IMG/VR virus record: IMGVR_UViG_3300021376_000041
Location: 6,914-70,913 of that record
Strand: one strand, 5' to 3'
Length of the DNA: 64,000 bases
Source of the DNA: a virus
Of this stretch, positions 1 through 64,000 are shown piece after piece; positions within the stretch are counted from its first letter, which is position 1, and each line of letters begins with the position of its first letter. The notes beneath the pieces are model-generated. The model saw only the letters and a list, made by a program, of their open reading frames with translations, was not told the origin of the DNA and made no database searches. The translations under genes were made by a program, and so were the position numbers.

Positions 1-36
1 GATGGGTTTTTTATTTTCTAAAACTAATTATATATT

Positions 37-237
37 ATGTTGCTAAGACCTTGTTACGTCAAATTAGGTGATTTTGTGTGTACAAAAAAGGGCACACCGA
101 TATATGGTTATGTAACTTGGATAGACGAAAATAGTGAAACAGGTGAATATTATGTAGAGGTTCAACACGACGATGTAGCTGATCCCGTTTACTTTTATGA
201 CGTTGAGTTAACTGTCATGAGAATGGAATATGAATAA
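37..237 (+). CDS. small KOW/SH3-like hypothetical protein (paralog 1 of 3)
   Basis: 66 aa; LGDFV...GYV...YYVEV pattern shared with the next two ORFs; ACTAATTAT motif just upstream. Confidence 0.7.
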   Translation: MLLRPCYVKLGDFVCTKKGTPIYGYVTWIDENSETGEYYVEVQHDDVADPVYFYDVELTVMRMEYE

Positions 238-460
238 TGATCCAATACTAACACACAATATTGGTGATTTAGTCATGAGTACGGACAAAAATAATAATAA
301 AATATTAGGATATATTATAAGCTACTTTAATGGTAATTTAGGAACTTATTATGAAGTAGAGTGGTTGCACGGGGAAGGATATATGTATTATGGATATGGC
401 GAAATAATACGTATGAAAGGTGAATTATTAAGATTTAAAGAGGAAAAAAGTATTGATTAA
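230..460 (+). CDS. small KOW/SH3-like hypothetical protein (paralog 2 of 3)
   Basis: 76 aa; IGDLV...LGYI...YYEVEWL...IIRMK; overlaps both neighbours. Confidence 0.75.
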   Translation: MNNDPILTHNIGDLVMSTDKNNNKILGYIISYFNGNLGTYYEVEWLHGEGYMYYGYGEIIRMKGELLRFKEEKSID

Positions 461-689
461 GCATGAATTGGGCGATTTATTACTAGCCTATACTGCCGCT
501 GGACAATACCTTTTAGGAATGGTATCTTCCACAGATGAATCACAAATAGACACATATCATAATTTATACCAAATTACTTGGTTAAGCGGTGGTAATAGTG
601 AATTTGTTGGTGCGCAATATACATATACCACTATTTCCGGTATGAAGAACAATTTAACAGATTTTTTATATAACTATGACAAAATATAA
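453..689 (+). CDS. small KOW/SH3-like hypothetical protein (paralog 3 of 3)
   Basis: 78 aa, TTG start after GAGG; LGDLL...LGMV...YQITWL...ISGMK. Confidence 0.7.
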   Translation: MIKHELGDLLLAYTAAGQYLLGMVSSTDESQIDTYHNLYQITWLSGGNSEFVGAQYTYTTISGMKNNLTDFLYNYDKI

Positions 690-834
690 CTTCATAGATT
701 TGTTGACTACGCTTTTTTATTCATGGATAGCTTTATTTTTAGTAAGTTTATCTTTTTATATTGCTTTTACATATCCCTCCACTAAACCCGAGCCACGTTT
801 TAAAAATACTCTACAACGTGATATAAGCCCATAG
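676..834 (+). CDS. small membrane protein (not in ORF track)
   Basis: 52 aa MTKYNFIDLLTTLFYSWIALFLVSLSFYIAFTYP...; one TM segment; fills the gap between neighbouring genes. Confidence 0.6.
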   Translation: MTKYNFIDLLTTLFYSWIALFLVSLSFYIAFTYPSTKPEPRFKNTLQRDISP

Positions 835-837
835 ATT

Positions 838-1476
838 ATGCGAAAATTATTACTTTCATTGGTAGTATTGATGTTTACCGGCGTAACTCCTGCGCCTATT
901 ATGAAGCCATTAGCTTGGGAGCAACCAAACAAACCCGGGCGGCAAAAATGGAGTGAACATACATTCCAGTATATATATCGTAATTTCGATAAACTCGATA
1001 AGGCTATAGATATAAATTACTTTTGTCCCAATTATCATAACATGAACCGTGACGAACGTGTTAACGCTTGGGGACAGCTCGTAGCGTCCATAGCGTGGTT
1101 TGAGAGCGGTTGGAACCCCCGTGCCCGTATGCCGGAACCCCGTTTGGGGTTTGACCCTGTAACGGGCGATACGGTGATTGCAGAGGGGTTGCTACAATTA
1201 GGTTATAGCGATTCGATGTGGCGCGAATATTGTCGATTTGATTGGATGGGGGACCGTGCCCTTGATGCAGATGATTTGCAACGTACCATGATTAATCCGC
1301 GTACACATCTTGAGTGCGGTGTAGGCATCTTGGCAAGTCAAGTAGAACGGTATGGGCGTATAGTAATAGATACCGGTGCCTATTGGGCGGTTATCAAATT
1401 AAATCACCGTAATCAGCGGATAGATGGCATACGGCGTATGGTTATGAGACTGCCAATGTGTTTGGATGAGGAGTAA
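838..1476 (+). CDS. secreted lytic transglycosylase (SLT/lysozyme-like domain)
   Basis: N-terminal signal peptide; catalytic ES motif (FESGWNP) and GLLQL motif; markedly higher GC than flanks. Confidence 0.8.
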   Translation: MRKLLLSLVVLMFTGVTPAPIMKPLAWEQPNKPGRQKWSEHTFQYIYRNFDKLDKAIDINYFCPNYHNMNRDERVNAWGQLVASIAWFESGWNPRARMPEPRLGFDPVTGDTVIAEGLLQLGYSDSMWREYCRFDWMGDRALDADDLQRTMINPRTHLECGVGILASQVERYGRIVIDTGAYWAVIKLNHRNQRIDGIRRMVMRLPMCLDEE

Positions 1477-1485
1477 GATAATTTT

Positions 1486-1512
1486 AGCGCGGCGTTGCCG
1501 CGCTTTTTATTT
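1486..1512 (+). terminator. intrinsic terminator
   Basis: AGCGCGGC-gtt-GCCGCGCT hairpin followed by a T-tract, directly after the SLT gene. Confidence 0.85.
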
Positions 1513-1540
1513 GTGCCAGCCGCCGTGTTAGAATAGACAT

Positions 1541-1861
1541 ATGGATAATATAAAAATTGCAATAGTTGGAGCGATGTTAATAAGCAATGGAATATTTGCG
1601 TGTTTTTTATCTAGAGCTATTAGTGCAGGTTCTATGCCTTGGTGGTCGTCGTATTTAACTAGCTTTATAAGCGCTTCTATATTTGCTTATCAATTACGTA
1701 GTAAGCTAATGCCTTTAACACTTATGTCTGTATTTCAGACTTTCTTTTTTCATGCTGCTTGGTATGCAACAGCATTTTTTATTTTAGGTAATGAATTAAA
1801 AGGTATAAAAATAATAGGTTTGTTATTTGCTTTTGCAGGTATGATTATGATGTCACTATAA
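1541..1861 (+). CDS. small 4-TM membrane protein (SMR/DMT-like)
   Basis: 106 aa, four hydrophobic segments; C-terminal ILGNEL..IKIIGLLFAFAGM resembles the DMT/EamA signature. Confidence 0.6.
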   Translation: MDNIKIAIVGAMLISNGIFACFLSRAISAGSMPWWSSYLTSFISASIFAYQLRSKLMPLTLMSVFQTFFFHAAWYATAFFILGNELKGIKIIGLLFAFAGMIMMSL

Positions 1862-1873
1862 AGGAGAAATACA

Positions 1874-2110
1874 ATGAATGGCTTAACACAAGCACAAGTA
1901 GAAAATGCAAAAAATCTTGCATGTGAAAAATGTAATGGTAATTTGATGAAGCAAGTATTTGTAATTAAAGTAATCTCTGGCTTAGTTACTGGTGATTCCA
2001 AGGATACACTAGTGCCGGTGCCTGTTTTTGCTTGTAATAATTGCAATCATGTCAATGGCTTGTTTGCTAAAGATTTAAAGCTTGGTGACGTTCCACACGT
2101 ACAAGTCTAA
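1874..2110 (+). CDS. zinc-ribbon protein
   Basis: CEKC and CNNC pairs; AGGAG RBS. Confidence 0.75.
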   Translation: MNGLTQAQVENAKNLACEKCNGNLMKQVFVIKVISGLVTGDSKDTLVPVPVFACNNCNHVNGLFAKDLKLGDVPHVQV

Positions 2111-2142
2111 TTACTATACATCTTGACGGTGAGGAAAGGTGC

Positions 2143-2700
2143 ATGTATGATGAGAAAACTTCCAACGAGGTTTACAACATGAAAGTTCTCACCTTAGCTT
2201 CTAACTATGAGCCACTTGGAGTAGTCTCATGGGAACGAGCTATAACACTTATTTTTTCTAATAAAGTCACTACTTTAGAAGAATATGATAGCATTATACG
2301 CTCACCGTCAGTTACAATGAAAATTCCTGCCGTTATTGTTTTTAAAAACGGCAAGAATGGTAAACAAAAAAATTCAGTAAGATTTTCAAGAAAAAATGTT
2401 TGGATACGAGATGAAGGTAAGTGCCAATATTGTAGCAAATTTGTTTCTATTAATACATTTACGATTGATCACGTTGTTCCAAAAACTTCTGGCGGTAGAA
2501 CAGTTTGGGATAATGTTGTAGCCTGTTGTTATACATGTAACCAGAAAAAAGGCGATAAGCATCTAAAAGATTCAGGTATGAAACTATTTAAGATGCCAAA
2601 GAAGCCAAATAAACTTCCTTATTTACAAGAAATAACTGACGGACAATATGATTTAGAGAAAAATATTCCTGTATCTTGGAAGTTTTATTTAGAAAGATAA
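2143..2700 (+). CDS. HNH endonuclease (McrA-like)
   Basis: RDEGKCQYC...TIDHVVP..SGG...WDNVVACCYTCNQKKG. Confidence 0.92.
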   Translation: MYDEKTSNEVYNMKVLTLASNYEPLGVVSWERAITLIFSNKVTTLEEYDSIIRSPSVTMKIPAVIVFKNGKNGKQKNSVRFSRKNVWIRDEGKCQYCSKFVSINTFTIDHVVPKTSGGRTVWDNVVACCYTCNQKKGDKHLKDSGMKLFKMPKKPNKLPYLQEITDGQYDLEKNIPVSWKFYLER

Positions 2701-2703
2701 ATA

Positions 2704-3312
2704 ATGTATTTAACAGCAATCGATACGGAAACAACTGGTCTTGATTTAAAAAGGCATCAAATAATTCAACTTGGCGTTATTAGATATGAATTAGAAGATT
2801 GTGGTAATTTAAAAATGCTTGAAAAGTATCAATACAATATAAAACCAAGTAATATTAAAGCAGCTTCACCAGAAGCACTTAAGATTAATGGTTATAATGA
2901 ACAAGCGTGGCGTGATGCAATTCCATTTATAGACTGCTTTCCATTATTAAACGATATTTTTACTAGATCAGAAGCATTAATTGGTCAAAACCTTATTTTT
3001 GATTTACGCTTTATAGCTAAAGAATATTGGCGATATGGTTTAATAATGCCAAAGATTCCTAAGTATATTGATACAAAATATATGGGGCAACAATTAGTAA
3101 ATGAAGGCAAAATTAAATCTTGCTCTATGGATAACATGTGCAAACACTTTAGCATCAAGTATAGTGGCAGAGCGCACACTGCCTTGACTGACTGCGAGAG
3201 AACGGTTACAGTGTGGGAACGCCTGATGAAGCATGTGGAAACCAGATATTTTACCTTTGAGGAGCCTTATGATGCATTCAAGAAAAATACAAATGCCAGA
3301 AAAGTTATCTAG
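2704..3312 (+). CDS. DEDDh 3'-5' exonuclease (DNA polymerase III epsilon-like)
   Basis: ExoI IDTETTGL, ExoII QNLIFD, ExoIII HTALTD. Confidence 0.92.
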   Translation: MYLTAIDTETTGLDLKRHQIIQLGVIRYELEDCGNLKMLEKYQYNIKPSNIKAASPEALKINGYNEQAWRDAIPFIDCFPLLNDIFTRSEALIGQNLIFDLRFIAKEYWRYGLIMPKIPKYIDTKYMGQQLVNEGKIKSCSMDNMCKHFSIKYSGRAHTALTDCERTVTVWERLMKHVETRYFTFEEPYDAFKKNTNARKVI

Positions 3313-3469
3313 CAAAGATATATCAAGTATAGTATATGTGTTTAAAACTATGTCGAGTGCAGCAAGACATGATTTTCTTTCTTCTCTTATTATTCAACAT
3401 CCAGAACATTATAGAAAAATTAGCAAGGCTTTAGGCAAAGAATATAAGAGTTCTATTGGTTTAGCATAA
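3293..3469 (+). CDS. hypothetical protein
   Basis: MPEKLSSKD..., 58 aa; the start at 3293 overlapping the exonuclease end is more plausible than 3233. Confidence 0.55.
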   Translation: MPEKLSSKDISSIVYVFKTMSSAARHDFLSSLIIQHPEHYRKISKALGKEYKSSIGLA

Positions 3470-3515
3470 TACTATGTAATATAAGGGCGTTTGGTATGCC
3501 CTTGAGGGAAAGTAA

Positions 3516-3683
3516 ATGTCTGTTCCGGCATATATTATAAATGACAAAAAACAAGAACGCAGACAAGAAATACAATTAGAAATCCCCGACTATTCAAAAC
3601 AATATTACGAATATACAGAAAAACTTCAAAAAAAAGAACAAGAATCTAAAAAAGAAACCGTAATACATATTCAAATATACTAA
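3516..3683 (+). CDS. small charged hypothetical protein (not in ORF track)
   Basis: 55 aa MSVPAYIINDKKQERRQEIQLEIPDY...; GAGGG RBS upstream, preceded by an AAGGGC/GCCCTT hairpin (3483-3503). Confidence 0.6.
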   Translation: MSVPAYIINDKKQERRQEIQLEIPDYSKQYYEYTEKLQKKEQESKKETVIHIQIY

Positions 3684-3709
3684 TTATTTAAGAATTTTAA
3701 AGCTTTAAG

Positions 3710-3748
3710 AACTACTTATGACATGGTGCATAAGTAGTTTTTTTATTT
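3710..3748 (+). terminator. hairpin with T-tract containing a late-promoter-like motif
   Basis: AACTACTTATG...CATAAGTAGTT 11-bp inverted repeat followed by Ts, just upstream of ATG 3752. Confidence 0.55.
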
Positions 3749-3751
3749 CCA

Positions 3752-4834
3752 ATGAGCGAACTATTACTAGAAAAAATTAGTCACGATGAACTTTTGAAAC
3801 AACTTCAAGAGTTCTATAATTATGCAAAAAAAAGACTTAAATTAGATCGTGATCCCCAAATATTTTTAAAAAGAGATAATGTTAATTCAGAAGATTTCTT
3901 AGGAAAAACAGGATATTATGATCCTGAAGAAGAAAAGGTTGTTCTTTATATAGTCGATAGACACGCAAAAGATATTGTTAGATCTTTATCACATGAATTA
4001 ATACATCACACACAAAAACTTAGAGGTATTACCGATAATGTAAATTTAAACAATATTGGTATCGATCCATCATATGCTTTACACAATAAAGATTTAAGAA
4101 CGATGGAGAAACAAGCATTTTTATGGGGCGACATGATATTTCGTGATTGGACCGATAAACAAAAAAAGAAAAGGAAAAATACTATGGCTGAACAAAAAAT
4201 AGCTAAAAAAGATTATGATCGTGATGGCAAAAAAGAAAGTCCTTCTGCTGAATATCGCGGGTCAGTCGATGCTGCCATTAAAGCTTCTAATGATAAGAAG
4301 AAAAAAAATAAAACAATAAAAAAGGAAAACGATATGAAAATTAAGATGACTAATGAAGAAGAAGTTGTAGAAGCTAAAGATGACGAAACAGAAGAAATAG
4401 TAGGATTAGGTAGCGAATTACCACCACGTAATCTTGCAGATTTACCACCTGACGTAACAGGTGAAGAGGAAGAAGACGCTGGCGGCGGTGAGGATGAGAA
4501 GTTAGGCGGTGGATTACCACTAGGCCGCGTAGAAGATAAATTTAATGATATGGATGCTGAACAGCAAGCTAGATTTCTTACATTTTTAGCTAAGAAGGCT
4601 AAAGATAAAAAAGCTGCGGCTAGAGAACTAGACCGCCAACTACGCGCAGAAAAAGAAACAGAACGTAGAGCAAGCTTTGCAAGCCTACCCGGCGCCAAGC
4701 CCCCAATGGAAGAATCAAAGCAAAATCCATATCCTGTATTATTCGAACAACGTGAACGCTTATTAAAAGAAGCATTTCAAACACGTGAAGAGCGTGTTTA
4801 TAACGAATTAATCAAACGCTTCATTAAAAAATAA
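3752..4834 (+). CDS. HEXXH metallopeptidase-like domain fused to an acidic/coiled-coil, head-associated region
   Basis: RSLSHELIHH and downstream E(KQA); DYDRDGKKES..EYRGS motif; LLE near the N-terminus. Confidence 0.6.
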   Translation: MSELLLEKISHDELLKQLQEFYNYAKKRLKLDRDPQIFLKRDNVNSEDFLGKTGYYDPEEEKVVLYIVDRHAKDIVRSLSHELIHHTQKLRGITDNVNLNNIGIDPSYALHNKDLRTMEKQAFLWGDMIFRDWTDKQKKKRKNTMAEQKIAKKDYDRDGKKESPSAEYRGSVDAAIKASNDKKKKNKTIKKENDMKIKMTNEEEVVEAKDDETEEIVGLGSELPPRNLADLPPDVTGEEEEDAGGGEDEKLGGGLPLGRVEDKFNDMDAEQQARFLTFLAKKAKDKKAAARELDRQLRAEKETERRASFASLPGAKPPMEESKQNPYPVLFEQRERLLKEAFQTREERVYNELIKRFIKK

Positions 4835-5088
4835 TGGCTAGAAGTTTTATAATTTCTTATGATTCTACAAGAACAGAAGAAACTGTTCTTGTTACTTCTT
4901 TTGCTGTAACCGTTCCAAGTGGTTCTGTATCATTGCTTGCTACGGTTACAGTAGATGGAGCAGCATATTTTGCTACAGTTCCTTCTGGATCTGGAGAGAT
5001 TACTAGATATTATCCAATAATTGAACAGCAAAACACCTGTATTAGTTTAAAAAATACATTTGTTCCTTATATATTAACAATTGGTTAA
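4834..5088 (+). CDS. small beta-rich protein, probably virion
   Basis: 84 aa; two TVPSGS repeats; translationally coupled start. Confidence 0.55.
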   Translation: MARSFIISYDSTRTEETVLVTSFAVTVPSGSVSLLATVTVDGAAYFATVPSGSGEITRYYPIIEQQNTCISLKNTFVPYILTIG

Positions 5089-5098
5089 AACACTTAAT

Positions 5099-6604
5099 AT
5101 GGATAATTTATTATTAGAAAAAACAATTAGTCATTTATATGAAAACGGTAGAATGACTATTGGTAAATTAAAAGAACGTATTAAACTATCGTCATTATTT
5201 ACTTTAAATGAAAGTAAAATAACCGATGGTAAAGAAATACTTTTATCTTATAGTGTAAATGAAAATAAACTTTTAATCGCTAATAATAAATCTGACATTA
5301 AACAGGGTTGCAAATCAATAAAAGAATTTATTAAAACATTAGAAGAAAATAAAGATTCCTGTTTCAATTCATTAAATGGTTTAGAACATAATATTAATCG
5401 GATGAATACAGAAGACCAAAAAGATATTTTTGGTGATAATAATAAGATATATTATAAAGTAAAAGTATTGTTTTTTCCAAATGATGGCTATGATTATAAT
5501 ACAAATTATATTATGCCATTAGATGAAGGTCATTGTCAATATGATGAAAAAGGAAAAGAAATATTATCTGAAATAACTATTAAATTAAATAAATTTAATT
5601 CTCACATAAGCGAATGGCAAAAACGCAGCAGATCAGAAAAATATATGAATGAGTCTGCCGCTTATGAAAAGTTGTTAGAATTACATAATAAAGAATATGT
5701 AAATATAGCTAATAGCAATATTAATAATTGTTTAAATAATGTTAATTCTTATATTAATAACGATAACTTCAAATTACATGATGAATCCAGCATTAATGAT
5801 TATATGCTTTCAAGAACATATATGTTACTAAATAATATGCTTGATTCTTCTAAAACTTCTCCTTATGACTCTATTGCAAAAATGAATATAGCAAAGAAAG
5901 TTTTAGGAGTCAATGGTATTAGTTATTATGATTTAGGCAATGTTTTGAACCCTGATCAATTGTCTTATGTTAAAGACAATATATTAAATCATGACAGTAA
6001 AAAAGAATTTTTAAATACTGCTATTAAACCTCTAGAAGATACTTTAATTGAATATTCTGTTAATGTTTTAAAAAGCAGCAAATCAATATTACTATTAGAA
6101 AATTCTTTAAATTATAAAAGTTATTCTAAGTTATTAGAAAATAGTTTAAAATTTATTGAATCTAGTCGTAATTTAAAAACATTAAAAAATGAATTATTAA
6201 ACTTGCGTTTTATAGATAAACAAATGTCTAAAAAGAAAAAACCATTTTATTATGATGGCAAAAAATGTATTTTAGATAATAATTATAAACCCATCAGAGA
6301 ATTATTAAAGTTATTAAGTCCATTAACAGATAATACAGATAAACAAATAATAACAGAAAATATTTTAAATGATATAATTATAGAAGATATAAAAAAGCGT
6401 GGCAATAAACATTGTTTGATTTCTATTAAATCTCGTAGAAATTTAGGTTGTTATAGCAGCGAAGAGGGAGCTAAAGAGCGAGAAAGACAAGTAAATTATT
6501 TTAAACATAGAAAGAAAAAATCAACCAAAAAAGAATCTAGTAGCGTAGGTGGCGGTGGTATGGAATTCGGAGCAGTGCAAAAAATAGAACCGGAGCAACA
6601 ATAA
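5099..6604 (+). CDS. hypothetical protein, probably internal head protein
   Basis: ATG at 5099 (MDNLLLEK); C-terminal CLISIKSRRNLGCYSSEEGAKERERQVNYFKH motif typical of large-phage proteins. Confidence 0.65.
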   Translation: MDNLLLEKTISHLYENGRMTIGKLKERIKLSSLFTLNESKITDGKEILLSYSVNENKLLIANNKSDIKQGCKSIKEFIKTLEENKDSCFNSLNGLEHNINRMNTEDQKDIFGDNNKIYYKVKVLFFPNDGYDYNTNYIMPLDEGHCQYDEKGKEILSEITIKLNKFNSHISEWQKRSRSEKYMNESAAYEKLLELHNKEYVNIANSNINNCLNNVNSYINNDNFKLHDESSINDYMLSRTYMLLNNMLDSSKTSPYDSIAKMNIAKKVLGVNGISYYDLGNVLNPDQLSYVKDNILNHDSKKEFLNTAIKPLEDTLIEYSVNVLKSSKSILLLENSLNYKSYSKLLENSLKFIESSRNLKTLKNELLNLRFIDKQMSKKKKPFYYDGKKCILDNNYKPIRELLKLLSPLTDNTDKQIITENILNDIIIEDIKKRGNKHCLISIKSRRNLGCYSSEEGAKERERQVNYFKHRKKKSTKKESSSVGGGGMEFGAVQKIEPEQQ

Positions 6605-7446
6605 TGGAACAATTTGATGAATTAAGAAGTTATATTCGTAACGTATTATTAAAAATACGCGACAACCAAAAAAAAGTTCTAAAGGCAGATTTAAAAGAAG
6701 AACGCGCATTGCGTAGATTGGTACGCAAAATGCTTGTTGAAATTAAAGAAACATCACCGCACGAATTAACTGGTATTAACGTACTGGAAAAATTGCTTGG
6801 CAACATCATGCCAGTTATTGAAACTGGATATAAGAGTTTAACTACTGATCCATCACAACGTGAATCATATGGTGCCCATATTTTGAGAGCAGTACAAAAT
6901 CTTCTTTCGATACCATCCATGTATTTTGATCTTGATAGTAAGGGCGACATGAAAACTGATGGCGAGGCAGTTGAAGAGCGGCCTACAGATATACAAAAAG
7001 AAGAAGTAAAAATTAAAATGAGCAAGAAGGACAAAGAAGAGCAAGAAAAGTTCATAGATATTAATAAAGATAGTAAAGAAACAGAAGAAGAAACACCAGA
7101 TCCTAGCGATCCAATGAGTGCTTTCCAAGATATTGAAGGTGAAGATCACACTGGTAGATCATTTGCATTAGAAACATTTAAAAAAGTGCAAAAACAAGTT
7201 CTTGAATCTTACTCAACATTATCAAATCCAAAAGATAGAGAAGTATTTGAAGAATATCTAATTACAAATATTAAGTTGTATCTAAGACGTTTCGAAGAAG
7301 AACTTTCTGATAAACCCCCGGTTCCAACAACTCCATCATATGAAGCTGCTGTTTCAAAGATAGATTCACAAACAGCTGGTGGAGCGACAGCAGCTGGTGG
7401 ATTATCGGGAGTTGAAGAACCAGAACAATCAACAGTAGGAGCATAG
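6604..7446 (+). CDS. acidic hypothetical protein, probably head-associated
   Basis: 280 aa; repeated LRxxIRxxL.E helices; coupled start. Confidence 0.7.
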   Translation: MEQFDELRSYIRNVLLKIRDNQKKVLKADLKEERALRRLVRKMLVEIKETSPHELTGINVLEKLLGNIMPVIETGYKSLTTDPSQRESYGAHILRAVQNLLSIPSMYFDLDSKGDMKTDGEAVEERPTDIQKEEVKIKMSKKDKEEQEKFIDINKDSKETEEETPDPSDPMSAFQDIEGEDHTGRSFALETFKKVQKQVLESYSTLSNPKDREVFEEYLITNIKLYLRRFEEELSDKPPVPTTPSYEAAVSKIDSQTAGGATAAGGLSGVEEPEQSTVGA

Positions 7447-7503
7447 TCAGTTACGATACGTTAGAAGACAAATGTTGTTAAATTAGATAAAAAGGAATTT
7501 ATT

Positions 7504-7746
7504 ATGAATCCAGCTAAACGTAAAAAGTTGTATAGATTAGAATTACAAAAAAAACAATCACAATTAGTAGATATAGTAGAAGAAAAAGTAGTACAAAAAG
7601 AAGAAGTAAAACCAATAACAGAAGTATTATCTGAAACTGCACCTGTTGTTGCTAGTACTTTAGAAATTGGATTGAAGTTACCAGAAACAGAAGTATTGGA
7701 AGCTAGAAAAGATAAGAAAAAGAAACTATCTTCACAAGATTCATAA
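7504..7746 (+). CDS. hypothetical protein
   Basis: 80 aa; AAGGA RBS; basic ends and acidic middle. Confidence 0.65.
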   Translation: MNPAKRKKLYRLELQKKQSQLVDIVEEKVVQKEEVKPITEVLSETAPVVASTLEIGLKLPETEVLEARKDKKKKLSSQDS

Positions 7747-7766
7747 ATGTGTTATAGTGGTCTATT

Positions 7767-8060
7767 ATGACCAATAAAACATATAAACAAATAGGTGAAG
7801 AAATCGGTAAGTTGGTAGAAGAAAAAAATGCTGCATATGGTAGTTCGTTTGCAGAATGTCATAAAATCCTGAGCGTCCTGTATCCAGAAGGCATTAAGCC
7901 GGAACAATACACAGACGCTCTTGCTATTATAAGAGTAATAGATAAATTATTTAGAATAGCTAATAATAAAGATGCATTTGTCGAATCGCCTTGGAATGAT
8001 ATAGCAGGTTATGCAATTTTAGGAGTAGCTAATCATGATAGCAAGCGAGATAAGAGCTAA
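7767..8060 (+). CDS. nucleotide modification-associated domain 1 (Nmad1/DUF1599-like) protein
   Basis: KNAAYGSSF...RVIDKLFRI...WNDIAGYAILG pattern. Confidence 0.75.
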   Translation: MTNKTYKQIGEEIGKLVEEKNAAYGSSFAECHKILSVLYPEGIKPEQYTDALAIIRVIDKLFRIANNKDAFVESPWNDIAGYAILGVANHDSKRDKS

Positions 8061-8469
8061 TATAAAAAATACTAAAAATAGAACTTGTAAAGATTATTCT
8101 ATTCTTAATGTTTTAAGATCACAAAAAAAAAGTAATGAATATTTTGAGACTATGTTAGCTAATATAGATTTAGAAGATATAATAGCATTAAAATTAGAAT
8201 TAGCTTATAGATCTGTAGGAGTAGCATTATACGGTGCGCCACTTTGGAGAAATCTAAATCATATTATAAAAGAAGCATTATTAAAATATGTTGTTTCAAT
8301 TAGTAAATCTAAAGGTGAAGCTGCTAGGTATGTTGGTGTAGATAGTATAAAGTTTTTATTTTTATTAAAAAAATACAATATAGATTATTTCTTTCTTAAA
8401 GGAAAAATAAACAATGCTGATAACAGAAACACAATTAAAGAAAATATATCCGAAAGTAAAACAGGATAA
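8035..8469 (+). CDS. Fis-like helix-turn-helix protein
   Basis: IIKEALL...SKGEAARYVGV...LLKKYNI resembles the Fis HTH. Confidence 0.6.
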   Translation: MIASEIRANIKNTKNRTCKDYSILNVLRSQKKSNEYFETMLANIDLEDIIALKLELAYRSVGVALYGAPLWRNLNHIIKEALLKYVVSISKSKGEAARYVGVDSIKFLFLLKKYNIDYFFLKGKINNADNRNTIKENISESKTG

Positions 8470-8986
8470 ATTACAGTTATATGTTAAAGCTTTTAATAAT
8501 GTTTTTCCTGCCTATGGTATCAATACCGCTAGAAGGATTGCTGCATTTCTTGGACAAGTTGGCGTTGAAAGCGGACAACTCAGATACGACAAAGAATTAG
8601 CATCTAAATGGAATAAAAAAAATGTAAATGATATTAATGAACCAATAGGTAGTTTATATGAAGGAAGAAAAAATTTAGGTAATAAATTAGCTGGTGATGG
8701 TCCAAAGTTTATTGGTCGAGGTATATTACAACTAACTGGTAGAGCTAATTATGAAAACATGTCTAAAACTCTTGGAATAGATCTTATAAATAATCCAGAG
8801 TTAGCATGCGATCCAGAAGTTAGCACCAAGATAGCTTGTGAATATTTTAAAAAACGTGGCTTATTGGAACTGGCAGATGAATGGAATTTAGATGAAATAA
8901 CTCGTAGAGTAAATGGTAATGCTAAATTACATCACGATATAAGAGTAAAGTATAGCGAAGAAGCATTAAAAACTTTAAATAAATAG
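8414..8986 (+). CDS. glycoside hydrolase family 19 endolysin
   Basis: RIAAFLGQVGVESG, YEGRKNLGN, GDG..FIGRGILQLTGRANY, ITRRVNG. Confidence 0.92.
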   Translation: MLITETQLKKIYPKVKQDKLQLYVKAFNNVFPAYGINTARRIAAFLGQVGVESGQLRYDKELASKWNKKNVNDINEPIGSLYEGRKNLGNKLAGDGPKFIGRGILQLTGRANYENMSKTLGIDLINNPELACDPEVSTKIACEYFKKRGLLELADEWNLDEITRRVNGNAKLHHDIRVKYSEEALKTLNK

Positions 8987-9274
8987 TTTAATATTAGGTA
9001 GTAGGCTTAACAGTAGTCAACTTTAATGAGTGAAACAAAATCCTATGTATTCTAATTGTAAGTCCGTTAACAGCGGGAGAATAAGCGAAAGCGCCGTTCA
9101 CAGCACTATAAGTAACCCCGAAGTTAATTATGGTGATCAGGCTAACCTCAATACAATATTTATTAGAGAAGTTGCATAGGTTGGGGAATAGGAAAACAAA
9201 GTGTAGTCCTGAAAGACTACGAAGTATATTTTAAATCTTTGGTTCTTTGGTGTAATAACACGCCTATTATTAAA
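8987..9274 (+). ncRNA. structured ncRNA with 23S rRNA GTPase-associated-centre (H43/H44) mimic ends
   Basis: ORF-free gap; terminal stem TTTAATATTAGG/CCTATTATTAAA; GTAGGCTTAACAGTAGTCAAC (H43-like) and GTGTAATAAC (H44-like); nested stems and GAAA-type hairpins. Confidence 0.75.
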
Positions 9275-9281
9275 TGTTCTT

Positions 9282-9557
9282 ATGGCAAAAAAAACTAAAA
9301 TATCACATTGGAATTATAGGGTTTTTAAAAATAGTAATTATGCTGGTGAAGACCAGTATGGTATTATAGAAGTATATTATGATAATAAAGGTAAACCATC
9401 CGGTTATACTGATTATCATGTACCTTGGGGAGAAAATATTAAAGATTTAAAATGGGAATTATCGTCCATGTTGAAAGCATGCAGAGAGCCAATATTAACT
9501 GAAGAAGATTTCTTAAAAAAGAGAAAAAAGAATGTCAAATCAAAAATGGAAAAATGA
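9282..9557 (+). CDS. conserved phage hypothetical protein
   Basis: WNYRV...YGIIEVYYD..G.P motif common in phages. Confidence 0.75.
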   Translation: MAKKTKISHWNYRVFKNSNYAGEDQYGIIEVYYDNKGKPSGYTDYHVPWGENIKDLKWELSSMLKACREPILTEEDFLKKRKKNVKSKMEK

Positions 9558-9765
9558 AAAATCTTTTTCTTCTTTTGAAGAAGCGCTTCAATATAAAACT
9601 CTCTTGCTTAACTCGCCAGAAGGTGCTACATTAGAAGTTAAAATTAAATGTTACGAAGAATCTTGCTATATTGTAAGAACAAGAACTCATCCTGAACTAG
9701 AACATATTATACAACAATTAGATGAACAAATAGCTTTAAGTAAAAACAAAAATAAGAAAGGGTAA
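9532..9765 (+). CDS. hypothetical protein
   Basis: 77 aa ORF coupled to neighbours. Confidence 0.6.
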   Translation: MSNQKWKNEKSFSSFEEALQYKTLLLNSPEGATLEVKIKCYEESCYIVRTRTHPELEHIIQQLDEQIALSKNKNKKG

Positions 9766-9768
9766 AAT

Positions 9769-10386
9769 ATGAGATTTATTAAACGTCTGGAAGAAGTTGC
9801 TAAAGAGGAAACAAAAAAACGCAAAACGCACGATAGAGAAGAGCGCGATCTAGACGTTGAAGCAGACGATAATCATATTTACTTTTATACTGATGTTACA
9901 AAAGAGAGTGTATTAAATCTTAATAAAAATATTTCAAAAATAGAAGCTGATATGTTGCATGCCGCTAATGTTTTACGTATAGACACACCAGAAATATTTA
10001 TGCATATTAATAGCCCCGGTGGAAGTTTATTTGACGGTTTAGCATCGGTTGACTATGTAAGACGTTGCAAGGCTCCTATACATTCTGTTATAGAAGGTAC
10101 CGCTGCATCAGCAGCAACACTTATTTCTGTTATGGCTCATAAACGCTCAATTAATAAACATTCTTATATGTTGATCCATCAACTATCTTCTGGTTTAATA
10201 GGAAAATATGAAGAATTAGTAGATGACATGGAAAATAATAAAGCGCTGATGAAAGCAATTAAGCAAATTTATCTGGAACGAACAAAGATTCCAGAAAACC
10301 TGTTGAAAGATATTCTTAAAAAAGATATCTATTTTGATGCAAAGCAGTGCTTGAAGTACGGATTAGTAGACCAAATTCTAGAATAA
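9769..10386 (+). CDS. clpP: ClpP-like peptidase (S14)
   Basis: INSPGG, GTAASAAT (catalytic Ser), MLIHQ (His), KDIYF (Asp), YGLVDQI. Confidence 0.88.
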   Translation: MRFIKRLEEVAKEETKKRKTHDREERDLDVEADDNHIYFYTDVTKESVLNLNKNISKIEADMLHAANVLRIDTPEIFMHINSPGGSLFDGLASVDYVRRCKAPIHSVIEGTAASAATLISVMAHKRSINKHSYMLIHQLSSGLIGKYEELVDDMENNKALMKAIKQIYLERTKIPENLLKDILKKDIYFDAKQCLKYGLVDQILE

Positions 10387-10397
10387 AGGAAAATAAT

Positions 10398-10700
10398 ATG
10401 AAGACACTCGTAATGACAGCAGTAGCAGCAGCTATGTTTGTAGGTTGCACCAGCAAGACCTCCGCACCAGCAGCAGGTACAACTACTACAACCACTCCAG
10501 TAGTAGAAGTATCAGCACCAGCAGTAACAACTCAAACATCCCCTACTGTAGCCGCTCCAGTTGCCCCACAAACCGCTGTAGTGGCCCCATCCGTAGATGG
10601 AAGCATCTCTGCCGCATCAGCGACAGGTAGCGCCTCTGGAAGCTCTACAACAGCTGCTACTGGCGCAGCAGTAGTACCAGCAACAGCAGATAATAAGTAA
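10398..10700 (+). CDS. Ala/Thr/Ser/Pro-rich lipoprotein
   Basis: AAGGA RBS then MKTLVMTAVAAAMFVG-C lipobox; low-complexity mature part. Confidence 0.8.
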   Translation: MKTLVMTAVAAAMFVGCTSKTSAPAAGTTTTTTPVVEVSAPAVTTQTSPTVAAPVAPQTAVVAPSVDGSISAASATGSASGSSTTAATGAAVVPATADNK

Positions 10701-10708
10701 TATAATAT

Positions 10709-10774
10709 TCCCGCAGGTGACGGCATGGGGAGTTCGTTTTTTAATGAACAAATAGATGTCGTCTTTTATTTTTT
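10709..10774 (+). terminator. structured intergenic element / terminator
   Basis: GACGGCAT (10719-26) pairs with ATGTCGTC (10756-63), enclosing a GTTCGTT/AATGAAC hairpin, followed by a long T-tract. Confidence 0.5.
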
Positions 10775-10799
10775 AATACTATTTATTGTAATTAAATTT

Positions 10800-10991
10800 A
10801 TGAAAAAAAATAATAACAGCAGCACTTTATGGTTAAGAATTCTTGTAATAATAAACACACTTGCTGTTGCTAGTTATATTTTTTATGGTGAATGGCAAAA
10901 AAAACAACCACGGATGGTAAAACATGTTTGCCAAACCGTGGCTGCTGATCAAGAAAAAGGTTTGATCGCCCTTACCTGCCTAGAAGATTAA
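10800..10991 (+). CDS. small single-TM membrane protein with two Cys
   Basis: ATG 10800 follows the ACTATTTAT motif; N-terminal TM helix. Confidence 0.6.
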   Translation: MKKNNNSSTLWLRILVIINTLAVASYIFYGEWQKKQPRMVKHVCQTVAADQEKGLIALTCLED

Positions 10992-11812
10992 GCGTTTTCT
11001 AGTTGCCACAATCCCTCTGCAAGTGCCAATAATGTTTTAGCATTCTCTAGGCTAACACATATTGATATATGTTCATAATGAACAGTACGTTTGCTTAATA
11101 AGCCTATTACTTTACCTTTGTAAAAAATACCTGAACCGCTATGACCCGGAGCAGAAGGTAAAGTTATAATCTCTTCTCCACTTTCTTCTTCAATCCCCAT
11201 ATACCTACCATCAGTTACGATGAAGATGTTTTTTGGATGATAACCAAGAGCAGCACCAGATATTAATACACTAGCTCCAACTGGTGGAGTGCTATCAGCT
11301 AATTCTGCTGTTTCTCCTGCTATACAAGCACTTTTAATAACTGACAAATCTTTTTTTCCATCGCCAGCCATTGGATATGCTGCACATTTTTCACCATCCA
11401 ATCTTTCAACCATCATTTCTATTGTATCTATTTTAAAGAAATAAAAACCACTTTCATCAAATTCTAATGTTACTTTTTCTGGATGTGTTACATGGGCAAC
11501 ACTTAATATCAAACTTTGTTTTTTGTTGTAGTTATTTCTGACAACCACACCAGAACCTGTCCAGCTTTTGCTTTCACTTTTTTCTTTTGTTTCTGGTGGA
11601 ACTGAAGCATTAACACCCAATAAACTAGCTAAATTGATTCTATGACCAGAGATTTTAGTATATATTTTAACTGTGCTGCTCATTGCTTCACGGGCATCAT
11701 AACCTTCTTCTTTAAAAATTCCGCAACGTTTAAAGCAACCACTCATCATTACTAACATCATTGTTGCTGCTATTAATTTGTGTTTAATCCATGTATTATT
11801 TCCTTTCATCAC
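10988..11812 (-). CDS. trypsin-like serine protease, probable lipoprotein
   Basis: WTGSGVVV, SVAHV (His), KDL (Asp), PGHSGSG (Ser); signal ...MMSG-C; GGAG RBS; the only credible minus-strand gene. Confidence 0.88.
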   Translation of the reverse strand: MMKGNNTWIKHKLIAATMMLVMMSGCFKRCGIFKEEGYDAREAMSSTVKIYTKISGHRINLASLLGVNASVPPETKEKSESKSWTGSGVVVRNNYNKKQSLILSVAHVTHPEKVTLEFDESGFYFFKIDTIEMMVERLDGEKCAAYPMAGDGKKDLSVIKSACIAGETAELADSTPPVGASVLISGAALGYHPKNIFIVTDGRYMGIEEESGEEIITLPSAPGHSGSGIFYKGKVIGLLSKRTVHYEHISICVSLENAKTLLALAEGLWQLENA

Positions 11813-11966
11813 GCACTCTCCTCCCTATAAAAGTAGGGCTGACCTATTATTAACTAGTGATAAAAAAATTATTCGGCATTTTGCTACTTTTTAACTATTT
11901 ATTAGTTTTACCTAAAAACGTTTACAGCACTATTTATTTATGTAATACTAGTTTTGGGAGAATTAT

Positions 11967-12185
11967 ATGAATAATAACTTTATAGGCACACTTAAAGTTT
12001 TAGAGGTAAAGGATAACCCGGATGGCAGTGCTACTATTGAATTTGATATAAGTGATGAATTTAAAGATAATTTAATTAAACATATGGGATGGGAAGAGTG
12101 GTCTGACGAATTATTCCAAAAATTTGTGTTAGAGGCTCTAGAAAAAGCCGTTAAGAACAGACCTGTTGACAGAATAGAAGACTAG
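11967..12185 (+). CDS. hypothetical protein
   Basis: 72 aa; GGGAG RBS; NPDGSATIEFD motif. Confidence 0.7.
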   Translation: MNNNFIGTLKVLEVKDNPDGSATIEFDISDEFKDNLIKHMGWEEWSDELFQKFVLEALEKAVKNRPVDRIED

Positions 12186-12194
12186 AAGTACTAT
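12166..12194 (+). promoter_or_regulatory. sigma70-type promoter for the SpoU methylase gene
   Basis: TTGACA-17 bp-TACTAT. Confidence 0.65.
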
Positions 12195-12203
12195 CTTCTT
12201 ACT

Positions 12204-12773
12204 ATGCAAACAAACACCACCAACAACTCTAATGATACTAGGAACATTGCTGATCGCTATAAGTTTGATCGTCTGGTTAAATGGACCACGGAAATGATTA
12301 AAACCGATCTCCAGCAAAAGGCTTTTCCTTTTGCTGTGATGATGGAAAATCTTGTTGGAGATTTTAATCTTTCTTCTGTTCTTCGTTCCTGTAACGCAAT
12401 GAATGGTCGTGAAATGTTCTATCTTGGTCGTAAGCAATATGATCGCCGTGGAACAGTTGGCACACATCATTATACAGATATTATTAATCTAAAGGATCGT
12501 GAAGAGCTAATAAAACTTAAGGATCGTTATACTTTTGTCGCTTTGGAAAATAGCGTTCCACAAGCAGAAAGTATGTATAATTTTGTATGGCCTGATAATC
12601 CGCTAATTATTATTGGAGAAGAGGGTATTGGGATTACTCAAGAAACTTTATCCCTGTGTGATAGGTTTGTTTATATTCCACAATATGGCAGCGTCAGAAG
12701 TATGAATGCAGCAGTTGCTGGTTCAATTGCAATGAATGATTTCTTAATGAAATATCATAAAAACAATGCATAA
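12204..12773 (+). CDS. SpoU/TrmH-family (SPOUT) RNA methyltransferase
   Basis: N.SSVLRSCNAM, IIIGEEGIGI, IPQYGSVRSMNAAVAGSI SPOUT motifs. Confidence 0.92.
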   Translation: MQTNTTNNSNDTRNIADRYKFDRLVKWTTEMIKTDLQQKAFPFAVMMENLVGDFNLSSVLRSCNAMNGREMFYLGRKQYDRRGTVGTHHYTDIINLKDREELIKLKDRYTFVALENSVPQAESMYNFVWPDNPLIIIGEEGIGITQETLSLCDRFVYIPQYGSVRSMNAAVAGSIAMNDFLMKYHKNNA

Positions 12774-12791
12774 AATACTATTTATACTGTT

Positions 12792-14213
12792 ATGATTAGA
12801 ATAAAAATATTAAATGAATCAAAACAGTTATTAAATGAAGTTTCTTTTGAAGATGCTAAGAAAACTCTTGATGGTAGTAAATTTGTTAAGAGATTAAAAG
12901 CACTATCCAATATAATTGGACCATTGACAGGTTTAGAAATTTTTAAAAACAATCCTGAACATGAAAATTTTATACTTTATATAAAAAGAGACATTGAAGA
13001 TACTATTCCATATGACATTCCAGATAACAGTAAAGGATTGGCATTATTGTGGTTAAAACAAAAATTAATAGAAGATCCAAAAGGATATTTTAAACATCAA
13101 CAAGCCGATACTAGAAACGCAATTGAAAGATTTTTTCAATATAACGGCTCTCAGCAAATGCCTAACTTTATTAATCCTGTAGAAAAAAAGGATCTTAATA
13201 AAGTAGAATCTCTTGATGAATTGCAAAAGTTAGTAAAAGAGGCGACTCCATTATATAATAAATATCAAGAAGAAAGACAGAATAAAGATGTCGAATCAGG
13301 AACAGAAAAAATATACGATGGTCCTGAATGGACTATATTAGCAGCACACAATAAGGGTGCAGCGTGTGAATTAGGTAAAGGCACAAGCTGGTGTACCGCT
13401 GCGCCCGGTCTTCATTATTTTAATGAATATTATCAAGAAGGTAGTCCATTATTTATCTTTATTAGTAAAGAAAACCCTATTGAGAAATATCAATTCAGTT
13501 ACTCTTCTCAACAGTTTATGGACAAAGAAGATCGTTCTATATATAAAGAAGATATATTTTATAAATTAAATAAGCTTTTGATTAGTACCCCCGGAATTAA
13601 AGAAAAATATCCTATTTTAAAAGACTTTATATATCATAAAGTGGGCGATAGGATGGTGCAGATTAAAAAAACCAATGATGTTACATATTACATGGTAAAC
13701 AAAAGAACTATAATGACTAAAGATAGTGAAGGACTTATTAATCATTTTGACTATGACAATCAACTTCATAGAGAAAACGGTCCAGCTGTTTATAATAAAT
13801 ATGAATATCAAAAAGATCCTGAAAACGCACCCCAAACTTGGGCAAAGCATGGGAGTACCTTTAGAATCGATGGTCCAGCAGAAATAGATAAAGAAGGTTA
13901 TAAATATTGGTTAATATATGGTAAATATATAAATATAGATCCAAAATATAAATACGGTGGTCCATCAATAATTACGCCAGACGGTAAACAAATATGGCGT
14001 ATCGGAGTTGAGCGGTTTACTAACGAACAAGATTTCATTAAGTATATTGAAGATTTTATAAAAAATGAAGACAAGTTAGATGAATATGAAACTTATCCAA
14101 TAAAAAATTATTTACAGAAACTTAATGATTATAGGCAAGAATATTTAAAATCTAATTCTAAAAAATTAAAAGAAAATAAGAAATTTGTTATAAGAATTCT
14201 AAGGAATACATAA
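12792..14213 (+). CDS. large-phage protein with WCT motif domain and HRxDGPA repeats
   Basis: LGKGTSWCTAAPG...KYQF...QFMD; LHRENGPAV / FRIDGPAEI / KYGGPSII repeats; late motif upstream. Confidence 0.65.
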   Translation: MIRIKILNESKQLLNEVSFEDAKKTLDGSKFVKRLKALSNIIGPLTGLEIFKNNPEHENFILYIKRDIEDTIPYDIPDNSKGLALLWLKQKLIEDPKGYFKHQQADTRNAIERFFQYNGSQQMPNFINPVEKKDLNKVESLDELQKLVKEATPLYNKYQEERQNKDVESGTEKIYDGPEWTILAAHNKGAACELGKGTSWCTAAPGLHYFNEYYQEGSPLFIFISKENPIEKYQFSYSSQQFMDKEDRSIYKEDIFYKLNKLLISTPGIKEKYPILKDFIYHKVGDRMVQIKKTNDVTYYMVNKRTIMTKDSEGLINHFDYDNQLHRENGPAVYNKYEYQKDPENAPQTWAKHGSTFRIDGPAEIDKEGYKYWLIYGKYINIDPKYKYGGPSIITPDGKQIWRIGVERFTNEQDFIKYIEDFIKNEDKLDEYETYPIKNYLQKLNDYRQEYLKSNSKKLKENKKFVIRILRNT

Positions 14214-15526
14214 TGTCAAAAAAAACCTATATTCTAGATACGAATGTGTTGTTGAGCGATGCAGAAGCGATTAACTCGTATAAGAATAATGACGTTGGGA
14301 TACCCTTAAAGGTATTAGAAGAAGTAGATAAGCATAAGAAGCGTCAAGATGGTGTTGGCGCTAACGCTAGACAGTTTATACGTCTATTAGACGCGCTTCG
14401 TGAAAAGGGCGACATAGTTGAGGGTATTAAACTTGGAAAGGGTAGAGGCTCCATTAGGACGCTTAAATGCGATTTAAGCCTGTTGCCAGATGCTTATGAT
14501 AGGCAACATCCCGATAATCAAATACTTGCTTGTGCATTAACAGAGATTAAAGAAGTTGGTGACAACAAAAATATCATTCTTGTCTCTCAAGATATTAACA
14601 TGAGAGTTAAGTGCGACTCTGTTGGTGTTAAAACAGATGATTATATTCCTAATCAAATAGTAGAAAGGGCAGAAGAAGTATTTACTGGCTTCACACAATA
14701 TCTTGTAGATGATGCTCTTATAGATCGTTTCTATGCTGGTGAAAAGATTATGCTAGAGCAAAAGGATATTAAGTTATATCCTAACCAGTTTGTTATGTTA
14801 GTATCAAACGCTAATGACAAAAAAACAGCTTTAGCAAGATTTAAAGCATACAATCATCCACTAAGCAAGACAAAAGAATATAAAAATGGCGTTTGGGGTA
14901 TACATGCCAAGAATAAAGAGCAGCAATTTGCCCTTGAATTATTAATGGACCCAGATGTAAAGATTGTTTCTATCATTGGTCGTGCTGGTGGAGGTAAAAC
15001 TCTTAATGCTTTGGCAGCTGGTCTTCAACAAATTCTTGATGATAAAGTATATAAGAAACTAATTGTTTCCCGACCAGTACAGCCAATGGGTAAAGATATC
15101 GGCTATCTTCCCGGTACTCTAGAAGAAAAGATGTCCCCTTGGTTAGCACCTGTACAAGATAATTTAGAGTTCCTTATGGGTGACGATAAAGCACATTTAC
15201 AGATGCTAATGGAAGCTGGTACTATTGAAATGGAAGCCCTCACATACATTCGTGGTCGTTCCATCGCTAATGCATTTATTATTATTGATGAATCACAAAA
15301 CTTAACATCCCATGAATTAAAGACTATTATTACTCGCGTTGGCGAAGGAACAAAGATTATATTAACAGGAGATATCGAACAGATAGACAATGCTTATGTA
15401 GATGCAACAACTAACGGTCTTACATACGCTGTTGAAAAATTAAAAGACTATGAAATTTCTGGTCATATTACCTTGAAAAAAGGTGAAAGATCTGCTGTCG
15501 CAAGCCTCGCCGCATCAGTATTATAG
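14213..15526 (+). CDS. phoH: PIN-domain PhoH-family ATPase (PhoH2/YlaK-like)
   Basis: N-terminal ILDTNVLL PIN domain; GRAGGGKT Walker A, GYLPG, YIRGRS, DESQN, GDIEQID. Confidence 0.95.
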   Translation: MSKKTYILDTNVLLSDAEAINSYKNNDVGIPLKVLEEVDKHKKRQDGVGANARQFIRLLDALREKGDIVEGIKLGKGRGSIRTLKCDLSLLPDAYDRQHPDNQILACALTEIKEVGDNKNIILVSQDINMRVKCDSVGVKTDDYIPNQIVERAEEVFTGFTQYLVDDALIDRFYAGEKIMLEQKDIKLYPNQFVMLVSNANDKKTALARFKAYNHPLSKTKEYKNGVWGIHAKNKEQQFALELLMDPDVKIVSIIGRAGGGKTLNALAAGLQQILDDKVYKKLIVSRPVQPMGKDIGYLPGTLEEKMSPWLAPVQDNLEFLMGDDKAHLQMLMEAGTIEMEALTYIRGRSIANAFIIIDESQNLTSHELKTIITRVGEGTKIILTGDIEQIDNAYVDATTNGLTYAVEKLKDYEISGHITLKKGERSAVASLAASVL

Positions 15527-15536
15527 AAAGAAAAAT

Positions 15537-15794
15537 ATGGAAATCATTAATCAAGATATTTTAAAACCAGTAGAAAAAATTAATCCCATGAAAGAATGGC
15601 TTGTAGATTATGTCGGCAACAAACTACAACCAGCTAATAACGAAGTTACAGTAGCAATGCTAGTAGAAGCAATGGCAGAAGAATTCCCAGAATTTGTTAT
15701 GGCAGTTGCAGAAGAAAACTTTATTCGTGGTTATCAACAAGCATTCAAAGATTTAGAAGCAAATGGTGAAATAACTCCAACAAAAAATGAGTAG
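15537..15794 (+). CDS. conserved hypothetical protein
   Basis: ATG 15537 (MEIINQ...); EFPEFVMAVAEENFIRGYQQA. Confidence 0.7.
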   Translation: MEIINQDILKPVEKINPMKEWLVDYVGNKLQPANNEVTVAMLVEAMAEEFPEFVMAVAEENFIRGYQQAFKDLEANGEITPTKNE

Positions 15795-16467
15795 TGTAAA
15801 TTATATAAAAAAATCTTCTGCTAAGAATGCTGCTCAAGTAAGAGAATATAGCTTATTTGGCAGCATTCTTGTTATTGTTGCTAACCCACTTCCTGAAGAA
15901 ATTAATTTAAAAAGTGTTTTAAAACGTATAGAAAAAAATATACCAAAACATTTATTTATTAATTTAGATATCATTTATTTTGGTGATTTTAAAGAATTAA
16001 AAGCTCGACAAGTTTCTTCTGCTTATATGGACGGAGGAATATATTTAACCAATCAACAAGTATCTGATGAAGAAATATATAATTCAATTGTACATGAGTT
16101 GGCACATAGTATAGAAAAAAACTTTGAAAATGATTTATACGGAGATGATAAAGTATTAGAAGAGTTTTTAAATAAACGTAAAAAATTAAAAAGCATTTTA
16201 GAATCTAATGGTCTTTATTGTGCTGATTCTCTATATTTAAGACCAGAATTTACAAGAGATTTTGATGATTTTCTGTTTAAAAAAGTTGGCTACGATAAAT
16301 TAACATTATTAATTTCAAATCTGTTTATTTCTCCCTATTCGCCAACATCATTAAGAGAATATTTTGCTTCTGGATTTGAGTATTATTATTGCGGAGACAA
16401 TCCAGAATATATATCTCAAATATCTCCAAAGCTTTATAAAAAAATTATTTACTTGACAAAGAAGTAA
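15787..16467 (+). CDS. HEXXH zinc metallopeptidase-like protein
   Basis: IVHELAHSIE plus downstream SLREYFASGFE third-ligand motif. Confidence 0.7.
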   Translation: MSSVNYIKKSSAKNAAQVREYSLFGSILVIVANPLPEEINLKSVLKRIEKNIPKHLFINLDIIYFGDFKELKARQVSSAYMDGGIYLTNQQVSDEEIYNSIVHELAHSIEKNFENDLYGDDKVLEEFLNKRKKLKSILESNGLYCADSLYLRPEFTRDFDDFLFKKVGYDKLTLLISNLFISPYSPTSLREYFASGFEYYYCGDNPEYISQISPKLYKKIIYLTKK

Positions 16468-16481
16468 ATTAGACTTATAAT
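16453..16481 (+). promoter_or_regulatory. consensus sigma70 promoter upstream of the nuclease and glycan cluster
   Basis: TTGACA-17 bp-TATAAT, perfect match. Confidence 0.85.
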
Positions 16482-16504
16482 ACTCGCTAGAAAGTGAGTA
16501 CTAC

Positions 16505-17278
16505 ATGTCTAATCATATATCTTTTTCTGCTTTAAAGCTTTGGAATGACTGCCCTTTTAAATATAAATTAACATACATTGATAATGTTCAAAAGTTTCGT
16601 GGTAGCGAATATACAATCTTTGGTACTTCGCTGCATGAAGCTTGTGAAAAAAAGCTTCTAGACAATAATATTAATGAAGTAGAATATTTTTTAAATAAGT
16701 TTGATGAAGAGCTAAAAAATATTCCTTCTGATGTTCAACTAGATCCCAATCTTTTAACTGAAATGAAAGAGCAAGGTAAGACACTTGCATCTATGGCATT
16801 GCCTGCCCTTAAAGAAAAGTTTGGTAATTTTAAAGTCTTAGCAGCAGAAGAGGACATCTTTGAAACCATTAAAAAAATTCCTGAATTGAATTATAATTTT
16901 AAAGGTTATATTGATTTAATTATTCAAACAGAAGATAATAAGATACATATCTTAGATTGGAAAACATGTGCTTGGGGTTGGGATGCTAAAAAGAAAAGTG
17001 ATCCAATGATTACTTACCAGTTAACTTTTTATAAATATTTCTATTCTCAAAAGCATAATATAGATCCAAAAAATATTGAAACATATTTTGCGCTTCTTAA
17101 GAGAACTGCTAAGAAAGACAATGTAGAAATTTTCCGCGTAACAAGCGGAGACAAAAAAACAGAAAATGCATTTAACTTATTAACAAAAGCACTTTATAGT
17201 ATTAATAAAGGTTTTTTTCCAAAGAACCGTCTTGCTTGCAAATATTGCGAGTATAATAAAACAAAGGATTGTCCCTAG
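16505..17278 (+). CDS. PD-(D/E)xK (RecB/Cas4-like) exonuclease with Fe-S cysteines
   Basis: SFS...CP, GTSLH, GYIDL, ILDWKT, QLTFY, C-terminal CKYC...CP. Confidence 0.88.
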   Translation: MSNHISFSALKLWNDCPFKYKLTYIDNVQKFRGSEYTIFGTSLHEACEKKLLDNNINEVEYFLNKFDEELKNIPSDVQLDPNLLTEMKEQGKTLASMALPALKEKFGNFKVLAAEEDIFETIKKIPELNYNFKGYIDLIIQTEDNKIHILDWKTCAWGWDAKKKSDPMITYQLTFYKYFYSQKHNIDPKNIETYFALLKRTAKKDNVEIFRVTSGDKKTENAFNLLTKALYSINKGFFPKNRLACKYCEYNKTKDCP

Positions 17279-18279
17279 TGAAAACAGCAATTATTACAGG
17301 TATTACTGGGCAAGATGGTAGCTATCTTGCAGAACTGCTTTTAGAAAAAAATTATAAAGTAGTTGGCCTTGTTCGTAGAAGTGCGATGGAAGACAAAAAG
17401 CTTTATAATATCCAACATCTTTTAAATAACTCTAATTTAATTATAGAAAATGGTGATTTAACCGATTCTCCATCTTTGTGGAGAGTTATAGGCAGTCATC
17501 AGCCCGATGAGTTTTATAATTTAGCAGCACAAAGTCATGTTGGCGCCTCCTTTACATCCCCAGAAAGTACTTTTCAAATAAATGCAACTGGCGTATTAAA
17601 TTGTTTAGAAGCGATAAGGGTACTTAAACGAAATACAAAGTTTTATCAAGCTTCTACTAGCGAAATGTTTGGCGATAATTCTAGCGCTCCTCAAGGAGAA
17701 GAAACACCCCTTTCTCCAGTTTCTCCATACGCTTGTGCAAAAGTAGCGGCACATCATTTAATAATAAATTATCGTAAAGCATATAATATATTTGCTTGCT
17801 CTGGTGTTCTTTTCAATCATGAAAGCCCAAGGCGTGGCGAACAGTTTGTTACGAGAAAGATCACAAAAGCAGCTGCCAGAATCAAGCTTGGTTTACAAAA
17901 AGAATTACGTCTTGGTAATCTTGAAGCAAAACGAGATTGGGGATATGCAAAAGAATATGTAGAAGGTATGTGGATGATGATGCAGCATCATGCGCCCGAC
18001 GATTACGTTCTAGGCACAGGAAAAACATACACTATTAAACAATTCATTGATTGCATAAGTGAAATAGCTGGTTATAATTTAATGCAATATGTTGTTATTG
18101 ATGATAAATATAAACGTCCTAGCGAGGTTCCGTTATTATTAGCTGATCCAACAAAAGCTAAAAAAGTCTTAGGCTGGGAGCCTAAAACCAATTTAAAACA
18201 ATTAGCAGAATTAATGTATAATTGTGATTTAGAAAAGGAAAAAATCTTAAAGGAGATTTTAGATGAACAAAAAAATTAA
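17278..18279 (+). CDS. gmd: GDP-mannose 4,6-dehydratase
   Basis: ITGITGQDGSYLAE, NLAAQSHV, YQASTSEMFG, SPYACAK, FNHESPRRG, RDWG; GTG start. Confidence 0.96.
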   Translation: MKTAIITGITGQDGSYLAELLLEKNYKVVGLVRRSAMEDKKLYNIQHLLNNSNLIIENGDLTDSPSLWRVIGSHQPDEFYNLAAQSHVGASFTSPESTFQINATGVLNCLEAIRVLKRNTKFYQASTSEMFGDNSSAPQGEETPLSPVSPYACAKVAAHHLIINYRKAYNIFACSGVLFNHESPRRGEQFVTRKITKAAARIKLGLQKELRLGNLEAKRDWGYAKEYVEGMWMMMQHHAPDDYVLGTGKTYTIKQFIDCISEIAGYNLMQYVVIDDKYKRPSEVPLLLADPTKAKKVLGWEPKTNLKQLAELMYNCDLEKEKILKEILDEQKN

Positions 18280-19752
18280 AATATTAACTCTTTCTGACCA
18301 TCCGTTAACCAGCCGGTAACAGCGGATATAAAACTGGGTGAATTGCTGGAAACTTTCATAAATAATTTCGCTACAGCATAGTTGGAAACGACAAGTGCAA
18401 AAGCCAAAAAGAAATTATTGAAACAATCAGCAGCCAAGTGCCTGTCTTGAAAAAGTGGCAAAGGTTCAGAGACTACGGTTAGCCTAAACATTTTATGTAT
18501 GGCAATGATCCGACAGCGCCCAGCACTTTAATAAGTGATGATATAGTCCAACAAAGTGTCACCATCTGGTGTAGGTAGTCAGTCCAACTACATCTTCCAA
18601 GGTCTGTTAAAAACAGGCAAATATCAAATTATTTCTTTAGGTGGTGCCATTAAACATCAAGACTATCGCCCTGTCAAGTTCCATGAATATGGCGATGATT
18701 TCGTGATTATCCCAGTTAATGGCTATGGAACGCCAGAATTAATTCGTACAATTTTAATGAAAGAAAAGCCTGATATCATTTGGATGATGACTGATCCAAG
18801 ATTTTATACGTGGTTATGGAATATGGAACAAGAGATTCGTCCTAATGTTCCAATTGTTTATTATCATGTGTGGGACAACTATCCATATCCTAAATTTAAT
18901 CGTGCATATTATCAATCGAATGACATGATAGCTACGATTTCTAAACTTACAAGCGATATTGTTAGGACAGTAGCACCAGAAGTCGAAGAACGTTATGTGC
19001 CACATGCGGTAAATCCAGATTTATTTAAGATTTTAGATGAAAAAGAATATGCACATTTACGTAATCCAAATAAAACACTTTTCTTCTGGACTAACAGAAA
19101 TGCCAGACGTAAAATGAGCGGCAGCGTTGTATGGTGGTATAAAGAATTTCTTGATAAAGTTGGACACGATAAAGCATTTTTGCTAATGCATACAGATCCT
19201 AAAGATCCTCATGGACAAGATCTTGTAGCAATTGCAGAAGAATTAGGCTTGACTAAAGAAAATTTTGCAATTTCTGCTGGTAAAGTTTCACAAGCGGAAA
19301 TGACTAAATTTTATAATGCTGCCGATTGTACAATAAACATCAGCGATGCAGAAGGCTTTGGTTTGTCATGTTTAGAAAGTCTTTCTTGCGGTACTCCTGT
19401 TATAGCTAATAAAACTGGTGGAATGCAAGATCAATTAACAGATGGTGTAGATACATATGGTGTTCTTATAGAACCTGCTAGTCGTGCAGTTATTGGCTCT
19501 CAAGAGGTACCATATATCTATGAAGATCGTGTTAGTAACAAAGATGTAGTTGAAGCGATGATTAAAATTCATAATATGTCACGCGAAGAACGTAAAGCGC
19601 TTGGTCGTAAGGGACATGACAATGTGCAAAAGAATTTTAATTTTGCAACTTTCCAAGAAACTTGGGATAAACTATTAACAGAAGTTCACGAAAAATGCGG
19701 TTCTTGGGAAACACGTAAAAATTATAAATCCCTAAGCGTAAAGGAATACTAA
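18263..19752 (+). CDS. GT4-family glycosyltransferase, intron-split: join(18263..18305,18557..19752), 412 aa
   Basis: AGGAG RBS; splicing restores KIKILTLSDHP-L-SPSGVG; NRNARRK and EGFGLSCLESLSCGTPVI GT4 motifs. Confidence 0.9.
18306..18556 (+). ncRNA. group I self-splicing intron (IA-like), 251 nt, no homing endonuclease ORF
   Basis: P1 AUCCGU/GCGGAU with U18305.G18322; core elements AATTGCTGGAAA, AATCAGCAG, TTCAGAGACTA, GATATAGTC; P3 CTGGGTG/CGCCCAG; P10 GGTAACA/TGTCACC; terminal G18556. Confidence 0.93.
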
Positions 19753-19753
19753 A

Positions 19754-21697
19754 ATGAAAAAAATTTTAATCTCTGGTCCTGTGTTGTCAAAATCTGGATA
19801 CGGAAAGATGTCTCAGTTTGCGTATCGTTCTCTAAAAGATAGAACTGATGTGGATTTATATATTATTCCAACTGCTTGGGGAAATACTGGTTGGCATTTT
19901 GAAGATAACGAAGAAAGACGCCACATTGATTCTCTTGTGGCAAAAACACAAACATATATTCAACAAAGCAATGGTCAGCCGCAATTTGATGTTGCAATTC
20001 AAATTTCTATTCCAAATGAATGGAAAAAGATGGCATCAATTAATATCGGTTATACTGCTGGTATTGAAACGAACCTTATATCTCCAACTTGGCTACAACC
20101 TTGTCAGCAAATGGATAAGATTATTGTTATCAGCGAACACGCTAAAGCTGGCTTTGTTAATACAATCTTTGGAAATCCGCAAGGACAGCAGTTTAAAGTT
20201 ACTACACCGGTAGAAGTAGTTCATTTACCTTATCAGGATGCCACTAAAAAGGCTCTAGAATTGGATTTAAGGCACGATTTCAACTTCTTGGCTGTATGTC
20301 AATGGGGACCAAGAAAAAACTTAGAACAGACTATTGTGGGCTTTATAGAAGAATTCCGCAAAGAAGAAGTTGGATTAGTATTAAAAATTAATTCTGCAAA
20401 TGATTCTATCATGGATAGAACGTATACCGGGAAACGTTTGGAACAGCTATTATCTGCTTATCCTGACCGTAAATGCACTGTTACATTAGTTCACGGTCAT
20501 TTAAGCGAAGGTGAAATGGAATCACTTTACGTTCATCCAAAGATTAAGGCAATTGTTTCTACAACTCACGGTGAAGGGTTTGGTTTACCATTGTTAGAAG
20601 CTGCCGCAAATGAACTTCCTGTGCTTGCAACTGATTGGAGTGGTCATACAGACTTCCTATACATGCCAGACGGAGAAGAAAAGAAGCGTATGTTTGGTAA
20701 GATTGATTATGACTTAAAACCTATCGAAGCAGCACATGTTTGGAAGGGTGTTCTAGAAGAAGGAACTCAATGGGCATTTCCAAAGACGGCATCTTATAAA
20801 GAAAAACTCCGTGATTGTTATAAAGATTATGGCCGCTATAAGTCACAAGCCAAAAAATTAGCTCCTTGGGTAAAAGAAAATTTTAATGAAAGTAAATTAG
20901 AAAATAAATTTTCTGTTTTATCTGCGGGAGAATTGCCAATACAAGTTAAAACAGAAGAATTGCCTTTGATTTCTATTTTTGCTTCAGTTTATAATTCTGA
21001 TGAATACATAGAACAATATTTAGATGATGTAACTAGACAGAGCATTTTTAAAGATAAATGTGAATTAATTCTTATTAATCCCAACTCTCCCGGTAATGAA
21101 GAAATAATTATTAAAAAATATATGGAAAAATATCCAAATATTAAATATATTAAATTGGATCACGATCCGGGTATTTATGATACTTGGAATCAAGCAATCA
21201 AATTATGTTCTGGCGAATACATAACAAATGCTAATTTAGATGATAGAAAATCTCCATTATCAATAGAAAAACACGCTAAAGCGCTTTTTTCTAATCCAAA
21301 TGTAGACTTGGTATATGCAGATAGTTATATTGTTACTGAATCTAATAAACGTTGGGAAGATATTAAAGAAGATACACAAAAATATAATTTTGAACAGTTT
21401 TCTCTAGATGCAATGTTAAGAGGCAATCCACCACATAATAATCCAATGTGGCGTAAGACTATGCATAATAAAAACGGTTGGTTCAACCAAAAATATAAAT
21501 CTGCTGCTGATTGGGATTTCTGGTTAAAATGCGCGTTTAATGGTTCAAAATACATGAAAATAAATGAAGTATTGGGTATTTATTATCACAATCCAAAAGG
21601 TATGTCTACCAATCCCGAAAATAGCTCTTGGAAGAGAGAAGAAGAAAAAGAAATATTTAAAAAATACATGAACATGTATCAGGAAAGAAATAAGTAA
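19754..21697 (+). CDS. GT4-GT2 fusion glycosyltransferase
   Basis: N-terminal GT-B (SGYG, GPRKN, GEGFGLPLLEA); C-terminal GT-A (SVYN, GIYDTWN, NLDD, ADWDFWL). Confidence 0.9.
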   Translation: MKKILISGPVLSKSGYGKMSQFAYRSLKDRTDVDLYIIPTAWGNTGWHFEDNEERRHIDSLVAKTQTYIQQSNGQPQFDVAIQISIPNEWKKMASINIGYTAGIETNLISPTWLQPCQQMDKIIVISEHAKAGFVNTIFGNPQGQQFKVTTPVEVVHLPYQDATKKALELDLRHDFNFLAVCQWGPRKNLEQTIVGFIEEFRKEEVGLVLKINSANDSIMDRTYTGKRLEQLLSAYPDRKCTVTLVHGHLSEGEMESLYVHPKIKAIVSTTHGEGFGLPLLEAAANELPVLATDWSGHTDFLYMPDGEEKKRMFGKIDYDLKPIEAAHVWKGVLEEGTQWAFPKTASYKEKLRDCYKDYGRYKSQAKKLAPWVKENFNESKLENKFSVLSAGELPIQVKTEELPLISIFASVYNSDEYIEQYLDDVTRQSIFKDKCELILINPNSPGNEEIIIKKYMEKYPNIKYIKLDHDPGIYDTWNQAIKLCSGEYITNANLDDRKSPLSIEKHAKALFSNPNVDLVYADSYIVTESNKRWEDIKEDTQKYNFEQFSLDAMLRGNPPHNNPMWRKTMHNKNGWFNQKYKSAADWDFWLKCAFNGSKYMKINEVLGIYYHNPKGMSTNPENSSWKREEEKEIFKKYMNMYQERNK

Positions 21698-21698
21698 T

Positions 21699-22574
21699 AT
21701 GGTTTTGTTTACTGTTACTAATAATGTTTTTGCACCATGCGTTTTTAACCTTATAGAAAGTTATAAACTTTATTCTTGTAATAAAGAAATATTTATAATT
21801 TATTATGATTTAAATGATGACTATATAAAGCTTTTTAAAAATAAATATGGCTCACAAGTCAATTTAATACCAGTAGAGAAGGAATGCGAGCATGCTTTTA
21901 ATTCAAGATTTTATTTTCCAAAAGCCTATGCTCTTAAAATAGCGCATAGTTTAAATAAGCCTTTTATGTTATCCGATGCTTCAAATGCTTTTTTGTATAA
22001 TACTTATGAATTAGAATATTTAGTTAAAGAAAAAAGTAGATTTTTTATTGAATATCCAACAGAAATATTTAAAAATAAATATTGGGCAACTAAAAAAAGT
22101 TTAGAAATAATGAAGTGCAATTCTGTACATCATAAAGAAGCACAATCCTATTGGTCTGGTTTTCATGCTTATGAGCCAACAGACGAAAATAAGCAAATGA
22201 TATTTGATCAATATAAATTAATGTTGAATTCTGATATAGCTGGTCCTTCAAATTTATTAAACAAACCAGATGGTAGCGATGCAGATTGCATTGCTCACAG
22301 AAACGATCAAACAGTTTTATCTTTAATGATAAATAAGTATGGCTTTAATCAAGCATTTAATATTGATAAATACAATAAATTTGGCGATCAGCAAACAGCC
22401 AAATTTATGTTACCAGATATATTTCGCAATTTTGACGAAAGAAAAATTTGTCTATATTCTAGATTTTCAAAAAATAATAATTTTAAATTTATTGATAATG
22501 ATCTAAAATCTAAATTAGAAAAAATTTTTGAAATGTATAATATAGATAGAAATACAGGTAAAATTATAAAATGA
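21699..22574 (+). CDS. putative glycosyltransferase (DUF1647-like GT-A)
   Basis: SDAS and HRNDQTVLSL motifs; lies in the glycan cluster. Confidence 0.6.
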   Translation: MVLFTVTNNVFAPCVFNLIESYKLYSCNKEIFIIYYDLNDDYIKLFKNKYGSQVNLIPVEKECEHAFNSRFYFPKAYALKIAHSLNKPFMLSDASNAFLYNTYELEYLVKEKSRFFIEYPTEIFKNKYWATKKSLEIMKCNSVHHKEAQSYWSGFHAYEPTDENKQMIFDQYKLMLNSDIAGPSNLLNKPDGSDADCIAHRNDQTVLSLMINKYGFNQAFNIDKYNKFGDQQTAKFMLPDIFRNFDERKICLYSRFSKNNNFKFIDNDLKSKLEKIFEMYNIDRNTGKIIK

Positions 22575-23335
22575 ATAATATAAAAGTTTTGCTTTCTTGT
22601 GATGATAATCCATTTTATTATAATTTTTGGAATGATGTTTCATATGTATGGAAACAAATATTTAATTTTGACCCGGTATTAATATATGTATCAGATGTTG
22701 AAAATAATAATCTTAGTAGTGCTAATGGACAAATAATTAGAGTTAATAAAATAGAAAATATTCCCACTTATCTACAAGCACAATTAGCAAGAGTATATTA
22801 TACTTCTCTTTATAAAAATGATGTCTGTATGTTATCTGATATAGACATGATACCTATTAACAAAAGTTTTTTTAATAAAGAAAAAATCTTAGAACATACT
22901 AAAGATAATTCTATGTTTCATTTGAATCCTACCCCAAGAGAGTTTGGTCAATATCCAATGTGTTATTACTGTGGCACAGGACAGGCATTTGCATTTGCTA
23001 CTAGTGATAAATCATGGGAAAATTTTATGAAAGAAGTAGTATCATGCAATTTTTCTGTTAACAAATTAAATTACAATCTTCCTTCGCATTTAAAAGGAAA
23101 AGATTTATGGTTTAGCGATGAATTATTTTTATATACAAAATTAAATCAAACAAAAACAAATATTAAAATAAATAATCAAATAATTAAAAGTTTTCAAAGA
23201 TTAGATAGAGAACAAATACTATCTTTAGATCATAAATCAATAAATAATTACATTGATTGTCACATGCCGCGCCCTTTTGATTTATATGAAAAACAAATTA
23301 ATTATATTATACATGGTATAGAAAATGCACAATGA
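22571..23335 (+). CDS. putative GT-A glycosyltransferase
   Basis: SDIDMIP (DxD), WFSDE, IDCHMPRP. Confidence 0.6.
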   Translation: MNNIKVLLSCDDNPFYYNFWNDVSYVWKQIFNFDPVLIYVSDVENNNLSSANGQIIRVNKIENIPTYLQAQLARVYYTSLYKNDVCMLSDIDMIPINKSFFNKEKILEHTKDNSMFHLNPTPREFGQYPMCYYCGTGQAFAFATSDKSWENFMKEVVSCNFSVNKLNYNLPSHLKGKDLWFSDELFLYTKLNQTKTNIKINNQIIKSFQRLDREQILSLDHKSINNYIDCHMPRPFDLYEKQINYIIHGIENAQ

Positions 23336-24128
23336 AGATTTTTTTAATACGATTATAGATAAAAAAGAATATATATGTGGCAATTCATTTATTGATATTT
23401 CTAATGGAAAGGATATATTATTCTGTAAAATAGACAATGTATCAGAACACTACGGAAAGCAAATTGACACCTTCATTACGCATAATGGTGATTATAGCGT
23501 AGATCAAAATGCCTATAATATTGGACCAAAGTGCAATAAATGGTATGGACAAAATAAAAATATAAATATGGAAAAGGTACTATCTATACCTATAGGATTA
23601 GAAAATTTTGAACCTGAATTTTCATTTAAAAGTAATTATGGCAGATATTCTACTATGCCACCGATGGGTTACCAAAAAAAAGAGTATATATCTTTTTTAT
23701 CATCCAACTGTAATGAACATAAAAATTTAATATATTTAAACTTTAATTCTACTACATTCCCTACAGAAAGAAATTATGTAAAAAGTTTATTTTTTAATGA
23801 ATCTTGGGTTACTAAAGAAAATAATGTTGATTGGAAAATATATTATAATTCATTAATAAATAGCAAATTTTGTTTTTCTCCACGCGGCAATGGTATTGAC
23901 TGTCATAGAACATGGGAAGCGCTATATTTAAGAACAATACCAATATTAAAAAAAGAATTTTATATGGAAGAATTTTCCGATCTTCCTATACTTTTTGTTG
24001 ATCATTGGTCGCAAATAAATGAAGATTTTTTAAATATAAGTTATGAACAAATGATAAAAAAACAGTATAATTTAGATAAATTAAAAATCTCATTTTGGAA
24101 AAGGCATATATTAAATGCCAATAATTAA
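23325..24128 (+). CDS. exostosin/GT47-like glycosyltransferase
   Basis: SKFCFSPRGNGIDCHRTWEALYLRTIPI. Confidence 0.75.
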   Translation: MHNEDFFNTIIDKKEYICGNSFIDISNGKDILFCKIDNVSEHYGKQIDTFITHNGDYSVDQNAYNIGPKCNKWYGQNKNINMEKVLSIPIGLENFEPEFSFKSNYGRYSTMPPMGYQKKEYISFLSSNCNEHKNLIYLNFNSTTFPTERNYVKSLFFNESWVTKENNVDWKIYYNSLINSKFCFSPRGNGIDCHRTWEALYLRTIPILKKEFYMEEFSDLPILFVDHWSQINEDFLNISYEQMIKKQYNLDKLKISFWKRHILNANN

Positions 24129-24897
24129 TTTTTGGTTCGGCAGATTAGGTAATAATATACAGCAACTTTCTAATGCTATATTTTATTCACAAAATAATAA
24201 TGTTAATTTTTCTTCTCCAATGCATCCATTTATAAAATGTTTTAGTATTATCAATGGCAAAGAAGATGATTTTAGTTCAAGATTCTTTTTTTATAACGGT
24301 TCACAAAAAGATTTTGAATGTGATGAAGAATTGTTAAATAAAGCTAGAAGAGATATATGTTTAAAATACATAACGCCTAATTTAAATATATCGTTTGAAA
24401 AACCATTTTCTGACGATACATTAGTTATACATCTTAGATCTGGTGACGTTTTTATATCTAATCCACCTTCTACTTATACTCAAAACCCACTTTCTTTTTA
24501 TAAAAAAATAATAAAAAACTTTAAAAAAATTATAATAGTTAGTGAAGACAATAAACATCCACTACTTCAAGAATTATTAAAAGAAGAGAACGTTTCTTAT
24601 CAATCATCGAGTATATCAGACGATTTTTCTACATTAATAAGAGCAAAACATTTAGCTACTTCAGGGGTTGGTACGTTTTCTATAGCAGCTGCTCTTTGTT
24701 CAATAAATTTAAAAAAACTCTATTGTTCTGATATATTTTGTAACGAACATTTAAATCCTACAATGTTGCTTAACAGCGATATAGAAGTTGAAATGTATAA
24801 TATATCAAATTATATAAAAATTGGCGATTGGAAAAACACAATTGAACAAAGAAAAATTATGCTTGAACATGAGATAAAATATGTTAATACCTTATAA
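24115..24897 (+). CDS. GT11/fucosyltransferase-like glycosyltransferase
   Basis: GRLGNNIQQ, VIHLRSGD, SED, DF...GTFS motifs of GDP-fucose-using enzymes. Confidence 0.65.
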   Translation: MPIINFWFGRLGNNIQQLSNAIFYSQNNNVNFSSPMHPFIKCFSIINGKEDDFSSRFFFYNGSQKDFECDEELLNKARRDICLKYITPNLNISFEKPFSDDTLVIHLRSGDVFISNPPSTYTQNPLSFYKKIIKNFKKIIIVSEDNKHPLLQELLKEENVSYQSSSISDDFSTLIRAKHLATSGVGTFSIAAALCSINLKKLYCSDIFCNEHLNPTMLLNSDIEVEMYNISNYIKIGDWKNTIEQRKIMLEHEIKYVNTL

Positions 24898-25507
24898 AAA
24901 AATAATAGAAAAATATAATTTAAATATCAAAAATATATTACATATAGGCGCTCATAACGCTGAAGAAAAAGATGATTATTTTGATAATGGATGTAAAAAA
25001 GTAATTTGGGTTGAAGCAAATCCCCAGCTAATAGAAAATTTGTCAAAGACAATTAAAGATGATAATAACATTATTTTAGAAGCCATAATATCTAATATTG
25101 ATAATAAAGAAATAAATTTTAATTTAACAATTAACGGTCAATCTTCTTCTATTTTAAATCTTGGTTTACATAAAAATTTATTTCCTGATATTGTAGTTAA
25201 TAAAACAATTTGTACAAAGACAATTACAATTAAAACTCTTTTTGAACAAAATAAGCTAAGTATTAAAGATATAGATTTTATAAATCTTGATATACAAGGG
25301 GCAGAATTATTAGCTCTTCAGGGAATTGGTGATGAATTAGAAAACGTGAAAGCGATTTTTACTGAAATAAATACTGATTATGTATATGAAAACTGTGCGC
25401 TTGTGGAACAAATAGATTATTTTCTTTCTTTATATAGCTTTAATAGAGTAGAAACAGTAATGTGGTGTGATCATCCTTGGGGCGATGCTTTGTATGTGAA
25501 ACAATAA
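24881..25507 (+). CDS. FkbM-family methyltransferase
   Basis: HIGAH, VEANP, SSSIL, LDIQGAEL, WGDALY. Confidence 0.9.
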   Translation: MLIPYKKIIEKYNLNIKNILHIGAHNAEEKDDYFDNGCKKVIWVEANPQLIENLSKTIKDDNNIILEAIISNIDNKEINFNLTINGQSSSILNLGLHKNLFPDIVVNKTICTKTITIKTLFEQNKLSIKDIDFINLDIQGAELLALQGIGDELENVKAIFTEINTDYVYENCALVEQIDYFLSLYSFNRVETVMWCDHPWGDALYVKQ

Positions 25508-25574
25508 AATAAATAAACACGTTCTATACGATAACAATAACAACATAAATGCTTTTTGGCTTTATACAAGTTAT

Positions 25575-25643
25575 TATAATTTAGAAAAATTAAAAATCTT
25601 ATTTTGGAAGAAAACAATCCTAGGAAATTATTATGACAAATGA
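25575..25643 (+). pseudogene. 3' remnant of a GT47-like gene
   Basis: 33/35 nt identical to 24066-24100; encodes YNLEKLKILFWK versus YNLDKLKISFWK. Confidence 0.6.
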
Positions 25644-26202
25644 TCCATTCGCTACCCATCAACCAGTGTTAAAAAAAATTTTATCTATTTTAGATAAAAA
25701 TAAACCAATTCTTGAATTAGGATGTGGTCATGGCAGTACGCCGTTGCTACACGACTTTTCTACATCGCATCAAGTTGAAATATATACATTTGATAATAAT
25801 GAAGAATGGTTAAATATTATTTCTTCACAATATAAATCTCATAAATATCATAATTATATAAAAGTGAACGATTGGAATATTGAGTTAAAAGAATATTTAA
25901 AATATGATTGGTCATTAGTATTTATTGATCAAGCACCGTGGGAAGCCAGAACGTTATCTTTAGAGCTTTTTAAAAATAAAACTGATTATGTAATTTTACA
26001 TGATTGTGATTATTTTCCGGCTAATAATGTTTTTGGAAAACAATATAGTCCAATAATTTCTTCGCTATCAACTGGCCATAGAGATTATTCTGATATATTA
26101 AAATATTATGTAGAATATTTTCCTAAACACTTTGCTTCCCCTAGTGGTCCACCAACCCTTTTAGGAAGCCAATATAATAAAATAGATTTTTTAATAGAAT
26201 AA
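25633..26202 (+). CDS. class I SAM-dependent methyltransferase
   Basis: ILELGCGHGST, VFIDQ, VILHD. Confidence 0.75.
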   Translation: MTNDPFATHQPVLKKILSILDKNKPILELGCGHGSTPLLHDFSTSHQVEIYTFDNNEEWLNIISSQYKSHKYHNYIKVNDWNIELKEYLKYDWSLVFIDQAPWEARTLSLELFKNKTDYVILHDCDYFPANNVFGKQYSPIISSLSTGHRDYSDILKYYVEYFPKHFASPSGPPTLLGSQYNKIDFLIE

Positions 26203-26252
26203 TATATGCTATCAACTATTAATTATTGATATAAAACAATGGAAATAAAATT

Positions 26253-27188
26253 ATGAAAATTATAACCGGCGGTTCTGGTTTACTTGGCAATGCGTTTAAA
26301 AAATTAACTCCTAATGCTCTTTTCCCAACTCATAAAGAACTTGATTTAGTAAATAAAAATAATACTCAAGAGTATTTTGATAAATTTGCAGCTAGTGTTG
26401 ATACAATAATCCATTTAGCAGGAAAAGTTGGCGGCGTAAAAGCCAATACGCAATATGTATCAGATTTTTATGAAGTTAATTCTGCTATTAACAACAATCT
26501 TATTACTACATGTGTAAAAAATAAAATTCCTACGCTCGTTTGTTGCTTATCAACTTGTATTTATCCAGATGAAAAATATATTAACTATCCATTGACAGAA
26601 GAACAATTACATAATGGTCCACCGCATGATTCAAATTTTGGCTATGCTTATGCTAAACGAATGGTTGATATACAATTAAAGGCAGTGAGACAACAGTACG
26701 GTTATGATTATATAGCAGTAATACCAAATAATATGTATGGCGAACATGATAATTTTGATTTAGAAAATGGTCATGTTATACCTTCTTTAATACGTAAGAT
26801 TTGGGAAGCAAAAATAAATAACAAACCAACATTTGAAGTTTGGGGCGATGGAGAGATATATCGTGAATTTACTTACGCAGAAGATATTGCTAAAGTTATA
26901 TTATTTTGCATAGATAAATATAATAGTTCAGAACCAATTAATATTGGAAGCACACAAGAGTATAAATTAAAAGATGTTATAGAAATTATTACTAAAGAGT
27001 TAAACTATAAAGGTAATATAGTTTTCGATACATCAAAACCAAAAGGACAAATTCGCAAACCAACAAGCAATAAAAAATTATTAGATCTTGGATGGAAAAA
27101 TGAATGGTATACGCCATTAGAAGTTGGTTTGAAAAAAACCTGTGATTGGTTTGTAAATAATTATCCTAATGTTAGAGGAGTTAAATAA
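26253..27188 (+). CDS. fcl: GDP-L-fucose synthase
   Basis: TGGSGLLG, HLAGKVGG, STCIYP, YAYAKR, NMYGEHDNF, HVIPSL, WGDG..REF. Confidence 0.92.
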   Translation: MKIITGGSGLLGNAFKKLTPNALFPTHKELDLVNKNNTQEYFDKFAASVDTIIHLAGKVGGVKANTQYVSDFYEVNSAINNNLITTCVKNKIPTLVCCLSTCIYPDEKYINYPLTEEQLHNGPPHDSNFGYAYAKRMVDIQLKAVRQQYGYDYIAVIPNNMYGEHDNFDLENGHVIPSLIRKIWEAKINNKPTFEVWGDGEIYREFTYAEDIAKVILFCIDKYNSSEPINIGSTQEYKLKDVIEIITKELNYKGNIVFDTSKPKGQIRKPTSNKKLLDLGWKNEWYTPLEVGLKKTCDWFVNNYPNVRGVK

Positions 27189-28085
27189 GTGAAATGCTTG
27201 GTAACTGGCGGTGCTGGTTTTATTGGCTCTAATTTAGTAGATAGATTGTTACAGCTAGGACATGAAGTAATTGCAATAGATAACGAATCCTCAGAATCAC
27301 ATGAAAAATTTTATTGGAATAATAAATGCGAAAATCACAAACTAGATATTTGTCATTACGAGCAAATATCTAGTTTATTTAAAAACGTAGATTGGGTATT
27401 TCATTTAGCAGCAGAAGCTAGAATTCAACCAGCTATTTTAAATCCATTAAAAGCTATTAAAACAAATGTTTTAGGAACTTGCAATGTGTTGCAGGCTTCT
27501 AGAGAACATAAAATTAAAAGAGTAATTTATTCTTCTACTAGTTCTGCTTATGGTACAAAAAATATTCCACCGCTTGTTGAAACAATGCCAAAAGATTGCT
27601 TAAATCCATATTCTGTTTCAAAAACTTCAGGTGAAGAGCTGTGTTCAATGTATTACAAATTATTTGGTTTACAAACAGTGATATTTAGATATTTTAACGT
27701 TTACGGCGAAAGACAACCGACAAAAGGACAATACGCTCCAGTGATCGGTTTATTTTTAAAACAAAAAGAATTAGGAAAAAAAATGACTGTTGTAGGTGAT
27801 GGTTTGCAAAAAAGAGATTTTACTCATATTAGTGATATAGTAAATGCTAATATATTAGCCGCATCTACTAATAATCTTGAAATATTTGGAGAAACATTTA
27901 ATATTGGAACAGGTATTAATTATAGTATATTAGAATTGGTTAAAATAATTGGTGGCGATTATGAGCATATACCAGCTAGAATGGGAGAAGCTAAAATAAC
28001 TTTAGCAAATATAAATAAAGCTAAAAATATGTTAAACTGGCAACCAAAAATTATATTAGAGGATTGGATAAATGCCAATAAATAG
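27189..28085 (+). CDS. NAD-dependent nucleotide-sugar epimerase/dehydratase
   Basis: VTGGAGFIGS, YSVSK, RYFNVYG, GDG.QKRDF. Confidence 0.92.
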   Translation: MKCLVTGGAGFIGSNLVDRLLQLGHEVIAIDNESSESHEKFYWNNKCENHKLDICHYEQISSLFKNVDWVFHLAAEARIQPAILNPLKAIKTNVLGTCNVLQASREHKIKRVIYSSTSSAYGTKNIPPLVETMPKDCLNPYSVSKTSGEELCSMYYKLFGLQTVIFRYFNVYGERQPTKGQYAPVIGLFLKQKELGKKMTVVGDGLQKRDFTHISDIVNANILAASTNNLEIFGETFNIGTGINYSILELVKIIGGDYEHIPARMGEAKITLANINKAKNMLNWQPKIILEDWINANK

Positions 28086-28908
28086 CATAGGAATAGTTGG
28101 TAATGGTTTCGTTGGTAATGCACTATACGTAAACTTTAAAGATAAATACAATACAAAAGTATATGACAGTCTACAAGAAAGATGCTTTAATACTTTAGAG
28201 GAAGTATTAGATTGTGATTATGTATTTGTGTGCTTGCCAACACCAATGAAATCAGCTGAAGGGGCAGAATGTAACTTAAGTATATTAAATAATTTTATTA
28301 ATAATATACCATTGAATAATAAGTCTCTTTTTATTATAAAGTCTACAGTTCCTATTGGAACTACTAAAAATTTTAAAAGTTTAAGACCAGATTTAAAAAT
28401 AGTACACAATCCAGAATTTTTAACTGCTGCAAACGCTGCTAATGATTTTAAAAATTCTTATAGAAATATAATAGGTGGAGAATTAGAAGATTGCAAATAC
28501 TTAGCACAATTATTATCTGATATGTTTCCTAATGCGACTAATCTATTAGTTTCCTCAGATGAATCAGAAATGATAAAATATTTTGCTAATACCTTTTTAG
28601 CTGTTAAAGTTGCTTATTTTAACATGATGTATGATTTATGTATTGATATTAATGCTAATTATGATAATATTGTACAAGGTGTGTGTAGCGACGAAAGAAT
28701 AGGTTATTCGCATTCTAAAGTTCCGGGGCCGGATGGTGATAGAGGTTTCGGCGGAACATGTTTTCCAAAAGATATTAATTCTTTAATCAAAACATATGAA
28801 CAACGTGGATTAAATTGTGATATTATTAAAGAAGTGTGGAAGCAAAATAAGAACATAAGAAAAAACTGGGATTGGGCTGTATCTAAATCGGCAGTTTTAG
28901 GAGAGTAA
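28072..28908 (+). CDS. UDP-glucose/GDP-mannose dehydrogenase family, short form lacking the C-terminal domain
   Basis: GNGFVG, CLPTP, IKSTVP, NPEFL, KYFANTFLA, GFGGTCFPKD. Confidence 0.88.
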   Translation: MPINSIGIVGNGFVGNALYVNFKDKYNTKVYDSLQERCFNTLEEVLDCDYVFVCLPTPMKSAEGAECNLSILNNFINNIPLNNKSLFIIKSTVPIGTTKNFKSLRPDLKIVHNPEFLTAANAANDFKNSYRNIIGGELEDCKYLAQLLSDMFPNATNLLVSSDESEMIKYFANTFLAVKVAYFNMMYDLCIDINANYDNIVQGVCSDERIGYSHSKVPGPDGDRGFGGTCFPKDINSLIKTYEQRGLNCDIIKEVWKQNKNIRKNWDWAVSKSAVLGE

Positions 28909-28910
28909 AT

Positions 28911-29087
28911 ATGAAAATGTCTAACCAAATGCTATCTGCAATTATGATTTCATTACAAAAGAGCCTCATGGAACAAACAGATATAGTTCCACTACTAAAA
29001 GGTTTTGAAATGGAACTAGAAGGTGAAGAGTTAGTAGTTAAAAATCCTCCTAATAGCATTTCCGCTAAACCATTAACTGGTGAATAA
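28911..29087 (+). CDS. small hypothetical protein (not in ORF track)
   Basis: 58 aa MKMSNQMLSAIMISLQKSLMEQTDIVPLLKGF...VKNPP; AGGAG RBS. Confidence 0.7.
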   Translation: MKMSNQMLSAIMISLQKSLMEQTDIVPLLKGFEMELEGEELVVKNPPNSISAKPLTGE

Positions 29088-29088
29088 T

Positions 29089-29343
29089 ATGCCAACCTAT
29101 ATTTATAAGTGTGATAAATGCGAAAATACCTTTAAAGCATTTCACGGTATGAACGATACACTTACTGAATGCTTAGACTGTCATGAAACAGGGTGTATAA
29201 ATAAAATTCCTTCATTACTAACTTCATTACCGGAACGTAATAGAGATATAACGGCGGCTGGCACTCGCGTTAAAGAGGCTATAGAAGATAATAGACAGCT
29301 ACTTTTAGATCAAAAGCAGCAATTATTAGCTAAAAAAATATAA
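29089..29343 (+). CDS. FmdB-family zinc-ribbon protein
   Basis: MPTYIYKCDKC...CLDC. Confidence 0.8.
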   Translation: MPTYIYKCDKCENTFKAFHGMNDTLTECLDCHETGCINKIPSLLTSLPERNRDITAAGTRVKEAIEDNRQLLLDQKQQLLAKKI

Positions 29344-29344
29344 T

Positions 29345-29701
29345 ATGACCTTTTTACTAAGCTTATTATTAGTCGCATCCCTAGCTGGAAATGTAGTATT
29401 GATATGGTATACCCGTAAATTAGTACAAAATCTTTATTACGGCGTTAAAAATGTTGATGAAATGCAAAAATTACTTAGTGAATATGCTTCGCTATTAGAA
29501 CCATTATTAACTATGGAAAATTATTATGGCGATCCTGCTATAACTTCTGCCATTGCCAACACTAAGCTAGTTGTTGATGCTTGCAAGGCATATAAAAATT
29601 CAATTATAGAAAGCCAAGATGAAGAAAATAAAGAAAACGAAGAAGACAAAGGCAATCAAGTCAAAAGCACAACCCAAAACCAAGCGCAAACACCCGCCTA
29701 A
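29345..29701 (+). CDS. membrane-anchored hypothetical protein
   Basis: N-terminal TM helix; coiled-coil region; acidic tail. Confidence 0.7.
   Translation: MTFLLSLLLVASLAGNVVLIWYTRKLVQNLYYGVKNVDEMQKLLSEYASLLEPLLTMENYYGDPAITSAIANTKLVVDACKAYKNSIIESQDEENKENEEDKGNQVKSTTQNQAQTPA
29481..29513 (+). repeat. 33-bp exact repeat, copy 1 (copy 2 at 37687-37719)
   Basis: AATATGCTTCGCTATTAGAACCATTATTAACTA at both sites. Confidence 0.9.
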
Positions 29702-30500
29702 ACCTTCTAAAAAGACTTATAAACCACGTAAAGCTAAGAAACAAGTAAAGACAGCTATTGTCGTTGCAAAACCCGCTATAGCCCCTTCTGAGCCCAAGCA
29801 AGAAAAAGGGCAATATTTTACCAAGGTTCATGAAGACGCCATATTAGCTTATGCGTCAAGCACTGACAATAATCGTAAAACAGAATTATATATGACCCTT
29901 ATCCAACCAGTATTTAATGAGATGGTTGAAAAGATAGTTTATACCTATAAATTCAATAGTTTACCAAACATAGATGATCTTAAAAATGAATGCAAGATCT
30001 TTTTAACTACTATATTAGATAAATATGATACCTCTCGGGGTTCAAAGGCATTTTCCTATTTTTCAGTAATTACTAAAAACTGGTTTATACACAAAGTAAA
30101 GAAAAATAATAATAAAAAAGAAGTATACATAGAAGATATTAAAGATTCACCACAAGAAGAGGAATTAGTATACGAAGAAAGTTATTTATCAAATCGAGAA
30201 AAGGAAGAATTTTGGTCTGCTTTAGATATAGAGATGAATGGTTGGTTTGATAAACGGTTAAAAGAAAATGAAATAAAAGTTTATAAAGCGATAATAATGC
30301 TTTTTAAAGAATGTGACTCTATAGAAATTTTTAATAAAAAGGCTATTTATTTATATATGAGAGAAATAACCGGTTTAAATACTAAACAGGTTGTTAACAA
30401 TCTAAAGAAGTTTCGTAATAAATATGACCAATTTAGAGAAAATTGGGAAAATGGAAAAGTTACCCACGTTAATATAGAGGCACAAGCATATGAGCAATAA
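29619..30500 (+). CDS. phage RNA polymerase sigma factor (late, gp55-like) with Lys-rich N-terminus
   Basis: YFT...MVEKIVYTYKF...LDKYD..RGSKAFSYFSVITKNWF region 2-like motif; C-terminal HTH. Confidence 0.8.
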   Translation: MKKIKKTKKTKAIKSKAQPKTKRKHPPKPSKKTYKPRKAKKQVKTAIVVAKPAIAPSEPKQEKGQYFTKVHEDAILAYASSTDNNRKTELYMTLIQPVFNEMVEKIVYTYKFNSLPNIDDLKNECKIFLTTILDKYDTSRGSKAFSYFSVITKNWFIHKVKKNNNKKEVYIEDIKDSPQEEELVYEESYLSNREKEEFWSALDIEMNGWFDKRLKENEIKVYKAIIMLFKECDSIEIFNKKAIYLYMREITGLNTKQVVNNLKKFRNKYDQFRENWENGKVTHVNIEAQAYEQ

Positions 30501-30786
30501 AACATTAGAAGACTATATTGCTGAAACCACCGTCAACATACAAAATGATAGAGCATTAGCCAGTAAATTGCTTATTGATTTGATGGAACAGATGGAAAAA
30601 CAAAAAGAAGAAAAATATACACACAAGAACTTTGGTGAAATAGCTGCTATGTATCTTGAAACACTACAACGATCTAATGAGCAATTAGTTAAATTAGCTG
30701 CCATTGTTCAACGCCAAGAAGGCGGTAAAGATGGCATGTCTAAAAAAGAAAAGGATAATCTTTTTGATTTAATCCGTGAGGGATAA
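30490..30786 (+). CDS. helical hypothetical protein
   Basis: 98 aa; YLETLQRSNEQLVKLA. Confidence 0.7.
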   Translation: MSNKTLEDYIAETTVNIQNDRALASKLLIDLMEQMEKQKEEKYTHKNFGEIAAMYLETLQRSNEQLVKLAAIVQRQEGGKDGMSKKEKDNLFDLIREG

Positions 30787-30790
30787 ATAA

Positions 30791-32002
30791 TTGTCTGCTG
30801 AAAGACCAACGAAAGTCAATCTCACATCTTTAGTATTTGATAGATTCAAGCCAACGCTAGATCTTAAAAATACCACTATTGAATCTTTATTGCGAAACGT
30901 TGCTGTAGATTATTACAAACCTGACACTCTTAAAAATGTAACTTTTTTTTCTGGACGTATACTAAGAAAAGTTGATGATCCAAAAAAGTTCGATCCGTCG
31001 CCATTTAACGAAATAAATAGCACATCAGACACAAATATTTCTAGATATAAAGTTTGGGTTCATGATTTATGTATTGTCAACGATCCAAGTGAAAATACCA
31101 ATGTTAATAATCAAGGAAGTATTGTAGAAAATATTTATCCTTCCGATGACACAGAATACGGCAGATCTCTAATAAGCTGTTTGCAAGATTATATTGTAAC
31201 CGACTCAGAATTAAATTCGCCATGTGTCGGTGATGATGTCGTAGTTACCTACAGAGATCTAACAAATTTTAAACATGGCATTATTACAGAAATACAAAAT
31301 AAAACTTCAAATGGTGAAAATACAATAAATCCAAATGCTGCTGGTGGTGTTCCCGTGAGCGGGAGTAACAAACCATCCGCTGCTTTTGCTACTGCTACAC
31401 CCGCTGCAAATATTGAAGAATCTAATAATGATGAAGAAATAGAATTATATAATCAAAATGGTAAAGTATATAAAAAAGTAAAAGCTAGAAAAGTTCCTTC
31501 TACTGATGGATCTAAGCAATTATTAATTGTACAAATGGCAGAAGATTTTAAAAAAATGGCTTTAGATGCTAAAGCAGACGGAATAAACTTGACTGCCAAT
31601 TCTGCTTATAGGAATATTGATCAACAAATAGAAATATTTGACAAAAGATGGACAATAAAATATGCCGAAGGAAGGCCAAAAATATTACCTAAAGATAAAG
31701 GTGGGCAAAACGAATTAAATTCTGTAGGAAAAACAAGCGGGACGGCTGCTATTCCGGGGGGAAGTCCACACAATAGATCTGAAGCAGTAGATATTAGTAT
31801 AGGTGGTGGTCCTAACTTAATAGATAAATTTAATACTCCTAATTATAAATGGCTACAAAAAAATGCTTATAAATATGGTTTTTTCAATACCGGTTATAAA
31901 ATTAAAAAAACTCCTGAAGCATGGCATTGGTCGTACAAACCATCAGAAAAAGGTAATAAAAATGCTATTATAAATCCACCAAAAGAAAGGGAATCGGAAT
32001 AA
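30791..32002 (+). CDS. baseplate hub-associated protein with M15 (VanY-like) D-Ala-D-Ala peptidase domain
   Basis: NSAYR, GGSPH, AVDI, EAWHW zinc-ligand motifs; OB-like N-terminus; TTG start. Confidence 0.8.
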   Translation: MSAERPTKVNLTSLVFDRFKPTLDLKNTTIESLLRNVAVDYYKPDTLKNVTFFSGRILRKVDDPKKFDPSPFNEINSTSDTNISRYKVWVHDLCIVNDPSENTNVNNQGSIVENIYPSDDTEYGRSLISCLQDYIVTDSELNSPCVGDDVVVTYRDLTNFKHGIITEIQNKTSNGENTINPNAAGGVPVSGSNKPSAAFATATPAANIEESNNDEEIELYNQNGKVYKKVKARKVPSTDGSKQLLIVQMAEDFKKMALDAKADGINLTANSAYRNIDQQIEIFDKRWTIKYAEGRPKILPKDKGGQNELNSVGKTSGTAAIPGGSPHNRSEAVDISIGGGPNLIDKFNTPNYKWLQKNAYKYGFFNTGYKIKKTPEAWHWSYKPSEKGNKNAIINPPKERESE

Positions 32003-32005
32003 ATT

Positions 32006-32908
32006 ATGGGTAGTCCTAACGATGTCACAGAGCGTCCTGCTGCGATAGATCCTGTAAAACCAAATTCAGAAAATGGATTTAATAATAATCAACTATATGA
32101 GCCTTCTAACACATTAGTATTTAATAATTCTACAGCTGAAAAAGTATTTTCTGGTAGAAATAATACATGGATTGTCTTAGGTAGAGATAGAAATGGCCCC
32201 TTAAATAGTGGCTTTGGAGGAAAAGGACATAGTAAGTCTGGTGCGATTGATATAGTAGTAGGTCGGTTATCGGCTGTTGATGCTAAAAGTTTAAAAGATA
32301 AAAAAGTAAATCCATCTTTTACGGCAGATGCTGCAAGAATATATATTTCTCAAAAATGTCTTATAGATGAATATTTTATGATCGGTAACATGTCTAATGC
32401 AAAAACTAGTCCGAGTTCAGCCATAGGTATAAAAGCTGACAATGTTAGAATTATTGGTAGAAATAGTATTAAACTTGTTACTAGAACTGATAGCTTAATG
32501 TCTAATAATAATCCGCCCTACGATATGATGGGTATACAGTTAATAGCTAATAATGATGAAGCTTCTTTGCAGCCGATGGTTCTTGGTACTAATTTAGTTA
32601 ATGCTCTCGGTAAATTAACAGATGAAATGGCAACTATAATTGGACATTTGCAAAAGTTCGTAAATATTCAGGTACAATTTAATGATTCTTTGGCAAATCA
32701 CACGCATTTATCACCATTTTATGGTCAAAAAACATCTTTTGATCCAAACGTAATAATAGAAGCAAAAAAAGCATATATGAAAGTATTTACTACTGTTGCG
32801 CAGGAACTATTAAGTTCAACTAATAATTTAATAAGCTGGCAATCAAAATATTTAATTTGCGGCAATAAAGGCAATTATATAAACAGTATGTATAATTTTA
32901 CTAATTAA
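32006..32908 (+). CDS. baseplate spike protein (gp5/gpV-like beta-helix)
   Basis: IVLGRDR, IDIVVGR, DAARIYISQK, IGIKADNVRIIGR; C-terminal HTH (His-x-His) tip motif. Confidence 0.7.
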   Translation: MGSPNDVTERPAAIDPVKPNSENGFNNNQLYEPSNTLVFNNSTAEKVFSGRNNTWIVLGRDRNGPLNSGFGGKGHSKSGAIDIVVGRLSAVDAKSLKDKKVNPSFTADAARIYISQKCLIDEYFMIGNMSNAKTSPSSAIGIKADNVRIIGRNSIKLVTRTDSLMSNNNPPYDMMGIQLIANNDEASLQPMVLGTNLVNALGKLTDEMATIIGHLQKFVNIQVQFNDSLANHTHLSPFYGQKTSFDPNVIIEAKKAYMKVFTTVAQELLSSTNNLISWQSKYLICGNKGNYINSMYNFTN

Positions 32909-32915
32909 GGATTAT

Positions 32916-35900
32916 ATGAGTAATTTTGAAGAAGTGAAATATCCACCAACCCCAAATTATGAAACACACTTCTTAAACAAAGAATCAGTTTATTTAGATG
33001 TGTCAAGAGAAGAATTGCTTCTTTCATCTAGTTTTAGCGTTAATACCACCAACAAAGCACCACAGAATACCAAAGTCACAATAATAGAAGAGGGTTTGGG
33101 TGTTAACGCACTTTGGAATTATGTAAAATATAATAACAAAAGTGTATATTTTTTAAGAGAAAATTTAACACCATTAAATGGCATAAAACAATCGATGCCA
33201 TTAGCTATAGATTCTGCATATCAACAAAATTTACAATCTCCAAAAATTGATTGGAGAGAACAAAAGCCAAATACAGTTTATTTAGACACATATAATGCTA
33301 AATTCTGTACTCATATAGAATTACCATATGAAAAAGTAAACGGTAAAGAGGATTTAAAAGAAAAAATTAAAGAAGGCTATTATAAAGGCGTTGCTTTAAT
33401 ATTAAAGGAAACTGCTAAACAATATGATATAGTTTATATTAATCAGCTAACTGATAGCTATTATAAATTTGCTGAAGCGGAAGAATATTTTTTTCCACTT
33501 AGGGAATGTTCTACATTACGAGTTTTAGTTACTATATCATCAAAATATTTAAATTCTGGATTTATAAATAATAATAAAGTAAATAAAAAAGGTATTTATG
33601 AAGAAAAAGAATTATTAGATCTTTTTAATTCACAGCTTTTTGATGAAGATACGTTTGGTTCTTCCGAAGGATCTGGACCCACTTCAGATCAAGACCAAAT
33701 TAGTATATATGAAACTTTAGAATATAATAATTATGATTTATTTTCTAGACATATTAGCGAAATAAAAAATATATTAATCCAAAATCAAGTTATTTATGCC
33801 ACTGGTCAATGGGATATAGTACCCGATGGTGTAAATTTAAACTTTTTAACTGAAATAGCAAATATAGAATTATTTTTTAATAAAATAAATAAATTTTTAG
33901 ATAGTAATATATCTAAGAAGCCAATTGATCAAGCTTTTAATATCAATAATCTTGTTAGTTCCATAGTTGGAGAGCCTTGGTCTGGTAATTTAAAATTTAT
34001 ATTAAACAAAAACGACACTAAAATAGTTGATATACAATTTTTTGATAATTTTAATAATAAAATTCCTTTAAATATTGGCTATTATTCTATTTTGCAAGAT
34101 GAAACAATATTAAATAAAACAACAATTAATTATTTAAAAAAAATTAAAAAACCAACCACTTTAGATGATATTTTACTTGGCATAAGTGGCAGCATTATGC
34201 CTTCTTTGCAAAGTGCTGCTTCCAGTTTAACGCTAGCAGTTACAAATCCAGAACAGGCATTAAAGAATTTAGCTGCCGACATACAAAATGCTCCTGAAAA
34301 TATAGCGAATAATTTAGCCAACGCAGCAGATAATGTAAGTTCTGGTATTGACAATGCAGCACAAAATATTCAACAACTAATACCAGATGAAATTTTAAAA
34401 AAGTTTTTAATTAATTATCACGAACCATCAATAACAGATATTATTAGAAGGCCGATAGATTTAGCACAGTGCGTGCAATCAAATTATAATTTATTAAAAG
34501 AAATAGAAAATAATATAAAACCAGCAGCTTTAAGACAATTTGAATCTCAAATACAAGAGTATCAAAAAAGAAAAAAAGAATTTGATGGTAGCACGTTTGA
34601 TAAAATATTATCTGGCGATATAAGTAAAACCTTTGATCCAAGATTAAGAAAATTATTTGGATTAGATCCAATAGATTTTTCTAATCCCATACGAGGATTA
34701 AATGAAATATTAGGAATTATCAATTTATTTGATATACAAAGATGGCTATTGGAATCATTAAAGTGCGGTACTCTTGATTTTGACCCACAACAATTTAATA
34801 AATTGTTAGAACAATATGGTAATGTAAAAAAAGCTCTAGATGCGTTAGCTGTAATCTCTGTATGTAATCCAAATTTTACTAATGTTTTAAAATTATATAC
34901 TTCTTTTACGCTGCCTTTATTACCTACTACTAATCCTAATCGCTCTTTAATTGAACAGCTTATAAAATTAGTTGTTCAAGTAACAAATGATATTGTTGTT
35001 TTGACTATTAGACAGTTATTAACAAATTCATTTAAAAATTGCGCAGATGATAAGAGAAGAAATAATCTTCCTAATTCATTAAGCAATAACATAGATCCAA
35101 ACGCTGGCTTTAACGATCCTGCTATTGATGATTTATTAAATGATATATCAGGTGGCATATATGATGAAAATGGAGAGATCATTCCAGAAGCTAGAGATGC
35201 CGCTAAACAAAAATTGAAACAATTATTAGATGAGTTAAGTAATTGTTTATCTACTAGAGAATTGTGTGCATTATTGACTGGTAAAACAGTTAACGATTCT
35301 GTTATAGATGCGATAGTATCATTTATAAAAAGAAAATATAACAATCCAAACGGTATTACTAATTTAGCAAATAAATTTAATAATAGAGATTATATTATAA
35401 ATTTCTTTTTAGTCCTTGGTCGTAATCTTGGCGATGATTTATTAATTTGTGACGATATTTTAAATCAACCAGAAGATTTCAATAAGAATCCTCTTTGCGA
35501 TGATGGAACAATAAATAATCTACGTAAAAAATTATTGGGCGATAAAGGATTAACTCCTGATTTAATAGATGATTTATTAAAAGATATAAATGATAAAAAA
35601 GCTAAAAATCTTGATGATTTACTTAAGTTTTTAGATTCAGACGATCCATTTAAGTATGATAATATACCATCAGTATTATGCAAAGATGGTATACCTCCCG
35701 CAATTAAAGTATCTCCGTCTATAGATAGTTTTAAGGGTTTGTTAAATGCTCTTTTTAGAGATGTATATGACAACTTTGATAGAGAATCAACTGAATGGTA
35801 TAAAACCACTTATTCTACTAAGGGTGGTCCTAAAACAATGTCTTTTGATGAAAGCGGCAAGCTAGTATTTGATACTAGTTCCGCTGGTGAAGCTACTGAT

Positions 35901-38504
35901 TCTGATAAAAGCGGTTTACAGGAAATTATACCTAATTTTCTTTTTGATCAAAGTATAACAACGGTTACAAATAATTCTTTGTATGATGATAAAAGCTATT
36001 CTTATAAAGTATTTTTAAATGGTAAAGCACAAAGAGACTTAGACGTTACAATACTAGAATCTAGTATAAAAACCGATATAGAAACGGCTGAAAAAAGCTT
36101 AAGAGATTTTTTGTCCGATTTTAATATTGCTTATAATCTGTATATAACTACTTTGGGAATACAGATTGGTTTTGAAGTTGGTACAGCTATTCAATCTAAT
36201 AATTTTCAAAGAGCATCTAGCAACTCTGGAGTTTTGCAAACTTTAGAAGCAAATATTAAAGGTTTAAGTCCAACATTTTTTAATGAATTTTTAAAATTTA
36301 TTAGATTACAAGACATGTTTATGGTTAATAGTATATCTGACATAGACGAGCTAAAAGTTCTATTTCCAGATAATAAATTATTAGCTAATCATTTAGTTAT
36401 TTCTGATTCTGGTATTGCTGTGTATATAACAGTTTGTGAATATTTAATTAAACATAAAAATGATTTAAGCAATATGCTTAACCAAATAGCACAAAGGCTT
36501 CGTCCCGCTTCTGAGAATACTTTAATACCTAATGAAAATGTCGCAAGTTATAATGATTTATTACAACAATTAGAATTTGCTATTAGTCAATACAATCAAA
36601 TAAAAAATGCTTATGAATTATTATTAAATTCTTCAATCAATTATCCTTCTTATGATTTAAATATGTCATTTGGCTTATCGTCATATAGCGGAATAAAAAA
36701 TTATGATAATGAATCAATTTATAATATTTCTTCTACGCTAATTAAAAAAAATAATAAACAATATATAAAATTTGGTAGTAAAAATAAAGTAAAAGACTCA
36801 ATAAAAAATTATATTTTAAATGATTTAAAAATAGACAAAGACGGAATAAACAAAAATAATATTTTTAATGAATATATAAAATCTAAAAACGATTTATACA
36901 ACTCTTATATTGATATTAATTCAGATATTGTATTTGATAATAATAAATTTTCTTCTTTAGATAAATTTATTTTTAATAAACTAGTAAATAATATTAAATC
37001 ACCAAATAATTTATTTGATAACTGTAGAATTATTAAACAAGAATTTAAGCCAACTCCTGATAGCGAAGTGGAAATTAAAGAACATAAAGTACCTTATACT
37101 AAATTGTTTGGCGATAAATTAGTGATTAAACAAACCCCAGAGCAAAAAGCTTGTAATGTTCGTCCACATTATTTGGATATTGATTCTATAAAAAGCGATA
37201 TTATTAATAACAAAGAAAAAAGCTTGTGTTCTATAGAAGAAGCTAAAAATGAAAATATTATTAATAATATCCCTATTAACTCCTCAGAGATGCAAAATTT
37301 AGAAACTTCTGAAACGCAAAATATAATTTTAAATGGAGTTTTTAAATTAGCGATACGTACATATTTGCATGACATTTTGTTAAGAGGAATAAATTTATTT
37401 TCTTATTATGATCCACAAAGTTTAAGAAAAGATGAATCCTTTATTAGCTTTATGGCTTATTTAGTAGAATCTGAAATGAGGGGTGTGGATAACACTTTCT
37501 TTACACTTATGATGAGTGGTATAAACCGCGCAGTAAATCCTGACAGCTCTAGAACACAACAAGAAATAGATTTCTTATCTAGGGACATGTTTAAAGACAC
37601 GGTAGCAGTAGAATTGCAAGAAGTAGTATTGCCAAAATTAGCCAAAAGACTAAATGAAGATACTAATAAATATTTAATACAAAGTCAATATGCTTCGCTA
37701 TTAGAACCATTATTAACTAGTGATAGTAATAAAACTCTTAAATTAGTAAATGTGGTTAAAGATGCTAAAGATTTATTTGCAGAAAATATTTTGTTTCAAA
37801 AACAAGATGGAGTTTATTTATTGGTTGATAATAATAAAGCCATAAAAATATCAGATGGTACTTATGAACAATTCGCCAATTCTGTGGATTATGAATTGTT
37901 GTTTGAATATTTATTTCCACAAACGCAATATTTAAGCTTTATGTTTATTACAAGCGCGTTGAGCACTTCTACAAGAAGAAGTATACTGGATATTTTTAAA
38001 GATACAAAAGCCTGTATTAGAAATCTAGGCAAGATAGCTCAAACAAACGGTGCTAATATCACCCCAGACTTAACTAATGCTCAAGATATTATTAACAACG
38101 ATACCGATGATTTATTAAAAAAGTATCTTTTTGAGACATTATTAAAAACTCCATTCCTTATTTTTAAAGGTTTTGCTGAAATGTCAGAGCCTAATTTATT
38201 AATAAGTTCAAGCATTTATAAAACTTTGAGCCTTTTTGTTCCTGAAACTCCATCTTTTATTATTCCTCCTACTTCCGGTATATTATTTGCCACAGGCATA
38301 TCATTTGTAAATCCTATAGTTTATTTCTTATATTTAGGAGGCTTCTTCTGGTATGAAGATAAATCTAATAATTCTGATATAGCTAAAAAATCTATGTTAT
38401 TAAAATTTGCTGAAGGCTCTGGCGAAGATATGAATTGTGAAAGTATTACCAATAATAACAACGACTTAGTTAAATTAAATAATGAAGGTATATATGAAAT
38501 ATAA
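32916..38504 (+). CDS. very large virion protein (1862 aa)
   Basis: between spike and gp25 genes; SH3-like N-terminus, helical core, hydrophobic C-terminus. Confidence 0.6.
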   Translation: MSNFEEVKYPPTPNYETHFLNKESVYLDVSREELLLSSSFSVNTTNKAPQNTKVTIIEEGLGVNALWNYVKYNNKSVYFLRENLTPLNGIKQSMPLAIDSAYQQNLQSPKIDWREQKPNTVYLDTYNAKFCTHIELPYEKVNGKEDLKEKIKEGYYKGVALILKETAKQYDIVYINQLTDSYYKFAEAEEYFFPLRECSTLRVLVTISSKYLNSGFINNNKVNKKGIYEEKELLDLFNSQLFDEDTFGSSEGSGPTSDQDQISIYETLEYNNYDLFSRHISEIKNILIQNQVIYATGQWDIVPDGVNLNFLTEIANIELFFNKINKFLDSNISKKPIDQAFNINNLVSSIVGEPWSGNLKFILNKNDTKIVDIQFFDNFNNKIPLNIGYYSILQDETILNKTTINYLKKIKKPTTLDDILLGISGSIMPSLQSAASSLTLAVTNPEQALKNLAADIQNAPENIANNLANAADNVSSGIDNAAQNIQQLIPDEILKKFLINYHEPSITDIIRRPIDLAQCVQSNYNLLKEIENNIKPAALRQFESQIQEYQKRKKEFDGSTFDKILSGDISKTFDPRLRKLFGLDPIDFSNPIRGLNEILGIINLFDIQRWLLESLKCGTLDFDPQQFNKLLEQYGNVKKALDALAVISVCNPNFTNVLKLYTSFTLPLLPTTNPNRSLIEQLIKLVVQVTNDIVVLTIRQLLTNSFKNCADDKRRNNLPNSLSNNIDPNAGFNDPAIDDLLNDISGGIYDENGEIIPEARDAAKQKLKQLLDELSNCLSTRELCALLTGKTVNDSVIDAIVSFIKRKYNNPNGITNLANKFNNRDYIINFFLVLGRNLGDDLLICDDILNQPEDFNKNPLCDDGTINNLRKKLLGDKGLTPDLIDDLLKDINDKKAKNLDDLLKFLDSDDPFKYDNIPSVLCKDGIPPAIKVSPSIDSFKGLLNALFRDVYDNFDRESTEWYKTTYSTKGGPKTMSFDESGKLVFDTSSAGEATDSDKSGLQEIIPNFLFDQSITTVTNNSLYDDKSYSYKVFLNGKAQRDLDVTILESSIKTDIETAEKSLRDFLSDFNIAYNLYITTLGIQIGFEVGTAIQSNNFQRASSNSGVLQTLEANIKGLSPTFFNEFLKFIRLQDMFMVNSISDIDELKVLFPDNKLLANHLVISDSGIAVYITVCEYLIKHKNDLSNMLNQIAQRLRPASENTLIPNENVASYNDLLQQLEFAISQYNQIKNAYELLLNSSINYPSYDLNMSFGLSSYSGIKNYDNESIYNISSTLIKKNNKQYIKFGSKNKVKDSIKNYILNDLKIDKDGINKNNIFNEYIKSKNDLYNSYIDINSDIVFDNNKFSSLDKFIFNKLVNNIKSPNNLFDNCRIIKQEFKPTPDSEVEIKEHKVPYTKLFGDKLVIKQTPEQKACNVRPHYLDIDSIKSDIINNKEKSLCSIEEAKNENIINNIPINSSEMQNLETSETQNIILNGVFKLAIRTYLHDILLRGINLFSYYDPQSLRKDESFISFMAYLVESEMRGVDNTFFTLMMSGINRAVNPDSSRTQQEIDFLSRDMFKDTVAVELQEVVLPKLAKRLNEDTNKYLIQSQYASLLEPLLTSDSNKTLKLVNVVKDAKDLFAENILFQKQDGVYLLVDNNKAIKISDGTYEQFANSVDYELLFEYLFPQTQYLSFMFITSALSTSTRRSILDIFKDTKACIRNLGKIAQTNGANITPDLTNAQDIINNDTDDLLKKYLFETLLKTPFLIFKGFAEMSEPNLLISSSIYKTLSLFVPETPSFIIPPTSGILFATGISFVNPIVYFLYLGGFFWYEDKSNNSDIAKKSMLLKFAEGSGEDMNCESITNNNNDLVKLNNEGIYEI
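37687..37719 (+). repeat. 33-bp exact repeat, copy 2
   Basis: identical to 29481-29513; encodes YASLLEPLLT in both genes. Confidence 0.9.
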
Positions 38505-38546
38505 ATTTTATTTATTTTAAAAACTATTTAAAATTAGGAAAACATT

Positions 38547-38921
38547 ATGAAAGGCTTTTCACCAAAGTTACCATTAGTAAATGATAAATTAGATGGACCA
38601 TATTCTTTAAATAAAGATATTAAAGAATTAACAAAACAAAATTTAAAAATGTTAATTTTAACTAATCCCGGTGAAAGAATAATGATTCCCACATTTGGTG
38701 TTGGAATTAAGCAATTTTTGTTTAGTCTTGATATACCGGAGACAAGAAATCAATTAAGCAAAAAAATTTATGAACAAGTACAAAGGTATCTTCCATATAT
38801 AAAAGTTACAGAATTAGATTTTTCTAGTCCTAATTCTAACGATAATAACACTTTATACGTATCTATAAAATATAATATAGATTATTTAGCAATAAATGAT
38901 GAACTAAATATTCAAATATAA
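38547..38921 (+). CDS. baseplate wedge protein, gp25-like
   Basis: QNLKMLILTNPGERIMIPTFGVGI...YLPYI. Confidence 0.92.
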   Translation: MKGFSPKLPLVNDKLDGPYSLNKDIKELTKQNLKMLILTNPGERIMIPTFGVGIKQFLFSLDIPETRNQLSKKIYEQVQRYLPYIKVTELDFSSPNSNDNNTLYVSIKYNIDYLAINDELNIQI

Positions 38922-38950
38922 TCTAATTATTTATATTTGAGGCTAAATAA

Positions 38951-40756
38951 ATGGCAAAAAAAATAGTTCCTATAAAATATACTAGTCGTGATTTTGAAAC
39001 AATAAAAAACGATTTAATACAACACGCTAAAAGATATTATCCAGAAACATATAAAGACTTTAGCGAGGCTTCATTCGGTTCATTAATGCTTGATACTGTC
39101 GCTTATGTAGGCGATATAATGTCTTTTTATTTAGATTATCAAGCTAATGAAGCATTTTTAGACACAGCTTCAGAATTTGAAAATATTTTAAAACTTGGTA
39201 AACAGGTAGGCTACAAATTTTCTAATTCTAATTCTTCTACCGGTATAGCATCATTCTATATCTCGGTTCCAGCTAATTCTACTGGTCTTGGCCCTAATTT
39301 AGACTATGCCCCGATTATTAAAAAAGGCAGCACATTCGCTACCAATAGTGATGTAAATTTTATATTAAATGAAGATGTGCGTTTTGATAACCCTAAAAAT
39401 GAAATAAGAGTTTTAACTGTAGATAATGCTACCGGTACTCCATTATATTATGCCATAAAAGCCAAAGGACAAGTGATATCTGGTGTCATTGGCAGAGAAC
39501 AAATACAAATTGGTGATTTTGAAAGATTTAAAAAAGTTTCTTTGCAGCAATCAAACATTATAGAAGTACTATCAGTATTTGATTCCGAAGGAAATGAATA
39601 TTATGAAGTTGATTACTTGTCACAAAACATAATTTATAAATCTATAACTAATAGAGATATTACTGAATCTACTTTAGCTAAAGAAATACTAAAACCATAT
39701 TTAGTACCAAGAAGATTTATAGTTGATAAAACACTTAATACCAGTACTTTAGTTTTTGGTGCCAGTTCAGATAATATAGTTCAAGACGATTTATCGTCGT
39801 ATGCAGAGCCTACAAATGTAGTATTAAATATGTTTGGAAAAAACTATATTTCTTCTGATGCTTTTGACCCAAGTAAACTTTTAAATAGTGATAAATTTGG
39901 AGTTGCCCCATCAAATACAGTTTTAACTATAAATTATCGTTATTTGAACGCTAATATACAAGTTAATTTTGCCTCTAACTCGCTCACATCTGTAAGAAAT
40001 GCGCAGTTATTTTTTGGTGATGAACAGAACTTAAATTCTGCAATAAAAACTAAGGTTATTTCTAGTCTAGAAGTTAATAATGAATCACCACTTTTGGGTG
40101 ACACAACAGTAATCGATTCTGACGAGTTAAGAAGAAGAATAGAAAATTCTTTTGCTTCACAAAATCGCGCTGTAACAGAACAAGATTATAAAGTATTAAC
40201 TTATTTGATGCCACAAAAATTTGGTTCTATCAAAAGAATAAATGTTAAAAAAGATTTAAATTCATTAAAAAGAAATTTAAATTTATATGTTCTATGCGAA
40301 GATTCAGATGGATACCTTACCGCTCCCAACCAAACAGTAAAAAACAATATTAAAACTTGGTTAGATAAAAATAGAATGATTAATGATACTATTGATATTC
40401 TAGATGGTAAAGTTGTTAATTATGCTATAACTTTTACTGCTGTTGGTAGTAATAATCGTTCTAAATATGATATTTTAACAGACGCTATTAACCAATTAAA
40501 AATAGATTTTGCTAGATTGCCAGATTTTGGTGAACCTTTTATGATTACAAATATTTACGATAGTTTAAAAAAGGTTGATGGATTATTAGATGTTGTTTCA
40601 GTAAATATCGAAGAACGAGTTGGTGGTTTATATTCTAATGCGCAGTTTAGCTTTAAAAACAATACTTCAGCTGATGATAGACACATTACTGTGCCAGATA
40701 ACGTTGTAATGGAACTAAAATATCCAAATACAAACATTAAAGGAACTATTTTGTAA
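38951..40756 (+). CDS. baseplate wedge protein, T4 gp6-like
   Basis: YTSRDFETIK, DFSEASFGSLMLD..AY, FASQNRAVTEQDY. Confidence 0.9.
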   Translation: MAKKIVPIKYTSRDFETIKNDLIQHAKRYYPETYKDFSEASFGSLMLDTVAYVGDIMSFYLDYQANEAFLDTASEFENILKLGKQVGYKFSNSNSSTGIASFYISVPANSTGLGPNLDYAPIIKKGSTFATNSDVNFILNEDVRFDNPKNEIRVLTVDNATGTPLYYAIKAKGQVISGVIGREQIQIGDFERFKKVSLQQSNIIEVLSVFDSEGNEYYEVDYLSQNIIYKSITNRDITESTLAKEILKPYLVPRRFIVDKTLNTSTLVFGASSDNIVQDDLSSYAEPTNVVLNMFGKNYISSDAFDPSKLLNSDKFGVAPSNTVLTINYRYLNANIQVNFASNSLTSVRNAQLFFGDEQNLNSAIKTKVISSLEVNNESPLLGDTTVIDSDELRRRIENSFASQNRAVTEQDYKVLTYLMPQKFGSIKRINVKKDLNSLKRNLNLYVLCEDSDGYLTAPNQTVKNNIKTWLDKNRMINDTIDILDGKVVNYAITFTAVGSNNRSKYDILTDAINQLKIDFARLPDFGEPFMITNIYDSLKKVDGLLDVVSVNIEERVGGLYSNAQFSFKNNTSADDRHITVPDNVVMELKYPNTNIKGTIL

Positions 40757-42186
40757 TGTCAATAAAAAAATATATTGCCAACAAAGATACTACCATAACT
40801 AATGCCTTCATGGAAAACATGATTACAAGAGGCATTAACTCAAATATGGGTGCTTCTGATTCACTTGAAGTTTTCACAATATATGGTCAAGTTACCACTT
40901 CCTCATTAGAAAAAACAAGGCTTTTAGTACAGTTTCCAGTTGATAATATTGCGTCTGATAGGGTTTCTGGTTCTATACCTGCTAGCGGTAGCGTGTCTTT
41001 TTATTTAAGGCTATACAACGTAGTTCATCCATTTAGTGTTCCAAGACAAGTTACATTATCTATAAATCCATTGTCTAAATCTTGGGAGGAAGGTTATGGA
41101 TTAGACATGGAAGGTTATACAGATAAAGGTTATGTAAGCGACACAGCAGGGTACGGCAGTACATGGATGTACGCTGCTAGCGGCTCTGCATGGGTTAATG
41201 AAGGAGGCGATTATTTAACGTCCTCTGGATATGATTTAAGCTATTATTTAGAAAGCGGCCTTGAAGATATAGAAATGGATATTACATCCTTAACAGAACA
41301 ATGGCTTACTGGTTCTCTAGCTAACAATGGCTTGATCGTTAGACTTTCTTCTTCTTTAGAAAACGGTTCCAGACTAGAAAGTTTTTATACTAAAAAGTTT
41401 TCAGCGCGTGGTTCTGAGTTTTATATGCGCAGACCATGCATAGAAGCTCGATGGGATCCATCTATAACAGATGATAGAAATAATTTCTTTGCTTCTAGCA
41501 GCTTAGTAAGCGCAGAAGATAATAAGATGAGTTTATATTTCTATAATAAAGTTAATGGACGTTTAAAAAATATTGCTGGTAATCCAACATTATCTTTGCA
41601 GCTTTTTACTAATTCATCTTTTAGTGATGCTATAACGGCTTCTTATAATGTCGTTAGCAATCCGTTACCGGGTGTTTATAAAGCTCAAGTAGCGATAGAT
41701 ACAACCTCTAGCGTATTATACGATAAATGGGTAAACAGCTCTAGCGCTTCTATTAAATATTTTTCTGGTTCTTTTGACGTAAATACTAGAGAAGGCGACA
41801 ATAGTTCTTATCTACCAGAATATATTTATAATATTACTAATTTAAAAAATGTTTATGACCAAAATGAAAAAGCAAGATTTAATATTTTTGTTCGTGAACG
41901 TGATTGGCAACCAACAATTTATACCGTTGCATATAATAATGTAGAAAATACTGCAATTCCTAATTTATATTACAAAATTTTTAGATTTAACGATAATTAT
42001 ACAGTAGTTGACTATTCCACTGGCTCTTTAGCATATACAAAAACTTCATATGATTCAAATGGTAATTATTTTGAATTAGACATGAATATTCTTGAAAAAG
42101 ATTATGGATATGGTATAAAATTAGCAACTTGGGATGGCGTACAACTTGCAGAGTATAAGGACGTATATAAATTTAGGATTCGGTAA
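40756..42186 (+). CDS. baseplate/tail structural protein (DNRLRE-like beta domain)
   Basis: KDTTI, RLLVQF, WEEGYG, W...GGD, NNGLIVR; rich in SGS/TGS. Confidence 0.7.
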   Translation: MSIKKYIANKDTTITNAFMENMITRGINSNMGASDSLEVFTIYGQVTTSSLEKTRLLVQFPVDNIASDRVSGSIPASGSVSFYLRLYNVVHPFSVPRQVTLSINPLSKSWEEGYGLDMEGYTDKGYVSDTAGYGSTWMYAASGSAWVNEGGDYLTSSGYDLSYYLESGLEDIEMDITSLTEQWLTGSLANNGLIVRLSSSLENGSRLESFYTKKFSARGSEFYMRRPCIEARWDPSITDDRNNFFASSSLVSAEDNKMSLYFYNKVNGRLKNIAGNPTLSLQLFTNSSFSDAITASYNVVSNPLPGVYKAQVAIDTTSSVLYDKWVNSSSASIKYFSGSFDVNTREGDNSSYLPEYIYNITNLKNVYDQNEKARFNIFVRERDWQPTIYTVAYNNVENTAIPNLYYKIFRFNDNYTVVDYSTGSLAYTKTSYDSNGNYFELDMNILEKDYGYGIKLATWDGVQLAEYKDVYKFRIR

Positions 42187-42188
42187 CT

Positions 42189-45100
42189 ATGTCATTAAAA
42201 GATCTATTTGGTAAAACTTCTGAAAAAATAGTCTCCAATAAACAATTACAAGATTTATACGAGCAAGCAGAATCAGAAGGTTTTCTAGAAGAACTAGTAG
42301 AAGATAGGCAAAGATATTTGCCTTCTGTGGATTTTTCTAATTTTTCTAATTATATTATATATGGTTCCGCAGAGCGCTATTTTGTTGATGGTATAACAAA
42401 TATATATCAAAATTATCCATATGACGGTTCTAAAAAAGAAAAGCAAGATTGGAGAAATAATTCTTCTCAATTAGATTTATATATATTTGATGAAATATAT
42501 CCAAAAACCAAAGGATATGTTGTATTAAGTGGCAGCAATGTCTCTGTTAATGGTTCAAACATTCGCTCTTCTTCGGCTCCACAGTATGTGTTGATTAAAG
42601 GTGGTCCTAATCAATCTGCTGATGGAAAGTTTGAAAAATCTAATATTTATGATTTAGATACTAATCGTGAAAGTAATTTAGGAATTACTCAAAATGGCAA
42701 TACCGTTGAATTTTGGTTTAAAGATAACGTTACCTCTGGAAGCTCCTTATCAACAGCAGAATACTGTTTATTAGATCTTTGGAATGGTAATAGTAGTGGT
42801 AGTGCAAATTATACTCGATTAACAATTAGTAAGCAATACAGCACTAGCAATAACAAATTTTTTGTAACTTATGTATCTGGTACTGCGGGTATTGTTTCAC
42901 AATTGCTTGATTATGATTTCGATCCATATAGTTGGCATCATTATGCCTTTACATTTAGCAATACAAACATCACAGATTTAGAAGTTTGTTTATTTGTAGA
43001 TGGCAACCTTGTTAAAAAAACCAATTTTGCTTCCGTTGGTAGTATTAATTTAGCTGACAATTCTAATTTAATTGCGTTTTTGGGTGCCTATAGAGCAGAC
43101 CAAAATGGTAATTCTTCTAGTTATTCTAGTTTGGGTCAAAGTCACGGTTCATATGACGAATTCAGATTTTGGAAAACGGCTAGAACTCCAAGGCAAATAT
43201 ATAGAAATTGGTTTACTAATGTCGGAGGTGGCTCTAATACCGATGATTCCAACACTAATCTAGGAGTATATTTTAAATTTAATGAAGGTATTGTAGACAA
43301 TTCCTCAATCAATTCTCTAGATGCAGTGTGCTTAGATTACAGCGGTAGAGTATCAAATGGTACCATAATTAATTATGATGTAAATTGCAAGTCTACTTCA
43401 TCAGCTATAGATATATATTTTGATACGTCGCTAGAACAAGCAGAACCAATAGTATTCTCTTCTAATCCACTAGTACAAAATAAAATAGAAGAATATACAG
43501 ATTTAGGTTTTCAATACGATGTAACAAATGTATCTAGTATATACAGAAAATTACCATCTTGGATTACAGAAGAAGCAGAAAAAGATAACTATCCTGATTT
43601 ACAAAGACTAGTACAAATTATCTCTAGCTATTTTGATACTTTGCATTTACAAATAAAAAATCTTTCTTCTATAAAAAATATAGAATATTCTTCTGAGAAT
43701 GATAAACCAAAACCTTTTTATAGCAATATATTAGCTTCTCATGGTTTTGATAATATAGAGATATTTAACAATAGTACATTTTTAGAAGATGTTTTATCAA
43801 GAAATGAATCAAGTGAATTTGAAAATAAAATTTCTGATATTAAAAATGTAATTTATCAAAATATATATAACAATCTCTCTTATATATATAAGAGCAAAGG
43901 TACAGAAAAATCATTTAGAAATTTAATTCGCTCTTTTGGCGTTGATAACGAATTAATAAAAATAAATCTTTATGCCAATAATGCCGAATATGATTTTTCA
44001 GATAAGTACAATTATACTTCTATAAATAAAAAATATATAGATTTTAATAATCCCAATAGATATTCTGGAACAGTTATACAGTATTACAAATCTGCTGATA
44101 CTGATACAAATGGGTATATTACTGGTCTTGCTTCTGGCAAGCTTGACTATGCTCCAATAACAGTACAAGCAGAAATATTATTTCCTAAAAAATCTGATAG
44201 CGAATTTGAAAATTATCAATATACAGATTTTACTGATATATCACTATTTGGAAGCCATACTGCTAATTCAAATAATACTGTTTTATCTTGGGCTAATAAT
44301 GATAATTTTAATTTTCAAGTTTATGCAATAAAAAATGATCCAAATAGTACAGATGTATATTTTAAATTAACTGGCTCTTTATCTGCTAGCGGCTTTAGTT
44401 TAACTTCCAGCTGGTATCCTGATGTATACGAAAATAAGAAATGGAACCTAGCTGTCAGAATTAAACCTGATAAATTAGGAAATATCGGGTATAGTTCCGG
44501 TAGCTCTAACACAGATTATGTTATTGAATTTGTTGGTTATAATTCCATTCTAGATACCAAATTAGAAGAAGGATTTATATTATCTGCAACTATTCCTCAA
44601 GCTGATGCAATATCAGCACTACGAGAAAATAAAAGATTGTATGCCGGTGCGCATTACGATAATTATGATTCTTCTAGCTTACTAGCTAAAACAGATGTTA
44701 AAGTTTCTTCTGTAAGATATTGGCTTGATTATTTAACAGATGAAGAATTAAAAAATCATTCCTATGATGCTTCTAGTTATGGCTCTTTAAGACCCAATTG
44801 GCGTCCAGATTTTATAACAGACAATCTAATAGTTACTAAAGCAGATATGTTGTTGCTAAATTGGTCTTTCGATAGTGTAACCGGGACTAACAATCAAGGT
44901 CAGTTTATAGTTGATGATATATCTTCTGGATCTGTTGATCTTGCCAATAGATATGGATTAGATTGGCTAGGGCCAGTTATCGGGTACCAGCAAAGTGGTT
45001 TAGCGTTTGGATTTGGCGCAAATGATTCACAGGTAGCCAATAAAGAATATATTTATTCTGCTAAAATAGCTACACCAGAAATCTTCAATGGCTCCGACAT

Positions 45101-48100
45101 GATTCAAGTCCCAGCCACTGATGATTTTGCCAGAACAAAAATTGGAAAACCAGTTTCTTTCTATTTTTCTATTGAAAAAAGCATGGCGCAAATTATTAAT
45201 GATGAAATATTAAATTGGTTTGCCACTATAAAAAATTTCAATAATTTAATTGGTTTACCTAATCATAAATATAAAAAAGAATATTCTGATCTTGTGCATA
45301 TGAGAAAAATATTCTTTGAAAAAGTAAACAACGAGCCAGATTATGAAAAATTCCTAGAATTTTATAAATGGATTGATTCATCGATTTCGATGATGATTGG
45401 ACAATTAGCACCAGCATCAGCTAATGTTTCTGATAAAGTTAGAAATGTGGTAGAAAATACTTTATTAGACAGAAATAAATATGAAAATAAATTACCTATT
45501 ATAAAATATAAAGATAGAATAGTTCCGGTCGGCGGCGGCGGTGGTTTGTCGCAAATCAACTATTCTTCTTTACGTGCGCCTAGTAGCCCAGCTGGAAAAG
45601 AATGGTACAAAAAACGCGCCATCAGGACACAAGAAATAAGTGGCAGCGGTGAAACTATCACTACTCCATTAGAACCACAAAATGATATTGATAGAGAAAT
45701 TATTAGACAAGTAATTAATTATTCATCTTATGGTAAGGATGTAACTTTATATTCTGCCGAAAATGATACTTTTTATGAAGGCAAAAAAGATCTAAATAAA
45801 ATTTATTCTAAGCACTATGTTTTAAATGCGGATAAATTACTTATTGTAGAAGGTAAAATATTAGGTAATGAATTGACAAATATTTCTTCTAGCAATCAAT
45901 TTATATTTGCTGCTGATTTAATGGCTTCTTCTAGCGATACTCAAGTTATTGATCCTTCAAAATCGTTATATAATATAATTTCAACGCCAACATTGTTTGA
46001 CTTAGATAGTTCTTCTTCTTATGCTGGTATTAGAAAAGCAACAAAAACAAGCTATAAATTTAAAAATCCATATGAGTATTTCCAGACTTCTGGTAGATCT
46101 GCCAACAATAAAGCATTTGTAGATTTGGAAGGGGGTGTTTCTGGGACAGCAAATATAGATATACTTGAAGTTACTAGTAGAACATTACCAAATAGAAATA
46201 CGGCCAATGGTAATGGGCGTAAAACAATATTTGTTGAAAGATTTAGTGCCCCCGGAGGTCCAGAGGTAAATAGCAGGGGCGCTCTTGATTCTGTGGCAGA
46301 AGAATATTCTGCTTATAATTCATTAAATTATAGGAATTTTAGAGTACGTAAACATTTAAATTCTTGGTTAGCAGAAACATCTAGTTTTGATGAACAAAAT
46401 CCTTCTTATCATAAAGTACCAAATAATATAGCTAGATATCCTGCCGATGATAATGGTAATAGTATAAATTCTCAAAATGATAATGCCTTTATAAGTCACG
46501 CAATTCCAAGAAGCGATAGGCAGTATGCTTGGGTAAACGCTTCATTAGATGCAGACGATGGATTTAGCGGCTATGCAAGCGAGTTTGCTAACTTAAATAA
46601 GAGTTATCAAACAATTAGTTCATCTGAAATTATTGGCTTATCTAGCATACCATATGTTAATTTTAGATATTTAGATTCGGTTAGTTATAATAATTTATTA
46701 ACAGATAAAATTATTAATACTGGCTCTAATATTATAAGTACTGGTAGCTTATTTGCTACCACTTTAGATTATTTTGGTTTATATTTCTACTTGACTACAC
46801 TAAATGGTCCTTATCAATACCCGTCTTGGAAACAAATTAGAAATTCTGAAAATCCCATAGTTGTTCAATCAAAGAAAAACAACAATATTCTTGTTCAAGA
46901 TCAGTCTATACAGCTGTTTAAGAGTGTTAATGGTACTTTGGTACCATATGTTGATTCAAAATCTCAAACATTTAAAGCCTATAAAGAACCGCCTATTGAA
47001 TATAACATTCCTATGAAACACGTAGTAGAGGTAAGTGGTTCAACAGGTTCTATCGAAGTTATAAGCACATATGATAATAATATTAATAAGTTTGCTAATG
47101 CTTCATTGATGACAACACTTGGTCAAAAAGAAAGAAGTGAATTGCAGACTCATAATACCTTGGTTGCTATGAGCAAGGGTGAGTACATCCCAGAACCACA
47201 AATATTATCTGCTTCATATAGCAAAATGCTATTCCCATCTAGAAAATATGTTGGCTTAAAAGAAACTCGTACAAGACCAAATTATACTGAAATAGCTGGC
47301 ACGGCAAGCAACGGTTACGACAGAAATTCTGCTAAAATTAGAACTTTTTGGAAAGATGCTATTGCCGATAGACAAAGAACTAATGCATTTTTCTCATCCA
47401 ATAAAACCGGTTCTATTAATTGTTTAAATATAGCACAATTAAGCGCTAGTAGTGCGTTAAATGGTTTTGCTGGTTATGTTAGACAATCATCTTCTACGTG
47501 GGATGATATTTTTCCCGTATTCTCAGTAAGAAAAAATATGTCAGCATCTTATGATTCATTTAATAGTATTGAAATTACCAGCAGCTATAATAATTCATTT
47601 AAAAAATTATTCGGACTAATATTTTTTTCTACGTTAGAAGACTATTGTTTAATGGGAGATTTAGCCGGGTTTAGCGAAGTAGAAGCAGTAAATTTTTTAA
47701 AAGAACAAGTTGGTACTTATTATTATGTTCCAGTTACAGGTACTAATGGTAAAACTATACAAGTGGAACATTTTCGTTATGATCCAGCGGTTAACTTTGT
47801 AAGACCAAAACCTTCTTATACATATAAAATTCATTATCCTAGTGTAGCTTCACAAAGAAGCAGTTCTTATGGATTTGGGATAAAAGCGAATATATATACC
47901 ACTGCTATTAGACATTTTATTAATGAAGGTATGTATTATAATACTAATATTTTGGCAGGAAAAAATCCTTGGTATAATACATACGAACAATATTTTGAAG
48001 ACTTAAAACCCTATTCTATTTCTGCGTCTATACTGCCAGAATTTAATTATTCAGAAAACGGAGATTATTATATAAGCGGTAATACCACTATACCACCAAA

Positions 48101-50603
48101 TAATTATATATCTTTTGCTGGTACTGATGCGGAAGTAAATAATATTGATAATGCATATAACTTAACAGATAAATTAGATAATTTTATTTTAAATGATCTA
48201 GAAGGTAACAAAAAAATTAAGTTATCTATTAATGGAGTAAAAAAGTTATTACCATATAAAGGCTTTTATCCACAAGAACGAGCAGTGCAGATAGTAGATT
48301 TATTTCAAAAATCATTCTTTAATATTTCTATGAATGACATAACGGGTGGTTATCCAACATATAAATATTATCGAAATGATACTGTAGCTGGCTGCGGCGG
48401 CTCTCCAATTATTCAACAAATGCAAACACTACTACAGCCTTATTTTGCTCCGGGTATTTTATTTAATACAATAAAATCTGGCATAGCTGTTGATTGGCCG
48501 ATAGTTTACTCAGATACGGATAGAGAAAAATTTTATAATAGCACTATTGTTACAACCGCGAATATTAATTATCCACCGAATCATAACACTGCGTCTTTTG
48601 CTACCAGCAGTATAAATGAAAAAGTAATGTTTTTATCAGGCGCTTTTTCTGCTAGAATACCATTTGAATCTTTGTTAAATCTTAAAGGATTAGATACAAA
48701 TCAAGTTATTAGCTATATAGATCCAACAAGATTTAATACAGAAACATTTACTGACATTACAAGTAGTACATTTACAAATGGATTTCCTGCTTCTACAAGT
48801 GGTTTAAGAAAAAATCCAATATTTTCTTTTAATGATCCTAACAATAACGAAATTAAAACTTTTAAAGATGATAGATATACAAAAGCAATAAATAATTATC
48901 TAGCTGAAATACCAAAATTTTTCTTACAAAACTCTTCATTAACTGAATTTACATCTAGGAATTTTTCAGGTGATTTAAGATTTGAATCAGGCAAGACTTA
49001 TGAAATGAAATTACAAATAAGCATGCCAGAAAAATACCGCATGATATTAGACACCACGGATGAAAAGCCGTATTATTATGATTTCGGTGATATAGTAACT
49101 AATACAAGAATAGCAGGAGCTTCTGTTTTCGGCCCTCCAACCCAATATTTCGTTGATTCTTCTGGCAGTGAATTAAAATTAGGGCATAAAGCTTATGATG
49201 GTGCAGCATATGCTCCGTATGCACCTCCATATTTGTATGGTCCACAAGTTATTAAATTTCAATTCACCCCAGAAGATGGCATTACTAATTATACTTATGA
49301 TCAGATTATTAGTGCTTTAACAGTTTCTTGTGAGCCTTCTACCGACGCAGTTTACAATTATTTTAGTCAATCAGCATACGATATTAATAACGGTAATAAT
49401 CCAAAAAACTTTACAAATACAATGGCTTATGCGAATAAAATGCCGCTATCGTCTAGTATTCGATATGATTTAATTGTTAAAGAACCTTTATCAGTTAAAG
49501 AAGCTAACGGTAACACCAAACAATACGACGAAAATACAGATAATACAAAAACTAAATGGAAAATACAAACTAAATTTGAAACACCTGTATTTAACTTTAA
49601 TAATGATTTAAATAAGTCGATTGATACTTCATATACTGAAGTATTACCTTCCGTTAATTATACTAAACCACATCCTATATTAACAAGTCTTAATGATAAA
49701 TATGATATCGATTGTGAAGTGACAAAATATGGATTTACTGGCATGTGGGGCGGTTATGCAACGGGAGATGCTTTAGAATCTGGCTTGACATTACAATTAT
49801 TAGATGGTGTAGAGAATAAAACTACTGGTAATTTAGCTGAAGTGTGTGGATTTGAAATAGCTACAAAAAAAGTAGGACAAATCGCAGATAAAAAACAGAT
49901 TAGCGAAGCAATAGTAATGATACCATATACTAGTACAAAAGACAATGATTTTGCCTCTGTGATTAAACCTCCTGCTGGTGAAGAAAATAATGAAAAGTAT
50001 TATTTTAGAGTACAAAAAATTATTATAAGCCAACTGTTTGATGATAATAATATTAACATTAACTTTAATTTGCCGCCCGAAGACAAAGAAGCAATAAAAT
50101 ATAAAAATATTAAAAAATTACTAAATAATAGTAATTTATCTAATAACTCTATATTAAATACTATGAAACTTATGACTCAATATATACTACCTCCTCATTT
50201 AGATTGGGTATACGATAGAAACATAGAACCATTTGTAATGTATATATTTGAGTTTAAACATGAACTTACAAAACAGGAATTAGCCGATATATGGCAAGGA
50301 GTCATGCCAGAATCAGCTATGAAAACAAGCTTAGATAGCCCAGATCCAATCGAACATGCTTTGACAGAAAAAGAATTCTTTCACGGTAAAAAATTACCAA
50401 ATGATATTAAGTGGAAAGTATTTAAAATCAAAAAACGTGCGGAGCATTCATATGATCAATTAGTAAATTATGATGCCGATAAAGACGAAAATCCCTTCTC
50501 ATATAATTGGCCTTATGATTATTTCTCTCTAGTTGAACTAGTTAATATTAAAGCTTCATTAGAAGTAGAAAATGAAAGTAAAAAAGAAGCAGGAACTGCC
50601 TAG
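42189..50603 (+). CDS. giant baseplate/tail protein with LamG (concanavalin A-like) domains
   Basis: 2804 aa; TVEFWF, WHHYAFTF, LFVDG, DEFRFW; gp7-like YIYKSKGTEKS. Confidence 0.8.
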   Translation: MSLKDLFGKTSEKIVSNKQLQDLYEQAESEGFLEELVEDRQRYLPSVDFSNFSNYIIYGSAERYFVDGITNIYQNYPYDGSKKEKQDWRNNSSQLDLYIFDEIYPKTKGYVVLSGSNVSVNGSNIRSSSAPQYVLIKGGPNQSADGKFEKSNIYDLDTNRESNLGITQNGNTVEFWFKDNVTSGSSLSTAEYCLLDLWNGNSSGSANYTRLTISKQYSTSNNKFFVTYVSGTAGIVSQLLDYDFDPYSWHHYAFTFSNTNITDLEVCLFVDGNLVKKTNFASVGSINLADNSNLIAFLGAYRADQNGNSSSYSSLGQSHGSYDEFRFWKTARTPRQIYRNWFTNVGGGSNTDDSNTNLGVYFKFNEGIVDNSSINSLDAVCLDYSGRVSNGTIINYDVNCKSTSSAIDIYFDTSLEQAEPIVFSSNPLVQNKIEEYTDLGFQYDVTNVSSIYRKLPSWITEEAEKDNYPDLQRLVQIISSYFDTLHLQIKNLSSIKNIEYSSENDKPKPFYSNILASHGFDNIEIFNNSTFLEDVLSRNESSEFENKISDIKNVIYQNIYNNLSYIYKSKGTEKSFRNLIRSFGVDNELIKINLYANNAEYDFSDKYNYTSINKKYIDFNNPNRYSGTVIQYYKSADTDTNGYITGLASGKLDYAPITVQAEILFPKKSDSEFENYQYTDFTDISLFGSHTANSNNTVLSWANNDNFNFQVYAIKNDPNSTDVYFKLTGSLSASGFSLTSSWYPDVYENKKWNLAVRIKPDKLGNIGYSSGSSNTDYVIEFVGYNSILDTKLEEGFILSATIPQADAISALRENKRLYAGAHYDNYDSSSLLAKTDVKVSSVRYWLDYLTDEELKNHSYDASSYGSLRPNWRPDFITDNLIVTKADMLLLNWSFDSVTGTNNQGQFIVDDISSGSVDLANRYGLDWLGPVIGYQQSGLAFGFGANDSQVANKEYIYSAKIATPEIFNGSDMIQVPATDDFARTKIGKPVSFYFSIEKSMAQIINDEILNWFATIKNFNNLIGLPNHKYKKEYSDLVHMRKIFFEKVNNEPDYEKFLEFYKWIDSSISMMIGQLAPASANVSDKVRNVVENTLLDRNKYENKLPIIKYKDRIVPVGGGGGLSQINYSSLRAPSSPAGKEWYKKRAIRTQEISGSGETITTPLEPQNDIDREIIRQVINYSSYGKDVTLYSAENDTFYEGKKDLNKIYSKHYVLNADKLLIVEGKILGNELTNISSSNQFIFAADLMASSSDTQVIDPSKSLYNIISTPTLFDLDSSSSYAGIRKATKTSYKFKNPYEYFQTSGRSANNKAFVDLEGGVSGTANIDILEVTSRTLPNRNTANGNGRKTIFVERFSAPGGPEVNSRGALDSVAEEYSAYNSLNYRNFRVRKHLNSWLAETSSFDEQNPSYHKVPNNIARYPADDNGNSINSQNDNAFISHAIPRSDRQYAWVNASLDADDGFSGYASEFANLNKSYQTISSSEIIGLSSIPYVNFRYLDSVSYNNLLTDKIINTGSNIISTGSLFATTLDYFGLYFYLTTLNGPYQYPSWKQIRNSENPIVVQSKKNNNILVQDQSIQLFKSVNGTLVPYVDSKSQTFKAYKEPPIEYNIPMKHVVEVSGSTGSIEVISTYDNNINKFANASLMTTLGQKERSELQTHNTLVAMSKGEYIPEPQILSASYSKMLFPSRKYVGLKETRTRPNYTEIAGTASNGYDRNSAKIRTFWKDAIADRQRTNAFFSSNKTGSINCLNIAQLSASSALNGFAGYVRQSSSTWDDIFPVFSVRKNMSASYDSFNSIEITSSYNNSFKKLFGLIFFSTLEDYCLMGDLAGFSEVEAVNFLKEQVGTYYYVPVTGTNGKTIQVEHFRYDPAVNFVRPKPSYTYKIHYPSVASQRSSSYGFGIKANIYTTAIRHFINEGMYYNTNILAGKNPWYNTYEQYFEDLKPYSISASILPEFNYSENGDYYISGNTTIPPNNYISFAGTDAEVNNIDNAYNLTDKLDNFILNDLEGNKKIKLSINGVKKLLPYKGFYPQERAVQIVDLFQKSFFNISMNDITGGYPTYKYYRNDTVAGCGGSPIIQQMQTLLQPYFAPGILFNTIKSGIAVDWPIVYSDTDREKFYNSTIVTTANINYPPNHNTASFATSSINEKVMFLSGAFSARIPFESLLNLKGLDTNQVISYIDPTRFNTETFTDITSSTFTNGFPASTSGLRKNPIFSFNDPNNNEIKTFKDDRYTKAINNYLAEIPKFFLQNSSLTEFTSRNFSGDLRFESGKTYEMKLQISMPEKYRMILDTTDEKPYYYDFGDIVTNTRIAGASVFGPPTQYFVDSSGSELKLGHKAYDGAAYAPYAPPYLYGPQVIKFQFTPEDGITNYTYDQIISALTVSCEPSTDAVYNYFSQSAYDINNGNNPKNFTNTMAYANKMPLSSSIRYDLIVKEPLSVKEANGNTKQYDENTDNTKTKWKIQTKFETPVFNFNNDLNKSIDTSYTEVLPSVNYTKPHPILTSLNDKYDIDCEVTKYGFTGMWGGYATGDALESGLTLQLLDGVENKTTGNLAEVCGFEIATKKVGQIADKKQISEAIVMIPYTSTKDNDFASVIKPPAGEENNEKYYFRVQKIIISQLFDDNNININFNLPPEDKEAIKYKNIKKLLNNSNLSNNSILNTMKLMTQYILPPHLDWVYDRNIEPFVMYIFEFKHELTKQELADIWQGVMPESAMKTSLDSPDPIEHALTEKEFFHGKKLPNDIKWKVFKIKKRAEHSYDQLVNYDADKDENPFSYNWPYDYFSLVELVNIKASLEVENESKKEAGTA

Positions 50604-50613
50604 GTGAGTATAC

Positions 50614-51591
50614 ATGTCTTTTTTTGATAGCAAACAAGAAACAATAAATATAGAATTAACATCTTATGGAAAGATGTTGTTATCAAAAGGCAAATTTAAA
50701 CCTGTATATTATGCTTTTTTTGACGATGACGTAATTTATGATTCATCATATATAAACATTACTGAATCTCAAAATGACATCGTTCAAAGAATAATGAACG
50801 AAACACCAGTTAATAAACCACAATATATTTTTGTTGGCACTGATCAAACAGTTGGTAATAACATAGAATTATTTTCTGAATATGTAGTTCAAGAAACAGA
50901 GACAATGAGCATAAAAGATGCACTAAAAACCTTGGAACAACAAAATATTTCTGAAAAAAAATACGCTCTGTCTGCCCCTCTAGGCAAATCATCCTTCAAA
51001 TCAGAGTATTACCCTGCTTGGCATATAAATCTATTAAGTGGGGCTATTAGCTCTTCTAATCCATATGTTGATAATAGTGATGGATTCCTTGGCTCGCTAC
51101 AACCATATCTAAAAATACCACAATTAAATTTAACAGACGGTATACAACAATTATTATTAAGAAAAGATAATTCTTTTCAAACCACACCAGAAGGATATGA
51201 AAATGTTGGCTTTTTAATTGATTCTAATGGTGATACGACTTCGATAAATCTAAAAATAGAACAATATTTATTAGAAGTTATGGAAAAAAATGTCGATGAT
51301 GTAAAAGATAATTTTGATATTGAAGTATTTATAGAACAAAGCGGTAGTCAAAGTGTTATTTGGAAACAGCTTTCATTTATCAAACAGCCAACATATATTA
51401 AAAATAATATATTATTAGACGTTCCAGAAGAACCAAAAAATGCCTCAGAAATATATAAAAATCCTAATTTCGTTGAACATTATTTAAAAATATTAATTGA
51501 TGATGAGATAATATTGCCGCCTAAACAAAAGATTAAAGTTCAAGCATACGATTCCAAGGTTACACCTGATTCTATTGGAGATGATTGCTAA
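50614..51591 (+). CDS. baseplate/tail structural protein
   Basis: IELTSYGKMLLSKGKF...YYAFFDDDVIYD, related to the N-terminus of 56941. Confidence 0.7.
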   Translation: MSFFDSKQETINIELTSYGKMLLSKGKFKPVYYAFFDDDVIYDSSYINITESQNDIVQRIMNETPVNKPQYIFVGTDQTVGNNIELFSEYVVQETETMSIKDALKTLEQQNISEKKYALSAPLGKSSFKSEYYPAWHINLLSGAISSSNPYVDNSDGFLGSLQPYLKIPQLNLTDGIQQLLLRKDNSFQTTPEGYENVGFLIDSNGDTTSINLKIEQYLLEVMEKNVDDVKDNFDIEVFIEQSGSQSVIWKQLSFIKQPTYIKNNILLDVPEEPKNASEIYKNPNFVEHYLKILIDDEIILPPKQKIKVQAYDSKVTPDSIGDDC

Positions 51592-54500
51592 TGATTTTTA
51601 CTGTTAGCCAAGAAAATATTGATAGCATTATATCATCTACTTTTCCGACAGTAGAATATTTTAATTTTAATTCTGTAATTTTAGATAATTATGGTCCAAG
51701 TGCCACTTCTGTTAAGCTATCCTTTATATTACAAGATGATATACAATCATTAAAAGTATTTAATAACCTAACAGCTAAAAAAATGATGTTTTTAAAAATA
51801 TTTGAAATTAATTCGCAACAAATGCGGGATCAAATATCAACTATTAAAAATATAAAAGATTTAAATAAAATACTACAACAAAATAATGTTTATTATAAAG
51901 ATTTAAATGCCGCCCTGTCTTTTATAGGAGATACAAAAGATGTTTATCAGCATTTTACGCAAGATAAAAGAGTATTTTTAAATTATTCTTTTAATTTTAC
52001 ATTACCTAAAAAAGACCCGCAATATTTATCTTTTGGAGCTGTATTTTATTATGATACAGATATATATTCAGAGGAAAACAAATTACCAAAAGAATATATT
52101 AATTACGAAACTATATTCGGGCCTGTAAAAACAACCAATATTATAGATAACTTTTTGCCTAATTCCCCAGTTCTAAAAGATTTAAGAATATTAAAAGATA
52201 TTTTTACAGTAGAAAAGCTATACCAACAAATTAGTTTTAAAACAACTGGCCCAAAGTTGTTATCATCAAAAACTAAAAAAACTCCATATAATCAATATTT
52301 TTCAAATTTATATATTTCTAAAAAATCAGAAAATACAGCTGGATTATTATTTAACATAGATTATCATAAATTAATTTTTGAGAATTCTCCTGTTAAAGAT
52401 ATTATTTTTAGAAGCCAAGATGTAAATACTTTATTAAATAAATCTTATATATCGAATGTTACAATTAAAAAAAGGTTAGTAAAAAAACATAATAAATCCT
52501 TTATAGATTTAACTGAGCAACCAGAAAATCTAATAAGCACATCTGATGGAGACAATTTATTATTAGTAAATAATAATAATGATAATGGCGGAATAGAAGA
52601 AGTAGTTTTAGATACTAGTTCCACTTTAAAGCTAAGAACTGTTGCTGCGGAAGACAAAAAAGTTTATTCTAATAAAAAAGGCTCTTATCAATACGGTGTG
52701 GAGATAAAGGTAGTTGATGGTATAATAGAATATTTAAAAAATATTAGCAAACTATTATCAGATGATAATAATATGATAGTTAAATATTTATCTGAGACTG
52801 ATAAGACGGTTACTACTTCTAGAATGCTTTATGAGGCTAATCCACACTCTAAGGCAAGTAATAGTGCTATGTCTGGCTTCTATGATCCATTAGCTGGTAA
52901 ATTTACACCATACTTTATGTATGTGTATTTTCCAAGAAATTATAGTGATAGCTTATTAACTGCTATTTCTAGATTTATGAGCGTATTGGATCTTTTTGGT
53001 TTTGTTAAAAAAGACATAGAAAAAGTAAGGTCTGTGCTTATATCATTTATTAATCCTGCTTTTGCTACTGCGCAAACAATACAATATTTTGCCAATTCAC
53101 ATAGTCGATTAATAAATCAAATCAACAAAATATTAAATGAATCTTATAACAATAATTATTCGTTAGAGCATTGGTTTGAAAATGATGTATTGGAAGTAGA
53201 TAATAAATCACAATATGGCTATAGATTTATAAATATCCAAAATGATTCTATATTTGGTAAAATAGATAGTGATTATATTAATCTTAGAACCGAAGAAGAG
53301 ATATTAAAATACTCCAGCAAGTCAGATATTTCTGGTTCCCAGTTAAGTTCTAAGTTTTCATATGTATCACCAATAGAGATATCTTTAGAAAATAATACAT
53401 TTGATTTAGAACAATTAAAAGTAGAAAAGAATTTCTATCCTCTAGAAGATTACAAAAATATAGAATTAGAAATTAAGCGTTATAACTTATTAAAAGAAAA
53501 AGATAAGCAAGTTATAACCTCTAATAAGATAACTGCCATATCACAAAATCAACAAAAAGAAATATTGAAAAATAATAGATTATTTAGTGACGAATCTGTA
53601 TCTATACAAATTATTGATTCGCTAGCTAGTGATATAAGCGGTAGCGAATATAAACTTAAAACAGATATTGATCCAACAATGCTTTATTTAGGTTTGGCTA
53701 AGTATCCCGATAAACAAAATAATGTTGCAAGCTCAAGTTTGCAAGCAGAATTATTAATTGAAGGCAACGGTCGTTATTTTGATAACACAAATAAAGAAAA
53801 TATATTTTTGAAAGATTTAGATCTTAACTCTAAATATAATATTTTATATAACACTATACATAAAATAGATTTCCTATCCTATGATCAAAATTTGAAGAAA
53901 GAAATATGGACTACTTTTGATCAAAAATCATATTTGGATATGGAAAGTAAGAAAACAATCCTATGCAGAATAACGCCAACCAATATTGATGCCTATTCTA
54001 ATATTTCTTTACCAATACACAATAAGTATTTCCTGCTTACATATAAACAGGAAACGCCCGTCAGTTTTAGAACACCCGATGATGAAATAGTGAATCCTAT
54101 TAGGCCATCTTTTGTATTTCCAAAACCACCGCCAATTATTGATCAGCCACCACTTCCCTCCATACCAGAACCAGCAACTTTGGAATTGGGACCGATTTTT
54201 GTTACTTCTTTTGTTGCTGCCGAGCCGCCAGCTATATCTTTACCTATTGAGCCACCGGCAGACCCACCGCCTGTATTGCCTGTAGATGGGAATTATAAAT
54301 TAGACAGTGATAAGTTTAATACTGATATAAATGGCTGGGAACTCGCCCCCGATACCAGATATTCTATCAATGATAGACAAAATATTATATTTGGCCCTAG
54401 TATATCTAAAAAAATTATAATTTTAAAAAGCCGAACAAAAATTGGTAATGATTCTAGATATATGTTTATTGCCCAACATGTTGATCCTAATAGAAAATTA

Positions 54501-54911
54501 TATAGAAATAAAAAAAATCGCTTATACATTATCGATAGATTACAAGATAAAATTTTATGGGAATTGGGGGCCGGGGACGGTACGTTAAATAACGTCTGGG
54601 AATTAGATGATAATCTAGATAACACGGGTCCAGAATTCATAACAATTAGGGATGGACAATTACAAATTTTTACACGCGGTACAGACTCAAGCTCATATAA
54701 AGTATTAATAACCGCCGGTATACAATATTCTGATCCCTCTATAGCTTCTACTGCCTATTTAATTTTGCAAGATGATGGCAACTTATCACTTTATGTAGCT
54801 GGAAACCAAGTGTGGGCTACGAATACCTACGATGGACGCTACAGTAAATCTCCAAAAAATTATGGTGGTGGTAGTGGTAATGATATAAACGTAATTAAGG
54901 GAGTTAAATAG
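51591..54911 (+). CDS. virion protein with Pro-rich linker and C-terminal bulb-type lectin domain
   Basis: coupled ATG at 51591; PKPPPIIDQPPLP linker; LILQDDGNLSLY...VWATNT. Confidence 0.7.
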   Translation: MIFTVSQENIDSIISSTFPTVEYFNFNSVILDNYGPSATSVKLSFILQDDIQSLKVFNNLTAKKMMFLKIFEINSQQMRDQISTIKNIKDLNKILQQNNVYYKDLNAALSFIGDTKDVYQHFTQDKRVFLNYSFNFTLPKKDPQYLSFGAVFYYDTDIYSEENKLPKEYINYETIFGPVKTTNIIDNFLPNSPVLKDLRILKDIFTVEKLYQQISFKTTGPKLLSSKTKKTPYNQYFSNLYISKKSENTAGLLFNIDYHKLIFENSPVKDIIFRSQDVNTLLNKSYISNVTIKKRLVKKHNKSFIDLTEQPENLISTSDGDNLLLVNNNNDNGGIEEVVLDTSSTLKLRTVAAEDKKVYSNKKGSYQYGVEIKVVDGIIEYLKNISKLLSDDNNMIVKYLSETDKTVTTSRMLYEANPHSKASNSAMSGFYDPLAGKFTPYFMYVYFPRNYSDSLLTAISRFMSVLDLFGFVKKDIEKVRSVLISFINPAFATAQTIQYFANSHSRLINQINKILNESYNNNYSLEHWFENDVLEVDNKSQYGYRFINIQNDSIFGKIDSDYINLRTEEEILKYSSKSDISGSQLSSKFSYVSPIEISLENNTFDLEQLKVEKNFYPLEDYKNIELEIKRYNLLKEKDKQVITSNKITAISQNQQKEILKNNRLFSDESVSIQIIDSLASDISGSEYKLKTDIDPTMLYLGLAKYPDKQNNVASSSLQAELLIEGNGRYFDNTNKENIFLKDLDLNSKYNILYNTIHKIDFLSYDQNLKKEIWTTFDQKSYLDMESKKTILCRITPTNIDAYSNISLPIHNKYFLLTYKQETPVSFRTPDDEIVNPIRPSFVFPKPPPIIDQPPLPSIPEPATLELGPIFVTSFVAAEPPAISLPIEPPADPPPVLPVDGNYKLDSDKFNTDINGWELAPDTRYSINDRQNIIFGPSISKKIIILKSRTKIGNDSRYMFIAQHVDPNRKLYRNKKNRLYIIDRLQDKILWELGAGDGTLNNVWELDDNLDNTGPEFITIRDGQLQIFTRGTDSSSYKVLITAGIQYSDPSIASTAYLILQDDGNLSLYVAGNQVWATNTYDGRYSKSPKNYGGGSGNDINVIKGVK

Positions 54912-56884
54912 TGTCTAAAATAGATAAAAAAATAAAACTCTTTTCAACCGATATATATCAATTTTCTAAAGATCCGTTTAGAAACGCTATAAGTGTCATA
55001 AAAAAGGATAGTGGCGATATAACACTTAATCCTACAATTAGAATTAATGAATATCGAGAGGCATATAATAACTTAAATATTTTTTCTGGTTATTTTGAAT
55101 TTGATTGTGGCTCAAAAAACGCTAAACAGCTAGCTAATACATTAAAGCCAATTTTAAATATTCCAATACAAAATACCTATATAGTTGCTGATAAACATTA
55201 TGAAATAAATGAAGAAATGAAAAAAGCTGGTTTGCAAAATGCCAGCGGGCTATTAAAGTTTGAATCTAAATTTACATATAACTATCTTTCTAAAAATTAT
55301 GAAACTTATTTAAATTCATATCCAAATTTATTAGAACTTAATTATCCATATTTTTATGGAATAATGAATGAAATATATGCTAGTAGATATGCTTCTAAGG
55401 CATTATTATTGTTAAAAAATAAGTTTAATCTTCCACAAAGCCTAATCAATACAACAAATATTAGAAATAATTTAAAGAAAATTACAATACCATCAAAAAT
55501 ATTATTTCAAAATACATTAACTAATTTCAATAATGTATTTAATACACTTAACGCGGATTCTAATTATTTTCCATTTTATTCTAGTACATTTATTGATTTA
55601 CATCAAAAGCCCTTAAATAACATAAGCGATTTATTTGCTGATAATAATATTTATGGTTCTTTATTAAATTATTCAACTGTTGGCGGTATAAGTCAAAAAC
55701 TTGCCACTTACGAAAGAGGTTCCGCAGCAGTTATAAAAGAATATAATAAGAAATATGTTGATAGCACAACTGTAGACACATTAATAGCTGGTATGCGCGG
55801 CAAATCAATAATTTTCTTAAATAAATTTACAGAAAGAATGTTATCTAATAATGTTAAATTTAGAGATGTTCTTTATGGCGCTCCAAACTATAGTGAAGTT
55901 ATAGGTTATGTTTTAAATAAATATGATACTTTTGGACCTAAATCTTCACCAATACAACAGATTTTATTTCCAAATACTAACATCGGACCAAGCATAAATT
56001 ATATTGACACACAACTAAAGTATAATAAAAAATATCGCTATTCTGTAGACTTGCTAGTAATGAATATAGATATGGTTTATAAATACACATTTGTTTCTGC
56101 TATGCCAAGTACAAATACTTTAAGGGTACAATATAGTTATGAAATAAAACCAAATATTTTATTAATAAACAATAGCGCTGAATATACAAATAAAATAATG
56201 AGTTCGCCTCCTGTAAAGCCTTATGTTGAACACTTGCCGTATGTCAATACTCCAAATAAATTAAAATTTATTGTTTATAATAATAATATACAAAATATTA
56301 TAGAAAATCCTATCTCTATACAATCATCAGACGCAGCACGTATACAAGATATAGTTTCTACACAAAATCGCACAGATGGCAAAGTGGCTTATAATTTTGA
56401 TGATGGCGTAGCAACAAAATTTGAAGTTTATAGAAGTACAGAAAAACCAACGTCATATAATGATTTGGGTAATAAATTATATAAAGTAATAGAAACAAAA
56501 GATTTAGAAAATATGGCCTTCGAAGACGATATAACGCCAGAAAAATATTATTACTATACCTTTAGAGCAATTGATTATCACGAACAATTCTCTAATCCAA
56601 CAGAAATATATGAAATAGTTCATACAAATGGCGTACTTTCTATGAACACTGTTTCTTTTGATGTGCCACAAGAAGATCTAAATAAAACATTTAGAAGATT
56701 TATACAGGTATCCCCAAGCCTAGCACAATTAGAAACAGTTGAAAATTCTTTGGATGCTGTACGATTAGGCATTAATAAAGAATCAGTATGGGATAAAAAA
56801 TTTAAAGTTCGTCTTACTTCTCGCTCTACCGGAAAAAAGATTGATTTTAATTTAACATTTAAGTATAATGTGCGAGATAATTAA
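54911..56884 (+). CDS. virion structural protein with fibronectin type III-like segments
   Basis: YIDTQLKYNKKYRY, FEVYR, YYYTFRAID; GTG start. Confidence 0.65.
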   Translation: MSKIDKKIKLFSTDIYQFSKDPFRNAISVIKKDSGDITLNPTIRINEYREAYNNLNIFSGYFEFDCGSKNAKQLANTLKPILNIPIQNTYIVADKHYEINEEMKKAGLQNASGLLKFESKFTYNYLSKNYETYLNSYPNLLELNYPYFYGIMNEIYASRYASKALLLLKNKFNLPQSLINTTNIRNNLKKITIPSKILFQNTLTNFNNVFNTLNADSNYFPFYSSTFIDLHQKPLNNISDLFADNNIYGSLLNYSTVGGISQKLATYERGSAAVIKEYNKKYVDSTTVDTLIAGMRGKSIIFLNKFTERMLSNNVKFRDVLYGAPNYSEVIGYVLNKYDTFGPKSSPIQQILFPNTNIGPSINYIDTQLKYNKKYRYSVDLLVMNIDMVYKYTFVSAMPSTNTLRVQYSYEIKPNILLINNSAEYTNKIMSSPPVKPYVEHLPYVNTPNKLKFIVYNNNIQNIIENPISIQSSDAARIQDIVSTQNRTDGKVAYNFDDGVATKFEVYRSTEKPTSYNDLGNKLYKVIETKDLENMAFEDDITPEKYYYYTFRAIDYHEQFSNPTEIYEIVHTNGVLSMNTVSFDVPQEDLNKTFRRFIQVSPSLAQLETVENSLDAVRLGINKESVWDKKFKVRLTSRSTGKKIDFNLTFKYNVRDN

Positions 56885-56902
56885 TAAATTATTATTTTAC
56901 GT

Positions 56903-56911
56903 ACTAGTTAT
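56903..56911 (+). promoter_or_regulatory. putative late promoter (ACTANTTA motif)
   Basis: ACTAGTTAT in the gap before 56941; the same motif precedes many genes. Confidence 0.55.
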
Positions 56912-56940
56912 AGAAAAAACTAAAAGAGGAACTATACAAC

Positions 56941-57897
56941 ATGGCATTTCTTGATAATTCTGGCGATATAATTTTAGATGCGGTTTTAACAGATACTGGT
57001 CGCATGAGATTAGCTAAAGGTGATGGTTCTTTTCGCATAGTTAAATTTGCATTAGCAGACGATGAAATAGATTATACTACCTACAATTCCTCTCATCCAA
57101 GTGGTTCTGCATATTATGATTTAGAAATTTTGCAAAGTCCTGTTTTAGAAGCTTTTACTAATAACGCTTCATCTATGAAAAGCAAGTTAATATCAATTAA
57201 TAGAAATAATCTATTATACTTACCAGTAATGAAAGTAAATAATATAGAAAGCAATGGTAATCAATTTGCGCTTTCTAGTTTAGTAAGTAATGGATATATT
57301 TTAGCTGCCGATACTATTTCTGAAACATTTCTTTCTAATACTTCGTTACTATATAATGGTTCTGCATTAAACAATCAAGGTATTTTATATGGCGCAGATA
57401 AAAGCAAAGGATCATCTATAAAAATTGATCAAGGCATAGATAATACAGCTATTAATGCTTCTACCACTCTAGATCCAGATTTAAAAGAAACTCAATATTT
57501 AATAGAAATTGATAATAGATTTGCTTCTATAGTTGACGTTAACGGCACGAATAGCGCTACACCATCATATATTGATGATGACAATATCGCAACTTATTCT
57601 TTTTCTTATAATGTTGATACTGAATTCGTTGGTGATATTCCACCCGCAGTTAATAATTCGTCCGCTGGACAAGTCATAGCTGGCGCGAGGGGCACATACT
57701 TTAAATTTAAACTTGCTTCCGCCCTTGATATTTCTTCAACAAATTATTTATTTAATACACTAGGCATGACTATGACAGGTTTTACTGGCGTTATCGTAGC
57801 AAATGTCCAATCAATTTTAACAAGTATAAGAATCTCAGGAGTTACAACTGGTAATTATGTTGATATTCCGTTGCTAATTGTTAGAGCAAGTTCTTAA
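56941..57897 (+). CDS. tail/baseplate structural protein
   Basis: MAFLDNSGDIILDAVLTDTGR..LA..F.IVKFALADDEIDY, a conserved large-phage structural motif. Confidence 0.75.
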   Translation: MAFLDNSGDIILDAVLTDTGRMRLAKGDGSFRIVKFALADDEIDYTTYNSSHPSGSAYYDLEILQSPVLEAFTNNASSMKSKLISINRNNLLYLPVMKVNNIESNGNQFALSSLVSNGYILAADTISETFLSNTSLLYNGSALNNQGILYGADKSKGSSIKIDQGIDNTAINASTTLDPDLKETQYLIEIDNRFASIVDVNGTNSATPSYIDDDNIATYSFSYNVDTEFVGDIPPAVNNSSAGQVIAGARGTYFKFKLASALDISSTNYLFNTLGMTMTGFTGVIVANVQSILTSIRISGVTTGNYVDIPLLIVRASS

Positions 57898-57920
57898 GAA
57901 TAACAAAAAGGAATTAAATA

Positions 57921-59027
57921 ATGTCTACAACATTTAAGACTTTATTAGACGATGACGTAGTATCAACAAAAACCCTATTACACGAAAACATACCAATAAC
58001 TGGTACCATCGTATCTAGTTCGGTATATGGCACTAATAGTATTAAATCATATTCTCATGGCATGTTCCAAAGCGTATATGATTATCCATATTTAAGCTCT
58101 TCTGCGAATCAGCTATTTGATATGATAGTTGGACAAACTGCTAATTCTCCCGGTAGCAGTTCTTCTGACGCATACGCAAAAAAGAAAATAAATATCTATA
58201 ACCAAATGGCACAAGTATTAGCAGGACATGATACTACTGGTTCTGTACTACGTTTTGATAGAGATGGCAACCCATCCAGCACAGAAGATAAATTTACATC
58301 AATGTTTTTCCTTAATTTCTCTCGTCTTCTTGTTAAAGACGAAATTAAAAAAGGAAGTTTTGCATTAACTCTAGGTATAGCTTCTTCTAGTGCTGCTCCT
58401 TTTACCAGCACATGCACCGTTTTGGATGCTAGTGGTTCAACAAATTATTTAATTAATTCACCCGCTGGTGAATATGGCATTCTTTATTCTTCTGGTAGCG
58501 ATTTAAGTGCCGGTAGAAACAATGCAGTTGGTTTTGTATTCTACCAAGCAGGAGTAGCAGCAATTTCTACTGGTATTTTTGCACAATCTGGTACAAACAA
58601 TCCAACATCTTCTATGTCTAGCAGCTATTACGGACAATTGACCGGTACATTAAATGCCTCTGTAAATAACTCTTCTTCTTGGACAATACAAGATTTATTT
58701 AGGTCTGGCACCATTGACCAAGCAAACGCCGCTTTAAGAAATCGCATACAAAATATTACATTTAATAATACAACTGAATTAAATTCTACTATTCATTTTT
58801 GTCGTATAAATCATAATGAATTCAACTATAGTTCTAATCAAACATACCTAACTTCTAGCCAAATAAGAGTTAAGGGCGGAAATGCATCAGCCGCACCAGT
58901 TAGTTATATAACCACTGTTGGATTATATTCTCCAGATAATGAATTGCTAGCCGTAGCTAAATTATCAGAACCAATAAAAAAATCGCCAACTGAGGAGATG
59001 ATACTTCGCGTGCGGTTAGATTACTGA
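57921..59027 (+). CDS. tail/baseplate structural protein
   Basis: EFNYSSN, YITTVGLY...ELLAVAKLSEPIKK...RVRLDY. Confidence 0.75.
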   Translation: MSTTFKTLLDDDVVSTKTLLHENIPITGTIVSSSVYGTNSIKSYSHGMFQSVYDYPYLSSSANQLFDMIVGQTANSPGSSSSDAYAKKKINIYNQMAQVLAGHDTTGSVLRFDRDGNPSSTEDKFTSMFFLNFSRLLVKDEIKKGSFALTLGIASSSAAPFTSTCTVLDASGSTNYLINSPAGEYGILYSSGSDLSAGRNNAVGFVFYQAGVAAISTGIFAQSGTNNPTSSMSSSYYGQLTGTLNASVNNSSSWTIQDLFRSGTIDQANAALRNRIQNITFNNTTELNSTIHFCRINHNEFNYSSNQTYLTSSQIRVKGGNASAAPVSYITTVGLYSPDNELLAVAKLSEPIKKSPTEEMILRVRLDY

Positions 59028-59095
59028 TTTTCATACTTCTTACTTAACACGATTTTTGTTTTCTGCTACTATATACTTTATAGGAGGCAAAAAAC

Positions 59096-60070
59096 ATGCC
59101 AACATATAATAAAATTTGTGAAGCTTGTAAAAAAGATTTTATTGCGGGCAGAAAAGACAAACAATTTTGCTCTGTTGGCTGCATAAAGAAGGAACTTTAC
59201 AAGAAAATTGAACCAAAAAAGCTTATATGCATCTTTTGTAATGCGGAATTCTTCTCAAAAAAACAATCTTCCAAATATTGTTCAAAAACTTGTATTAACA
59301 AGGGCGCTAAATCACATCCCGATGTGCAATTAATATGCAAAGAATGCAATAATCCATTCAATGTTAAATATGTTCATCGCGATAAGCTATTTTGTTCAAG
59401 AAGCTGTGCTACTACACATCAAAATAGAAAGATGTTTGCTGACGATATAGTAAAAACCAAAATTTCAGAAACAAAGAAAGCGCAATATGCATCTGGTGAA
59501 ATCCTGCATCCATTTTCTGGAAGGGCTCACACGGAAGAAACAAAGAAAAAGATATCAAAAATACGTATTGACAATGATCTTTCAAAGGGCGCTAACAATC
59601 CTATGTATGGAAAAAGCCATAGTGAAGAAACAAAACAAAAAATTTCTAATACAAGAATTAAAAAAATTATGAATGGAGATTATTCTCAATGGTTTAAAAA
59701 AGGTACTTTATTTAGTATTAAGCTAAGAAGAGAAATAACGTTTAGAAGCTCTTGGGAGGAAATAGCTTATAAGTTTTTAGAAACTTGTAAAGATGTAAAA
59801 GAATACTCTCCAGAACCCTTTAGTATACCATATAAATATTTTTCAGCAAGAAGGTTATATTTACCAGATATTTTAATTACTTATTATGATGGACGACAAA
59901 AACTAATAGAAATTAAACCAATATCTTTAATAACTGCCGATATTAACCAATCTAAGTTCAAAGCCGCTCGACAATATTGTGAAGAAAAAGGCATCATATT
60001 TGAAGTATGGTCAGAGCAAAAAATAGAAGAATTAAAAAAGTTGCTTGATTTAGAATGCGCTACTATTTAG
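59096..60070 (+). mobile_element. free-standing putative homing endonuclease (CxxC repeats + NUMOD3 + TnsA-like PD-(D/E)xK nuclease)
   Basis: three CxxC..FCS..C repeats; HTEETKKKIS and NPMYGKSHSEETKQKIS (NUMOD3); FRSSWE, EPF.IPY, YLPD, IEIKP; AGGAGG RBS. Confidence 0.85.
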
Positions 60071-60074
60071 TCAT

Positions 60075-60311
60075 ATGTCATATAAAAAATTTGATGAAAC
60101 AGATATAATATTTAATACCGTAAAAACTAAACCAAAGTTTAAATTTAAAATTTATGGTGGTAGTTTATATATTAATAACACAGTAGAAAGTTCTATATAC
60201 TTACAAAAGTTAAATGAAGAAGTTATATATATACCTCCTACTGGCTGTTTGTTAGATTATGCTTATGATTTTTCTTGTGCTGCAAATTCACAGTATGTCG
60301 CTACTATGTAA
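60075..60311 (+). CDS. small structural protein
   Basis: 78 aa; ACTATTTAG motif immediately upstream. Confidence 0.6.
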   Translation: MSYKKFDETDIIFNTVKTKPKFKFKIYGGSLYINNTVESSIYLQKLNEEVIYIPPTGCLLDYAYDFSCAANSQYVATM

Positions 60312-60321
60312 GGTATAGTAT

Positions 60322-60822
60322 ATGTCACTAAATATTAAAGACGGTAATGGGTCGTCAACAACATTAAAAACAACATTAGATTCTGGCGATCATGTCCCGC
60401 ATCATAAAATTGATGGAACTATAACCGTCACTTCCTCTTTAGCTAGTCCTTTAGCTATTACAGGCACCATAACAACTGCTGTTCCTGCGGTTACGACAGT
60501 TACAAAAGCTGCCACTACTTCTTTTTCTTGGAATACGGTAGCTAGTGGAACATTTAATATCGTTAGTGAGAGCGTTTCTAGAAAAGGTTTAACAATATTT
60601 AACCCCGGTCCAAATAATCTATATATTTCTCTTTCTACAAACGGTGGCGTAACGCACGGTTTTACATTATTAAATACGGCAAGCGCACCTACAGTTTATA
60701 CAACAATTTTATACCCATCAGGTACATATATAGCTGATCAAACAAACGCTGGCGTATATTATGGTGGATATTTCATTAGCGGCTCTGCATCAACTGGCAT
60801 ATTTGCTACTTCAATATCATAA
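60322..60822 (+). CDS. Thr/Ser-rich virion protein
   Basis: RKGLTIFN.G...LYI beta-sandwich motif; ITGT/ASGT/ISGS. Confidence 0.65.
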   Translation: MSLNIKDGNGSSTTLKTTLDSGDHVPHHKIDGTITVTSSLASPLAITGTITTAVPAVTTVTKAATTSFSWNTVASGTFNIVSESVSRKGLTIFNPGPNNLYISLSTNGGVTHGFTLLNTASAPTVYTTILYPSGTYIADQTNAGVYYGGYFISGSASTGIFATSIS

Positions 60823-60860
60823 AATATCTTAATTTTTATTTTGTGGTATAATTATATATT

Positions 60861-61841
60861 ATGCCTATTGATAAAACCAAAAATCTTTATTATCTTCCAA
60901 AAGGTGGTTTTTCAAACGCTTTAGAAAACACCTCTTTACAAGATTATAATAAAACTCAATTTGGTGATTTGTTTAGCGGTTTGTTCCCACAATCTGCTTC
61001 AATAGCTTTTTATTGTTTGCCGTATTCGTCTACAAGAATAGATGATAGAAAATATATTTATGCATTAAAAAATGTGTTAAATAGCTATATTGGCGTTAGT
61101 CCGCATTATGAATATAGTTCAAGCATATATGGTAATAAAGAAACGCAAAAAATAAACTTAATCGCCATTCCGAGCGCATTTTATGGTTCTTCTATAGATA
61201 AAGGATCGGTAAAGTTAGAATATTATATATCCGGTACGCTAATAAGCAAACTAGAAGATATAAACAAAAATGGAGAATTAATACAAACTACTGGCTCCAA
61301 TGGATATGATAATGTAGCTGGGGTTATTTTATATAATGAAGGTTTTATTATTTTAACTGGTAGTTGGCAGCTAGACGCCTCTCATCAAGAGATATATGAA
61401 TCTGGTTCTTCCGCCGATTATCCTAGGTGGCTATATTTTGGAGCAGGCAATAGCTCTTGTTCAGTTAATGCACCCAGTTCCAGTTATGATTTAGAATTTG
61501 ATGGTGTAAACTATATAAACACTATAACAATGTTTGCACACGCAGAAAAAAACGATTTAAATCATTCTAATAATCCAACATATATAGAATATTCTAATAT
61601 TAGCAATTTATCTCCTTTGATAAATACAAACACTTATTTAGAAAAGGAATTTTTAACAATAAAAAATACAACTAAATATCCTTATGAAAATTATACCGGC
61701 TCTTTAGAAAAACAAACTTTTATAACAAAAATAGGTATTTTTGATCAAAATAAAAATTTAATAGCTGTAGCAAAAATTTCTAAACCTATTAAAAAAACAG
61801 AAAACAGAGATTTTACTTTTAAATTAAAGTTGGACATATAA
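60861..61841 (+). CDS. tail/baseplate structural protein, paralogous to 57921
   Basis: NHSNNPT, FITKIGIFD...LIAVAKISKPIKK...KLKLDI. Confidence 0.75.
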   Translation: MPIDKTKNLYYLPKGGFSNALENTSLQDYNKTQFGDLFSGLFPQSASIAFYCLPYSSTRIDDRKYIYALKNVLNSYIGVSPHYEYSSSIYGNKETQKINLIAIPSAFYGSSIDKGSVKLEYYISGTLISKLEDINKNGELIQTTGSNGYDNVAGVILYNEGFIILTGSWQLDASHQEIYESGSSADYPRWLYFGAGNSSCSVNAPSSSYDLEFDGVNYINTITMFAHAEKNDLNHSNNPTYIEYSNISNLSPLINTNTYLEKEFLTIKNTTKYPYENYTGSLEKQTFITKIGIFDQNKNLIAVAKISKPIKKTENRDFTFKLKLDI

Positions 61842-61842
61842 T

Positions 61843-63849
61843 ATGTCAGAAACGCTAATTTCGGAAGAAACAAAAAATATTGTTCTTAATCAAAGTTCTA
61901 TAGAAACTGTTGATTCTGCTTTTTTAGAGTATGTAGAAGGTTTAAATATATTTTGTGAAACCTCCAATAATAGAATAAAAGTCCCAGTTATTTGGTCTTC
62001 TGCTGAAAGATCATATCAATTAAAAAACAATGTTGCAATCCGCGATAAACACGGTGCTTTAATAGCACCAATTATTTCTCTTGAAAGATTTAGTATTACT
62101 AAAGACCCAAATAAAAAAGGTAACTTTCAAGCTAATTTATCACCTAAAAACGATAGATATTATATTACTAAAGTTTTAAATCAAGATAAAACTTCTAATT
62201 TTGCAAATGCAGATACGCTAAAAAAAAGCGGTCAATTAAATTTCTTAACTTCAAAGAAAAATAAAAAAATTGTTTATCAACACATGGAAGTTCGCATACC
62301 TGTGTATGTAACAATAGAATATAAAATTAATATTTTTACAAATTATCAGGCTCAAATGAATGAAATAATGGAGCCATTTATTGCCAAAACAGCTCAAAAC
62401 TATTTTATTATCACTAAAGATGACCATAGATTTGAATGTTTCATGGATCCTACTTTTAATACTGATAGTATAGCAAATTTAGGTGAAGAAGAACGTAAAT
62501 ATAAATCTACTATAAGTGTTAAAGTATTGGCACAAATTATTGGCGAAGGCACCAATACAGAAGATCCAATAATTAAAACAAAAGAAAATGCTGTTGAATT
62601 AAAAATACCTAAAGAAAACGTAATCACTGAAGAATCATTAGCAGTTAAAAGAAAACGAGCAATAAAAAAACTTTCTGCCACAAAAACAGAAGTAACACAC
62701 ACAAAAAAGCAAGAAGTAAAAAAAAATACTAATATTGCTAATTCTGGTAAAAAAACTTCTGGCGGTGAAAAAACCGATTCAGAACAAACAAAAAAATTAA
62801 ATACCTCTGCCAGTAACTTAGAAACTATTGATGGTGCTTTATATAATTATCTTGAAGAATTAAACATATTTTGTAATACAAATAATGGATGGGATAAAGT
62901 TCCTCTTATTTGGTCTACTGCCGAACGAGCGTTTCAAATAAAAAATAATAAAGAAATTCGTGACAAAAACGGATCTCTTATACCGCCAATTATCTCAATA
63001 GAAAGAGATAAAGTTACTAAAGACCCAAATAAAAAAGGTAACTTTCAAGCTAATTTATCACCTAAAAACGATAGATATTATATTACTAAAGTTTTAAATC
63101 AAGATAAAACTTCTAATTTTGCAAATGCAGATGCATTGCGTAAAAGTGGACAATTAAATTTCATTACTTCTAAACGTAATGAAAAAGTAGTTTATCAACA
63201 TTATGCCATGCGTATTCCAATTTATATTAATGTGGAATACAAAATTAATATTTTAACTAATTATCAGCTTCAAATGAACGAAATTTTGCAGCCTTTTATG
63301 GCCCATACCGCGCAAAATTATTTTACAATTTCTAAAGATGGTCACACATATGAAGGTTTTTATAATCCCGAGTTTAATCAAGAAGTTATAAGCGATTTAG
63401 GCGAAGAAGAAAGAAAATATAAAACTGTTATTTCTTTAAGAGTGTTAGGTTATTTATTAAGCGAGGGAGATAATAGAGAAGATAGAAATATAGATATATT
63501 TGAAAATGCTGTTGAAATAAAGCTTCCTAAAGAAAAAATAATAATTGATGGCGTAGAGCCAAAGAAAAAGAAACAAAAAGAAATAGCAGGTGGTTATGGG
63601 GTTGAAACACCCGCCGCTACCACCAGTGGAACAATCAAAAAAACATTTATTATTGGTAATGGAGTAGACACCAAATATACTATTAATCACGGTTTAAATA
63701 CCCGTGATGCTTATGTGTCAGTAAGAGAAGATTATGGTGGTTTTTTTCAAGTTATTGCCCACGTAGAATTTCCTAATTTAAATTCTATAGAAGTGGATAT
63801 GGGCGATATTATTGATGAAAATAGCCATGTGGTAACAATAATAGGTTAA
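61843..63849 (+). CDS. tail completion/neck-like protein with a tandemly duplicated domain
   Basis: two copies of ETVD...VPVIW..AER...PIISLER...Y.INI.TNYQ.QMNEI; C-terminal HGLNT module. Confidence 0.65.
   Translation: MSETLISEETKNIVLNQSSIETVDSAFLEYVEGLNIFCETSNNRIKVPVIWSSAERSYQLKNNVAIRDKHGALIAPIISLERFSITKDPNKKGNFQANLSPKNDRYYITKVLNQDKTSNFANADTLKKSGQLNFLTSKKNKKIVYQHMEVRIPVYVTIEYKINIFTNYQAQMNEIMEPFIAKTAQNYFIITKDDHRFECFMDPTFNTDSIANLGEEERKYKSTISVKVLAQIIGEGTNTEDPIIKTKENAVELKIPKENVITEESLAVKRKRAIKKLSATKTEVTHTKKQEVKKNTNIANSGKKTSGGEKTDSEQTKKLNTSASNLETIDGALYNYLEELNIFCNTNNGWDKVPLIWSTAERAFQIKNNKEIRDKNGSLIPPIISIERDKVTKDPNKKGNFQANLSPKNDRYYITKVLNQDKTSNFANADALRKSGQLNFITSKRNEKVVYQHYAMRIPIYINVEYKINILTNYQLQMNEILQPFMAHTAQNYFTISKDGHTYEGFYNPEFNQEVISDLGEEERKYKTVISLRVLGYLLSEGDNREDRNIDIFENAVEIKLPKEKIIIDGVEPKKKKQKEIAGGYGVETPAATTSGTIKKTFIIGNGVDTKYTINHGLNTRDAYVSVREDYGGFFQVIAHVEFPNLNSIEVDMGDIIDENSHVVTIIG
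62096..63132 (+). repeat. 119-bp identical direct repeat (62096-62214 and 63014-63132)
   Basis: base-by-base comparison; offset 918 bp, in frame. Confidence 0.9.
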
Positions 63850-63884
63850 GTAAAAACCAAAATAATTCTTTTCCAAAAATTAAA

Positions 63885-63958
63885 ACTATTTATTATACAG
63901 CGATTTTAATCGGTTGTTTAGGTTAAAATCGTTAGTTTATTATCCGCTCTATAGAGCA
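63885..63958 (+). promoter_or_regulatory. late-promoter motif followed by a structured leader
   Basis: ACTATTTAT at 63885; CGATTTTAATC/GGTTAAAATCG hairpin at 63901-63931; GCTCTATAGAGC palindrome. Confidence 0.5.
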
Positions 63959-63973
63959 AGGAAATGCATTAAA

Positions 63974-64000
63974 ATGGCTAATGGATTAAAGATTTTAACA
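63974..64000 (+). CDS. start of a gene truncated by the window edge
   Basis: AAGGA upstream, ATG GCT AAT GGA TTA AAG... Confidence 0.5.

Follow-up and report, generated by a model that had tools for sequence, protein, structure and literature searches.

What occupies the gap behind the endolysin gene of this virus? The window that we analysed is a 64,000-nt stretch of an IMG/VR virus record (IMGVR_UViG_3300021376_000041, positions 6,914 to 70,913). Read directly from the sequence, the gap covers window positions 8987–9274 on the + strand (288 nt), and its only open reading frames are 31–49 aa long, all without family support. It is abutted by the TAG stop codon (8984–8986) of a GH19-type endolysin gene (8414–8986, + strand; phrog_181, E 7.5e-49; Pfam Glyco_hydro_19, E 4.5e-9). 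The next ORF with family support begins at 9282 (9282–9557, + strand, 91 aa; phrog_21321, unknown function, E 6.9e-12). G+C content is 39–44% at 9000–9150 vs 26–32% in the flanks. An earlier note on this DNA had proposed that the gap encodes a non-ribosomal phage RNA imitating the GTPase-associated centre (GAC) of 23S rRNA, with a tertiary fold that is under selection. Covariation among relatives of the element supports that proposal, and the gap itself proves to belong to an extensive phage RNA gene family.

The two ends of the element account for the resemblance. They are closed by a helix, P1, in which 8987–8998 (5′ strand) pairs with 9263–9274 (3′ strand), giving 12 pairs with a single U.U mismatch at 8994/9267. 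P1 is the equivalent of the top of H42 (1051–1056/1103–1108) and makes up the outermost stem in the MFE structure; the gap and its stem are as the earlier note described them. Within P1 lies an H43-like hairpin (8999–9021, 23S positions 1057–1079) with the stem UAGUAGGC/GUCAAC and the 9-nt loop UUAACAGUA, in which A1067, A1070, G1071 and U1072 correspond to 9009, 9012, 9013 and 9014. The junction UUUAAUGAGU follows (9022–9031, 23S 1081–1090, with 1080 absent and A1088 at 9029). A 3-bp helix comes next, its 5′ strand GAA (9032–9034) pairing with UUC (9243–9245), and it bears a lineage-specific insert domain of 208 nt (9035–9242). After the 3′ strand of this helix and the linker UUUG (9246–9249; together 9243–9249), an H44-like hairpin at 9250–9262 comprises GUGUAAUAAC, equivalent to 23S 1091–1100, and then ACG (1101–1103); U1092, A1095 and A1099 fall at 9251, 9254 and 9258. 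All of these parts are on the + strand.

Set against E. coli rrlH (NC_000913.3), 9001–9030 aligns with 1059–1088 (identity at 22 of the 29 aligned positions, with a single 1-nt gap) and 9250–9259 aligns with 1091–1100 (8 of 10 identical, the differences falling at exactly 1092 and 1099). Both alignments had been noticed before, and both hold. The 5′ block does match 1059–1088, but it does not end there: against rRNA of the GAGUG form, the commoner one in bacteria, it runs on to 1091, which places the insert between 1090 and 1091. The junction is that of rRNA, UUUAAAGAGU, in the form of most bacteria, and the extra helix enters it at 1090/1091, adjoining A1088–A1090. The H43 stem still pairs, as claimed, with one G.U: GGC/GUC forms C-G, G.U and G-C, the 1063–1075 pair is the G.U, and 1060–1078 is U-A. 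A1067, A1070, G1071 and A1095 are kept in the window copy, as had been stated; across the family, however, A1067 and A1095 are not invariant, one member (L008) having U1067 and G1095. At 1068 and 1069 the window copy has A and C, where nine of nine reference rRNAs have G and A.

Taken by itself, the window copy is not more GAC-like than chance allows. Its best local alignment to 23S rRNA scores 22, vs 21.1 ± 2.2 for shuffled sequences, and is located elsewhere in 23S. A profile of nine rRNA GACs, run across the 64-kb window, does not return it among matches at E ≤ 100, and the full-length element reaches an MFE no better than its shuffles do (z-score −1.24). The significance of the likeness comes from the family.

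That family is large. Pattern scans of viral, metagenome and genome contigs yielded 112 distinct members, and the element is kept in eight of eight contigs encoding a protein closely related to the endolysin next to it. Carriers include jumbo phages in culture that infect enterobacteria, Pseudomonas and Acinetobacter (among the cultured jumbo phages with a copy are GAP32, XacN1, ME3, RSP15 and pf16), always with the copy in an unannotated gap, and the hosts of the family as a whole span many phyla. Members share a 5′ block (H43 plus UUUAA.GAGU), the 3-bp insert helix, the linker UUU(G/A)G, the H44 block and a closing helix of their own. The window copy carries all five features and aligns unambiguously with its subfamily; a profile built from the family minus the window ranks 9001–9023 first in the window, at a weak E of 0.02 (11 bits). 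Judged by these shared sequence features, 8987–9274 is a diverged member of the family.

The relatives resemble rRNA where the window copy falters. For seven of nine homologs the best 23S match lies at 1055/1059–1079/1088, and for one of these seven, L002, it scores 43 vs 21.5 ± 2.2 for shuffles. One of the nine, L008, has its best match at 2109–2137; we rejected a likeness to the L1 stalk, which is confined to this single case and is accounted for by U1067 in L008. The nine-GAC profile matches family 5′ blocks over model positions 5–41 at E values from 1.6e-7 to ~0.5 (218 kb searched). Conversely, the family profile matches Priestia 23S rRNA at 2e-7 and E. coli 23S 1055–1088 at 2.8e-6. The copy in GAP32 is 94.3% identical to Salmonella 23S records over 35 nt.

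The pairs of this RNA change together. In a 65-row alignment, 90.0% of cells are paired (67.9 ± 0.9 in shuffles) and the covariation score is 0.570, vs 0.168 ± 0.011 in 500 shuffles, none of which reaches it, and 0.081–0.169 in slid controls. The closing helix, H43 and the 3-bp insert helix all covary. P1 shows changes on both sides in ten of ten pairs, with 82% of its cells paired; among 28 relatives it forms a contiguous helix of 9.9 bp on average, vs 4.0 ± 0.36 with partners shuffled, from 21 different helix sequences. The 1058–1080 pair covaries as U-A (32 rows), G-C (20) and A-U (10). In the insert-closing helix the third pair is G-C in 12, C-G in 8, A-U in 6, U.G in 1 and C.C in 1 of the 28 relatives, and in the wider family all three pairs vary (GGG/CCC, UGC/GCA, UCC/GGA and AAA/UUU, for example).

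Concerted change is also seen in the base triple that joins H43 to H44 in rRNA, on which Conn, Gutell and Draper reportedly worked: 1072.(1092–1099). The window has U9014 with U9251–A9258, a concerted substitution at all three positions that had been pointed out before and is borne out here. At positions 1072, 1092 and 1099, 39 of the 65 rows have C,C,G, 17 have U,U,A, 8 (a single lineage) have U,U,G and 1 has C,U,A. Positions 1072 and 1092 are thus identical in all but one of the 65 rows, C,U,A being the sole exception, and the 1092–1099 pair is C-G in 39, U-A in 18 and U.G in 8. The pseudo-pair 1072–1099 scores 0.853, vs 0.507 ± 0.061 in controls. The rule is obeyed by 16 of 16 genome-contig members and by six of six cultured phages (four C-type and two U-type copies); U.(U-A) also occurs in all 28 members of a set biased by its search pattern. 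Member sequences are related, so none of these counts is a tally of independent events. Together, the covarying helices and triple imply that an RNA fold, tertiary contact included, is under selection.

Which features of the rRNA does the family keep? Much of the invariance in the two collected sets stems from the search patterns, which fixed 1070–1090 in the set found by its 5′ block and the 3′ block in the 28-member set. Position 1060 is U in 64 of 64 members and 1078 is U or C in 63 of 64, and the U1060.U1078 mismatch is present in 22 of 28 relatives. H43 pairs 1064–1074, 1063–1075 and 1059–1079 form in 28 of 28, and 1062–1076 in 25. G1071 and U1072 are invariant in the 28. Position 1067 is A in 49, G in 14 and U in 1 of 64 members, and A in 21 of 28; position 1070, in the 28-member set where it is free to vary, is A in 19 and G in 9. 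A1095 is kept in 62 of 64 and in 25 of 28. The junction (9022–9031) is invariant or nearly so in the 28 relatives, which were picked by their 3′ block and not by the junction. UCUUU(G/A)G is likewise invariant there, in part as a consequence of the search pattern, and the linker UUUGG recurs in the independent 5′-block set and in cultured phages.

In sequence and pairing, then, every member reconstructs the 58-nt GAC from its two ends: closing helix, H43, the junction UUUAA(A/U)GAGU, H44 and the triple. The rebuilt H43 keeps its loop of 9 nt as well as the non-canonical positions 1060.1078 and 1061.1077 that rRNA has. By its helix, loop, junction and triple features the element is a GAC mimic; the covariation of the triple is what leads us to infer that it may also take the Mg2+-dependent fold and bind uL11 or thiostrepton.

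Inserts behave quite differently from this core. GAGU and UUUGG lie 214 nt apart in the window and 23–353 nt apart across the family, with inserts reduced to 23–41 nt in some members (L165, L160, L157 and L145). The window insert holds a hairpin UCCGUUAACAGCGGG (9063–9077), the motif GGUUGGGGAAUAGGAAAA (9179–9196) and a second hairpin at 9202–9221, and RNAalifold on nine subfamily members finds compensatory changes in two helices (alignment columns 121–127/142–148 and 109–115/213–219). Between subfamilies the inserts differ completely, other subfamilies carrying conserved insert motifs of their own. Compared with the E. coli rrnH operon, the window insert has no likeness to it (best E 1.6), and no second rRNA-like piece was found. 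A resemblance to RNase P, prompted by AGGAAAGUC in the insert, was dismissed; the motifs come in the wrong order and RNase P models give no match.

Known RNA families do not account for the element. The earlier note had left it to a model search whether this RNA is already catalogued: no Rfam 15 model (4,227 models; 8800–9450, E ≤ 10) matches in the gap, GOLLD, ROOL, ribosomal-protein leaders, 23S-methyl, RNase P and tmRNA included. At Rfam gathering thresholds the whole window yields a group I intron alone, outside the element. At 13 other family loci no model-like match (E ≤ 1) covers the element, the remaining matches being to a neighbouring tRNA, tmRNA or chance; an overlap with sraA on the opposite strand of L116 is such a chance match, below threshold (27.3 bits vs a gathering score of 56, E 0.9). 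The LSU rRNA model RF02541 finds nothing at E ≤ 10 in the 70.9-kb record (controls match 13/14), and a 23S rRNA gene fragment was rejected, since none of 80 loci from the 5′-block scan continues as rRNA. As DNA, the window element, compared with 50,697 phage records, has chance matches of 27–29 nt alone, and L067 as a query has no match. The collection of homologs and the covariation test that had been suggested gave the 112 members and the covarying helices and triple set out above. No description of such an RNA was found in literature listings and the beginnings of abstracts, and the family appears to be undescribed.

Other candidates were also set aside. The SpoU-family methylase at 12204–12773 does not look like a Tsr-type A1067 methylase: it matches TrmH structures best, together with models of RlmB and TrmH whose cut-offs it falls far short of. 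The GC-rich stretch at 10400–10700, considered as a second RNA, is a coding region without an Rfam match. T4 rnaC and rnaD share no conserved blocks with the element, in a comparison made by eye only.

The surroundings of the element vary across the family. ORF 9282–9557 starts 8 nt past P1. It belongs to no Pfam or NCBIfam family at the family's cut-off, ribosomal-protein families included, and found no relative when used as the query in the related-locus search; a homolog begins within about 30 nt past the element in ten related loci, of which L033 and L079 are more distant. In five related loci (four distinct sequences), 4–6 tRNA genes separate the endolysin gene from the element, and in L003, L005, L006, L007 and L009 (L006 being the same as L007) the element begins 0–2 nt past tRNA-Gly. 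Across the wider family, what comes after the element is either tRNA genes or unrelated genes. A tRNA or tmRNA gene lies on the same strand within 150 nt in 60 of the 112 distinct members, and the copy in the Pseudomonas putida phage pf16 sits between tRNA-Asn and tRNA-Pro. The 64-kb window has no tRNA gene, so its copy is not tRNA-adjacent. A promoter scan found no promoter-like site on the + strand near the window element, and the terminator-like calls there are the element's own hairpins.

What might such an RNA do? PMC6239185 describes the GAC as folding autonomously, as needing its tertiary fold to bind L11 and as the site of thiostrepton; A1095 of the rRNA is described there as invariant, without tertiary contact and touching cofactors. 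Our main reading, to which we give a probability of roughly 50%, is that the element imitates the GAC off the ribosome and is most likely bound by host uL11. The RNA would be made within a rightward transcript, trimmed to a stable RNA and, in Mg2+, take the GAC fold; once free, it would offer the GAC surface to whatever reads that surface. Host uL11 would be the likeliest reader because its binding requires exactly the GAC fold. Since none of five carrier phage genomes encodes a uL11 domain (Ribosomal_L11; controls match 14/14), this partner would be the host's. The RNA–uL11 particle might withdraw uL11 from new ribosomes or might instead compete for ligands of the uL11–GAC cleft, and this reading assumes a sizeable pool of free uL11. 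In its favour, beyond the covariation and the likeness to rRNA, the core stays constant while the insert shrinks to 23–41 nt in some members, and U1060 with its mismatch and A1095 are retained although simple pairing does not call for them. Against it stand the chance-level likeness of the window copy taken alone, its A1068, C1069 and G.U in H43, the ordinary MFE, the variation at 1067 and 1070, and the extra helix at 1090/1091, which the tertiary fold and the uL11 site would have to tolerate. A tentative elaboration, which we consider possible and would not bet on, has the GAC copy capture host uL11 and the resulting particle intercept a normal reader of the ribosomal site, be it RelA, a release factor, a translational GTPase or a defence toxin directed at ribosomes.

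Several other explanations deserve weighing. The core could be a folding scaffold, a compact, nuclease-resistant three- or four-way junction that presents the insert, with the insert doing the work and no ribosomal ligand involved. The GAC's autonomous folding (PMC6239185) would suit it to that role, and the structured, partly conserved insert of the window subfamily (9063–9077, 9179–9196 and the compensatory helices), like the conserved motifs of other subfamilies, points the same way. Yet it is the insert that differs completely and dwindles while the core is constant, the rRNA's own H43 mismatches are retained, and A1095 persists in 62 of 64 members of one set and 25 of 28 of the other although it is described as having no tertiary contact in rRNA (PMC6239185); we think a scaffold unlikely. 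Slightly more doubtful is docking without uL11, in which the free GAC binds the tRNA elbow, aminoacyl-tRNA.EF-Tu, a translational GTPase, RelA or a release factor, and which would tie the element to the phage tRNA set. On the ribosome the GAC touches the elbow of A/T-site tRNA and factors, which favours this idea; factors there also need the sarcin–ricin loop and uL11/bL12, which counts against it. The tRNA and tmRNA genes near 60 of 112 members, the five loci behind tRNA-Gly and the pf16 copy between tRNAs speak for docking, as does the contact of ribosomal A1095 with cofactors (PMC6239185). Against it, the window fragment keeps the RNA with no tRNA gene in 64 kb, the insert contains no second rRNA-like piece and loop positions 1067–1070 vary.

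A decoy substrate that absorbs an attacker of the GAC (a thiopeptide antibiotic or a GAC-directed toxin) and so shields ribosomes we hold to be distinctly unlikely. The Photorhabdus toxin Tre23 is said to ADP-ribosylate H44 of the GAC, and the exposed A1095 is kept while 1067 is mostly A or G; the GAC is also the thiostrepton site (PMC6239185). But we saw no anti-defence gene linked to the element, the SpoU-family methylase close by resembles TrmH/RlmB and not a thiostrepton-resistance enzyme, and hosts from many phyla argue against one specific toxin. We know of no defence system that targets the GAC during phage infection. Control in cis, with a protein bound to the element regulating translation of ORF 9282–9557 in the manner of ribosomal-protein leaders, seems improbable. 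The 3′ strand of P1 ends just before the start codon and the ORF follows in ten related loci, but this synteny may reflect the relatedness of the contigs, because the endolysin and protease genes are syntenic too; elsewhere tRNA or unrelated genes lie downstream, and where tRNA genes occur the element is bordered upstream by the 3′ end of a tRNA. A ribosomal-protein leader proper was rejected, the downstream gene belonging to no ribosomal-protein family. Least credible by far is a functionless chance resemblance, or captured host 23S rDNA in decay. The window copy alone is within chance and its MFE is ordinary; against this, more than 100 distinct sequences conserve the element, three helices and a tertiary triple show compensatory change, and the record has no LSU rRNA match. 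The insert point and UUUGG linker, moreover, are common to all members examined for them (the 28- and 64-member sets, 16 genome-contig members and six cultured copies), which indicates one origin followed by purifying selection rather than repeated decay.

As far as Rfam 15 and the literature searched show, a separately encoded copy of a whole ribosomal centre, complete with a compensated triple, is undescribed, and copies are spread through more than 100 phage genomes. If uL11, or ligands of the uL11–GAC cleft, were bound, phages would possess an RNA tool against the site of GTPase activation, the stringent response and termination. Were the particle reading true, this would be a previously unknown viral way to rewire or shield host translation through an imitation piece of ribosome. 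Because the family occurs in cultured phages, a bench test is directly possible. The family also offers naturally occurring variants of the GAC (with 23–353 nt inserts, either form of the triple and altered loops) that can serve work on how RNA folds and how uL11 recognises it, and it fills unannotated gaps of 250–600 nt in published jumbo-phage genomes.

How does the element compare with known systems? Like GOLLD, ROOL and the T4 species 1/2 RNAs (rnaC, rnaD), many family members are structured non-coding RNAs on the tRNA strand in or near phage tRNA clusters; no Rfam family, these included, matches the element in the window or at 13 other loci. The known principle closest to the proposed action is that of the autoregulatory leaders of ribosomal-protein operons, which mimic rRNA binding sites (L10_leader, RF00557, for example) and so, too, are non-ribosomal imitations of an rRNA protein site. 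Those leaders are cis-acting 5′ UTRs of cellular ribosomal-protein operons that copy a local motif, whereas the phage element copies a whole tertiary domain and is not followed by a ribosomal-protein gene; Rfam leader families do not match the window element at E ≤ 10. The GAC itself (E. coli 1051–1108; top of H42, H43 and H44) differs from the phage element in several respects. The element is a free-standing gene with its own closing helix, in a record without an RF02541 match; it carries an extra helix and a domain of 23–353 nt at 1090/1091; its loop tip, 1065–1070, is more variable; and U.(U-A) triples are common in its family. By contrast, the two have the same helices in the same order, the 9-nt H43 loop with G1071 and A1073, the U1060.U1078 mismatch, the UUUAAAGAGU junction, a 6-nt H44 loop of the form G-U-N-N-N-A and a covarying triple, and their profiles find each other.

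The element at 8987–9274 (+) directly abuts the TAG stop codon (8984–8986) of a GH19-type endolysin gene (8414–8986, +; phrog_181, E 7.5e-49; Pfam Glyco_hydro_19). The next family-supported gene downstream starts at 9282 (+) and belongs to phrog_21321, of unknown function. ORFs inside the 288-nt gap between the two genes are 31–49 aa long, all without family support, and G+C in the gap reaches 39–44% compared with 26–32% in the surroundings. The earlier note described a 12-bp terminal stem with one mismatch; read directly, 8987–8998 and 9263–9274 indeed form such a helix, of 12 pairs with one U.U mismatch, which is the outer stem (P1) of the predicted fold. A promoter scan found no promoter-like site on the + strand near the element. 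The source record, a 70.9-kb IMG/VR viral fragment estimated to be ~36% complete, carries a single copy.

Taken alone, the window copy is no more like rRNA than expected by chance. Compared with E. coli rrlH (NC_000913.3), 9001–9030 shares 22 of 29 aligned bases with 23S positions 1059–1088, the alignment having a single 1-nt gap, and 9250–9259 matches 1091–1100 at 8 of 10, the mismatches being 1092 and 1099. The equivalents of A1067, A1070, G1071, U1072, A1095 and U1092-A1099 were all correctly placed in the earlier note. The best local 23S alignment of the window copy nevertheless scores 22 (21.1 ± 2.2 in shuffles) and falls outside the GTPase-associated centre (GAC). A profile of nine real GACs, from E. 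coli and eight taxa represented by rRNA-bearing plasmid records, did not find the element in the window among matches at E ≤ 100, and its folding energy does not stand out (z −1.24).

It is the relatives that place the element beyond chance, although the window alone does not. Eight close relatives of the endolysin were found in viral contigs, and the element is present in all eight loci, several with a 5′ block nearly identical to rRNA. For seven of nine homologs the best match within the whole 23S is 1055/1059–1079/1088 (scores of 43, against 21.5 ± 2.2, for locus L002 and 38 for L013); only the window and L008 (best match at 2109–2137) depart from this. A family profile that leaves the window out has its top match in the window at 9001–9023, weakly so (E 0.02, 11 bits). 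This match, together with a G.U at 1063-1075, a U-A at 1060-1078, A1068 and C1069, identifies the window copy as a diverged family member.

Family members were gathered by four pattern scans. The 3′ block gave 58 loci in viral contigs, subsequently sorted by nhmmer, and 29 loci in metagenome contigs. The 5′ block, with 1072 and the entire 3′ half unconstrained, gave at least 119 stretches in viral contigs; the 80 loci fetched comprise 64 distinct members with a 3′ block, 7 without one within 620 nt and 9 duplicates, and none of the 80 continues as rRNA. Repeated on genome contigs with rRNA excluded, the 5′-block scan yielded 22 stretches: 16 members, mostly on MAG contigs, and 6 rRNA variants or chance matches. 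Across all scans we located at least 112 distinct elements. BLAST with family members as queries added cultured phages: Aeromonas 4_4572, Ralstonia RSP15, Xanthomonas XacN1, XbC2 and XaC1, Cronobacter GAP32, Pectobacterium CBB, Serratia BF, several Erwinia pEa_SNUABM phages, Yersinia fHe-Yen9-03 and -04, Acinetobacter ME3 and Pseudomonas pf16. Every one of these copies sits where nothing is annotated.

At the family level the likeness to rRNA runs in both directions. The nine-GAC profile matches family 5′ blocks at E 1.6e-7 to about 0.5 (218 kb searched), nearly always at model positions 5–41, with one stray match. Conversely, a profile made from 24 of the family's 5′ blocks finds Priestia 23S (E 2e-7) and E. 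coli 23S 1055–1088 (E 2.8e-6; 10-Mb space). The GAP32 copy is 94.3% identical over 35 nt to Salmonella 23S records.

All members share five parts: the closing helix P1; an H43-like hairpin; a junction, UUUAA(A/U)GAGU; a 3-bp helix that gives rise to a lineage-specific insert, followed by a linker, UUU(G/A)G; and an H44-like hairpin, after which come AC(A/G) and the P1 3′ strand. Most bacterial rRNAs have UUUAAAGAGUGCGUAAUAGCUCAC here, so that the phage 5′ block corresponds to 1055–1090/1091 and the insert point lies between 1090 and 1091. GAGU and UUUGG are 23–353 nt apart across the family and 214 nt apart in the window. A second subfamily, carried by XacN1, GAP32, ME3, RSP15 and a 307-kb contig (L117 875–1235, L118 878–1170, L119 867–1395, L116 830–1459, L036 265–535), has a different, larger insert with conserved motifs of its own, for example GGGGAAGGAC, GGGCGAAGCC and GACCCUUAGAG. 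Some members carry an extra hairpin in the H43 3′ strand at the GCCAUC/CUUUAA boundary, beginning CCGAAAGG or CCGCAAGG (L003 4300–4335, L008 4630–4670, L079 about 345–380, and L093); 1079/1080 is thus a second insertion point tolerated in the GAC copy.

The fold is supported by covariation. In an alignment of 28 non-redundant members chosen by the 3′ block, anchored counts show 1064-1074, 1063-1075 and 1059-1079 paired in 28/28 and 1062-1076 in 25/28. Position 1060.1078 is U.U in 22/28, and 1061.1077 is A.A in 16, U-A in 7 and G.A in 5, so the non-canonical positions of rRNA H43 are kept as such in the phages. The third pair of the insert helix varies (G-C 12, C-G 8, A-U 6, U.G 1, C.C 1), and P1, in 21 different helix sequences, averages 9.9 contiguous pairs compared with 4.0 ± 0.36 for shuffled partners under the same register choice. 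An independent alignment of the 64 5′-block members plus the window (65 rows) has 90.0% of cells paired (67.9 ± 0.9 in shuffles; 0/500 as high) and a covariation score of 0.570 (0.168 ± 0.011 shuffled, 0/500; 0.081–0.169 with slid partners). Both sides change in 10 of 10 P1 pairs, and 1058-1080 is U-A in 32 rows, G-C in 20 and A-U in 10. Invariance of the H43 3′ strand and junction in this alignment is uninformative because the search pattern fixed both.

Positions 1072, 1092 and 1099 were left free by that pattern, and they change together. The triple is C,C,G in 39 rows, U,U,A in 17 (including the window), U,U,G in 8 (one lineage, inserts 351–353 nt) and C,U,A in 1; rows are related, hence these are not counts of independent events. 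Scored as a pseudo-pair, 1072-1099 reaches 0.853, whereas shuffles give 0.507 ± 0.061 (0/500). Genome-contig members are C-type in 12 cases and U-type in 4, with zero exceptions; among cultured phages 4_4572, XacN1, GAP32 and pf16 are C-type and RSP15 and ME3 U-type. Both states are spread over many subfamilies differing in insert helix and insert length. Conn, Gutell and Draper reportedly found C.(C-G) and U.(U-A) to be the two forms in rRNAs, each restoring the other.

The element matches no family catalogued in Rfam 15. The Rfam search proposed in the earlier note, LSU rRNA included, returned no Rfam 15 family at E ≤ 10 for the window element; over 13 other loci no family covers the element at E ≤ 1, and the LSU rRNA model has no match in the whole record. 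Nothing in the E. coli rrnH operon resembles the insert of the window's subfamily (best E 1.6). T4 rnaC and rnaD, the classical examples of stable RNAs from a phage tRNA cluster, have no block in common with the element when compared by eye.

Elsewhere in the window, a group I intron (18267–18569, +; RF00028, 76 bits, E 1.6e-17, full model) lies within a sugar-modification gene block, between the end of a GDP-mannose 4,6-dehydratase ORF (17269–18279) and a glycosyltransferase ORF (18556–19752). A stretch of 50–60% G+C at 10397–10703 (+), in a genome of about 30%, was considered as an RNA and rejected: it has no Rfam match and reads as a small lipoprotein-like ORF, with a signal peptide ending FVGC and an Ala/Thr/Pro-rich tail, at 81–87% DNA identity in five related loci. 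A 226-aa ORF (15787–16467, +) weakly matches Pfam ATLF, the anthrax lethal factor N/C domain (E 1.7e-6, 28.3 bits, cut-off 27.4), and probably has a zinc-metallopeptidase-like fold, nothing more specific. Giant ORFs of 2804 aa (42189–50603, +) and 1862 aa (32916–38504, +) in the structural region adjoin a gp25-like baseplate gene; their sole Pfam match is Laminin_G_3. By position, the RNA-related genes near the element are a PIN-PhoH fusion (14213–15526, +), an RNase T-like exonuclease (2704–3312, +) and a TrmH/SpoU-type 2′-O-methyltransferase (12204–12773, +); the last was considered as an A1067 methylase and is instead TrmH/RlmB-like.

Judged from its sequence, the core would imitate the GAC away from the ribosome, with host uL11 as its most likely binding partner. 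A free copy could thereby withdraw uL11, or compete for ligands of the uL11-GAC cleft. None of five carrier phage genomes encodes a uL11 domain. PMC6239185 states that the GAC folds autonomously, that its tertiary fold is needed for L11 binding, that it is the thiostrepton site, and that A1095 is invariant in rRNA without a tertiary contact, because of contact with cofactors. The phage family has A at 1095 in 62/64 and 25/28 of the two member sets. Alternatively, the core could be a scaffold for the insert, which in the window's subfamily folds independently and shows some compensatory changes; retention of A1095, and of the core around inserts as short as 23–41 nt, argues that it is the core that does the work. 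A further, less likely reading is a decoy that draws off antibiotics or toxins directed at the GAC; of 64 members, 49 have A at position 1067, 14 have G and 1 has U.

Less likely, too, than a uL11-binding imitation is a direct docking site for tRNA or factors. Same-strand tRNA or tmRNA genes lie within 150 nt of 60 of the at least 112 distinct elements. In five loci (L003, L005, L006, L007, L009) an array of 4–6 tRNA genes separates endolysin from element, which begins 0–2 nt past tRNA-Gly; in L033 it follows a tmRNA gene, and in pf16 it is flanked by tRNA-Asn and tRNA-Pro. No tRNA genes were found in the 64-kb window, where the element abuts the endolysin stop, and the RNA is therefore independent of a tRNA array. 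One member, in a complete Acidithiobacillus sp. chromosome (L253, 1835072–1836096), is embedded in a dense array with at least seven tRNA genes within 1 kb. Less likely still, the element might be a cis leader of ORF 9282, homologs of which follow it in 10 related loci, an arrangement that plain synteny may explain.

A full-text literature search found no description of such a phage RNA. In the accessible part of PMC6375957, phages are shown to carry genes for bL12 domains, which belong to the same stalk region, and no RNA is mentioned.

Follow-up and report, generated by a model that had tools for sequence, protein, structure and literature searches.

The glycosyltransferase gene and its interruption

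The window, a stretch of 64,000 nucleotides analyzed here from the 70.9-kb record of an uncultured lake phage, carries a glycosyltransferase gene in which a group I intron begins 43 bases past the gene start. The gene lies in a GDP-sugar cluster, directly downstream of a GDP-mannose 4,6-dehydratase gene (17269..18279, + strand; PF16363, 408 bits) whose 3′ end overlaps the start of exon 1. Exon 1 (18263..18305, + strand) consists of the ATG plus 13 codons (MNKKIKILTLSDHP) and the first base of a Leu codon, and is preceded by a Shine-Dalgarno-like motif, AAGGAG (18250..18255, + strand), with a 7-nt spacer to the ATG at 18263. Exon 2 (18557..19752, + strand) provides the final two bases of that Leu codon, 397 codons and the stop, and encodes the body of the glycosyltransferase. 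When read without splicing, the exon-1 frame continues as L-T-S-R and then meets a TAA at 18317-18319, which is the early stop that the first-pass annotation had pointed out. Removal of 18306-18556 joins CCG T/TG TCA CCA, read as P-L-S-P, with a predicted product of 412 aa. This join and the proposed glycosyltransferase were both confirmed, the former by direct reading and the latter by a Pfam match to PF00534 (Glycos_transf_1) of 55 bits against a cut-off of 26.4, with further matches to PF13692 (47.9 bits) and PF20706 (34.2 bits). The intron interrupts codon 15 of this phage gene, whose product is a GT-B (GT4-type) glycosyltransferase.

The spliced product would start with MNKKIKILTLSDHPLSPSGVG, a segment that 118 of 120 listed homologs (409-415 aa) carry without a break, their consensus across the junction reading ...SDHP(L/F/K/R)S(P/x)SGVG. 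This bears out the earlier proposal that the intron hides the true N-terminus, since homologs that begin at SPSGVG are not the rule; the two listed exceptions (381 and 387 aa) may be truncated gene calls. The identity of exon 2 to intron-less homologs reaches 93%. A 398-aa ORF can also be read from a GTG at 18556 (table 11), and direct reading of the sequence found no Shine-Dalgarno-like motif ahead of it. Among cultured phages, tblastn with the enzyme returned nine records with a best identity of 32%, and hence no close relative in that collection, while megablast with the gene region returned zero matches. A seemingly split glycosyltransferase gene in Microcystis phage Mel-JY01 was set aside as not an intron, because its two CDS lie only 10 nt apart.

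A group I intron family at one codon

The interruption (18306..18556, + strand) is a 251-nt group I intron that lacks an ORF, P2 and a P9 hairpin; its final base is the omega-G at 18556. The boundaries agree with those first proposed. Rfam model RF00028 matches 18267-18569 (+ strand; model positions 1-253 of 253) with 76 bits against a gathering score of 50, at an E-value of 1.6e-17 for the whole window and 1.8e-19 for 701 nt, well outside what chance would give, and neither the window nor the rest of the 70.9-kb viral record has another Rfam match. No riboswitch or other ligand-sensing element and no second RNA family was found by the Rfam scan in or beside the intron, and its + strand holds no ORF of at least 30 aa within the 251 nt. 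One contig of a lake-water run (X10 record 1) spans the whole intron-containing stretch with 1 difference, and one of an independent lake-water run (X12 record 13) covers 18006-18636 with 0 differences. The sequencing runs listed for the stretch include none of RNA. In the contigs of four DNA runs, no joint skipping 18306-18556 was found at a likeness of at least 88%, and contigs cannot show the absence of an intron-less allele.

A pattern search for the P1 hairpin returned 27 viral loci, 21 of which have an exon 1 ending in ...SDHP of the homologous gene; a related intron therefore occupies the same codon of the same glycosyltransferase gene in 21 further viral contigs. At all 20 of the loci that include exon 2, the last intron base is G and splicing would give L(S/C)xSGV(G/A). 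The other six pattern loci are not in a glycosyltransferase gene and none reaches the Rfam threshold: four (L069, L071, L076, L083) have 0/4 core motifs and are probably chance matches, of which about 8 were expected by a rough estimate, and two (L079, L089) may be another intron type. The default Rfam scan missed three clear members (L067, L080, L087) among the 12 complete glycosyltransferase introns listed, so a blank from that scan alone is weak evidence.

Seventeen unique intron copies were aligned over 73 pairs, and 95.7% of the cells were paired, compared with 29.4-39.9% when the partners were slid. Two-sided (compensatory) changes occur in 36 of the 73 pairs, P10 included, and the observed score was reached by 0 of 500 shuffles; RNAalifold predicted 57 pairs, 30 of them with compensatory changes. 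The window retains each of the columns that are constant over the 17 copies. The minimum-free-energy fold of the window sequence alone recovers P1, P3, P4, P5, the P5 extension, P6, the P7-P3′ hairpin and P8, with a z-score of −2.41 (2 of 200 shuffles were as stable).

The P1 hairpin (18300..18327, + strand) pairs AUCCGU (18300-18305) with the guide GCGGAU (18322-18327) and places a U18305.G18322 wobble, present in 17/17 copies, at the 5′ splice site, U18305 being the last base of exon 1. In the alignment 97.5% of the P1 cells are paired and 6/7 pairs are invariant; the seventh pair (18299/18328) is C.A in the window and C-G in 14/17 copies. The P10 guide part GGUAACA (18315..18321, + strand) pairs with exon-2 UGUCACC (18557-18563) at 6/7 positions, and across the family the five splice-site-proximal pairs are 94.1% paired, with two-sided changes in 3/5. 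The core helices P3, P4, P6, P7 and P8 and the P3/P7 pseudoknot are all present on the + strand. P3 is formed by CUGGGUG (18334..18340) and CGCCCAG (18517..18523), both strands being placed by alignment and covariation (100% paired, compensatory changes in 3/7 pairs). P4 (18344-18349 with 18427-18432) encloses P5 (18354-18358 with 18419-18423), which bears the P5 extension with its GAAA-capped hairpin, and P5 and the extension covary. P6, P6a and P6b (18433..18465), with a GAAA loop on P6b, are 98.5-100% paired with compensatory changes in 7/10 pairs. P7, the presumed guanosine-binding helix, pairs GACUA (18471..18475) with UAGUC (18544-18548) in a pseudoknot with P3; it is 100% paired, and its sequence agrees with the Rfam consensus. 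Because P4 and P7 do not vary among the 17 copies, covariation is uninformative for these two helices. The P8 hairpin (CACUU UAAU AAGUG, 18524..18537) is 81.2% paired, with compensatory changes in 3/5 pairs, and also appears in the fold. All of the helices that the first-pass annotation had read (P1 with its wobble, P3, P4, P7, P8 and a 6/7-bp P10) were thus recovered.

Extra hairpins (P7.1/P7.2) between P7 and the 3′ strand of P3 typify subgroup IA in the Michel-Westhof classification. The window has one covarying, P7.1-like hairpin at this position (18476..18512, + strand; compensatory changes in 7/12 pairs, also in the fold), and the intron is a candidate member of this subgroup. The 3′ end of the intron (18544..18556, + strand) comprises the P7 3′ strand (18544-18548) and the 8-nt tail CAACAAAG with the terminal omega-G. 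This tail is all that separates P7 from the 3′ splice site, and the P9 hairpin is absent. A distance of 8-10 nt from P7 to the omega-G is found in 5/17 unique copies, namely the window and four others from different glycosyltransferase lineages (L082, L088, L072, L075), and elsewhere the distance reaches up to ~38 nt with GAAA-capped hairpins. One account counts P9 within the catalytic domain (PMC3984707); here, the P9 hairpin, although frequent in the P3-P9 domain of such introns, was treated as peripheral and not as a condition of group I membership.

In all 10 of the closest viral loci (71-90% identity), the gene is uninterrupted and has no Rfam match. One intron-less protein, P0021, matches that of the intron-bearing L082 at every one of 195 residues, and in a distant clade of the homologs the intron is present in all members sampled. 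The intron-bearing genes are under purifying selection in 11/11 pairs tested (dN/dS 0.08-0.23, or pN/pS 0.15-0.28 where dS was saturated), and intron identity correlates pairwise with glycosyltransferase identity (r = 0.67; 0 of 2000 permutations as high). A tree of intron states has 3 changes, and no conclusion on gain versus loss is drawn from it because of its biased sampling, the intron-bearing rows having been chosen by intron pattern and the intron-less rows being the best 120 protein matches.

Homing endonuclease genes beside the intron in relatives, and known systems

In 19 of the 21 intron-bearing relatives, a free-standing homing-endonuclease gene of the Vsr/NUMOD3 type, or a remnant of one, lies directly upstream, in a slot between the dehydratase gene (or, in L063, L070, L084 and L088, a PD-(D/E)XK nuclease gene) and the glycosyltransferase gene. 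It is a long frame of 268-301 codons at 12 loci, a frame split in two at one, and a C-terminal remnant only at six, including L082, the nearest intron-bearing relative of the window. One of the other two loci (L064) has an HNH/EndoVII-like frame instead (PHROG 'endonuclease VII', phrog_1035, E 9e-10), and at the other the state is cut by the contig end. The upstream nuclease contains NUMOD3 (27.9 bits against a cut-off of 20.4) and matches the PHROG 'homing endonuclease' phrog_3339 (E 5e-9), while its nuclease-domain matches to DUF559 and REase_MTES_1575 stay below the Pfam cut-offs (34.1 vs 38.2 and 19.7 vs 20.6). An HNH/EndoVII-like nuclease gene also occupies the same junction in the intron-less L003 and L010, so nuclease and intron are not strictly linked.

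In the window, exon 1 directly adjoins the dehydratase gene, and no nuclease gene or remnant was found beside the glycosyltransferase gene; a tblastn search of the window with four nuclease proteins gave a sole match, at 59225-59893, and none at the gene. The homing origin therefore rests on the relatives. Sliding identity of the window against L082 and the intron-less L002-L005 revealed no clear co-conversion tract.

Collaborative homing has been described (PMC3984707), as has the psbA intron of cyanophage S-PM2 with the free-standing endonuclease F-CphI (Zeng, Bonocora and Shub 2009, via PMC6083498 and PMC3984707). As in S-PM2, the interrupted gene has a free-standing endonuclease gene as its immediate neighbour in the relatives of the window, although not in the window itself, and the HNH/EndoVII-like frames of L064 (intron-bearing) and of L003 and L010 (intron-less) are of the F-CphI catalytic type. 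In contrast to S-PM2, the host gene encodes a glycosyltransferase and not PsbA, the commonest partner is a Vsr-like/NUMOD3 protein rather than one with the EndoVII motif, homing is here predicted from sequence, and the window has no partner nuclease at all. The window is thus a derivative of a collaborative homing unit, not a complete unit. With the phage subgroup IA introns covered in PMC3706429 (T4 td, nrdB and nrdD, the SPO1 DNA polymerase gene and Twort), the window intron shares the RF00028 core, the P1 U.G, the omega-G, the P7-P3′ hairpin, an insertion site in a highly conserved codon stretch and a sporadic occurrence among close relatives; unlike them, it has no intron ORF, P2 or P9, and it has a large P5 extension with a GAAA loop.

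The nearest cultured-phage introns by blastn are those of Vibrio phage 1.232.O (after the major capsid gene), the Lactococcus phage AM1 group (tape-measure gene), phiKZ-like phages and Synechococcus phage S-SRM01. These matches are partial and in other host genes, the P3-P6 half (34-51% of the query) matching at 70-75% identity; S-SRM01 matches at 92% over 39 nt of P3′-P8-P7′ in its psbA region, at a place flanked by a partial D1 gene and a gene labelled 'homing endonuclease'. Elements of this kind are known; it is the glycosyltransferase host gene that is unusual. The phage intron hosts listed in PMC12350094 and PMC3706429 are nucleotide-synthesis, DNA-metabolism, lysis, capsid, tail and psbA genes, a glycosyltransferase class being absent from those lists, and a full-text literature search turned up no published case of a group I intron within the glycosyltransferase gene of a phage. 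The earlier view of a glycan gene as an unusual intron host holds with respect to the literature, but the recurrence at the same site in 21 further viral contigs means that the case is not an isolated one.

Splicing, homing history and what they may mean

Taken together, the window very probably carries a working group I intron at codon 15, an ORF-less derivative of a collaborative-homing family, whose splicing is needed to make the enzyme. Standard group I chemistry is the basis of the splicing steps proposed here. The transcript would arise from the glycan-gene cluster, and the intron would fold to form P1 and the P3-P8 core. Attack by an exogenous guanosine nucleotide after U18305 would free the 3′-OH of exon 1, which would then attack after G18556, guided by P10. 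The ligated message would read ...CAU CCG UUG UCA CCA... and, translated from the ATG at 18263 behind its Shine-Dalgarno-like motif, would give the full 412-aa enzyme.

The sequences establish what the intron is, where it begins and ends, its secondary structure, its family and the nuclease genes next to it in relatives; from these we infer that it splices in vivo, what the nuclease recognizes, how the intron protects and in which order events took place. The intron family occupies this site in many uncultured phages and in most of them travels alongside a free-standing Vsr-like/NUMOD3 nuclease gene; the nuclease would cut intron-less alleles at the conserved site coding for DHP-L-SPSGVG, and the intron, by interrupting this target, would keep the genome that carries it from being cut. 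Since an upstream nuclease gene or remnant is present in 19/21 relatives, whereas the window has none and also has no P9, the window intron reads as a late, nuclease-free stage of such a collaborative homing element. The nuclease gene would have gone without a trace and P9 would have been lost, leaving an orphan intron whose splicing the enzyme would still require and which may still shield the gene from the nucleases of co-infecting relatives.

The features that suggest a late stage could also indicate a decayed copy that no longer splices, the gene being then a pseudogene or giving a truncated product from an internal start. The missing P9, the mere 8 nt between P7 and the omega-G, the C.A mismatch that closes P1, the mismatch in P10 and the loss of the partner nuclease, which fits a late stage of the homing cycle, would all agree with such decay. 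However, both exons are intact, with exon 2 still up to 93% identical to intron-less homologs; the window retains all columns invariant in the 17 copies; four other unique copies in different glycosyltransferase lineages are likewise P9-less; and strong purifying selection acts on the intron-bearing genes (pN/pS 0.15 for the window vs L082, dN/dS 0.17 vs L072). An internal start at GTG 18556 would have no ribosome-binding motif, and its product would miss a segment kept by 118/120 listed homologs. A splicing-dead copy is very unlikely. The more radical alternative, a 14-codon upstream ORF and a spacer before a shorter glycosyltransferase, makes use of the 398-aa frame that does exist from this GTG. 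It conflicts with the RF00028 match (E 1.6e-17), with covariation over 17 copies, with a P10 that covaries with the exon-2 sequence and with homologs that read exon 1 and exon 2 as a single frame; it has practically no likelihood left and is refuted as far as sequence analysis can refute it.

It had also been suggested that the guanosine requirement ties the output of the glycosyltransferase to the pool of guanine nucleotides and GDP-sugars. The gene does lie in a GDP-sugar cluster beside the GDP-mannose 4,6-dehydratase gene, group I splicing does require a guanosine nucleophile (PMC3984707), and for psbA there is mention of a phage intron whose splicing is regulated (PMC8557907). On the other hand, the guanosine cofactor belongs to the ordinary group I mechanism (PMC3984707). 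By the Rfam scan, the intron and its surroundings contain neither a ligand-sensing element nor a second RNA family, and nothing regulatory was found in the relatives. GTP in cells is well in excess of the cofactor levels at which group I introns are active. Close relatives that share the cluster have no intron (10/10 loci; 118/120 listed proteins), family members also occur downstream of a PD-(D/E)XK nuclease gene in place of a dehydratase gene, and the distribution tracks homing-endonuclease genes, as expected of a selfish element. The recurrent upstream homing-endonuclease genes argue for a selfish origin rather than regulation, and we therefore do not retain the gating proposal, which seems very unlikely.

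With this intron, a glycan-biosynthesis gene joins the host genes of phage group I introns. For annotation, gene callers yield a 398-aa protein from a spurious GTG, or a shorter one, and miss the conserved N-terminal segment, so catalogues of phage glycan genes undercount or truncate this enzyme. The relatives and the window together provide natural intermediates of the homing cycle, with a full nuclease gene, a frameshifted gene, a remnant and, in the window, none; this series makes both collaborative homing and the persistence of an intron after nuclease loss directly testable. With the P9-less copies, nature offers a way to test how large a 3′ domain is required by a phage group I ribozyme.

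A broader joint reading, which we hold tentatively and with somewhat less than even confidence, is that the 5′ end of this gene has long been a battleground of selfish elements, in which the intron would act as a portable immunity patch that splits the common target of the nucleases. Vsr-like and HNH/EndoVII-like nucleases would alternate in one intergenic slot and share a Cys-rich/NUMOD DNA-binding module, and the window would be an immunised, nuclease-free allele whose P2-less, P9-less intron of 251 nt is a naturally minimised and still active ribozyme. If this reading is true, the locus would be the third natural collaborative-homing system, neither of the other two lying in a glycan gene, and environmental genomes would preserve each step of its homing cycle.

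Predicted splice junction and protein start

The element at 18306–18556 (+) is a real group I intron, and its boundaries are those proposed in the first-pass annotation, whose entire sequence description is present in the window. A Shine-Dalgarno-like AAGGAG (18250–18255, +) precedes the ATG of exon 1 at 18263 (+); this exon encodes MNKKIKILTLSDHP, and its unspliced frame meets a stop at 18317–18319. The proposed 5′ splice site (+) follows U18305, which forms a U·G wobble with G18322 within a six-pair P1, the 3′ splice site (+) follows G18556, the last intron base, and a guide segment (18315–18321, +) pairs with the first seven exon-2 bases at six of seven positions as P10. The Rfam group I model matched 18267–18569 over its full length (76 bits, E = 1.6e-17), and group I was the sole Rfam family over threshold in the window and the whole record. 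Single-sequence folding yielded P1, P3, P4, P5 with a long extension, P6, a P7-P3′ hairpin, and P8 (z = −2.41). The Rfam score, the U·G pair, the terminal G, and the match to homologs together bear out both the claim of a group I intron and its boundaries.

Joining 18263–18305 to 18557–19752 gives a 412-aa product. When the 398-aa frame starting at GTG 18556 was used as query, 7,979 of the 8,000 scored candidates had E ≤ 0.001. The best 120 homologs shared 62–93% identity with this frame; 118 of them were 409–415 aa long with a contiguous M..KK(I/L)K(I/V)L..SDHP.S.SGVG, and the other two began about 30 residues further in. The start of the 412-aa product matches the 118 residue for residue, as expected of the hidden N-terminus claimed earlier. 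Two alternative joins, displaced by 1 or 2 nt, encode an identical protein; the U·G pair and terminal G occur together only in the join first proposed. In the ten closest viral loci (71–90% identity), the gene is uninterrupted and the Rfam match absent. The objection foreseen in the first-pass annotation, that homologs might begin at SPSGVG, therefore fails.

Intron family, fold, and selection

Two patterns were run on viral loci: 16 bases from the P7 3′ region, and the P1 hairpin. The former was found in 46 loci; in four of these, a homologous gene contains sequence that aligns with most of the window intron. The latter was found in 27 loci, and in 21 of these the reading frame runs up to the splice site with ...SDHP as its last residues. 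Wherever exon 2 lay inside the locus (20 of 20), the intron was 249–287 nt long, ended in G, and gave the join L(S/C)xSGV(G/A); the host genes share 37–82% identity with the window gene over their first 130–230 residues. The remaining six P1-pattern loci lie outside the glycosyltransferase gene, and four look like chance matches. The other two, L079 and L089 (from ~900), carry the same P1 hairpin sequence with a different downstream core in non-glycosyltransferase genes, and may represent another intron type sharing the guide sequence; both scored below the Rfam threshold, and immediately upstream in L089 is an HNH/EndoVII-like frame. Elsewhere, viral contig L046 carries tandem group I introns about 50 nt apart (~584–876 and 923–1213, −; 80 and 66 bits) upstream of a structural-looking ORF, and viral contig L015 has a tmRNA gene (779–1185, −; RF00023, 52 bits) and a group I intron match whose end it overlaps.

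For 17 unique intron copies, the window's included, RNAalifold predicted 57 pairs, 30 of them with compensatory changes. A hand-written structure of 73 pairs (P1, P10, P3, P4, P5 with its extension, P6/6a/6b, P7, a P7.1-like hairpin, and P8) had standard pairs in 95.7% of cells, versus 29.4–39.9% when partners were slid by 1–3 columns; both sides changed in 36 of the 73 pairs, and none of 500 shuffles reached the observed score. P10 covaries with the exon (types UGAGC/GCUCA, UAAGC/GCUUA, and UAUCA/UAAUA). P4 and P7 are invariant across the 17 copies and are therefore backed by sequence conservation only. Five copies (the window, L082, L088, L072, and L075) lack P9, since P7 is followed by only 8–10 nt before the terminal G; other copies have clear, GAAA-capped P9 hairpins.

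All 11 tested pairs of intron-bearing genes had dN/dS of 0.08–0.23 or, at synonymous saturation, pN/pS of 0.15–0.28. Pairwise intron identity correlated with glycosyltransferase identity (r = 0.67; 0 of 2,000 permutations as high). Therefore, the introns diverged together with genes under purifying selection, a pattern not easily explained if the introns failed to splice.

Upstream nuclease genes and probable intron mobility

Just upstream of exon 1, 12 of 21 intron-bearing relatives have a long open frame of 268–301 codons. It is split in two in one (L087), reduced to its last 51–83 residues in six (L063, L074, L070, L082, L084, and L088), replaced by an HNH/EndoVII-like frame in one (L064), and cut by the contig end in one (L066). 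In the long frames, a NUMOD3 motif (27.9 bits; cut-off, 20.4) occurs together with Cys-rich repeats. The C-terminal domain of these frames has sub-threshold Pfam matches to DUF559 and REase_MTES_1575 (Vsr-like fold), along with matches to the PHROG "homing endonuclease" and "endonuclease" families. Such a frame is absent from eight of ten intron-less loci. The other two (L003, 1837–2475; L010, 1829–2452) have a 207–212-aa frame between the dehydratase and glycosyltransferase genes, its end overlapping the glycosyltransferase start, and their insertion-site codons are unlike the usual ones. This frame joins the Cys-rich N-terminal module of the Vsr-like frames to an HNH-type C-terminus, so one DNA-binding module appears to have been combined with two nuclease domains.

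By analogy, the arrangement of intron and upstream nuclease in these relatives is that of collaborative homing, a process that passages of PMC6083498 and PMC3984707 describe in two phage systems, one of them the psbA intron of S-PM2 with F-CphI. A free-standing nuclease would target the insertion site in intron-less alleles, the intron would shield its own genome, and repair would transfer a copy of the intron, often together with the nuclease gene, to the recipient. The nuclease is full, frameshifted, a remnant, or absent across the relatives, and the window is at the last of these stages. Its nearest intron-bearing relative, L082 (glycosyltransferase 82% and intron 84% identical, also P9-less), still has, between its dehydratase gene and exon 1, 80 remaining codons of the nuclease frame. 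In the window, the dehydratase gene overlaps exon 1, no nuclease gene or remnant lies beside the glycosyltransferase, and tblastn with four nuclease proteins matched only 59225–59893. A 324-aa free-standing nuclease-like ORF at 59096–60070 (+) has NUMOD3 (56 bits) and a TnsA-like endonuclease N-terminal domain (55 bits), and its N-terminal part resembles the upstream frames (23% identity, E = 1e-5); lying among structural genes, this ORF probably encodes a further free-standing homing endonuclease.

The homologous protein P0021 is intron-less yet identical to that of intron-bearing L082 over 195 residues, and the proteins nearest to the window's are intron-less too, which points to recent intron gain or precise loss in the window's clade; the tree of intron state is biased by how rows were collected.

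Glycan-gene setting and the host gene

The window (bases 6914–70913 of a 70.9-kb IMG/VR record with an estimated completeness of 36%) codes for baseplate-wedge and tape-measure-like proteins, PhoH, and a PD-(D/E)XK nuclease. The interrupted GT4-type gene belongs to a glycan-biosynthesis cluster (17269–~28908, +) with genes for a GDP-mannose 4,6-dehydratase, a 647-aa GT4+GT2 fusion, a GT47/RXYLT1-like protein, an FkbM methyltransferase, two epimerases/dehydratases, and a UDP-glucose/GDP-mannose dehydrogenase, and several interspersed ORFs without family. A 226-aa ORF at 15787–16467 (+) weakly matches PF07737 (lethal-factor-type metallopeptidase; 28.3 bits, cut-off 27.4) and also peptidase M90; with its HELAH motif, it is probably a zinc metallopeptidase. 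In Microcystis phage Mel-JY01 (L058, 1453–2944), the homologous glycosyltransferase, which like the window's has a PD-(D/E)XK nuclease gene upstream, is annotated as two CDS; an intron was rejected there, the 10-nt gap being a frameshift or stop.

The first-pass annotation had also suggested that the guanosine dependence of splicing regulates the GDP-sugar pathway. We consider this highly improbable, because every group I intron shares this cofactor requirement and the Rfam scan of the window found no sensing element. Moreover, close relatives run the same glycan cluster without the intron, and intron family members are also present where the dehydratase gene is not adjacent.

Many lake-water metagenome runs contain DNA identical or near-identical to the stretch. 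Among the collection's cultured phages there was no close relative (no megablast match), and the best protein match to the glycosyltransferase had 32% identity. The closest blastn matches among their introns were 70–75% identical over the P3–P6 half, or 92% over a 39-nt segment; those introns are situated in or next to capsid, tape-measure, and psbA genes, whereas the window intron interrupts a glycosyltransferase gene. A full-text literature search found no report of a phage glycosyltransferase gene interrupted by a group I intron, in agreement with the earlier view of this host as unusual. The host gene is unusual; the element itself is of a known kind and probably moves by a known mechanism. 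Of greatest interest are the form without P9 and the homing-cycle stages preserved as a series.
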